Shown: one piece after another, positions 1 to 43,001 of the stretch
Layout of the letters: each line of letters starts with the position of its first letter
How positions within the stretch are numbered: position 1 is the first letter of the stretch
NCBI GenBank assembly: GCA_016844585.1
Contig: JAERMM010000001.1
Coordinates: 1 to 43,001, forward strand
Origin: Chloroflexota bacterium
GTDB taxonomy: Bacteria; Chloroflexota; UBA6077; SHYK01
DNA: 43,001 bases
Direction of reading: 5' to 3'
Translations under genes and position numbers: made by a program
The notes under the pieces: model-generated
What the model was told of the DNA's origin: nothing
Seen by the model: only the letters and a program-made list of their open reading frames with translations
The model's database searches: none

Positions 1-1
1 C

Positions 2-1246
2 GGTTACTATCTGTCCGATTCGCATGCCGACGCGTTCATCTGCCAGCCAGAGCGGCTCGACGCGATGCAACCGTTGGCGAAGGATCTCGGCGTACGCTAC
101 GTCCACAGCCTGTCGACCGATGGCGCGTCCGGGAGCTTCCAGGTGCTCCTGGCTTCAAGTGCACCCAGCCCAGCGCCCGTCGCCCTCGGCCTGCACGATG
201 TGGCCGCGATCCTCTACACGTCAGGGACCACCGGCCGCCCCAAGGGCGCCGTCCTGACGCAGCAGAATCTCATCTCCAACATCGACGCGTTGCATGAGGC
301 ATGGGGCTGGCGGGACGACGATCTGCTGGTCCACGCGCTGCCGCTTTTCCACACACACGGGCTCTTCGTCGCCGTGAACGGGGTGCTGCGCGCCGGCGCC
401 AGCATGGTATTCCTGCCACGATTCGACCCTGACGCGGTGATCGAATGGCTGCCGCGCGCCAGCGTGTTCATGGGCGTGCCGACCATGTACCACCGACTCG
501 CGCAGGACCATCGGCTAACACCCGACCTCTGCCGATCCATGCGCCTCTTCGTGTCCGGCTCGGCTCCGTTGAGCGTCCATGACTTCGAGGGGTTCCGTGC
601 TCGCTCAGGGCACGCGATCCTCGAACGCTACGGCATGACCGAGACGACCATGAACATCTCCAACCCGCTGACCGGCCCGCGCAAGCCTGGCACGGTTGGA
701 CTGCCGCTGCCGGGCGTCGAGGTTCGCCTTGTCGATCCGGAGTCGCATGTTGAGGTACCGTCGGGCAGCGCGGGCGAGATCTGGCTGCGGGGGCCGAACG
801 TGTTCGCCGGTTACTTCGAGCGGCCCGACGCCACCGCGGAGGCGTTCTCCGACGGGTGGTTTCGAACCGGCGATCTCGCACAACAGGATGCGGACGGGTA
901 CTACGCGATCGTCGGGCGCTGCAAGGACCTCATCATCACCGGAGGCCTGAACGTCTATCCGGCTGAAGTGGAGGCTGTGCTGGACGCCATCGGCGGGGTT
1001 GATGAGAGCGCGGTGATCGGCTTGCCCGACCCGGACCTCGGCGAGCAGGTAACCGCCATCATCGTGCGGTCACAAGCCAGCCAGCCTTTGACGGGCGACG
1101 TTGTGAAGGCGTCCGCGCGCAATCGACTGGCCTCGTACAAGTGTCCGACGCGAGTCGAGTTCGTCGAGTCGCTTCCGAGGAACGCCATGGGTAAGGTTGA
1201 GAAGGCGCGGCTGCGCCAGCAGTTTTCCGGTCCGCCAGCCGGCTGA
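2..1246 (+). CDS. Malonyl-CoA synthetase (MatB)-like acyl-CoA synthetase, 5' end outside window
   Basis: Frame open from base 2; ANL-family motifs YTSGTTGRPKG, LPLFHTHGL, FMGVPTMY, ERYGMTE, GWFRTGDL, LPRNAMGKV typical of MatB. Confidence 0.85.
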   Translation, partial: GYYLSDSHADAFICQPERLDAMQPLAKDLGVRYVHSLSTDGASGSFQVLLASSAPSPAPVALGLHDVAAILYTSGTTGRPKGAVLTQQNLISNIDALHEAWGWRDDDLLVHALPLFHTHGLFVAVNGVLRAGASMVFLPRFDPDAVIEWLPRASVFMGVPTMYHRLAQDHRLTPDLCRSMRLFVSGSAPLSVHDFEGFRARSGHAILERYGMTETTMNISNPLTGPRKPGTVGLPLPGVEVRLVDPESHVEVPSGSAGEIWLRGPNVFAGYFERPDATAEAFSDGWFRTGDLAQQDADGYYAIVGRCKDLIITGGLNVYPAEVEAVLDAIGGVDESAVIGLPDPDLGEQVTAIIVRSQASQPLTGDVVKASARNRLASYKCPTRVEFVESLPRNAMGKVEKARLRQQFSGPPAG

Positions 1247-1294
1247 GCGCAACGATCGCGTGCCTCGCCTCGATCAGGGGCCGCCAGTCGCGAC

Positions 1295-2833
1295 CTATCG
1301 CTGAGTTGTTTCGATGAGCCGACGGATGTGATCTACGTCCACCGATTCTCGCAGGGTTGAAGCGAGGCGGTCGTAAGGATCGTCTGCGTCAATGGCGGGC
1401 GATATTGCAATGCCCTGTCGTTCCGCCAGATGGCTTATCAGTGCATCGGCGACCCGTCCGTCTCGGAGCAGGCCGTGCAGATAGGTCCCGACGATGTTGC
1501 CATCGGCGGAACGGGCGCCGTCGAGGCGCTCCAGGCCCTCGCGTTCTCTAACAGCGAAGGCGGCCGGCGCGTTGCACGTCGTCTGGCCCATGTGGATCTC
1601 GTACGCATCGAAACGAGTCTCGCCGCAATGGGTGAACAGTCCACCACCGACCGCGCGTCCTTGAACCTGGATCGTGGTTTTCTCGCCCGCGAAGCGGGTA
1701 ATCGCGGGCAAGAGGCCCAAACCATCATCCACCCCGGCCGGCCCTTCGACCCCATCCGGGTCCTCGATTCGCTCTCCAAGCATCTGATACCCGCCACAAA
1801 TCCCGAGGACCGCTCCCCCGCGCTCGGCATGCGCCATGATGGCGCGATCCAGGTTCCGCTGTCTCAGGAACGCGAGGTCTGCACGCGTGGTTTTGGTCCC
1901 AGGGAGGATCACCAGGGCCGGGTTGCCAAACGCCTCTTCGCTGTCGACGAATCGTAGGCCTACTCCGGGCCTGTTCCTGAGCGAGTCGAAGTCATCGAAG
2001 TTGGAGATCCGTGGCAGGCGAATGACCACGACGTCTATCGATTTCTCGTTGGCGTGCGAATCGTGCGCCTCCACGGTGCCCTCGCCATATGTTCGGACGG
2101 CTGATCCTGGCAACCCCAGTGAGTCCTCTTCAGCGATGCCCAATCGGTCGATCCAGGGTACGACCCCGATGACGGGGCGTTCGAGCCGCTCCTCAATGAA
2201 CGCAATGCCGGGCTGGAACAGCGTCACGTCGCCACGAAACTTGTTGACGACGAATCCCGCCACCCGCGCACGCTCCGCATCGTCGAGCAATGCCATCGTG
2301 CCGACCAGAGAAGCGAACACGCCGCCTCGGTCGATGTCCGCCACAAGCAGGACCGGAGCGTTCGCCGCGTGTGCGACCCGCATGTTGACGATGTCGTGCA
2401 ATTTCAGATTCATCTCGACAGGACTTCCAGCGCCTTCGATGACCACGATGTCGTAGGCGTCCAGCAACGTCCTCAGGCTGTCGAGCACAATCGGCCACAG
2501 CGCCTCTTTGCGCCGCTCGTATTGCGCTGCGTCCATGACCCCTTCGGGCCGCCCGAGTACCACGACCTGAGAGCGGGAATTGCCCTCGGGTTTGAGCAGG
2601 ATTGGGTTCATCTGCACGGTTGGAGTCACTCGCGCCGCCTCGGCCTGCGCGGCCTGGGCGCGACCAATCTCGCGCCCGTCTGGTGTTGCAAACGAGTTGA
2701 GGGCCATGTTCTGAGCCTTGAACGGAGCAACGCGGAAGCCATCCTGCTGGAACAGCCGGCACAGCCCCGCAACGAGCACGCTCTTCCCAACGTGTGACGA
2801 AGTCCCCTGGATCATGAGCGCGCGGCCGGTCAC
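1295..2833 (-). CDS. cobQ: Cobyric acid synthase CobQ/CbiP
   Basis: LMIQGTSSHVGKS, PFKAQNMALNS, IEGAGSPVE, RISNFDDF, GICGGYQMLG, GTYLHG motifs. GTG start at 2833 overlaps the upstream stop (GTGA). Confidence 0.95.
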   Translation of the reverse strand: MTGRALMIQGTSSHVGKSVLVAGLCRLFQQDGFRVAPFKAQNMALNSFATPDGREIGRAQAAQAEAARVTPTVQMNPILLKPEGNSRSQVVVLGRPEGVMDAAQYERRKEALWPIVLDSLRTLLDAYDIVVIEGAGSPVEMNLKLHDIVNMRVAHAANAPVLLVADIDRGGVFASLVGTMALLDDAERARVAGFVVNKFRGDVTLFQPGIAFIEERLERPVIGVVPWIDRLGIAEEDSLGLPGSAVRTYGEGTVEAHDSHANEKSIDVVVIRLPRISNFDDFDSLRNRPGVGLRFVDSEEAFGNPALVILPGTKTTRADLAFLRQRNLDRAIMAHAERGGAVLGICGGYQMLGERIEDPDGVEGPAGVDDGLGLLPAITRFAGEKTTIQVQGRAVGGGLFTHCGETRFDAYEIHMGQTTCNAPAAFAVREREGLERLDGARSADGNIVGTYLHGLLRDGRVADALISHLAERQGIAISPAIDADDPYDRLASTLRESVDVDHIRRLIETTQR

Positions 2834-3945
2834 AGGACCTGCCTCATTGCGTCGAGAAGCGCTTGCTGGTCGGGAATCGGGCGAACGCCAATGCGGATGC
2901 AATCCGTCAGGCCAAAGGACTCACAGTCGCGTACTGCCAGGCCTCTGCTAAGTAGCTCGCGCGTGACTCGCCGGGCGTCCGGGATTGGGAGCAGTACGAA
3001 GTTTGCAACGCTCGGGTACGAGTCCAGGCCGAGGTCATCCAGGCCGCGCACGAGATGCTGACGCGCTGCAGCGACGGCGCGGCGAGACTCAGCCTGGTGC
3101 TCCTCATCGCTCAGCGCCGCAAGGGCAGCGGCCTGCGCCAGGCTATTCACGCTCCAGGGGGGAATAACTCGCCGAATGGCTGCCGCTGCATCCGAAGCAG
3201 CCACCGCGTACCCGACGCGAAGCCCGGCCAGGCCAGCGTCCTTTGTGAGCGAACGCAGAACGACAATGCTGGGCAGCCGCAGAGCAAGCGCGGACGGGAC
3301 CCCATCGCAAAGCGTCAGATAGGCCTCGTCCACCACGATCAGGGTTTCTGAAGAAGCCTTAACCAGCCTCGCAACGATATCCATTGGGAAGGGTGCACCC
3401 GTGGGATTGTTCGGATGGCAAAGCCAGAGGATTCTGGGCCTCTTCTGTCGGACCAGATCCACGATGGTGTCGCCCTCAATAGTCTCGCCCGGTGGAGCTG
3501 CCGCGTGCATCTCTACCTGAGCGCCACATGCCGCCGACCCCACGGCGTACTCCCCGTAGGTTGGTCCCAGCACGAGCGCGACGTCGCCCGGCTTAAGGTA
3601 GGCACGCGCGACCGCCCAGATCACCTCCGTTGAACCGTTCCCCGCCACGATGGCTGTTGGGTCCACCGAGAGGCGCTGCGCAATGGCCTCGCGCAGCGCC
3701 GTCGCATCGCGATCGGGATAGCGAGACACGTCGACGCGTGCAATTGCCTCAGCGACCCGAGGTGAGGGCCCGACAACATTTCCGTTTGCGCTGAAGTCGA
3801 TGATGCAATCTGGCGCTAGGCCGTCGCGACTGGCGTTCGTTGGGTCTACAGCGCCGTGTACGGCGGGCTCCAGTGTCTCGATCCAGGGAACTGGAGTAGG
3901 GCCGCTCCGATCCGTCGCTTGAGGGATGGCCGTTTCCGTATGCAT
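2830..3945 (-). CDS. PLP-dependent class I/II aminotransferase, likely L-threonine-O-3-phosphate decarboxylase (CobD/CobC type)
   Basis: HG...DFSANGN, YPD, GNGSTE, HPNNPTG, DEAY, RSLTKDAGLAGLRVGY motifs; lies between cbiB and cobQ; ATG 3945 overlaps the cbiB stop (TGATG). Confidence 0.85.
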   Translation of the reverse strand: MHTETAIPQATDRSGPTPVPWIETLEPAVHGAVDPTNASRDGLAPDCIIDFSANGNVVGPSPRVAEAIARVDVSRYPDRDATALREAIAQRLSVDPTAIVAGNGSTEVIWAVARAYLKPGDVALVLGPTYGEYAVGSAACGAQVEMHAAAPPGETIEGDTIVDLVRQKRPRILWLCHPNNPTGAPFPMDIVARLVKASSETLIVVDEAYLTLCDGVPSALALRLPSIVVLRSLTKDAGLAGLRVGYAVAASDAAAAIRRVIPPWSVNSLAQAAALAALSDEEHQAESRRAVAAARQHLVRGLDDLGLDSYPSVANFVLLPIPDARRVTRELLSRGLAVRDCESFGLTDCIRIGVRPIPDQQALLDAMRQVL

Positions 3946-4943
3946 CAGTGTTGCTGAAGGAGCGGAACGATGACATCTGCCGAGATGCTCAGGACCGTTA
4001 CTGCGACGAGTGCGAATGTGGCGGCTAGCGCGGCGGTCCAGCGCGCAATGTGGATGCCTCGTCGGATCGTGGATGGCGTGCGCTCCGCCTGCGGATCTCC
4101 GAGTCGGTAGTGGCCAACCTTCTCGAGTTGAACGCCAAGGGCTCCTGCCATTGCGGCCATCGGCCAACCCGCATTTGGGCTCTCCGTCCGCTTGTGGTCG
4201 CGAAACGCGTGCGACGCCGCTCGACCGGGATGGGCGCGCGCGACGATGGCCGCGCTCACCAGGAGAAGCGCGGTGAGGCGGGCAGGGATGAGGTTTACGA
4301 GGTCGTCGAGGCGCGCCGCGACCTTGCCGAGATGCTCGAACTGGCCACGGTATCCGATCATGGCGTCGAGCGTGTTGATCGCCCGATAGGCAACCGCTCC
4401 AGGCACTCCGAACAACGCGAAGTAGAAGAGCGGCCCCACCCAGGAATCACTCAGATTCTCCGCCAGTGACTCGATGGCGCTGGACGTCAGCAGGCTCGAG
4501 GGTAGCGATTCCGTGTCGCGACTCACCAGCGCTCGAAGCGTGTTTCTCGCCCCGATCAAGTCTCCAGCAGCGATCTCGTCGGCGACCGTGAGGGTTTCCC
4601 GGTCGAGCTGGCGATACGACATACTCACCTTCAGCAGCAACGCGCCCGCGATGATCGCGACCGGCGGGCTGATCCCATCAAGGATATCCAGAATCAGGGT
4701 GCTCACAAACGCCACGCCAACGCCGACGCCGAGAACCATCGCGGCGCCATACAGCAGCCGGATCACGTCGCCGCGATTGGGCGCCAACACCACCAGCTTC
4801 GCGATCAGGCGGCCCAGGAGCGCGACCGGGTGCAGAGGGCTCACCGGGTCGCCGACTGCGAGCTCCGCAAGCAGGGCTAACGAAAGGACGATGGCTGCTT
4901 CTGGAGGCATCGGAAGCTCGATTCCTGGCGGGTTCGGCTGCAC
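3945..4943 (-). CDS. cbiB: Adenosylcobinamide-phosphate synthase CbiB
   Basis: GDP..LHPV, LVSRDT, ESLAENLSD, YRAINTLDAMIGY, ARLDD..N.IPARLT, SPNAGWP motifs. Start is GTG 4943 (possibly leaderless) or ATG 4910. Confidence 0.92.
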   Translation of the reverse strand: MQPNPPGIELPMPPEAAIVLSLALLAELAVGDPVSPLHPVALLGRLIAKLVVLAPNRGDVIRLLYGAAMVLGVGVGVAFVSTLILDILDGISPPVAIIAGALLLKVSMSYRQLDRETLTVADEIAAGDLIGARNTLRALVSRDTESLPSSLLTSSAIESLAENLSDSWVGPLFYFALFGVPGAVAYRAINTLDAMIGYRGQFEHLGKVAARLDDLVNLIPARLTALLLVSAAIVARAHPGRAASHAFRDHKRTESPNAGWPMAAMAGALGVQLEKVGHYRLGDPQAERTPSTIRRGIHIARWTAALAATFALVAVTVLSISADVIVPLLQQH

Positions 4944-4970
4944 GCGATATAGTACCCATCTACCTCGCGG

Positions 4971-7070
4971 ATGGTCCGCGATGAGGCGAAAGGGCAAGAT
5001 CTCCGTGGCAGAATCGGAACGGAGCGCCGCCTCTTGGCCCAGGTCGTGCTGCGAATAGCTGTCGTCCAGCCGCCGGGCTCAACCTCTGACGAGCCGCCGG
5101 TGCTGTTGACGGACGCCCAGCGTGGATGGTTTCGTCGCAGCCGCATCGAGCCAATCGCTTTGTCTCTGAGCCTGCGCGGCGACGTCGGATCGCACGATGA
5201 GATCCTCTCGAGCATCGAGGAAACCTTCCTCGGAGCAATGCGCTACACAGTCACAACGAGCCTGACCCGCGCCCTGCTTGCCGCCCATGAGCTGCTGTCG
5301 CGAGAGAATGCGCTGTCACTGCCTGACCAGCGTCGGTTTGGAAGCGCCGTGATTGCTGTCGCGCGCCCCGACGGCATCTACGTGGCGCGAGTTGGCCATA
5401 CGCTGGTCGGGTGGTTCGATGCTACCGGCGGGCAGGTTCGATCGGACGATGCCGGCAGCCGTGAGGATCAAGAGCAGGTCAGCGAGCTCGGCGGTCCGTC
5501 GAAGCCACGCGTGACGACCGAGTTTTTCCCGCTCAGCGCTGGTGAGGCGGTGTTCTTGCTTCCGGGGGTAACGGCCTCGACCGTGGGTGCGAATTCCCTT
5601 GCCACAGATGGTCGTACCGATGTGGATCTGGAACCGGCGTCCAGGCTACTAGGGCAGGCGCCCGCGGCCAGCGCGGGCCTCGTGTTGTGGTGGCCTGGCG
5701 GCGACGACGACGTTGCGGACGAGCGCTGGGTTGGGTGGGGCTCCGGTGCCGCGCACTCGCCCACGCTGACCCGCAAACCGCCGGCGCGCGCGGCGCCGTC
5801 TCTGCTCACGTCGGCGGTGGGACTGGAAACCAGCGAAACCGAAGCCCCGCCATCGTCTCCCACGGGTCAGGTGGAGTCCGATGTCGTGGCGGCCTCCGGC
5901 TCGCCCCGTGCGCCGGCCCACCTCCCACTCGTCCAAATGCGCTCTGTAACCAAGCGAACCGCTCTGCTGCCTCTCGTGGTGCTCGCGGGCTTGCTTGTGT
6001 TTGCCATCGCGCTGCTGCGCGGAGCATTTCCGTCCCCCAGCGCGCCGGAGCGATCGCTGTCCGACGCAGGCCGTCTCATACAGCAGGCGCGCGCAATCGG
6101 AGACCGGGAGAGGTCGACGCCGCTTCTCGACGAGGCGATCTCCATTCTCGAGCCGCAGGCAGATCGAGATGAGGGGGCTCGCGCACTGCTTGCCGATGCG
6201 CGAATCGAGCGGGACAGGGTTCTGAACATTGTCCGTGTGACCCCAGCTCAGGTTCAAAGGCTGGCGCTGCCGAGCAGCCCATCTCCTCGCCCCGTGGCGC
6301 TCTGGAAAACCGACGAACGGCTCCTTGTGCTCGATCTTGGCGCGCAGATCCTCATTCGAACAAATGCTGATGGGACTGGTTTCGAGGCAGCGCTGAGTCC
6401 TGGTGATCCCATTGGGGGTCAGCAGATCGGCTTGTTCGTCACCGGCGCCTGGTCTCCCCCGAGAGGTGCGAATACGCAGGGCCAGCTGATGATCGTCGAC
6501 AGCGAGCGGCGACTGGTGGCGATTGCCCAGAACGGCGACGTGGCACAGCGCTGGGCGCCGCCGGACTCCGCGCGGTGGGAGCGGCTTGGGCCCGCTGCCG
6601 CGACCTACGACGACTTGTTCCTCGTCGATACCGGCGCCAGCCAGGTGTGGAGATACCCCGCCCGGGCGGTGGGCGCCCTCGGTTCGATCGTCCTTACGTC
6701 GGACCAGGAGCCCCGCCTTTCATCTGTCGTTGACCTGGCGACCGATGGAAACCTGTACCTCCTATTCGGAGACGGCCAGATCGAAAAGTTGGCCCCGGGA
6801 GGCGCCGTGCTGCCCTTCGACGGCGAAGTGCCGGACCGGCCTCTGAGAAACGCCGTCGCCGTGTATGCGCATCCGGACCTGGATCGGATCTGGGTGCTCG
6901 ATCCCGTGGAATCGCGGGTGGTCGAGTTTACGGTCGAGGGTCGGTACACGCGACAATACGTCTTTCCCGCCGAGCTGTTTCGGGGCGCCGTCAATCTGGA
7001 CGTGGATGCGAGAGCGGGCGAGCTGCGCGTCCTTACCACACAGTCTGTGCTGCTCGCCCAATTAGAATAG
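4971..7070 (+). CDS. Membrane-anchored protein: degenerate PP2C-like N-terminal domain, low-complexity linker, TM helix, C-terminal NHL/beta-propeller
   Basis: 699 aa ORF; hydrophobic [18 protein letters not shown] segment; repeated [35 protein letters not shown] blades; stop overlaps the tsaD start. Confidence 0.65.
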
Positions 7071-8086
7071 TGGCCATGCGCGTTCTAGCCATCGAAAGCT
7101 CGTGCGATGAAACCGCGGCTGCCGTCATTCGAGACGGACGCTGGATCGAGGGCAACGCGGTTGCGAGCCAGATCCCTCTGCATCAGCAGTTCGGTGGCAT
7201 CGTTCCCGAGGTCGCCTCACGCGCGCACGTCCAGGCTATCGTCCCGGTCATTCGGGATGCGATGGCCCAGGCAGAGGCTACCTGGGACGACATCGACGTC
7301 GTCGCGGGGACCATGGGGCCAGGTCTCGCCGGCTCGCTGATCATCGGCTTGAATGCCGCCAAGGCAATTGCATACGCTCGTGATCTTCCATTCGTGGGCG
7401 TCAATCATCTCGAGGGGCACATCTACGCGAACTGGCTCGCGCCGGCCTCCGAGGAACACAGGCCACCCGCAGAGCCCGAGTTCCCCCTCCTCTGTCTGGT
7501 CGTCTCTGGCGGACATACTGACCTGGTCTTGATGCGTGGCCATGGGGATCTGACGCGCCTTGGACGCACCCGCGATGATGCCGCCGGCGAGGCCTTCGAC
7601 AAGGTGGCGCGCATTCTTGGTCTGGGCTTTCCGGGTGGACCGATCATTCAGAAGGCGGCCGAGAGCGGTGATCCGAAGCGGTACCCGCTACCGCGGGCCT
7701 GGCTGAAAGGATCTTGGGACTTCAGTTTCAGTGGACTAAAGACCGCTGCTCTGCGGCTCGTGCAGTCCTTCCCTGAAGGTGAGGTGTCCGTCTCGGACGT
7801 AGCCGCGGCGTTCCAGGAGTCCGTCGCCGACGTGCTGTCGACGAAGACGGCGCAGGCTGCCACCGAGTTAAACGCCCGTCAAGTGGCTGTCGCCGGTGGC
7901 GTCGCAGCAAATAGCGCGCTCCGCGCAATGGTCCAGGAGCGGTCGCCTGTCCCGGTACGGTTGCCTCCGCTCAAGTACTGCACTGATAACGCCGCCATGA
8001 TCGGCAGCGCAGGGTATTATCGATACCTGGCTGGTGTTCGTTCCGATCTCACGACGGATGTATCGGCGAATCTCCCTATCGCCTGA
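7070..8086 (+). CDS. tsaD: tRNA N6-threonylcarbamoyladenosine (t6A) synthesis protein TsaD
   Basis: [75 protein letters not shown] motifs. Confidence 0.97.
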
Positions 8087-8113
8087 CTACGACGAACCCA
8101 CCAACTTCACCAG
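7944..8113 (+). repeat. Direct repeat copy 1 (tsaD 3' end plus end of the convergent gene)
   Basis: Aligns by eye with 12737-12903 at an offset of 4793 bp through the stop codon. Confidence 0.95.
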
Positions 8114-8335
8114 CTCGTCTGGCGCCATCCCCATGGCCGCGGCGATCTGCTTCAGCGCCGGATGGCTAAGATTTCCGCTCGGGTTCAGCGGGAGAAGCAC
8201 TTCGCCGAAGACCTCATGTTTGAGCTTCAGGTGCTTATGGTGCCCGGCCTGCACAGCGTAACCCTGGCGCTGCAGAAAGCGCCGCATCTCGCTCGTCTTG
8301 ATCGACGACAGGGCGAACCCCTTCGATTTTCCCAT
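8087..8335 (-). CDS. HicA-like small basic protein (putative type II toxin, mRNA interferase fold)
   Basis: 82 aa, basic; pattern EMRRFLQRQGY...GHHKH.KLKH...LP......L....LKQI resembles HicA/YcfA; no adjacent hicB. Confidence 0.65.
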   Translation of the reverse strand: MGKSKGFALSSIKTSEMRRFLQRQGYAVQAGHHKHLKLKHEVFGEVLLPLNPSGNLSHPALKQIAAAMGMAPDELVKLVGSS

Positions 8336-8382
8336 GCCTGAGTCACTCCGTCCCGCGAGTGCCCACCGGCAGGCCTACTTGA

Positions 8383-9552
8383 CTACGGCATGCCCAGCCC
8401 GAGACCGAAGTAGAACTGACCTGTCTTCTCCCACCAAACCGGGGAGACCGCGAGGTGCTGTCCCGCTGTATGGATGTCGCGCAGGCAGCGCTCCAAGCGG
8501 TGACCCGAGTAAATGGGGGTCGCACCTGCCAAAGCGAATACCATGTCTACCGCTTTGACACAGGAAGCACCGGTGTTGACGCAGGCCAGCCGCCGGTTGG
8601 CTTCCACGTCCTCGGGCACACCCTTGCTCGTCCTGACCGCATCCATGAGGTCGCGCGCTACCTGGTAAAGATACGCACGCGACGATTGGACGAGTGCTTC
8701 GGCTCTCGCTACTTCGGCGTGGATCGTTGGTCGCGATGCCAGGCCAGTCTGGCTCATGGTGGGCGTTTTCTCCCTTGCCAACGCGACGAAGGCGTCGATC
8801 GAGGCCCGGGCCGTACCGAGAAGGACGGAAGCCAGAGCCATGCTGAACAATGGCATGATCCCCGTCTTGAACAATGGGCCAGATACCTGTGGGGTTGTCG
8901 TAAAGAGGGAGAACACGCGATGCTCGGGCACGAAAACGTCGGCGACGGTGAAGTCGGTGCTTCCGGTCCCGCGCAGCCCCATCGAGTTCCACGTGTCGAG
9001 AATCTGGCAATCCTCGCGACGGAAGAACATCACCCTGAAGTCTGGCGCCGCGCCCGGTCCCATGCGCGGCGCGTCTCCATCGAAGACGAGAGCCACGGCA
9101 CCGAGCCAGTCGCCATGGTGACAACCGCTCGCCAGCGGCCACTGTCCGCTTAGCCTGTATCCCTCATTCACAGGCGTGGCGCGGCCCTTTGGAGCCACCG
9201 AACCGGGGATCGGGACGTTCGGGCCGTTTGCGTAAATTTCTTTGGCGCCTTCCTCTGGAAGGAACGCGGCCAAAACGGCTCCGGCGGCGAGGTTTGCGAA
9301 GACCCAGCCGGCCGCTCCGTCCATTTGTGACACGTGCTCGACGGCTTCCATGAAGGCTGGGAGATCGATCTCGCTTCCACCGTACTCCTTCGGCGTCCAT
9401 AGCTGGAAAAGGCCCGCATCGCTCATCGCTCTGACAACAGCGTCTGGGAGACGGCGCTCCCGTTCGCCATCGTCTCGGTGCTGCTCAATGGCCTGCGAAA
9501 CGGGCTCCAGCAAAACTTGCGTGTCCCCTCTTCCGAGTTCGACTGCCGACAA
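8383..9552 (-). CDS. Acyl-CoA dehydrogenase-fold flavin-dependent monooxygenase (HsaA/C2-HpaH-like)
   Basis: ERERRLPD...GLF..WTPKEYGG, GYRLSGQWPLASGC.H.DW, DTW..MGLRGTGS.DF, LERCLRDIH motifs; GGAGG SD 5 nt before TTG at 9552. Confidence 0.85.
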   Translation of the reverse strand: MSAVELGRGDTQVLLEPVSQAIEQHRDDGERERRLPDAVVRAMSDAGLFQLWTPKEYGGSEIDLPAFMEAVEHVSQMDGAAGWVFANLAAGAVLAAFLPEEGAKEIYANGPNVPIPGSVAPKGRATPVNEGYRLSGQWPLASGCHHGDWLGAVALVFDGDAPRMGPGAAPDFRVMFFRREDCQILDTWNSMGLRGTGSTDFTVADVFVPEHRVFSLFTTTPQVSGPLFKTGIMPLFSMALASVLLGTARASIDAFVALAREKTPTMSQTGLASRPTIHAEVARAEALVQSSRAYLYQVARDLMDAVRTSKGVPEDVEANRRLACVNTGASCVKAVDMVFALAGATPIYSGHRLERCLRDIHTAGQHLAVSPVWWEKTGQFYFGLGLGMP

Positions 9553-9695
9553 TGTTGCCTCCAAGGTCGCTGTTGGCTGTTCGCCATGATCGCACAAGGG
9601 AAAGAATCAACGATGCGACGCGTGTTGTGCATCGGGCAACTGACCTATATGCTTGATCGAGTCGAGCTATTGGAACTCTTGAAGGCGGTTCAGCA

Positions 9696-11348
9696 ATGGT
9701 TCTAGCAGAGCGGGAACTCGGACAGTCGCTGATCCAGGACGGCCGATGGCTGGACGCGCGTGCTGCCTTTGAGCATGCGCTCCGCGAGGAAGCGTCGCCG
9801 GAAGCCCTCTTTGGACTTGCTCAAGCGCAGTGGTGGCTCGGAGACGTTCAGGCCAGCGTGTCGTCCTATCAGCGCGCTTACGCTGGATATCGGGACCGGG
9901 GTGATTCGCTGGGAGCCGCCTGGGCAGCAATATCGCTGTGCACCACCTACAAGTGCTGCCTGGGCAATGAAGCGGCGGCCAGCGGGTGGCTCGCCCGGGC
10001 GGAAACCGCTGCAAGAGAGGGGGACTCGGCCCCTGTTCAAGGCTGGCTTTGGGCGATGCGCGGATACCTGGCGATGGACAGCGATTTGCAGCTGGCGTCC
10101 GAGCTGATGGGACGAGCGCGTGATTGCGCTGCGTCATCGGGGGACCGGGATCTCGAGCTAGTGGTGCTCGGGGACCTGGGCATCGTGCTGGCGAGGTCAG
10201 GCAGGATTGAGGAGGGCCTGCGACACGTCGACGAGGCGATGGCCGGTGTTAGCGCGGGTGAACACAGTCGCTTGGATACTGTCGTCTGGGTGTGCTGCAT
10301 CATGCTCATGGCATGCGAGTTGGCGTCAGACATTGAACGAGCCAGCCAATGGTCAAAGATGGCCGACGAGTTCACCGCGAGATACGGGTGTCCCTTTCTC
10401 CATGCGGAGTGTCGGGCCCGTTACGGAGCCGTACTCCTGGCCAACGGCCGTTGGGGGGAAGCCGAGCGCGAACTCACCGCGGCGATAAGTTTGACCGAAG
10501 GTGCCTATCCCACCGTGCACGCATCGGCTGTCTCGCACTTAGCCGATCTCATGACGCGGAAGGGGTTGATCGAGGAGGCTGAAGGACTGCTCCAGGGACA
10601 CGAACAGGAGTTGCCAGCGGCCCTTCCCCTGGCAGCGATCAAGCTCATCCGCGGGCAGCCCTCAATGGCGATGGCGCTGGTGGAGCGAGCGCTACGTAGT
10701 CGCGCCACCGGTTTCACGTCGGCACGCGCGCTGGAAATGCTCGTCGAAATTCATCTCGCAGTCGGTGATCGCGCTGCCGCGCGTCAGACACTGACGCGGC
10801 TGGAGGCCACTAGGGTATTCCCCGAAGCCTCAGCGCGGGCCAGCATGGCGTCGGGACGGATCGCCAGGGCGAACGGCGATGTACCGGCCGCCCTCGGCCA
10901 TTTTGAGACGGCAATGGAGCGCTTCTCGCGAATAGGACTACCCATGGAGAGCGCGCGGGCGCGCCTGGCCATCGCGGAGGCTTACAGCAACACGAACCCG
11001 GACCTGGCCAGGATCGAGGCCCAGGGTGCCCTGAGCGCATTCGAGGCCCTCGGCGCAGTCCTCGACGCACGCGCGACGTCTGCTCTTCTCCGGATTCTCG
11101 GCGTGCCCACCCGGTCAGGTCCGCGAGGTTTTGGGGTGCTGACCAGGCGAGAGCAAGAGGTCTTAAGGCTCCTGAGCAGCGGGCTCTCAAACCCGGAAAT
11201 CGCTGAGCGACTGGTCATAAGCCGGAAGACGGCAGCGCACCACGTGAGTAGCCTGCTATCGAAGCTTGCACTACGCAATCGGGCGGAAGCTGTCGCATAT
11301 GCCGCGCGAGTTTCCAGGCAATCCCTAAACACCGCGGCTACAAACTAG
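9696..11348 (+). CDS. TPR-containing LuxR-family transcriptional regulator
   Basis: Helical TPR-like body; C-terminal LTRREQEVLRLLSSGLSNPEIAERLVISRKTAAHHVSSLLSKL HTH; divergent from the monooxygenase. Confidence 0.9.
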   Translation: MVLAERELGQSLIQDGRWLDARAAFEHALREEASPEALFGLAQAQWWLGDVQASVSSYQRAYAGYRDRGDSLGAAWAAISLCTTYKCCLGNEAAASGWLARAETAAREGDSAPVQGWLWAMRGYLAMDSDLQLASELMGRARDCAASSGDRDLELVVLGDLGIVLARSGRIEEGLRHVDEAMAGVSAGEHSRLDTVVWVCCIMLMACELASDIERASQWSKMADEFTARYGCPFLHAECRARYGAVLLANGRWGEAERELTAAISLTEGAYPTVHASAVSHLADLMTRKGLIEEAEGLLQGHEQELPAALPLAAIKLIRGQPSMAMALVERALRSRATGFTSARALEMLVEIHLAVGDRAAARQTLTRLEATRVFPEASARASMASGRIARANGDVPAALGHFETAMERFSRIGLPMESARARLAIAEAYSNTNPDLARIEAQGALSAFEALGAVLDARATSALLRILGVPTRSGPRGFGVLTRREQEVLRLLSSGLSNPEIAERLVISRKTAAHHVSSLLSKLALRNRAEAVAYAARVSRQSLNTAATN

Positions 11349-11543
11349 GGTGTGGCTCCGGGTATCCTGTCTTCGATTGAGCTAGTCGTCACTATCCGCC
11401 GATGGTGATGCAGATCCTTCGTTGGCCGCGATAGGTGGAAGGGCCACGGCTTCCTTCGATCCGAGCAGCTACGTCTCGATGGCCTTCCGGACCGGACCGC
11501 TTCCGACGCGAGCTTCTTCGGGATGTGTTCGCCGACCCGTCGT

Positions 11544-12317
11544 TCAGTGATCCTCTGCCAGGAACTCCAGCACGAGTCCGGCCACTACATCGGGCTTCTC
11601 CATCGGCAGGCCATGGGTGGCGTCCGGCACAACCTCCAGCCGAGAGTCGGGCAGCGATCGCTGCATTGCTTTGGCGTGCTCTACGGTCGGAAAGTCATGG
11701 TCGGCCACTATGACCAGGGTGGGCGCCGATACTTTCTCAAGCTCAGCAAGGGGGATATTGGGTTCGGTCCTGATCATCTGCCACACCTTGTCGACGACAA
11801 CTTCCCAATGCTCAGGTCCGTCCGGTGAAACGGCCGCGTACATGTCACGGAGCATGGGTGGCAGCATGTCCGGCATTTTGTCCAGTTTCATCATCTCGAC
11901 TACCTCGGGCGGCACCCCCTCTGGGTTGATGGCCTGCCCGATCAGCACCAGCCGGCGCACGAGGTCGGGGCGACGAAGGGCCACGAGCAGCCCAACGACG
12001 GCTCCGTCGCTCCACCCCACGAGATGAGCCGAGGACAGGTTCACCGCTTTCAGAAAGGCAATCGTGTCGTGCGCCATGATCTCGTAGGTGATGGGTCCCG
12101 CGACGTCGGCCGTGCGTCCGTGCGCGCGCCGCTCGGGTAGATAAACGCGGTATCGCTCGGCTAGCTTTGGCGTCAGGCCGCTGAACGTCTCGATGGTGCA
12201 GAGCCCGCCGTGGAGAAGAACTAGCGGGTCTCCCGATCCCTCGGCCTCGTAATAGGTCCGAAGATTCCCGGCGTCAACGTAGCCCTGGATCTTCTCTGCG
12301 TCTTGCGATTTCGTCAT
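11544..12317 (-). CDS. Alpha/beta fold hydrolase
   Basis: LVLLHGG, RRAHGRT, nucleophile elbow GWSDG, acid ADHD, catalytic H in ATHGLP..KP; purine-rich SD upstream of ATG 12317. Confidence 0.9.
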   Translation of the reverse strand: MTKSQDAEKIQGYVDAGNLRTYYEAEGSGDPLVLLHGGLCTIETFSGLTPKLAERYRVYLPERRAHGRTADVAGPITYEIMAHDTIAFLKAVNLSSAHLVGWSDGAVVGLLVALRRPDLVRRLVLIGQAINPEGVPPEVVEMMKLDKMPDMLPPMLRDMYAAVSPDGPEHWEVVVDKVWQMIRTEPNIPLAELEKVSAPTLVIVADHDFPTVEHAKAMQRSLPDSRLEVVPDATHGLPMEKPDVVAGLVLEFLAEDH

Positions 12318-12736
12318 GGTCCTGCTCCCCGCCTCCGTGATCAATGCACCGCTTCTCTCAATTGTGCTCGATCACCATTCGCCCTGCGGCAAATGTCCGC
12401 GTGATCGACCGCGCCCATCACGATCACCAAATGGTGCGGCCTGATTTCAAGATTAACGACGCCGAGCTGGCAGCCTCACGGCGAGCCTGGGCGAGTTCGG
12501 CTTCGTCCAGTCGGTGTTGGCCCGGCACGATGACTACCTGTCAGACCGGGTCAATTTCACCTGGTGGGCCCCAGTCCGTCGCCTGCGCCAGCGCGTCAAA
12601 CTTCTCTACAAGCCTGAGTGCTTGTGATGCCCGCCAGTCAGGGGCGACGACAGAGCGTCCAGGAAAGCCCGCGCTCTAGAATCGACATCGCGGATTTCAC
12701 ACTTCAGGTCTTCTCCCGGTTGCTCGATACGCTCTG

Positions 12737-12903
12737 CGCCTGTTCCAGTACGTTTGCCTCCGCTCAAGTACTGCACTGACAACGCCGCCATGATCGGCAG
12801 CGCAGGGTATTACCGATACCTGGCTGGCGTCCGTTCCGATCTCACGACGGACGTGTCGGCGAATCTCCCCATCGCCTGACTAGGAACCCACCAACTTCAC
12901 CAG
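12737..12903 (+). repeat. Direct repeat copy 2: orphan 3' fragment of tsaD (46 codons plus stop) and hicA-like tail
   Basis: Encodes [46 protein letters not shown], identical in protein to the TsaD C-terminus, with 10 third-position differences. Confidence 0.95.
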
Positions 12904-13818
12904 GTCCTGCTCAGCCCGTGCCAACGTCCGAAGTGCCTCCTCCTTCTCCTTCTCCGCCAGGTCGCGGCTTTGCGCAGCAGCGCGAGCAGCCTGCTCGGCG
13001 GCCGTGGCCTTCTCCTCCACGACAAGCAGCCGCGCGCGAAGATCTTCCAGCCCTTTGAGCGCTTCACCATGGTGTCGCTTCGCAGCCTCGGCTTCGCGGC
13101 TGCGATCGGCGAGGGTATCCGCCGCGGCCTCGAGAGCTGCGCGCGCCTCACTCGCGCGACGCTCCGCCCCCTCGCGGCGCTCGCGCGCATGCTGGTCAGC
13201 TCGCGCTCGGATGTCATCGATCTTCCGACGTGGAGACGACGTGGGGACCTTGCGTTCCGGCTTGATCGGCCGCTCGGCTCGCGGGACTGGGACCACGAAC
13301 GTGTCTGGCCCGAAACCCCCGTAGGAGGCCGCCTTCACGAGCCGCCCACTGCGTACCTCGGTGGCAACGTCAGTGCTCGCAAGGGCGGCGGCCAGCGTGT
13401 CCCGCACCTCCCGCTCAATGCTTGTGGTCAGGACGACCTCAGCCTGCTCGGCGAGCTTGTGCCCTCGGCTAATGAGTCCCGCCTCCAGCTCGCGCCGTCG
13501 GGCGGTCAAGCGACGGAACTCTTCAACGGACCCTTGAGCTTGAGCGTGGCTCAGATCCTCGGCAAGTTGGAGGAAGTCTTCGATGACCTGGCGCTGGTCC
13601 CGCCACAGTAAATTGACGACCCAGGCACTCTGAGTTGGCCGGCGCAATTGGGTCAGCGCACGGGCTAGCTGCTGCTGCCCTTGAGCCCGAGCCTTTCGAA
13701 CCTCGTCATCGCGAGCCGCTGTGAAGGATTCCGGGAGCAACGCGTACAGCTCGTAGGCAATCTGGCCAAGCTCGCGTTCAACATCAGCCTCAGATTGCCT
13801 CGAAGGTGATTCGCTCAT
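12880..13818 (-). CDS. Hypothetical coiled-coil protein
   Basis: ELYAL.PE.FTAARD...LRRPT.SAWVVNLL N-terminus resembles a conserved hypothetical family common in Actinobacteria; Ala/Glu/Arg-rich coiled-coil C-terminus. Start ATG 13818 or 13827. Confidence 0.7.
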   Translation of the reverse strand: MSESPSRQSEADVERELGQIAYELYALLPESFTAARDDEVRKARAQGQQQLARALTQLRRPTQSAWVVNLLWRDQRQVIEDFLQLAEDLSHAQAQGSVEEFRRLTARRRELEAGLISRGHKLAEQAEVVLTTSIEREVRDTLAAALASTDVATEVRSGRLVKAASYGGFGPDTFVVPVPRAERPIKPERKVPTSSPRRKIDDIRARADQHARERREGAERRASEARAALEAAADTLADRSREAEAAKRHHGEALKGLEDLRARLLVVEEKATAAEQAARAAAQSRDLAEKEKEEALRTLARAEQDLVKLVGS

Positions 13819-13917
13819 TGCATCCATCTTCGCACAGCCGCGGCAGATGCTGGGCAGCGCTGGGTTCCTGCGACGTGCGATACTCTCCGCATCAATTCCA
13901 CCGATGAGGAGACGAGA

Positions 13918-14205
13918 ATGGCAGTTGCTGTGCAACTCGATTTCAAAGGCGCAACCCTTGAGCAATACGACCAGGTGGTCCAGAAGATGGGCTTCCACCC
14001 CGGCGGACCCGGCGCACCCGGGGGAATGTTCCATTGGGTTACCAAAACGGCTGACGGCATTAGGGTCACGGATGTGTGGAATTCTCGGGAGCGGTTCGAG
14101 AAGTTCTCCCAGGAAAAGATCGCCCCCATTACCCAGGAAGTCGGGTTCTCAGCGCCGCCGGTCGTCCAGTTCTTCGAGGTGCATAACCACCTCACGGCTG
14201 GCTGA
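13918..14205 (+). CDS. Small conserved hypothetical protein (possible ABM/ferredoxin-like fold)
   Basis: 95 aa with a strong GAGGAG SD; T.EQYD.V, PGG.FHW, G.RVTDVW.S.E.FE.F pattern. Confidence 0.75.
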   Translation: MAVAVQLDFKGATLEQYDQVVQKMGFHPGGPGAPGGMFHWVTKTADGIRVTDVWNSRERFEKFSQEKIAPITQEVGFSAPPVVQFFEVHNHLTAG

Positions 14206-14332
14206 GTCGGCCGGGCGCCTCCTCGCCCGCGCATTTCACTGAGGGTCTAACCGCGTAAGATGGTCATTGCGTCCAACACCGCGGTGAGTTGGTCGTTCCA
14301 CACGCGGACGCCCTCGTTGAGGAGGTGATCGG

Positions 14333-16042
14333 ATGATTCATCGCCCAACAGCGCTTACCCCACTGATTGTGGCCGCAGGGATCCTCGTCTTGGCGGCCTG
14401 TGCACCTTCACCGGCTAGTAGCCCGGCGGCTGAAACGGTTGCGCCGTCTTCGCGCTTCGGCGGCACCCTCAAAATTGCCTGGGCGGTAGAGCCGAATACC
14501 CTCGCCCCCAAGTTCATCGGCGGTTCGGGTAGTCCCGAATACCAGTGGCTTTTTTCTTCCACTCTTACGTTTCTCACTATCGGCAGTGCTCTGCAACCGA
14601 TGCTGGCCGAGGATATCCCAATGCAGTCGACCGGCAGTTGGGTAATCAACCCGGACGGCAGCATGGTGACGACCTACCGCCTGCGCCAGAACGCGAAGTG
14701 GCATGACGGCACACCCCTCACGGCCCAAGACTTCGTTTTCGCATTCGACGTCTACGTGGACAAGGACCTCCCTGTCATTCGGCGGAGCCCCGAAAACCTC
14801 ATGGCTCGGGTCGAGGCCCTCGACGATTCAACCCTCGTCATTCGATGGAAGGAGACGTACGCCGGCGCGAACAGCCTCGGATTCGAGCAACTGCTCCCCC
14901 TCCCGCGCCATGTGCTAGAAGGAAAGTACCGCTCCAACGACCCGACATTCGTCAGCGGTCCAGAGTGGACCACGGCTTACATCTCGACCGGCCCGTTCAA
15001 GGTCGACCGGTGGACACCTGGCGTTGGAATCGTGGCGGCTGCGAACGGGGACTTCGTGCTCGGGCCGCCCAAACTGGACAGCATCGATATCCGGTTCGTT
15101 CTGGATTCCAGCGCACAGCTCGCCAACCTCTTATCCGGCGAGGTTGACATGATCAATTCGACCGGGGCCAAGTTTGAGGACGCACTGGTCGCGCGGGACC
15201 GGTGGCGCGAATCGGGGGAGGGCTACATCAAGACCTTCAGCTCGCAAGCCCCGTACATCGAATGGCAGTTCCGTGAGGTGCCGAACTGGCAGCGCGCGAT
15301 TGCCGATGTCCGTGTGAGACAAGCGCTGCTTCACGCCATCGATCTCGAAACCCTTAACGAGACCCTCAACAGGGGATTGACGCCCGTGGCCCATGCCTTC
15401 GTCTCCCCCGAAGACCCTCTGTTCTCAGACGTCGTGCGGGTCGTCACCAAGTACTCATTCGACAGGGCCCGGGCGGCGACGCTCCTCGATGAGGCCGGCT
15501 GGCGCCAGCCCGCGGGCGGAGGCATGGTGGCCAACCTCGAAGGCAAGCTGCTCGATGTCGAACAAGCCACGACCCCGAGCCAGGAGCGCGCTTCAACCAT
15601 CATCGCCGACAACTGGAAGGCCGCTGGGGTGAATTCATCGTTCTTCGTGGTGCCGCAGGCGCAGGCGCGAGACGCAGAAAGTTCGACAAACTTCGTAGCG
15701 ACGCGGGCGAGCAGCCGGTTCCTCGGCCCCGACCAGTTCGCCTGGAGCGCAATGGATTTCCCCACCCCAGAGAATCGCTGGACAGGAGTCAACACGGGGA
15801 GTTTCTTCGACGCCGAGGTCGATCGCCTGCACAACCTGCGCCTGACCTCCCTGGACGACGATCAGCGGCGGCAGGCAACGATCTCGCTGATGAAGCGCAT
15901 GACCGAGGTTGTAGCTCCGATGCCCGTCCTCTACTCCGTTGAGTTCATTGTGGCGCGCAGGTATGTGCTCGGACCCGTGGGACGGGTGAGTGGACAGAAC
16001 GGGCTGACGTGGAATGTCCACGAGTGGGCGCTGACGCCCTAG
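14333..16042 (+). CDS. ABC transporter substrate-binding lipoprotein, family 5 (peptide/nickel)
   Basis: GAGGAGGTGA SD; lipobox LAAC; LRQNAKWHDGTPLTAQDFVF, STGPFKV..W.PG, DVRVRQAL.HAID motifs. No permease or ATPase genes adjacent. Confidence 0.92.
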   Translation: MIHRPTALTPLIVAAGILVLAACAPSPASSPAAETVAPSSRFGGTLKIAWAVEPNTLAPKFIGGSGSPEYQWLFSSTLTFLTIGSALQPMLAEDIPMQSTGSWVINPDGSMVTTYRLRQNAKWHDGTPLTAQDFVFAFDVYVDKDLPVIRRSPENLMARVEALDDSTLVIRWKETYAGANSLGFEQLLPLPRHVLEGKYRSNDPTFVSGPEWTTAYISTGPFKVDRWTPGVGIVAAANGDFVLGPPKLDSIDIRFVLDSSAQLANLLSGEVDMINSTGAKFEDALVARDRWRESGEGYIKTFSSQAPYIEWQFREVPNWQRAIADVRVRQALLHAIDLETLNETLNRGLTPVAHAFVSPEDPLFSDVVRVVTKYSFDRARAATLLDEAGWRQPAGGGMVANLEGKLLDVEQATTPSQERASTIIADNWKAAGVNSSFFVVPQAQARDAESSTNFVATRASSRFLGPDQFAWSAMDFPTPENRWTGVNTGSFFDAEVDRLHNLRLTSLDDDQRRQATISLMKRMTEVVAPMPVLYSVEFIVARRYVLGPVGRVSGQNGLTWNVHEWALTP

Positions 16043-16056
16043 CCTCGCTCGTGGGC

Positions 16057-16701
16057 TTAGCCCAGCGCCGCGATCACCTCATCGATGCTCATCACCGGGA
16101 TCCCATGCCGGTGCAACGCGGCAAGGTGAGCACGCTCAATCTCCTGCCTCGAGACGTGGCCAACAGGCGAATCGGCGACGTCGTAGGTGAAGCATGCGTC
16201 GCGCACGACAATCGGTCGGGGCAGCTTGGTCTCGCCAGCGTGCTTTGCGGCCTCGTCCAGGGCCTCCCAACGCTCGCCAATCGGCTGAGAGTCCCAGCCG
16301 CCTGCCTGCCTTGCCGTGTCGCTGAGCCCGCGATCCAGCGCGTAGCCTGAGATCAGCAGCGTGTCCCGCTCATGGTCGAGCAGCAACCGGACGAACTCCG
16401 GGCAGTTCAGCGCGCTCCGATTCGTGTGCCGTACGATCGGCTCATCCGTAAGCGGCGCCACCTCCGGAATGATTTGCGAGCCGATAGCGATTGCTCGCTC
16501 GAGCATCATGTAGGTCACCAGCACCCCGGCCGATCGGCACCCCGCCAGTAAGCGGGCAAAGGCAGGTAATCCGTCGACAACAGACTGCTCGAACCCCCTC
16601 CCCGGCCGGGTCAACTCGTCGGTGAAGTGATAGACCAGCAGGGCCGTAGTCTTACCGGTCAACGATGTGGGCTTCACGGTGCCTCGTTCGCTTATCTGCA
16701 T
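16057..16701 (-). CDS. Isochorismatase/cysteine-hydrolase-fold protein lacking canonical catalytic residues
   Basis: TALLV..., LLAGCRSAGV.V, IIPEVAP..DE.IV, DTLLISG, TAR.A, VVRDAC, EVIAAL; GAGGAG SD before ATG 16701. Confidence 0.75.
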   Translation of the reverse strand: MQISERGTVKPTSLTGKTTALLVYHFTDELTRPGRGFEQSVVDGLPAFARLLAGCRSAGVLVTYMMLERAIAIGSQIIPEVAPLTDEPIVRHTNRSALNCPEFVRLLLDHERDTLLISGYALDRGLSDTARQAGGWDSQPIGERWEALDEAAKHAGETKLPRPIVVRDACFTYDVADSPVGHVSRQEIERAHLAALHRHGIPVMSIDEVIAALG

Positions 16702-16810
16702 GGCTCGTCTCCTCATCTGTTGGTTGAGGCCCATCTCGGCGGCGATCATATGCTTGGCTCCGGGTAACATCAAGGAAATCGGGCTTGCGGCCGACTCACC
16801 GATCGCCAGC

Positions 16811-17074
16811 TCAGCCGTCCGCAACTCCGTCGTTCACGTGCTGGCTGTGGAGTTTCTGGATTGCCAAGACGAGCCAAATGACGGAGGTAACGCACAGGGC
16901 CAGAGCACTTGCCCAGAGGTCAAGGGTGAGAAACACGGCGGAAAAGACGAGCAGTATCGAGCCGGTGAGCAAACTTGAGGACAGCGCGGGCTTGTCTGCG
17001 CTGAACAATGAAGGGAGCAAGGCAGCGCTCAAGGCCCACTGACCCACCCCGATTACAACGTCCTGCCACTGCAC
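16811..17074 (-). CDS. Small 3-TM membrane protein (possibly PQ-loop/SemiSWEET-like)
   Basis: MQWQDVVIGVGQWALSAALLPSL...KPALSSSLLTG; three hydrophobic segments; GTG 17074 lies 6 nt after TACTAT. Confidence 0.6.
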   Translation of the reverse strand: MQWQDVVIGVGQWALSAALLPSLFSADKPALSSSLLTGSILLVFSAVFLTLDLWASALALCVTSVIWLVLAIQKLHSQHVNDGVADG

Positions 17075-17110
17075 TCCGGTATAGTACAGACTCAGCAGCC
17101 GTCCAAATGA

Positions 17111-17146
17111 GGACGCTTCGCCCACAGTGGGCGGGCGTCTTTTTTT
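17111..17146 (+). terminator. Intrinsic terminator-like hairpin with T7 tract
   Basis: gacgcttcgccca-cag-tgggcgggcgtc followed by ttttttt. Confidence 0.7.
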
Positions 17147-17244
17147 GGCTCGTCGCCAAGGAGACCCACAGGGCGCAAGCAACCGCCGAGCCGCCTCGCT
17201 CCTCCAGCGTCAGATTCTGTCCAATGGGAAACGCTCTCCGAACC

Positions 17245-17273
17245 TTGCAAGGCTCAAATCGGTTCGCTAATAT
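17245..17273 (+). promoter_or_regulatory. SigA-type promoter of groESL
   Basis: TTGCAA-N17-TAATAT just upstream of the CIRCE. Confidence 0.75.
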
Positions 17274-17283
17274 ATGGGCGGCC

Positions 17284-17310
17284 TTAGCACTCTAAGCTCG
17301 TGAGTGCTAA
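17284..17310 (+). promoter_or_regulatory. CIRCE element (HrcA operator)
   Basis: Exact consensus TTAGCACTC-N9-GAGTGCTAA upstream of groES. Confidence 0.97.
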
Positions 17311-17401
17311 GATAGCCGGACCCGCCCGATGTGAAGAATTTGCCCGGGGCGGACCGTCACCATCGCAGTCGACAAAAGTTCATCAGGAGGAAGGCCACCG
17401 C

Positions 17402-19346
<1,945 letters not shown>

Positions 19347-19387
19347 ACAGCGCTCGCGCGGCACGAGCGCCGCTCAGAAGATAACTC

Positions 19388-19426
19388 GCCAAGGGCGGCC
19401 ATTCGGCCGCCCTTGGCATTTGCTTT
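19388..19426 (+). terminator. groESL terminator hairpin
   Basis: Perfect 13-bp stem gccaagggcggcc-attc-ggccgcccttggc followed by atttgcttt. Confidence 0.8.
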
Positions 19427-19663
19427 ACGGGCCGAAATACTGTTTCCTCGCCCGGATGGGCCAATCAACCTTGCTACCGCCTGCGGACCACTTGCCACCG
19501 GCTCTCCGTGACCCTGCAACCCGGCCCAACAGCAGGGATGGAGATGAGGTGCCTCAAAATGCACTCAGACGAGCCGGTCGCAGCCAAGACTTGGCCAGCT
19601 AGGGACAACACCGGACCCCAGGCCGCGGTACGCAGGCTGGCGTTAGAGACGGAAGGTGCTTGC

Positions 19664-20840
19664 ATGCCAAGTGATTACGACGGAATCCGATCCGACAACA
19701 TTCGGCGCCGGGGTGAAGATTTCGACGACATTGGCCGTCTTATCTCGGAGCGGCTTTACAGCGACCGCACGCACTTCATCTACGAACTGCTGCAGAACGC
19801 CGAGGACGCCGGAGCTTTCCGAGCGGCTTTCCGACTTCTGCCGGACCGTCTGGAGTTCAGACACTATGGCGCGCGGCCCTTCGATCAGCGAGATGTCGAG
19901 GCGATTTCTGATGTCCTGAGAGGAACCAGCAAGGACGACCCGATGAAGATTGGGACGCATGGGATCGGCTTCAAGTCGGTCTTCGCCTTCACAAAGATGC
20001 CGGAGATCCATTCGGGCGGCGAGCATTTCCGAATTGAGCACTACATTCGGCCCTATGAGGTTGAGGCAATCGCCCTGCAGCCGAACGAGACTTTCATGAT
20101 GTTTCCATTCGACCACCCGGATGTGCCGCCACAGGAGGCCAGTCGACAGATTGCCGAGCGCCTAACCACGCTGGGCGCAAGAAGTCTCCTATTCCTCGAT
20201 CACATCTCCGAGCTTGACTATGAGGTCGAAGGCGGAACTCTTGGCTCTTACAAGCGCGTGGACGCGGCGGCACGCTCCCCACGCCACGTCAAGGTTCAGG
20301 GCAAGGTTCAGGGCGCGAGGACTGACTCCAGCGACCCAGAGGTGGAAGAGACCTGGCTGCTTTTCGACCGTGATGTACGCGGCCCGGACGGCACTCCCAC
20401 CCGTCCTATCCACATCGCCTATCGGGTGGAGCAGGATAGACGCTCCGGTCACCAGCGTGTGGTCCCTTCCCCTGATGCGCCACTCGCGGTTTCATTTCCG
20501 ACGGATCAGAGAACGGACCTCGGCTTCCTGATCGATGGCCCCTTCGTTACAACGTCCGCCCGGGACAACGTCAGACTTGATGAAGAAGCGAACCACCGGC
20601 TCGCGGATGAGACGGCTGAGCTAGTGGTCGAGAGCCTCCGCCGGCTCTGCGCAGACGGTCTCCTGTCTGTCGGGGTGCTTGAAGCGATGCCGCTGCGGTC
20701 TCCCGAGGCAGACAGGTACGCGAGGGGCTTGCTCCGTCCGGTCCACGCCAGGGTCAAGAGAGCGCTTGAAGACGAGGACCTGCTCCCCACGAGCGACGGT
20801 CATTACGTCAGGGCGCGGAACGCGAAGCTAGCCCGTGGCC
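19664..20840 (+). pseudogene. Sacsin/NOV-like GHKL ATPase N-terminal region, truncated
   Basis: LYSDRTHFIYELLQNAEDA, F...DV.AI, IG.HGIGFKSVF, EIHSG..HF, LLFL..I, FLIDGPF.TT.ARD motifs. Family-like sequence ends near ARNAKLARG; the ORF runs on out of register to 21022. Confidence 0.75.
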
Positions 20841-20841
20841 G

Positions 20842-21813
20842 GTTAACCTTGAGCAGCAACGGGAGGGCATTCTCGAAGCGAGTGACTTGTTCCTGGCGGG
20901 TCGTCAGCTACTTGAATCCGATCAGCAGGAGATCAGGGATGCAGAGTCCGGCTTCCTATCACCGGAAGACCTTGCCGAGTTCGTGCGTACAACTGTCGAA
21001 AGCAATTTCCCCAATTGCTTGAGGAAAGTGTTTACGGGGGGTGCGTTTGAGCTCACTGCCACCGCCGAACTCAAAGACGCTCTGAGAGGACTGGTCCTCG
21101 CTTTCCCAGCCGCTCACTCCGCGAGAACAGAGATCGTCCGATTCGCACGGCGCCTTGACGACGGCCCCGTCAGAGTCGCGTTCTCCGTGGATCCCGAGGT
21201 GTCCGAACTCGTCCACATTCGGCACCCGCTCGTTCTCCTGACGCGCTGGTTGGCTCGCGAACCCCTTCCCGACATCCCGTACTGCCGTGGCTCCCTCGCC
21301 GGAGGGGTTGAGTCGCCAACGGTCTTGGTCTGGGCGATCGGTTCGCTGGAGGGGTACGCGAATCGTGCAGAGCTCATGTGCGCCGCTGTCAATTGCAACA
21401 CAGGCAAGGTCAGCGCGGTCCGCGTCGAGGAAGCGCAGAAATGGCTACGCGACCTCGTGCCACACTCGACCGACTTTAACTTTGACCCATTTGTCGGCGA
21501 GGCGGAGGGGAGCTTACTCGCCCAGTTTCAAGAGATCGCCGAGAGATTCAACGTCCGAAACGCACTTCTCGCGGAGAAGGCGAAGCATGTTCTCGTCGCA
21601 CAGGCTGAGCGCAAGCTGGACTGGCTGAGAAGACAGCTTGGACGGAGCGATCTGAAACAAAACATCAGGAATCTCTATCGTGGGTGGAGCCAGCATCTCG
21701 AGGGGGAAACCAACTCCAAGATTGAAGAGATCGAGCTGAAAGTAGCTACCAGGTCATCCCTTCAGGTCATAGGCGTCGTCTTTCTTTCTCCACGCGCGCA
21801 GACAACTGGTTGA
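20842..21813 (+). pseudogene. C-terminal fragment of a large protein, resembling SNF2/RapA-like helicase tails; no start region
   Basis: Frame open from the junction (VNLEQQREGILEASDLF...); F.SPEDL..FV and LVHIRHPLV motifs plus a coiled-coil tail; no SD before the predicted TTG. Confidence 0.5.
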
Positions 21814-21867
21814 CGATGCGCTGGTTCAGGTGAGCCACAGGTATGATGATCCTGGTAGGTTGAGGTC

Positions 21868-22104
21868 ATGACAGCAAAGGACGAGTTGCACCGCCTGATC
21901 GACGGGGTGTCCGACGTTGATGCGGACCTATGGCTTGCCGTGCTCCGCGATCACGACCCGCTGGCATGGGCGTTGGTAACTGCCCCGATCGATGACGAAC
22001 CGGAGACCGAGGACGAGAAGGCGGCCGTCGCCAAAGCACGCAAGCGGGTGGCACGCGGAAACGTCATCTCACATGAGGTGCTGGCCCGCGAACTAGGCTG
22101 GTGA
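21868..22104 (+). CDS. Putative antitoxin
   Basis: KDELHRLID...AP.DDEPETEDE..AV..AR......VISHE.L.RELG; GAGG SD; stop overlaps the toxin start (GTGA). Confidence 0.8.
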   Translation: MTAKDELHRLIDGVSDVDADLWLAVLRDHDPLAWALVTAPIDDEPETEDEKAAVAKARKRVARGNVISHEVLARELGW

Positions 22105-22367
22105 GTTGGTCGGTCGTCTGGGATGATCGCGCCGCGGATGAGATGCGGCGCCTGGCGCGAGGTAACCCGGCGATGGCGCGGAGGGTTGGCCAAGCTGTCT
22201 CGCGACTCGCAGAGACGGGCCAAGGCGATCTGATCCGCCTTCACGGTGGCGCCGACGAGTGGCGCTTGCGCGTAGGTGACTGGCGAGTTCGCCTCGACAT
22301 GGACACCGATGCGCACAGAGTTACCGTCCTACATGTCCTCCCCCGCGGCAGGGCCTACCGGAACTGA
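22101..22367 (+). CDS. RelE/ParE family type II toxin
   Basis: GDL.RL.G...EWRLRVGDWRVR......V.VL.V.PRGRAY motif. Confidence 0.9.
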   Translation: MSWSVVWDDRAADEMRRLARGNPAMARRVGQAVSRLAETGQGDLIRLHGGADEWRLRVGDWRVRLDMDTDAHRVTVLHVLPRGRAYRN

Positions 22368-22533
22368 CGCGACCATCCTCGCAGTATCCAGCACCGTATG
22401 GCTCTACTGTGCACCTATGATCGGCAAGGCTGCCCCGCGGGAGTGAGTTTCTACGCGCAAGAACGGCTGACGTGCGGCTCGATACAATAGCCTGCACACC
22501 CCACCGCACCAGGCGTCGGACAGGAGGACTTTC

Positions 22534-23706
22534 ATGCCCAGAATCTATCAGTACATCTCCGGGGACAGTCACCTTGAGGTCCCCTGCGACGCGTGGACGC
22601 CCCGCGTGCCTGCGCGGTACCGCGACCGCGCCCCGCGTCGCATCCGCTTCCCGAACGGCGGCGATGGGTTCGTCGGCGAGAACTCACCGGTCATCTTCGG
22701 CGGAACAGGCCAATGGGCCGGCAAGGACCCGGAGGAATTCAACCCCATGGCCGCGGTGGATTTCGCTACCTCCGCGGGGTGCGGCTCGCCGATGCAGCGC
22801 ATAGGCGAGCAGGATGAAGATGGAATTGATGCCGAGCTCCTGTTTCCGAGCAACACGGCCTGGAAGGTTGCGCGAGGAATCACGGACCTCGACGCCTACC
22901 TGGCTGTTGTGCGTGCCTACAACGAGTATCTTGCCGAAGAGTACTGTGTCGCCGCGCCGGATCGCCTGATCGGGGTGGGCGTCATGCCGGGAAGGGGGCT
23001 GCAGCACGACTTGGACGAGATGGAGCATTGCAAGAAGATCGGGCTCAGAACGGTGGGGGTCGGCCGATACCCCGGTGGAAAGAGTTACCCGACGCCAGAC
23101 GACGACCGGTTCTGGGCTGCATCGCTCGACACGGAGATGCCGCTGTGCATCCACACGTCGATTGCACATGGGCGCGGTCCGCTGTTCAAATATCCGGAGG
23201 ACCCAGGTGGAGAACACCCGCCGGATGACATCGTCCTCCGCATGTATCGCTATGGACACGAGCACAGCGGATCGCTATCGGCGGTTCAGCTGGTGCTGAG
23301 CGGCGTTTTCGACCGATTCCCGAAGCTGCACATCTACTGGGCGGAGAACCAGGTCGGTTGGATTCCGTTCTTTTACCAGCAGATGGACTCGGAGTACGAG
23401 AAGAACAAACACTGGGTGGAGCGAGTACTTGGGCTCAAGTCGCTCGATCGGCGTCCCAGTGAGTACCTCAGAGAGCATGCCTACTGGGGCTTCTATGACG
23501 ATCCAGCGGGCATGCGCATGTGTCATGAGGTTGGCACGGATCGCATCATCTGGGGCAGCGACTTCCCGCACATCGTCACCCAATGGCCCCATTCCCGCAA
23601 GATGCTGGACGAGCAAATGGCAACGGCCACAGCCGACGAAAAGCGCAGGATGGTTGCCGGCAACCTTATCGACTTTCTGCACTTGCCGGACGCCGTGGCT
23701 GCATAG
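22534..23706 (+). CDS. Amidohydrolase_2 family protein
   Basis: ISGDSHLE, QDEDGIDAELLFP, RAYNEYLAEEYC, LSGVFDRFPKL, IIWGSDFPH; AGGAGG SD. Confidence 0.9.
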   Translation: MPRIYQYISGDSHLEVPCDAWTPRVPARYRDRAPRRIRFPNGGDGFVGENSPVIFGGTGQWAGKDPEEFNPMAAVDFATSAGCGSPMQRIGEQDEDGIDAELLFPSNTAWKVARGITDLDAYLAVVRAYNEYLAEEYCVAAPDRLIGVGVMPGRGLQHDLDEMEHCKKIGLRTVGVGRYPGGKSYPTPDDDRFWAASLDTEMPLCIHTSIAHGRGPLFKYPEDPGGEHPPDDIVLRMYRYGHEHSGSLSAVQLVLSGVFDRFPKLHIYWAENQVGWIPFFYQQMDSEYEKNKHWVERVLGLKSLDRRPSEYLREHAYWGFYDDPAGMRMCHEVGTDRIIWGSDFPHIVTQWPHSRKMLDEQMATATADEKRRMVAGNLIDFLHLPDAVAA

Positions 23707-23910
23707 CCCGTTAGATGTGGAGGGCGGTTCCCGATCAGAGGATCGGGGCCGATCAACGAAGGCGCATCGCTGTAGCAGCAGGGGCGGCGCCCTACGTGCG
23801 GGTTGTCACCCTGTCAACGTTGTCACCCAGGTGTTTTCTCAAAATTAGGCACGAACCGCGATCCTCGAATAACGCATTTGGTTCGATCGTGTTGCCAGAT
23901 GCCTCATCAT

Positions 23911-25143
23911 TCAAAGAAAGACAAGCGACACGTTGTGGCCCCCAAAGCCGAAGGCGTTGGTGAGTACACAGCGGAGTGACAGTGAGGGGGCGTGGCCAGT
24001 CACGATGTTGAGCGGACAGGCGAGATCCCGAACCTCGAGGTTGCGGGTGGGGGGAACGACGCCGGTGCGCAACGCCATGATGGCCGCGATAGCCTGCACC
24101 GCGCCTGCTGCCCCGAGCAGGTGGCCGAGCGACGACTTTATGGCCGTAACCGGCGTTGTCAACGCAATGTCGCCGAGCGCCACCGCCAGAGCCCGCGCCT
24201 CGGCGCGGTCGCCCGCTTGGGTGCTCGTCGCATGCGCGAAGACTACATCGACGTCTGACGGACTCATCGCGGCCTGTGCGAACGCCAGCGACATAGCGCG
24301 CGCGGCGTGCTGCCCGCTCGGGTCTGGGCGCGTGACGTGGACGGCGTCAGTGGTCGCGCCGTAACCAACCAGCTCCGCCAGGATGGTGGCGTCACGGCGT
24401 CTGGCATGGCCCAGCTCCTCGATCACGAGTACGCCCGCCCCCTCGCCCAGGACGAAGCCGTCGCGCCCCACGTCAAACGGCCGGCTTGCCTCTTCGGGCG
24501 CATCGTTGCGCCGCGACAGCGCGCCCGAGGCGTCGTCACCTGCGATCGTGAGGGTCGTAATGCACGCCTCGGCGCCGCCGCACAGCATGACGTCGGCATC
24601 GCCCCGCCGGATCACGCTGGCGGCCTCCCCTATCGCCTGCGCGCCCGTGGCGCATGCCGAGCCGAGGGTGAAGCTTGGCCCGTGAAGGCCGAAGTGAATG
24701 GCGACCTGGGCGCTCGCCATGTTGGCGAGCATGCGTGGAACGGCCCATGGGCTCACGCCGTGGCCACCAGGTTGCTCCAGAGCACTCGCCTCCCGCAGCA
24801 GCGACACCTCGCCGCCATGGCTCGATCCTATGACCACGCCCGCCCGGTTCGGATCGAAGCCGCTCTCGGCTAGGGCTGACTGTCGAAACGCTTGCAGTGC
24901 AGCGGACAGCCCGAAGAGCGCGAATCGGTCCATCTGCTTCACGTCTCGTGGCTCGATCTCAGGCGGAGGCGCGAAGTCGCGTACCTCCGCCGCGATGCGA
25001 CTCGCAAAGCGGGAGGCGTCGAACGCGGTGATCGGGCCAACGCCGCTCTGTCCGGCGCAAAGGGCCTCCCAAAAGGACGCGACATCGTTGCCGAGGGGCG
25101 TGATGACGCCCATGCCCGTGACCACGACGCGCCGGGCCTTCAT
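23911..25143 (-). CDS. fabF: Beta-ketoacyl-ACP synthase II (FabF)-like protein with an atypical polar acyl pocket
   Basis: RRVVVTGMG, SACATG (Cys164), SRPFD.GRDGFVLGEGAG, AHATST, KSSLGHLLGAAG, NAFGFGGHN; ATG overlaps the PIN-toxin stop. Confidence 0.9.
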   Translation of the reverse strand: MKARRVVVTGMGVITPLGNDVASFWEALCAGQSGVGPITAFDASRFASRIAAEVRDFAPPPEIEPRDVKQMDRFALFGLSAALQAFRQSALAESGFDPNRAGVVIGSSHGGEVSLLREASALEQPGGHGVSPWAVPRMLANMASAQVAIHFGLHGPSFTLGSACATGAQAIGEAASVIRRGDADVMLCGGAEACITTLTIAGDDASGALSRRNDAPEEASRPFDVGRDGFVLGEGAGVLVIEELGHARRRDATILAELVGYGATTDAVHVTRPDPSGQHAARAMSLAFAQAAMSPSDVDVVFAHATSTQAGDRAEARALAVALGDIALTTPVTAIKSSLGHLLGAAGAVQAIAAIMALRTGVVPPTRNLEVRDLACPLNIVTGHAPSLSLRCVLTNAFGFGGHNVSLVFL

Positions 25144-25499
25144 CTGGGTCGAGAGAGGTAGTCGACCCCGTAGGGGGGCAGTCCGTCCGGGTGCAGCGCG
25201 GCGAACGACGCGATGGCGTGAGCTAGCTCGCTCTCTCGATCACCCCGAATTGATCGTGGTACGAGAACAGCGCCGGCATGAGGCCAACCCTCGGCGGCAA
25301 ATAAGTTGGTCAGATGCCGGAAATCGCGTCGGTCATAGGTGACGATGCATCGACCTTCCCGGCCGGCCAGGCCAAGCTGCATTTCGTCCGTGAGCCGGTC
25401 CCGACCGCATTCGTGCGAGCTGATGGCGTCCACGCCCAGGCTGCGTGCGATGACTGCAACCTGCGCAGAGATGTTCTCGTCGAGCAAGAAGCGGATCAA
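25140..25499 (-). CDS. DUF5615-like PIN-domain protein (VapC45-type toxin)
   Basis: RFLLDENIS, TDE.QL..A..EGR.IVTYD..DF, HAG.VL motifs. Confidence 0.85.
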   Translation of the reverse strand: MIRFLLDENISAQVAVIARSLGVDAISSHECGRDRLTDEMQLGLAGREGRCIVTYDRRDFRHLTNLFAAEGWPHAGAVLVPRSIRGDRESELAHAIASFAALHPDGLPPYGVDYLSRPR

Positions 25500-25512
25500 G
25501 CGCGGTTACCCG

Positions 25513-25956
25513 TTACCCACGCTCCGCTACCTGACCGATCTGCCGCGCGGGCCAAACAAATGGGGGGTTGGCGTCGAGCCACTCCGGAGTTATTTCCTCA
25601 TCGAGTGCGATTCGCCGCTCGACCTCTTCGGGAAATGCCTCCGCGTAGGCGAGGCCCGCCCGAAGTTCCCACTCTGGCAGATGGGCGTACCATCTCTGCA
25701 GGCGGGCGAAGTCCTCGCCCACGTCGCGGTAGGCTCTCACCACGAGGTAGACCTTGGCCCCGCTGCCCGCAATTCGAGCAACCCGGCCACAAGGTGAGTC
25801 GACGAATTCGATGCCAAAAAAACGCCTCATCTTGACCGCTTCGCTCAGCATCTCGTTGGCGATGCTCGAGAAGTCGCGCTGCGTACGCTGGGCGATGTCC
25901 TGAATGGCGGACCGCACCTCTTCAGGAATGCGCAAGCTAACGGGGCGGGTGTTCAT
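25513..25956 (-). CDS. DUF433-like antitoxin with N-terminal ribbon-helix-helix region
   Basis: PVSLRIPEEV RHH-like start; GIEFVD.P.GR.ARI.G.G..V..VV and LRA.LAY...FPEE motifs; GGAGG SD before ATG 25956. Confidence 0.8.
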   Translation of the reverse strand: MNTRPVSLRIPEEVRSAIQDIAQRTQRDFSSIANEMLSEAVKMRRFFGIEFVDSPCGRVARIAGSGAKVYLVVRAYRDVGEDFARLQRWYAHLPEWELRAGLAYAEAFPEEVERRIALDEEITPEWLDANPPFVWPARQIGQVAERG

Positions 25957-26021
25957 AGCAGCCCTCCAGTCCGACGCGTGTATGACAGTGTAGCCCATGT
26001 AAGTCGTGGCGGCAACCAGCA

Positions 26022-29048
<3,027 letters not shown>

Positions 29049-29052
<4 letters not shown>

Positions 29053-30239
29053 GCCACCATGCCGAGTGACGCGCCGACTCGGCGGAAAGCATCGATGGCA
29101 AGCACGATGTCATCCGCGGAATGCGTCGCCATCACGGTCGCCCGAACCCGCGCCGCTCCCATTGGAACGGACGGCGGCCGAACCGCTACCGCGAAAACTC
29201 CCTCGGCGCGAAGCGCAGCGGCGAAATCCAACGCTCTCCGCGACTCGCCGACGAGCACCGGAACGATTTGGGTCGTCGAGCCGCTGATATTGAACCCGGC
29301 ATCTCGAAGCCCCCTCCGAAGCTGAGCCGCGTTGTCTTGCAGCCGCTGGACTCGCCACAGATCGCGCTCAAGGAGATCCAGGGCAGCGAGACCGGCGGCC
29401 ACGACAGGGGCCGGAAGGGCTGTCGTAAATGTGAAGCTGCGACTCGTGTTGATCAGATAGTCGCGAAGCAGGGCCGGTCCTGTCACCAGAGCACCCAGCC
29501 CACCGAGCGCTTTGCTGAGCGTGCTCATCGATGCGGTAACCTGGGACTCGAGCTGCAGCTCGGCGACAAGCCCTCGCCCGCCAGGCCCCAAACAGCCCGT
29601 CGCGTGCGCCTCATCCACCATCAGCATGGCGTCGTATCGCGAGCAGGCCTCGGCGATCTCGGTGAGCGGCGCCTCGTCCCCCTCCATGCTGAACACCGTG
29701 TCCGTCACAACCAGGCGGCGGCGAGTCCCGGTGCCTCCGGCGGTGGATGCCAGAGCATCTCGCAAGGCGCCGACGTCGGCATGTGGGTAGCTTCGAAACT
29801 CAGCGCGGCTGAGTCTGCAGCCGTCGATCAGGCTGGCATGGTTCAACTCGTCGCCAAGCACCAGGTCGCCGGCCCCGACCAGCGACGGAATCACCCCCAG
29901 GTTCGCGGTGTAGCCGCTGGTGAAAAGCAACCCGCTCTCCATCCCCTTGAACGCCGCGAATCGAGACTCGAGAGCTTCGTGGAGGTGCGAGGTGCCCGCA
30001 ATCAGCCGAGACGACCCGCTGCCGCAGCCCTCATCATCAGCCGCCGTCGCCATCGCCGCGGCGAGATCGGGGTGCCCGGCAAGGCCGAGGTAGTTATTGG
30101 AGCTGAGATTCAGCAGCCGCCGCCCCTCGATCTCGATCCAGGGCGCCGCGCCGCCCTCGAGCTGCGTCAGCTTGCGCCGCAGGCCTCGGCGCTCGAGCCC
30201 ATCCAGGCGACGGTTCATAAAGTCGATCGGAAGGGACAC
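29049..30239 (-). CDS. bioF: 8-amino-7-oxononanoate synthase
   Basis: NLSSNNYLGLA, GSGSSRLIAG, SGYTAN, DELNHASLIDG, VFSMEGD, VDEAHATG, TLSKALG motifs. Start is GTG 30239 or TTG 30287. Confidence 0.95.
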
Positions 30240-30292
30240 GGGTTTGCGCTCCTGGTCTGGTTGCGTCGGAAACCGCTGCACCGGCAAGGGGG

Positions 30293-30604
30293 CTACGACT
30301 CGCCGATGCGGCCCTGCTTTGCAAGCCAGCGCGCAAACTCCACTCGGCCGCGGTCGAGGCCGCTCACGATCGACTGCAGCGGCGGCCGGGGCACCGGGAC
30401 CGGCTCGCCGTGCTTCAGCATCTCCTCAATGCGTTGACGCTTTGCGGCGTCCAGCATCTCGATGGCTTCGGTGGGTGTGGCGGCCTCAGCCGTGCAGCCC
30501 GGTAGCTCCGGATACGCTGCGCGTCGCACCCAGTCCCCGTCCGGACGCTCCACCGATTCCATGCGCAACACGTACGGAATAGCGAAGTACTCGTCGAGCG
30601 TCAC
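30293..30604 (-). CDS. HicB-like protein (N-terminal domain only)
   Basis: LDEY.AIPY...A.YPELPGC.AEA.T..EA...L......I..ML..G.PVP.P motif; no clear DNA-binding C-terminal domain; no adjacent hicA. Confidence 0.75.
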   Translation of the reverse strand: MTLDEYFAIPYVLRMESVERPDGDWVRRAAYPELPGCTAEAATPTEAIEMLDAAKRQRIEEMLKHGEPVPVPRPPLQSIVSGLDRGRVEFARWLAKQGRIGES

Positions 30605-30671
30605 GACCAACCCCTCACACTCGCCATTCTAACGCTCTCTATAATGGCGCATCCCCGCGCCGGATGGCCGC

Positions 30672-32033
30672 ATGAGAGATCGCCCGGGCGACAGCCCGAC
30701 GCGAGCCGCATCGAACAACCTGCCCACATCCGCTCCACAACCCTCAAAGAAGAGGGGTGTCTTCTATGGCTGGTACGTCGTCGCCTCGGCGTTCTGCGCG
30801 AATTTCGCCTACTCTGAACAATTCTCGTCTACCTACGGCGTCTTCATCTACCACATCGGCATGGAGATGGGCTGGGGGCGCACGGTGCTCGCCGGCGTGA
30901 AGACCGTTGGGCGGGCCGGTGAGGTGCTTGCGGCGCCGTTCGTCGGCGGCCTGGTGGATCGCTACGGCGCACGCTGGCTGATGATCATCGGCGGCGTGTT
31001 TTTTGCTGCTGGAATGATTCTCTGCAGCACCGTCGGTGAGATCTGGCAGCTTTACCTCTACCTGGGCGTTCTGATGCCACTCGCTGGAATGGGCGTCGGA
31101 GGCCTCGTCGCAACCATCGCGGTGTCGAACTGGTTCGTGGTGAAGCGCGGCCGGGCCGTTGGCATCACGGCGATGGGCATGTCGTTCGGTGCAATGGTCG
31201 CGCCCCTCGCCATCAGCGCGGTGATCGCAGTCGAGGGCTGGAGGGTTGGGTGGATCGTCATGGGGGTAGCCGCATTCCTGCTCACGCTCCCGGCGGCATT
31301 CCTCGTCCGCCGCCGTCCGGAGGACATGGGCCTCCTGCCGGACGGCGCGGAACCATTTGAGTCGTCGCCCACATCGGACGCAACAGCGCGGCCGAGCCGG
31401 CGCCAGGAGCTGCTCGCGGCTGACGTCGTCTGGAAGCGGCGAGATGTGCTTCGGACGCCGTTGCTCTGGGTCATGTCATTTGCCTGGGGGTTCGCGCAGT
31501 TCGCACAGACGAGCACCAATGTTCACGCGGTCCCGTTTCTGCAGGACCTCGGCTATCCGATTGTGCTCGCCGCGACGGCCGTCACCGTGCGCTCGGCTGC
31601 CACGTTCGTGGGCAATCCGATCTGGGGTTACGTGGCGGAGCGCATGCCCGTGAAACGAGCCGCGACGCTGCAGTTCGTGCTGGCCAGCGCCGGGGTTGGC
31701 ATGTGGCTCTTGCCCCCATCGCACCTCACGATATTCGCGGGGTTGGTTCTGTTCGGCATCGGCGCATCCGGTGGGCAGGTCCTCTCGGAGCTGGCGTGGG
31801 CCACCTACTACGGGCGCGTCAGTCTCGGAACAGTGCGAGGCATCGCCTACCCGATTCAGACGGCATTTGCCGCCGCTGGCCCTCTGGGAGTGGGCCTCTT
31901 GTACGACCTGTCGGGCAGCTACCAGCTCCCGTTCGCCGTGATGATCGTGGGCAACACCATCGCGATGGCGCTCATTCAGCTCATCCGTCCGCCGAATCGT
32001 CCCGCAACCGCACGCGTGACGGCCGAAGCGTAG
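30672..32033 (+). CDS. MFS transporter (OFA/MCT-like)
   Basis: FYGWYVV, G.LVDRYGAR, SNWFVVKRGRAVG, RRRPEDMGLLPDG, YYGR..LG...G motifs; about 12 hydrophobic segments; TATAAT at 30640. Confidence 0.9.
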   Translation: MRDRPGDSPTRAASNNLPTSAPQPSKKRGVFYGWYVVASAFCANFAYSEQFSSTYGVFIYHIGMEMGWGRTVLAGVKTVGRAGEVLAAPFVGGLVDRYGARWLMIIGGVFFAAGMILCSTVGEIWQLYLYLGVLMPLAGMGVGGLVATIAVSNWFVVKRGRAVGITAMGMSFGAMVAPLAISAVIAVEGWRVGWIVMGVAAFLLTLPAAFLVRRRPEDMGLLPDGAEPFESSPTSDATARPSRRQELLAADVVWKRRDVLRTPLLWVMSFAWGFAQFAQTSTNVHAVPFLQDLGYPIVLAATAVTVRSAATFVGNPIWGYVAERMPVKRAATLQFVLASAGVGMWLLPPSHLTIFAGLVLFGIGASGGQVLSELAWATYYGRVSLGTVRGIAYPIQTAFAAAGPLGVGLLYDLSGSYQLPFAVMIVGNTIAMALIQLIRPPNRPATARVTAEA

Positions 32034-32039
32034 GCCGCC

Positions 32040-32603
32040 GTGGAGGAGGATCGCTGGGTGCGTTCGGCGCAGCTTGGCGACACGGATGCGTTCAACAGGC
32101 TCGTCGAAACGTACCAGGTGCTCGCCTACAACGTCGCGTATCGCACTCTGGGCGACCGAGATGACGCCGCCGACGCCACACAAGAGGCGTTCCTTTCCGC
32201 CTACCGTGCGATCGACGGGCTTCGAGGCGGGTCCTTCAAGAGCTGGCTGCTGCGAATCGTCGTGAACGCCTGTTACGACTTGCGCCGAAGAGAGCGCCGC
32301 CGGCCCGCGGCCTCGATGGACAAGATGGTCGAAGATCTGGGCGAGGCGCCATGGGCCGATGACGATGCCCCGGACCCGGAGGGGGTCGCAATCTCGCACC
32401 AGACGTTGGCCACCATCGAGCACGCGCTCGCGGAGATTCCCGAGGATCAACGCGTGGTCATCACCCTTGTTGACATGCAGGGTTGCAGCTATGAAGAGGC
32501 AGCCGACGTTATGAGCTGCGCCATCGGCACGGTCCGTTCGCGCCTGGCACGCGGTCGAGCCCGGGTCCGCGACTTGCTGGTGGCTGAGGGGAACCTTTCA
32601 TGA
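32040..32603 (+). CDS. ECF RNA polymerase sigma-70 factor
   Basis: GD.DAF..LV..YQ, DA.DATQEAFL.AY, SF.SWL.RIV.N.C.D, SYEEAA.VM....GTVRSRL.RGR motifs. Confidence 0.93.
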   Translation: MEEDRWVRSAQLGDTDAFNRLVETYQVLAYNVAYRTLGDRDDAADATQEAFLSAYRAIDGLRGGSFKSWLLRIVVNACYDLRRRERRRPAASMDKMVEDLGEAPWADDDAPDPEGVAISHQTLATIEHALAEIPEDQRVVITLVDMQGCSYEEAADVMSCAIGTVRSRLARGRARVRDLLVAEGNLS

Positions 32604-32644
32604 GTCCACAGCATCTTAATTACAGAACATGGGAGCCGTCGTAG

Positions 32645-33613
32645 TTGGAGACTCAACACCTCGATGTCGAGCAGCTCTCCGCGCTGCTGGACGGTGAGTT
32701 GGCCGAAGGCGAGCGCGGCGCCATTGCAGCGCATCTCGCAGGATGCGCCGCGTGTCGCCAGGAGCTGGAGCGTCTGCGCGGCGCCGTGATGCTGCTGCGC
32801 GCCGTCCCGCCTGCGCCGATTCCTCGGTCCTTCGCGATTGGTGATGCCTCCAGCTTGCGGCGGTTGGAGATCGAACGGCTCCCCATCATGGGCGCGCACC
32901 GTACTTCAGGCAGCGGATTCTTTGCGCGCGTTGAATTGTGGCGGGCGCTGGCCGGTCTGGCCACCGCTTTGATGGTGATGGTGTTTGTGGTCGACGCTGT
33001 CCGCCCGGATCTGGGGGCAACGACGACCTCGCGGCTCGAAGCTCCGTCGGCCGTGCGCGCTCCCGCTTCGCAGAACATAGCTGCCGAGACTTCTGCGTCC
33101 GACGCGGCTCCGCGCGCCCCGGTGGAGCGGCCTGCCCCTTCCGGCCCGCGCTCTGACGCTGTGCAGCCCGTCTCCCCGCCGGCCCCGGCCGCCGCCCCTT
33201 CTGACGCCGCGCAATCCGTCTCCCCGCCGGCCCCGGCCGCCGCGCCTTCTGACGCCGCGCAATCCGCCGCCGCGCCGGGGCCGGCCGTCTCGCCCTCCGA
33301 TGCGCCGCTTTCGGGCGCGATTCAGCGCCAATTCAGCGCGCCTGCCCCATCGGGAGAGCAAGCGGAGTCCGTCCAGGCGCCTTCCGCCGCGCAAGAGGCG
33401 GTCGGAGCGATTTCGTCTGCTGACACGGTGGCCAAAGCGGCGTCGCCCCAGCCCGCCGTGCCCTTTACGGTCGCGTCAGAAGAGGATCCTTTGAAACGAG
33501 ACCTGGGTTCGCCGTCGTTGGCGCTGAGTACTGGCCGTCTGGCGGGGCTGAGCCTCGGACTCCTTGCGCTGTTGTTCCTCGGACTGAGCGTCTTTCTGCG
33601 CAAGCGCGCGTAA
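32645..33613 (+). CDS. Zinc-finger (ZAS) anti-sigma factor with TM helices and a Pro/Ala-rich linker
   Basis: LSALLDGEL...HLAGCAAC (HxxxCxxC); central and C-terminal TM segments; directly downstream of the sigma gene. Confidence 0.85.
   Translation: METQHLDVEQLSALLDGELAEGERGAIAAHLAGCAACRQELERLRGAVMLLRAVPPAPIPRSFAIGDASSLRRLEIERLPIMGAHRTSGSGFFARVELWRALAGLATALMVMVFVVDAVRPDLGATTTSRLEAPSAVRAPASQNIAAETSASDAAPRAPVERPAPSGPRSDAVQPVSPPAPAAAPSDAAQSVSPPAPAAAPSDAAQSAAAPGPAVSPSDAPLSGAIQRQFSAPAPSGEQAESVQAPSAAQEAVGAISSADTVAKAASPQPAVPFTVASEEDPLKRDLGSPSLALSTGRLAGLSLGLLALLFLGLSVFLRKRA
33152..33304 (+). repeat. Intragenic 48-bp tandem repeat (about 3.2 units)
   Basis: SDAVQPVSPPAPAAAP / SDAAQSVSPPAPAAAP / SDAAQSAAAPGPAVSP / SDA starting at 33152, 33200, 33248, 33296. 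Confidence 0.9.
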
Positions 33614-33652
33614 CGCGCTGTCGCGTCTCCGCAAGGGCAACGATGCCTGGGG

Positions 33653-34351
33653 TCAGTGGCGGCCCTTTCTCGGCGGTCGCTCAAATCGGTGGCCTGGCGG
33701 GTACAGGCGCTCGATGAACTGTGCCGCTGAGGTTTCGACGGGATCCTCTGAGCGGACCACCACATCGGTAGCCTCAGGGTCGAGCAGGTTGGGCCAGTCT
33801 GCCGGAAGTCCGGCCGCGACGACACCACTGGCGGCGCGTCCCGGTTCCTCGCCCCCCACGGCGATCGCGATGTCGATGGGCACTCCCACCACCTGCTCGA
33901 GATCGTGAGCGAGCATATTCGGGTCCTCTAGTGAACCGTCGCAAACAATGGTCATGCGCGCTCCGTCTGGCGCGAGCAGGGCATCGATGACGCTTGCGTG
34001 CACGTCGAGATCCTGGCAGCGGGCCCGGGCGCGGTCGATCGCGCCAACGGCCTCCGCGTCCCGGCGGCCGAAAGTCGTGAGGTCGCCAGAAGTCGCGGCG
34101 CGCATCACCCTGCCGCGCGCGACCACGCCTGCTTCGTTCTCCGCGATCTGACTTGGGGCGACGACGACAGTTGCCAGTGCTTCGTGACCTTCGATCTCGA
34201 CCACCACGACCTGCCCCGGCACGAGAGGGTGGTCATCAGGATCGACAAACTGCAGTGGTCCTTGTCGCGCGAATCGCACGCCGACGATTGGCCCTGGTTC
34301 ATCCAGGCCTTCTCCGCCCGTCGGCACAGCGGACGCCTCGTCTCCTGTCAC
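33653..34351 (-). CDS. Divergent PSP1/RicT(YaaT)-like protein
   Basis: IVGVRF...G....VDP......GQ.VVVE......ATVVVAP...RAAT..D, DG.RMTI; GTG overlaps the holB stop; matches the conserved holB-yaaT synteny. Confidence 0.65.
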   Translation of the reverse strand: MTGDEASAVPTGGEGLDEPGPIVGVRFARQGPLQFVDPDDHPLVPGQVVVVEIEGHEALATVVVAPSQIAENEAGVVARGRVMRAATSGDLTTFGRRDAEAVGAIDRARARCQDLDVHASVIDALLAPDGARMTIVCDGSLEDPNMLAHDLEQVVGVPIDIAIAVGGEEPGRAASGVVAAGLPADWPNLLDPEATDVVVRSEDPVETSAAQFIERLYPPGHRFERPPRKGRH

Positions 34352-35355
34352 CTGTCGCCTGTTCGGGGCAAGAACAGGGCGTAGCTCTCCAACGCGAGGC
34401 GGGGATTCGCGTTCCGGTCCAACGAGTCGGCTGTTCGCAGCGTCGCTGCGAGGGCGTCGACAACCGCTTCGCGGCTCAGCTGCAGCGCGGTTTCCTGCAC
34501 GGCGTCCCAAATGTCGATCAGGCGGACACGGTCAGCCAGCCCGCGTTGTGTCAGAAGCACGTCGCGCCAGGCCTCCGTCCAAGCTTTGAGGGTATCGCGC
34601 ACGTCGTCCGTGTGTTTGCCCCACGCCTCCGCCAGGCCGTCTGCATATCGGATGCGCTCCAAGCGGCCCTGGTTGAGGAGATCAAGAAGATCCCTAGCCC
34701 GCCTGTGACGCTCGTCCATAACGTCCGGGTGCTCGGCCGCAGTAATTGCCCAACCCGGGCGCCCCTCGCTCGCGCGGGCGATCGCCCGGGCTCGCCCTAC
34801 CTCGATGCCGTGCTCGACGGCGAGATGCTCGGCAATCTCCGCCTCCGCCACCGGGCGCAGCGCGATCACCTGGCAGCGGGATACGATCGTCGGCAACACC
34901 GCGGTCGTGACCGGCGCGGTCAGAAGGAGCGTCACGGAGCCCGGCGGCTCCTCCAGCGTCTTGAGCAGCGCGTTGGACCCTTCTTCGGCCAGGTCCTCGG
35001 CGCCGCGGATGATGTACACCTTGCACGCGGCCTCGACGGGCGTCAACGCGATGCCTTGCAGGAATTCGTGGACGTCCTTGATGGGGATGTTCTTGCGCTC
35101 GGATGGGACCTCGATCAGATGCAGGTCCGGATGGACGCTGCGAGCCGCAAGCCTGCAATGGCGGCATGACCCACAAGCGGATGAGCTGGCACAGAGCAAG
35201 GTCTGCGCGATCTCCATTGCCGTCGTGAATTTGCCGATTCCCGGCAGTCCGGTAAGGAGATAGGCGTGCGCACCGTGGCCGGCGGCCCGGCTCCGTTCAA
35301 TGAGTTCAATCGCCCACCGGTGCCCAACGAGTTGCTCCCGTCGTCCAGATTCCAA
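34348..35355 (-). CDS. holB: DNA polymerase III subunit delta'
   Basis: HAYLLTG.PGIGK, LLC....CGSCRHC, HPDL, KVYII..AE.L....NALLKTLEEPP, LPTIVSRCQ, NAN.RLALE motifs. Confidence 0.93.
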   Translation of the reverse strand: MESGRREQLVGHRWAIELIERSRAAGHGAHAYLLTGLPGIGKFTTAMEIAQTLLCASSSACGSCRHCRLAARSVHPDLHLIEVPSERKNIPIKDVHEFLQGIALTPVEAACKVYIIRGAEDLAEEGSNALLKTLEEPPGSVTLLLTAPVTTAVLPTIVSRCQVIALRPVAEAEIAEHLAVEHGIEVGRARAIARASEGRPGWAITAAEHPDVMDERHRRARDLLDLLNQGRLERIRYADGLAEAWGKHTDDVRDTLKAWTEAWRDVLLTQRGLADRVRLIDIWDAVQETALQLSREAVVDALAATLRTADSLDRNANPRLALESYALFLPRTGDR

Positions 35356-35475
35356 TTGGCCAGTCCAAGGGAAGGATTTCTCAGCCGATTCTACCAGTGC
35401 CCAGGCGCGCCGAAGCGACCGCAGGGGCGGACTTCATAGATAATGGGACCGCACCGTTTGAGGCGTGGAGGCCGT

Positions 35476-36048
35476 GTGTACGTTCGACCCGGCAAGATCG
35501 AGGGCCTGTTCATCATCGAGCGGCCAACATTTGGGGACGACCGTGGCTTCTTCCGCGAGTCATTTCGCCTCAACGAGCTGGAGGAAGCACGCGGAGCTCC
35601 GGCCACCTTCGTTCAGGAAAACCACTCGCGGTCACATCGAGGCGCATTGCGGGGTCTGCATTTCGAGAACTGGGAAAAACTCGTGTACGTGCCGCACGGC
35701 GAAGTCTTCACAGCGTTGGCCGATATCCGCCAGGGCTCACCCACGCTCGGGTGCGTCGAGACATTCGTGCTCGGTGAATCGAATCGCCTCAAGCTCTTCT
35801 TGCCCGCGGCCATCGCGCACGGCTTCTGTGTATTGAGCGAGGACGCCGACTACGTCTACCAGGTGACGTCCTACTGGGACGGGTCGGACACGCGAGCGGT
35901 GGCATGGAACGACCCCGACCTCGCGGTGCCATGGCCGATTTCGCATCCGACCATCTCGGATCGGGATATTCGTGCGCCGAGCCTCCGCGAGCTGCTTCCG
36001 GAGGTGGCCGCAGCCATTCAGCGACAGGCACGCGGCTCGACGGGCTGA
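35476..36048 (+). CDS. rmlC: dTDP-4-dehydrorhamnose 3,5-epimerase family
   Basis: F.DDRGFFRE, QENHSRS..G.LRGLH, DIR.GSPT, AHGF.VLS..A, WNDPDL.V.WP, SD.D motifs; GGAGG SD before GTG 35476. Confidence 0.92.
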   Translation: MYVRPGKIEGLFIIERPTFGDDRGFFRESFRLNELEEARGAPATFVQENHSRSHRGALRGLHFENWEKLVYVPHGEVFTALADIRQGSPTLGCVETFVLGESNRLKLFLPAAIAHGFCVLSEDADYVYQVTSYWDGSDTRAVAWNDPDLAVPWPISHPTISDRDIRAPSLRELLPEVAAAIQRQARGSTG

Positions 36049-36111
36049 CGTGAGCGGGAGGTTGCTCCATTACCACGGACGGTTCGACAGACCTACCAGG
36101 CGAAATGTGGT

Positions 36112-37101
36112 TTAGAGAAGCGCTCGCTCCTTCAGCAGACGCTCGACATTGCCGCCTCTCACCAGAGCCAGCTCCTCCTCGGGCCAATCCAGAGTCGTCA
36201 CGTTCTCTACGCACGCGCCCATGTGATCGCGGCACAGCCAAGGGAAGTCGGATCCCAGTGTGATGTGGTCCGACCCAACGATCGTCCGTGCCATGTCGAG
36301 CGCCGGATGCAGGAAGTTCACTGTGTCGTGGTACATGCGCTTCATGTACCAGCTCGGTGGTTCCTTGCTCAGACGCTCGCTCGCCGGTTGGCTATGGAAC
36401 CCGTTGTCCACACGCCCGAGCAGGTACATCAGCGTGCCGCCGAGGTGGGGCGTGATGACCGTGATGTCCGGGAAGCGGTCGAGCACCTTGCCGTAGATCA
36501 GCTCCATGATTGAGAGGCTGGTCGTGGTCGGCCAGCCCACGCCGGTCTCCATCCCGAGCCGGCTGAAGCGGCCGCCGTTCTCCATCTGGCCCGGATGCAA
36601 GAAGAGAATGCCGCGCATGGCAGCCAGCTCGGAGTAGAAATCATCCATCTGTGGATCGTCAAACGTGAGCCCAAAAACGGTCGGGACGACGACGCCGCTG
36701 AAACCTGGCAGCTTCGAGGACCGGTGCAGCTCGTCAATGCTGGGAGCCACGCGTGGCAACGGCAGGTTCGAGAAGAATCGATATCGGCCTGTGTGGCGGA
36801 GGCCCGCCTCCGACAACTCGTCGTTGATTGACCTGGAAACGTCGGTTGAGAACTCTGCGCTGTCGAAGAATTTCGCCGTCAGCAGCGTGCTGGAGACGAT
36901 CTCGGTATCGACGTGGCCTTCGTCCATCAAGGCGATCCGCTCGTCGAGGGCGCCGATGTGTTGAGCGTCGTTGCACACTTCCGGGCGCGAGGTCACTGCC
37001 CGCGCCCGCCCCGCGAAGCGTGAATCGCTGTTGGCTACGGACAGAAGCTCGGCCCAAGCCGCCTTCGGCGTGGTATGGCAATGGACGTCGATGTTCGGCA
37101 T
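36112..37101 (-). CDS. Amidohydrolase_2 family (ACMSD-like) protein
   Basis: IDVHCH, FLHP, DRFPD....PHLGG, GSDFP motifs. Confidence 0.88.
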   Translation of the reverse strand: MPNIDVHCHTTPKAAWAELLSVANSDSRFAGRARAVTSRPEVCNDAQHIGALDERIALMDEGHVDTEIVSSTLLTAKFFDSAEFSTDVSRSINDELSEAGLRHTGRYRFFSNLPLPRVAPSIDELHRSSKLPGFSGVVVPTVFGLTFDDPQMDDFYSELAAMRGILFLHPGQMENGGRFSRLGMETGVGWPTTTSLSIMELIYGKVLDRFPDITVITPHLGGTLMYLLGRVDNGFHSQPASERLSKEPPSWYMKRMYHDTVNFLHPALDMARTIVGSDHITLGSDFPWLCRDHMGACVENVTTLDWPEEELALVRGGNVERLLKERALL

Positions 37102-37122
37102 TCCTCACTCCATACCGTATTC

Positions 37123-37656
37123 CTAGGTTTCACTCCGCTCGGGCATCGCCATCCATCGTTCGGTTACCCGGAGTAGTTCGAGCGGACGGAACGGCTTGGT
37201 CAGAAACGCATCGGCCCCAGCGGCCAGCCCCGCCTCCTGGTCAGCCGAGAGTTGGGAGCCGGTGAGCATTACCACATGTGTGGACCGAAGATCCGGGTCC
37301 GCACGGATCAGCCTGCAGACTTCGATCCCGCTCATGCCAGGCATGGATAAGTCCAGAAGCACAAGGCGAGGTCGTTCCTCTTGCGCAACCGCCCAGGCTG
37401 CTGGCCCCGTGTTGGCCTGTAAGACCGTGTAATCCTCACCGGCGAGGGTAGCGATGACCAGCATTCTCAGGCTCACTTCATCGTCGGCGATAAGCAACTT
37501 CGGCGGGTCCTGGCGCCCCGCAGCAGCCAACCGTCTGGACAGCCCACGTGTTTCCCGCCAGAACCCCGCCAACTCCTCCGCGTAACGGAGCATCTGTTCC
37601 ACGTCGCGGGTCGGGTCCACGGGCCGCACTGGCGCGTCATCATCAACTCTCGACAT
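37123..37656 (-). CDS. Response regulator receiver protein with N-terminal helical extension
   Basis: LLIADDE, LVLLDLSMPGMSG.EVC, VVMLT, GAD.FLTKPF.P.EL; no output domain. Confidence 0.88.
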   Translation of the reverse strand: MSRVDDDAPVRPVDPTRDVEQMLRYAEELAGFWRETRGLSRRLAAAGRQDPPKLLIADDEVSLRMLVIATLAGEDYTVLQANTGPAAWAVAQEERPRLVLLDLSMPGMSGIEVCRLIRADPDLRSTHVVMLTGSQLSADQEAGLAAGADAFLTKPFRPLELLRVTERWMAMPERSET

Positions 37657-38033
37657 GCAGGCTTTCCTTCAGCTATCGGCAGATGTGACCGTCTTCGCGT
37701 TTACGCAGCCACCCAGAGCCCCGAGGCGAGTGGAAGGTTAGCCAGATGGTCCTGGCGATCGGATGGACGGCTGGGGCTCGATGTGAAGCATACGTTGGCT
37801 ACGCCACGACCGGCAATCCAGCTCTCGACTATGCTGGAGCGCCGTGTCGAGATTTTCCATGCCGATTTCGTCATCTCGACCATACCGGCAGGCGTTTCGT
37901 TAAATCGTTCGGGCGCCTGCTCCTGCGAGACAGGCCTGGACGCGGACCATCTAGACCGATGGCGCGGGAGTTTTCCGGGAGGTGACTCGCTAGGTCCATC
38001 GCCGTCTTCCCCAAATTGAGATCCGTCGTCCGG

Positions 38034-39338
38034 TCACGTTACGGGGGCGTTAGTCCTGCCCGAAGAGCGAACGATCGAGACGAGCAGCGGCAGAGCCACC
38101 ACAACGGCTACTAGCGTGCTTGCGAGTAGCGAGGCAACACCAACACCCACGATGCCGATCCTGGGGATAAGAACAAGGCTGAGTCCGAGCGATAACACGC
38201 ACAGTAGACCACGGATGCATGCTATCAGAGTGGTGCGACCCTGCACCCGCGCTACTGCCATCACCAGGATCGTCACCAGATTCGGGATTGGCGCCAGCGC
38301 CAGGAACTGAAGCAGCTGCGTGCCCTCCCGCTCGTAGTTCTCTCCGAACACACGGAGAATGAGGGGCGCCGCCACCACGATGACGATTGAGAGTGGTGCG
38401 AGCAAACGCACCATGTGTACCAACATGCTTCGACTAAGCCGAATCAGCCCGGCTACGTCTGCGGCCCCCTCCACGGTCAGTGAGGTGCCCAGGCTGTAAG
38501 AGATCTGATGCAGCGACTGCGCGACCGTCCAGGGTAAGAAAAAGAAGGCGTTGGCCGCGGTTCCGGCCTGATGAGTCACAATCAGCGGGAGCAGCGCTAC
38601 CGACATCAAATTGAATATCGATCCGAGCGAATCTCCGACGGCATAACGCACCAGCTGCCCACGCTCCAGAGCAGTTGCATCGGGTGCGGTCGCTCGTGCA
38701 TGGCGCGGGATAATCCTGCCGAACATGTAGAGGTTCCCAGGAATGAGGAGCGCAGCGGCGGGCAGCACCCAGGAAATGAAAATACCGAAATCACTTGGGA
38801 GTGTGGTGGCGAACGCCGCCAACAGGCCGATCTTGGCCAGACCATAGCTGACATTCTTGATCGAAACCCAGCCGGCGACGCGCAGGCCAGCCAGGGCACT
38901 GTCCTGCAAAGAAAAGACGCACCATGCGGCCGCTGCTGCGATGAGCGCCAGCTTGAACGTGTGGTCGCTCTCGCCGAAGACATTGACCGAGATCGGGTCA
39001 AGCCCGTAGAAAAAGAGGATCCCTGCTGCGACCGTCCCCAACCCTCCCACAAAGTAGACCCCAGCTATGAGCGGAGCGGTTGCGTTGCCCGCGCGGGCGA
39101 TGAACCTCAGCAGCATCCCCAGGAGTGTCGACTGAAAAAGACCGGACAGCAGTGCCATGGTCGAAATGGCGAGTGAATTGAGCCCAACCTGCTCAGGTGT
39201 ATAGCTCCGAGCTGCCAGCGTCCAGTAGGCCAGCCCCAACACGGAAGTCGTTAGGTCACTCAGAATCAACGCGTACGCATTGCGGTACAGCGGGGCGCGG
39301 AGGTGCGCCAGCAGATCACGCTGCGAGGAGGAACGCAA
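38034..39338 (-). CDS. Wzx-like polysaccharide flippase/biosynthesis membrane protein
   Basis: PLYRNAYALI......SVLG..YW..AAR.Y....VG N-terminus; multi-TM; LRVFG..Y and L.P..GI.GVG.A motifs. Confidence 0.8.
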   Translation of the reverse strand: MRSSSQRDLLAHLRAPLYRNAYALILSDLTTSVLGLAYWTLAARSYTPEQVGLNSLAISTMALLSGLFQSTLLGMLLRFIARAGNATAPLIAGVYFVGGLGTVAAGILFFYGLDPISVNVFGESDHTFKLALIAAAAAWCVFSLQDSALAGLRVAGWVSIKNVSYGLAKIGLLAAFATTLPSDFGIFISWVLPAAALLIPGNLYMFGRIIPRHARATAPDATALERGQLVRYAVGDSLGSIFNLMSVALLPLIVTHQAGTAANAFFFLPWTVAQSLHQISYSLGTSLTVEGAADVAGLIRLSRSMLVHMVRLLAPLSIVIVVAAPLILRVFGENYEREGTQLLQFLALAPIPNLVTILVMAVARVQGRTTLIACIRGLLCVLSLGLSLVLIPRIGIVGVGVASLLASTLVAVVVALPLLVSIVRSSGRTNAPVT

Positions 39339-39364
39339 CCCGGCCCTGAGAGGAGACCTCGATA

Positions 39365-40677
39365 TCAGCCATCCGCGGCGCTGCGCGCTCCCCCGGGCTG
39401 GCCGGCTCCCGGAATGGGAAGCACCACGACATCGTACGGAGCGAGCATGAATTCCGTCCTGTTCACGATGGCACGCACGACGGCATCCCGTTTGTTGATC
39501 AACAGCATGTTGGTGGGCGACGCGAGCACTTCAACGTCCGGCGACGACACGCGCGTAGTCACTAGCGGCGTGCCGCGTGGAAAGTACTCGTTGATTGCAC
39601 GATAGACGAAGTAATTGGGAAATGGCTGCCCACCGCCTGGCTCCCGCGTGTCGCCGAGAAGCGCCTGGTTGTTGCCTCGAAATGGGTCATGATAGTCCCC
39701 CTGGGGCTGCCACCGAAACGACACCGCGCTGCCGGCTCTGAGTTCGTGATACAGCATCGAGGCCATTGCCGCGGCCTGGAAGTTCCAATTGTCGGATGAG
39801 ATGACATAGTCCTCCGCCCACCAGATCGGGAGGTCGGTCATCGCCCGGATCTGCAAGGTGACTCGAGCAAAGTTATGGGTCAGCGCGAGCAACTCGGAGT
39901 CGGTGTAGTGAAGTCTGCGCCTCGTTTGTTCCGAAGCCAGTACTCGAGCACGCGCCGATTGCGGTCCGTGATCGGCGACGCAGCGGCCCAGCCACCCCGC
40001 CCGGATCCGGTGCCCTCAATGACCAGATAGGGGCCTCCAACCTGGATGCTGGAGTCGACCGATTTGAGAGCATCGTAGACGAGGTTGTACATGCGCGTGT
40101 AGCCAACGTAGTCCCAATTATTTGCCGCGTCGTTCCAGAACCCTTTCAGCTCATTCCAGACAAGGTAGTGCCGAACATCGGGGTACCGGAGGGCCACCTG
40201 GCGCGCCAAATCCGCGAAGCTTGTGTAATGGGACGGCAGGGGTGCTTTCTCGATCTTTGTCCAATCCGTCCCGCCGGGCTGGCCACCCTTCATCCAGTCC
40301 GGTGCACAGCACAGGGTAATCACGGGCACCGCGTTCATTGATCGAATCAGGTTGATGCGACGGTCCAGCGATTCCCAGTCGTAGACGCCTGGAGCCGGGT
40401 TTATGTTGTCCGCCCCGAAGCCGAGAATGTGCTGATTCTGGTAACGAACCGCAGATGAGAGCAGCGTCTTCGCCCGGGCCACCGCATCGGGATCGCCCCA
40501 GGGGTCAAGGCTGTACTGCATGTGGGTTACCCCCAGCGTGAGCAGGCTGACCCCGGCCTGCGTCGCCGGATCAATCTCCACCGTCACTTCGCCCACCTGA
40601 CCCCTGGCAGGCCAAGGGGTGCTCCACACCATACCGGCGAGAATGACCCACGCGACCAGGGCCCTGCGCGGAATCAC
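39365..40677 (-). pseudogene. Secreted GH39-like glycoside hydrolase, frameshifted near 39910
   Basis: Signal peptide; PGVYDW.SLD.R, TLCCAPDWMKG, YLVWNELKGFW (acid/base) and VGGPY in ORF 39880-40677; LPIWWAE (nucleophile) in ORF 39365-39892; the frames switch after RGADF. Confidence 0.75.
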
Positions 40678-40691
40678 GCGCGAACACGGGT

Positions 40692-41032
40692 GGAACCGGA
40701 AGCCGACGGGAGAGCCTGCTGTGAGGCCACTGTGATCCCCTTTAGAGCAACGTATCTGAACAAGAACCCCCTCATTGTCAAGTAACTGCCTCGCTTCCGC
40801 GCCATTTCGCGCGGAATTGTTGTGCCTAGTTCTGCAACAGGAATCCCCAGTAAACTACAAGATGGTCCACTAGATGACTATTACGAGAGTCTACTATCAC
40901 TAGAATGGCGGAACCGGACGACGGTGAGGCTTGGTGTGATGCCACTGTGATCCCCTATGTGCATATCTATGGACAGGAAATAGTATTTCAGGTAATTGCC
41001 GCCGTCCTGCAGCCGCATTGTTCGGAATTGTT
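40692..41032. repeat. Diverged tandem duplication (~125-130 bp, two copies) of an upstream/RBS region
   Basis: 40692-40821 vs 40910-41032; identical gccactgtgatcccct at 40726 and 40941; shared ggaaccgga, gtaaytgcc and cggaattgtt blocks. Confidence 0.8.
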
Positions 41033-41242
41033 ACGTGTTTTGGCGAATATGAACATTATTGTCACGATGTTGACACGAGGATGTTACAAAGGCGCCGCTA
41101 TCATACTCACAAGGGCAGAGTCCTATGTCACCGTTTCCGAGGCAGCCTTTTCTCCGACGAAGCGGGCTCTTTCCGAAACCAAAACGGGGCGCGAACGGGA
41201 ATCTCCGTCGTCCCGCTACTGATGATAATGATGGAGCACCGT

Positions 41243-42040
41243 ATGCGGGCAACGTTGGAGGCCGATGTCTCCATGGGCCACCGTCACATCATGATCCCCA
41301 AGAGTCTTCGCGTAAGTGTGGTCATTCCAGCGCTTAACGAAGCACAGAACCTCCCGTACGTGTTGCCGCGGATCCCGGCCTGGGTCCACGAGGTCATTCT
41401 TGTCGACGGACACTCGACAGACGACACGGTCGAAGTGGCTCGCGACCTGTGGCCCGGCGTTTGCGTCGTGACACAATCGGGCTGGGGCAAGGGCAACGCT
41501 CTACAGGCCGGCTTCCTTGCAGCAACCGGCGACTTCATCGTGATGCTCGATGCGGATGGCTCTTTGGATCCGGGCGAAATTCCGCTGTACGTCGGGGCGC
41601 TCATGGCCGGGGCCGACTTCGTCAAGGGCTCCCGATTTCTCCAGGGGGGTGGCTCCTCCGATATCACATTCATTCGGAGCCTTGGCAACCGCGTGTTCGG
41701 GTTGATTGTACGACTGCTCTTTGGCGGCCACTTCTCCGACCTATGTTATGGCTACAATGCCTTCCGGGCCGAAGCGCTCGACGTGCTGAATCCAGACTGC
41801 GACGGCTTTGAAATTGAAACCTTGCTCAACGTCCGCGCTCTCCGTCTCGGCTTGAAGGTGGCGGAGGTGCCGAGCTTCGAGCACGACCGTATTCATGGGA
41901 CCAGCCATCTGCAGGCCATTCCTGATGGATGGCGCATCGTTAAGACCATCCTGTCGGAATGGCGCTCGTCCCTCACTCCATCAGTGCGGTCCGCTCCGGC
42001 GGAGCCGACAAACTTCAATCTGTGGGAAGCGCGGAATTGA
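41243..42040 (+). CDS. Glycosyltransferase family 2 (DPM synthase-like)
   Basis: VSVVIPALNEA.NL, VDGHSTDDT, GKGNAL..GF..A.GD.IVMLDADGS, DLCYGYNAF, GFEIET motifs. Start approximate. Confidence 0.9.
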   Translation: MRATLEADVSMGHRHIMIPKSLRVSVVIPALNEAQNLPYVLPRIPAWVHEVILVDGHSTDDTVEVARDLWPGVCVVTQSGWGKGNALQAGFLAATGDFIVMLDADGSLDPGEIPLYVGALMAGADFVKGSRFLQGGGSSDITFIRSLGNRVFGLIVRLLFGGHFSDLCYGYNAFRAEALDVLNPDCDGFEIETLLNVRALRLGLKVAEVPSFEHDRIHGTSHLQAIPDGWRIVKTILSEWRSSLTPSVRSAPAEPTNFNLWEARN

Positions 42041-43001
42041 CGTCGGGCCAGGACTCGCCCGACATCTCGGTCGTCATCTGCGCATACACCGAGCAGCGCT
42101 GGCCCAACCTTGTCGCCGCGGTTGAGTCAGTGCGACGCCAAAGTCTAGCGCCGCGGGAGATCGTGCTCGTGGTGGACTACAACTCCGCTCTGCAGGCTCG
42201 AGCAGAGCGGGAGTTGGCGGTACGTGTGATTCCCAATAAGGAGGCGCGAGGACTGTCGGGAGCACGCAACGGCGGCATTGCCGCCACTGGTGGCGACCTC
42301 GTCGCCTTCCTGGACGACGACGCGGTCGCACGCCCAGACTGGCTCGCCTACCTATCAGAATGGCATGCTGACCCCAGAGTCATGGGGGCTGGTGGACGAC
42401 TCGAGCCGAACTGGATCGCCGGCCGCCCACGCTGGTTTCCCCCGGAGTTTGACTGGGTCGTCGGCTGCTCGTATCGCGGGCTTCCGTCAACCACCGCGCC
42501 GATACGGAATCCCCTAGGCGGCAGCATGTGCATCCGACGCGAAGTGTTCGCGGCAGTGGGCGGCTTCGTCAGCGGCATTGGCAGGGTGGGCGCCCGCCCT
42601 TTCGGCTGCGAAGAAACCGAGCTCAGCATCCGCGCTCGCCACCGGTGGCCCGAGCGAACCTTTCTCTACGAGCCCCGAGCGATCGCGCACCACACCGTGC
42701 CTTCGGAGCGGAGCCGATGGAGCTACTTCCACTCCCGATGTTTTGCTGAAGGACAGTCCAAGGCCTACGTGTCACGGCTCGTCGGGGCGCAGGATGGTCT
42801 CGCCTCCGAGCGCTTGCACGCCTTCCACACATTACCGCTCGGCGTCGGCCGCGGTCTCGCTGATCTTGCGAGGCACGGCGACGTGTGGGGATTGACACGC
42901 GCGGGTGCTATCATGGCCGGGCTCGCTTGGACGGTCGCCGGCTACCTAGCGGGCCGCTGGTCGCGGCGCACTGCCAACCCAGATGCGGGTGGTCCCTTCC
43001 G
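42037..43001 (+). CDS. Glycosyltransferase family 2, runs off window end
   Basis: TTG overlaps the upstream stop; ISVVICAYTEQRW, GLSGARN.G, VAFLDDDA, WFP.EFDWVVGCSY.G, GCEETEL motifs; frame open to the end (absent from the ORF track). Confidence 0.9.
   Translation, partial: MTSGQDSPDISVVICAYTEQRWPNLVAAVESVRRQSLAPREIVLVVDYNSALQARAERELAVRVIPNKEARGLSGARNGGIAATGGDLVAFLDDDAVARPDWLAYLSEWHADPRVMGAGGRLEPNWIAGRPRWFPPEFDWVVGCSYRGLPSTTAPIRNPLGGSMCIRREVFAAVGGFVSGIGRVGARPFGCEETELSIRARHRWPERTFLYEPRAIAHHTVPSERSRWSYFHSRCFAEGQSKAYVSRLVGAQDGLASERLHAFHTLPLGVGRGLADLARHGDVWGLTRAGAIMAGLAWTVAGYLAGRWSRRTANPDAGGPF

Follow-up and report, generated by a model that had tools for sequence, protein, structure and literature searches.

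The tsaD locus and its genes

The window analysed here is the whole 43,001-nt stretch at the start of contig JAERMM010000001.1, part of a metagenome-assembled genome (MAG) of an uncultured Chloroflexota bacterium that comprises 443 contigs and 3.85 Mb and is 80% complete and 3.8% contaminated. The features of its tsaD-groEL interval are listed below, with the basis of each assignment in parentheses.

7070..8086, plus strand: tsaD, intact, 338 aa (TIGR03723, Pfam PF00814)
7944..8116: repeat copy 1, the last 46 tsaD codons and stop plus the last 9 orf82 codons and stop on the opposite strand (uninterrupted into both complete genes)
8087..8335, minus strand: orf82, small HicA/YcfA-like protein (its stop abuts the tsaD stop, 8086/8087)
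8383..9597, minus strand: cargo, acyl-CoA-dehydrogenase (ACAD)-fold flavin monooxygenase, HsaA-like (Pfam Acyl-CoA_dh_2/N)
9696..11348, plus strand: cargo, TPR and LuxR/GerE transcription regulator (Pfam TPR_12, GerE)
11544..12344, minus strand: cargo, alpha/beta-fold hydrolase (Pfam Abhydrolase_6/_1)
12345..12736: spacer of 392 nt without recognisable gene, ending at joint J1 (family scan of its ORFs)
12737..12906: repeat copy 2, orphan relic of the tsaD/orf82 junction, sister allele, cut at both ends (repeat search, alignment, translation)
12880..13824, minus strand: orf384, no known family (likely real start near M71, giving about 314 aa)
13918..14205, plus strand: conserved small gene, 95 aa, no known family (tblastx, blastn)
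14333-16042, plus strand: solute-binding protein family 5 (Pfam)
16057-16824, minus strand: isochorismatase-like gene (Pfam)
about 17402-17695, plus strand: groES (recognised by eye from the ORF translation)
17718-19346, plus strand: groEL (NCBIfam GroEL, 832 bits)

TsaD scores 405 bits against the TIGR03723 equivalog model (cut-off 296.1; residues 5-319), and the gene order leading to it, cobQ-cobD-cbiB-orf699-tsaD, is conserved in genomes of the same family. On the downstream side, tsaD is followed directly by groES-groEL in three relatives (genomes G003 and G005 and metagenome contig L050), with groEL starting about 580-600 nt after tsaD; the 9.3 kb that lie between them here are therefore a derived state. 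The relatives' tsaD-groES spacer shows no homology to the sequence from 12950 onward here before groES itself. The 95-aa gene, for which no Pfam match was found, is shared with two same-family genomes (74-85% amino acid identity by tblastx, 73-78% nucleotide identity by blastn), and the solute-binding and isochorismatase-like genes occupy what remains of the tsaD-groES gap (14333..16824).

The genes of the block between tsaD and the relic, i.e., the LuxR-TPR regulator, the HsaA-like monooxygenase, the alpha/beta hydrolase and orf82, are predicted to constitute a small regulated module. The monooxygenase matches the NCBIfam HsaA model at 203 bits, below the cut-off of 450, and every PcaD/HsaD-type NCBIfam match of the hydrolase is likewise under its cut-off. 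The best relatives of the regulator in the species collection (56-58% identical) belong to Chloroflexia and Dehalococcoidia MAGs; within the order it is without a close relative (best 37%). The divergent monooxygenase-regulator pair recurs in 2 of 80 loci (MAG loci L158 and L225; 57-62% identity), with no other synteny of the cargo. In an Acidimicrobiia locus (L159), a relative of the regulator lies between tsaD and groEL, which we take as coincidence. Base composition does not set the block apart from its surroundings in GC, skews or GC3 (the last being 0.70-0.81 in the cargo vs. 0.66-0.83 in the flanks), and hence the cargo's composition does not settle which side was the incoming one or the direction of transfer.

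orf82 matches Pfam PF07927 at E=0.0077 and 16.7 bits, under the 27-bit cut-off. Its 129 homologues are mostly 80 aa long, many are named HicA-like at their source, some carry PF07927, and the C-termini of the family read PDELV[RK]L[AV]K. No HicB-like gene adjoins orf82 in the Pfam scan, and neither a HicB-like nor any other common neighbour was found among 14 ORFs beside five of its homologues (L258, L259, L261-L264). The homologues' neighbours are unrelated to one another.

A repeated tsaD/orf82 junction

A repeat search of the window places copy 1 at 7944-8116 and copy 2 at 12737-12906, 4,793 nt apart, and the 3.85-Mb genome, searched whole, holds the repeat at these 2 sites only. The match has a first part of 149 nt at 93% identity (7944-8092 vs. 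12737-12885; spacing 4793) and a second of 28 nt at 89% identity (8089-8116 vs. 12879-12906; spacing 4790). In pairwise alignment, the similarity begins sharply at 7944/12737 and stops at ~8116/12906, the longest perfect match is 32 nt, and a single 3-nt gap separates the copies directly 3' of the tsaD stop. An earlier reading of the window from its letters alone (the sequence-only reading) had described this recurrence as 7944-8113 and 12737-12903; search and alignment bear out the recurrence and extend its end coordinates by 3 nt. That reading had also treated the repeated unit as tsaD only, which does not hold: 143 nt belong to tsaD and the last ~30 nt to the 3' end of the convergent orf82, that is, the unit is the tsaD/orf82 junction.

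The relic is bordered by J1 on the left (12736|12737) and J2 on the right (about 12906|12907). Homology ends abruptly at J1; the spacer to its left shows no similarity in pairwise alignment to the part of tsaD that precedes copy 1, matches no family, and is unique in the genome except for chance-level short matches. With both of its sides cut, copy 2 calls for a minimum of two rearrangement joints, not one. A further tsaD-end relic was not found between 12950 and 17700.

At the right-hand joint, the last 8 codons of orf384 (DLVKLVGS) and its stop lie within the relic, the orf82 tail being fused in frame to this gene. The LVKLV of this tail matches the C-terminus of the orf82 family, to which the conserved family ending given above shows it to be native; the 8 orf384 homologues compared have ends that do not fit it. 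These homologues belong to another family of the order, their alignment begins at about residue 71-89 and their tails are unrelated, and the 5' region of the long reading frame lies across a conserved gene on the opposite strand; the ORF is probably called too long at its 5' end. Beyond supplying these last 8 codons and stop, the relic itself serves no function.

Silent differences between the two alleles

A scripted count over the 143 tsaD bases found 10 differences between the copies (9 transitions, 1 transversion), 10/10 of them at codon position 3 and synonymous, and recovered the same ten codon pairs as the sequence-only reading. Both copies thus encode, on translation, an identical 46 residues plus stop, with pS of 0.27 and dS of about 0.34, and in the orf82 tail they are set apart by a single silent change and an indel of one whole codon. 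Of random single changes in the tsaD codons of the repeat, only 26.8% would be synonymous, so 10 such changes would all be silent with a probability of 2e-6, or 1.4e-5 with transition/transversion weighting; by an estimate from site-count arithmetic, in-place duplication followed by free decay of copy 2 would give the pattern at about 2e-4. Because all 10 differences are silent, both alleles must have evolved under selection as working genes, in agreement with the earlier proposal of functional tsaD alleles from different lineages. Two lineages are indeed indicated, but not a distant donor: the 46-aa C-terminus is 100% identical between the copies vs. 61-78% between genera of the family, and such identity in a weakly conserved stretch points to a very close relative as the partner. 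The differences are also polarized along the repeat, the first 3 having G/C in copy 1 and the last 7 having G/C in copy 2, with the switch located between 7960 and 7987; a 3-then-7 split of this kind arises by chance in ~2% of cases (rough estimate).

Sister lineages and additional scars in the same genome

Thirty contig pairs of the MAG overlap at both contig ends with 86-99% identity (median 94.3%), which indicates a co-occurring sister lineage about 6% apart. In addition, at least two more scars of the form "gene, cargo, orphan 3' end" are present in the same MAG:

Scar C404: Rieske oxygenase, pS 0.23, pN 0.03
Scar C121: binding protein, pS 0.21, pN 0.03

The pN/pS ratio of these two is about 0.13-0.14, and pS is similar at all three scars (0.21-0.27), all of which come from one fragmented MAG.

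The partner lineage, be it donor or recipient, was not recovered from the genome collection, where the nearest genomes belong to other genera (TsaD identity 75-81%), or from the metagenome matches listed. The metagenome scan, whose 84-aa TsaD C-terminal query was swamped by the conserved YCTDNAAM motif, matched at least 600 stretches and gave at least 514 relatives, the best 80 of which were kept; among the matches listed, the best was 69% identical over the 84-aa query and none was of the same genus. The empty site suggested by the sequence-only reading, with the 12880 gene right behind tsaD, was likewise not found, the genomes and contigs covered including none of the same genus.

Origin of the scar

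We favor, with about an even chance of its being correct, the hypothesis that the scar reflects recombination between sister lineages that was homologous at one end and illegitimate at the other, i.e., a displacement akin to homology-facilitated illegitimate recombination (HFIR). Under this hypothesis, DNA of the sister lineage would have entered and paired by homology at one end, in or upstream of tsaD, while its other end would have created J1 by a homology-independent join placed 143 nt ahead of the resident tsaD stop. The incoming piece would have carried its own tsaD 3' end, keeping the essential gene whole, and the resident 3' end, together with what followed it, would have been displaced downstream as a dead relic. 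J2, where the orf82 tail meets orf384, would have to stem from another event, which came earlier and took place in the lineage from which copy 2 derives. A mirror version, with the orf384 side as the incomer and the anchor downstream, would lead to the same final structure.

The locus has what such a displacement calls for: the working gene and the orphan 3' end are different alleles, both under selection, and the joint at the non-anchored end (J1) is without homology. The sequence-only reading had offered entry by either HFIR or an att-type element, with the old 3' end left stranded. The orphan copy at 12737-12906, with no recombinase gene nearby, agrees with the stranding, and HFIR is the better fit of the two routes, fitting the C404 and C121 scars as well. 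As for the route of uptake, DprA is present but ComEC was not found in the 80%-complete genome, which counts against taking natural transformation as established.

Alternatively, the block might have arrived as a circle carrying the junction, orf82, the ACAD-fold gene, the LuxR gene and the hydrolase, inserted by one crossover in the 173-nt junction that was made either by RecA or by a trans-acting integrase, with the repeat copies as attL and attR, an origin we consider unlikely. A Campbell-type single crossover of circular DNA duplicates the shared segment directly around the insert, and integrase-borne islands, prophages and ICEs integrate at the 3' ends of tRNA, tmRNA or protein genes, bringing a replacement 3' end. 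The block is similar to both in being bounded exactly by direct repeats of the tsaD 3' end, 91-93% identical and hence slightly different, around an essential gene that is left intact, as in islands with a replacement 3' end; further, the polarity switch at 7960-7987 would fit a crossover that lay within the repeat and not upstream of it. Unlike in such islands, however, no integrase was found inside the block or beside it, the genomes searched show no other occupant of the site, and the far side of the orphan copy, at J2, is cut as well. No integrase, excisionase or transposase family was matched by any window ORF scanned (Pfam/NCBIfam), upholding what had been read from the sequence before, and PF00589 has only two matches in the 80%-complete genome, both on other contigs (C158 and C301). 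The TsaD C-terminus matches in 35 of 39 genomes of the order, and two copies occur only in the genome studied here, none of the other 34 matching genomes (none of the same genus) having a second tsaD end; together with the lack of an integrase, this counts against the att-type alternative. In three relatives (G001, G002 and G007), the sequence directly behind tsaD carries no recombinase gene, and a literature search on tsaD, attB and integrases did not turn up tsaD as an attachment site. A Campbell-type event would also have had only 173 nt at 91-93% identity on offer, and the longest perfect stretch of 32 nt makes a poor RecA substrate. No circular form or replicon was seen, the contigs of four runs compared being such that rare forms would not show in them, nor was a plasmid or viral relative found in the collections searched, megablast of 7900-12950 giving no match among the plasmids; a viral link was rejected, the one match to the TsaD end coming from an unrelated viral contig at 46% identity. 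A transposon or insertion sequence was rejected as well: no transposase family was matched, the block ends carry no pairing inverted repeats, and the duplication is not a short target duplication but 170 nt of coding sequence. No tRNA was found in the window, and the interval 6500-18000 matched no Rfam family with E up to 0.1. In G007, a DDE transposase lies about 3 kb from tsaD.

It is also conceivable, but rather improbable, that duplication and deletion in place first produced an exact orphan and that a sister allele later overwrote the end of the working tsaD. This sequence of events would account for silent-only differences without illegitimate uptake of foreign DNA, and sister haplotypes about 6% apart do co-occur. 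Contigs of four sequencing runs were mapped onto the window, and in one of them (X2, from a different study) a 489-nt contig over the end of the ACAD gene (8375-8863) has 22 differences while the other X2 contigs equal the window, hinting at a mosaic of exchanged tracts. However, three events per locus would be required, and the same build and similar pS (0.21-0.27) at three loci are more simply explained by a one-step process.

Finally, an assembly artefact, with two strains misjoined at the repeat, is highly improbable: the MAG is fragmented and clearly a strain mixture, and X1 and X2 contigs break inside copy 1 at 7981-7984, but there is no shared sequence at J1 or J2 by which a graph assembler could be misled, copy 2 has its first three variant sites at most 17 nt from J1, linked to the spacer even in 31-mers, exact 99-nt overlaps of contig ends suggest k=99 (inferred), well above the 32-nt longest shared stretch, and a 430-nt X2 contig covers 12620-13049 (J1, relic and J2) with 0 differences, making a private misassembly unlikely. 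Among the 15 contig joints listed, of 22 in all, none connects copy 1 to copy 2. X2 has zero depth over 13078-14145. An X3 joint from 7602 to 12771 is too weak, its shorter side having 28 letters, and probably derives from another organism. All three observations are neutral as evidence.

Relation to known systems and implications

HFIR is known from transformable Acinetobacter, Streptococcus pneumoniae and Pseudomonas stutzeri and from E. coli conjugation, as described in PMC3240628, and a displacement model of this kind for orphaned 3' ends has been published (PMC5361080, PMC3240628). The tsaD scar resembles the cases described there in having one end in homologous sequence (tsaD, in a diverged yet functional allele), the other joint without homology (J1) and a net insertion of several kb; unlike them, it is read from the scar alone and involves a near-identical sister lineage, not foreign DNA. 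Orphan 3' ends that have been displaced are also described for Rhs, CDI and T6SS effector-immunity arrays (Kirchberger et al. 2017, PMC5361080), in which, according to that paper, the new module is anchored in the conserved upstream part of the gene, the old 3' end is moved downstream and kept, and the multiple alleles of a genome derive from different strains, not from duplication. On the favored reading of the scar, the likeness lies in these same three elements, namely the upstream-anchored module, the displaced old 3' end and alleles from different strains. In contrast to the arrays as presented there, the anchor here is an essential housekeeping gene where theirs is a polymorphic toxin, the relic measures no more than 170 nt, the block carries metabolic and regulatory genes, and there is no evident selective reason, such as an immunity gene, for the relic to be retained. 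The mechanism of the scar is of a known kind, and the finding is illustrative rather than surprising.

A more far-reaching possibility, about which we are doubtful, is that the two sister lineages recurrently swap accessory cassettes without a local integrase, through replacement of the 3' ends of resident genes by the donor's. If true, three scars of equal synonymous divergence in 3.85 Mb would reflect an unusually active or dedicated gene-end-anchored exchange as opposed to rare HFIR accidents, with each cassette swap stranding one orphan gene end and even essential genes being used.

Under the favored hypothesis of one-ended displacement, the scar documents how sister lineages of an uncultured bacterium exchanged DNA, in a record that is both dated and internally controlled, with the working and stranded alleles side by side and a dS of about 0.34 as the measure of the partners' divergence. 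It shows that several kb can be inserted behind an essential gene without the gene ever being broken, and that a neighbouring gene (orf384) can end on borrowed codons. For annotation, the relic should not be called a tsaD pseudogene that arose by decay. More broadly, scars of this type could serve to trace donor-recipient pairs in strain-resolved metagenomes.

Two tsaD alleles in one locus

The window is contig C43 of the host metagenome-assembled genome (MAG), G000 (443 contigs, 3.85 Mb, 80% complete, 3.8% contamination). The stretch around the end of tsaD, 7944-8116, is repeated at 12737-12906 as a block of 149 nt (93% identity) and a block of 28 nt (89%) with a 3-nt gap between them; the copies lie 4,793 nt apart, and a whole-genome search found this stretch at these two places only. 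The features involved are the following:

7070-8086, + strand: tsaD, a full-length match to the equivalog model TIGR03723 (405 bits vs. a cut-off of 296)
8087-8335, - strand: orf82, an 82-aa ORF whose stop codon abuts the tsaD stop
Between 12736 and 12737: J1, the left cut of copy 2, inside tsaD
Between ~12906 and 12907: J2, the right cut of copy 2, inside orf82
13918-14205, + strand: a conserved 95-aa gene assigned to no known family, 74-85% identical (amino acid level) in two genomes of the same family, where it is located elsewhere

Translation of the two copies gives the same last 46 residues and stop of TsaD. Within the tsaD part, the copies differ at 10 of 143 bases, and all ten differences (nine transitions, one transversion) are third-position and silent; our recount returned the same ten synonymous codon pairs as the sequence-only reading. 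A random single change in these codons would be silent in only 26.8% of cases, which gives a chance probability of 2e-6 for ten out of ten (1.4e-5 with transition/transversion weighting). The corresponding silent divergence is pS 0.27, or dS ~0.34. For decay in place, we allowed hits in the working copy on ~37 silent-equivalent sites and in the relic (copy 2) on all 138 sites, and arithmetic from these site counts assigns the observed pattern a probability of ~2e-4 under in-genome duplication followed by unconstrained drift of copy 2. Divergence that is entirely silent yet substantial means that both alleles evolved apart almost entirely inside working tsaD genes, and the earlier claim that both copies evolved as functional tsaD alleles is therefore upheld.

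The final ~30 nt of the repeat, past the tsaD stop, correspond to the minus-strand C-terminus of orf82 (ELVKLVGSS, then stop). Its homologues show orf82 to be a real gene: these occur at 49-82% identity in seven other genomes of the order, and the 129 homologues in a large protein collection are mostly exactly 80 aa long, with many named HicA/YcfA-like at the source and some carrying PF07927, a model against which orf82 of the window scores 16.7 bits, under the Pfam cut-off of 27. Since the C-termini of the family read PDELV[RK]L[AV]K, the LVKLV tail is native to orf82. At copy 2, orf384 (12880-13824, - strand), which belongs to no known family, finishes in this tail (DLVKLVGS, then stop); the C-terminal ends of the eight orf384 homologues examined, all from another family of the order, are unrelated. 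Copy 1 is thus continuous with two intact genes, tsaD and orf82, and copy 2 represents a 170-nt piece of the tsaD/orf82 junction, fused in frame to orf384. Between the orf82 tails of the copies there is a single silent change, an indel of one whole codon and a Glu/Asp change at the boundary, again the look of divergence under coding constraint. In the long orf384 ORF, the first 70 codons overlap the conserved 95-aa gene on the opposite strand, so that the long call is probably too long, with the true start probably near 13824. As a separate observation, members of the orf82 family (P0005-P0123) are HicA-like, very uniform at 80 aa and found widely among Chloroflexota and Dehalococcoidia MAGs; no conserved neighbour or HicB-like partner turned up at the loci examined, an unusual situation for the toxin of a toxin-antitoxin pair.

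Neighbourhood and cargo

The gene order cobQ-cobD-cbiB-orf699-tsaD is kept within the family. In two family genomes (G003 and G005) and a metagenome contig (L050), groEL begins ~580-600 nt past tsaD, with a 98-aa ORF, presumably groES, in between in G003; the distance from tsaD to groES is 9.3 kb in the window, and the intervening DNA is thus derived. Three other relatives carry different genes 3' of tsaD, none of them a recombinase adjoining tsaD; in one of the three, G007, a DDE transposase lies ~3 kb from tsaD.

The block between the copies consists of orf82, an HsaA-like flavin monooxygenase (acyl-CoA-dehydrogenase fold), a TPR-LuxR regulator, an alpha/beta hydrolase and a 392-nt spacer with no recognisable gene. 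The monooxygenase and the regulator are adjacent in two further MAG loci (56-62% identity). Judging by the source names of the orf82 homologues and of the best LuxR and monooxygenase relatives, the host probably belongs to Chloroflexota. The block is unmarked by composition (GC3 0.70-0.81 vs. 0.66-0.83 in the flanks). In one of 80 loci, on a contig of an unrelated actinobacterial MAG (Acidimicrobiia; L159, 5454-11574), a relative of the TPR-LuxR regulator (49% identity) stands between tsaD and groEL, a likeness that is probably coincidence. No ORF scanned over the 43-kb window matched an integrase or transposase family, in agreement with the sequence-only reading; the window also has no tRNA, 6500-18000 gave no Rfam match (E up to 0.1), and G000 as assembled has only two tyrosine-recombinase matches, both on other contigs.

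Mechanism and alternatives

The structure of the locus is the product expected from one-ended recombination, i.e., homology-facilitated illegitimate recombination (HFIR) by the displacement route. Incoming DNA would pair with homologous sequence within the conserved gene or upstream of it, its other end would be joined without homology inside the resident gene, and the resident 3' end would thereby be pushed downstream; J2 requires another event, distinct from this one and older. Both alleles, both joints and the intactness of the working genes are observed directly; how the events were ordered, which way the DNA moved and how it was taken up we infer. DprA is present in G000, and ComEC was not found in this 80%-complete genome. 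The same logic has been put forward in the literature to explain 3' regions left orphaned at T6SS, Rhs and CDI loci (PMC5361080; PMC3240628).

The features that define an HFIR displacement scar were found here wherever they were testable, whereas of the tested features of an integrase-borne island, no recombinase gene was found in the window and no shared site in the genomes searched. Of the two mechanisms put forward earlier, HFIR fits better and the att-type element finds no support. A Campbell-type or att-type insertion of a circular form is, in our view, unlikely: the direction of the silent differences flips between 7960 and 7987, which is the sole point in its favour, but neither a recombinase nor other occupants of the tsaD site were found. 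A local rearrangement followed by allelic replacement seems slightly less probable still. A transposon was also considered and rejected, as the tested features of a transposon failed.

Misassembly has to be weighed as well, because G000 is clearly built from mixed strains. The bin is a mosaic of two or more sister haplotypes: in 30 pairs of contigs, the ends of both contigs overlap with 86-99% identity (median 94.3%). Many other pairs share an overlap of exactly 99 nt, and the assembly was probably made at k=99. However, J1 and J2 lack shared sequence, so that neither could be invented by a graph assembler. Further, we aligned Logan contigs of four public sequencing runs to window positions 4000-20000, and a 430-nt contig of run X2 equals 12620-13049 with 0 differences, spanning J1, the entire relic and J2, which speaks against the misjoin of strains at the repeat that was raised earlier. 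X2 belongs to a different study from the best-matching run, X1, which is perhaps the source sample and is not independent. Contigs of both runs end within copy 1 (7981-7984), as expected for a repeat sharing 31-mers. Given these data, misassembly is very improbable. One X2 contig, 8375-8863 (3' part of the monooxygenase gene), differs from the window at 22 of 489 positions, which suggests a sister-lineage allele or a recombination tract; of the other listed X2 contigs, five match the window exactly and two show 1-2 differences.

Partner lineage and similar scars

Between G000 and other genera of the family, the last 46 residues of TsaD are only 61-78% identical; between the copies they are 100% identical. 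An orf82 homologue adjoins tsaD in none of the seven genomes of the order with a good homologue, and this adjacency is common to both copies. The identical TsaD end and the common adjacency place the alleles in lineages of one genus-level group, and the 7% nucleotide difference of the alleles matches the ~6% between the haplotypes mixed in G000. The TsaD end was matched in 35 of 39 genomes of the order, with two copies in G000 only (the order-level tallies for TsaD, its end and orf82 homologues count one unpublished genome, G037, on which nothing else rests).

Self-comparison of G000 revealed other direct repeats of local spacing (90-95% identity), of which two were examined:

Contig C404, 3727-3975 and 5053-5301: scar (locus L274), 92% identity, 1,326 nt apart
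Contig C121, 10439-10865 and 12018-12363: scar (locus L275, C121:7000-12463)

On C404, a Rieske-domain oxygenase gene (2790-3974) has its final ~245 nt repeated downstream (pS 0.23, pN 0.03); the intervening ~1.07 kb matched no known family. On C121, the repeat comprises the final ~340 nt of an NMT1/TAXI-like binding-protein gene and ~110 nt past its stop. The second copy, located ~1.5 kb downstream and preceded by an inserted solute-binding-protein gene (SBP_bac_6), shows an in-frame gap of 81 nt (pS 0.21, pN 0.03 in the main block). The left edge of the repeat is abrupt and inside the gene in both cases. The three scars are alike in architecture and silent divergence, which speaks for a single process that recurs with one type of partner. 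Six other contigs (C246, C378, C177, C386, C277 and C136) contain direct repeats 100-200 nt long (86-95% identity), with 1.3-7.5 kb between the copies; by six-frame translation, the C378 pair resembles two C-termini of related proteins.

Overall, the tsaD scar works like an HFIR displacement scar. A broader reading, that gene-end-anchored cassettes are recurrently exchanged between co-occurring sister lineages, is speculative and we regard it as doubtful. The scar is a fresh example of a known process and would not surprise a specialist; what is notable is the anchoring in an essential gene and the recurrence in one genome.
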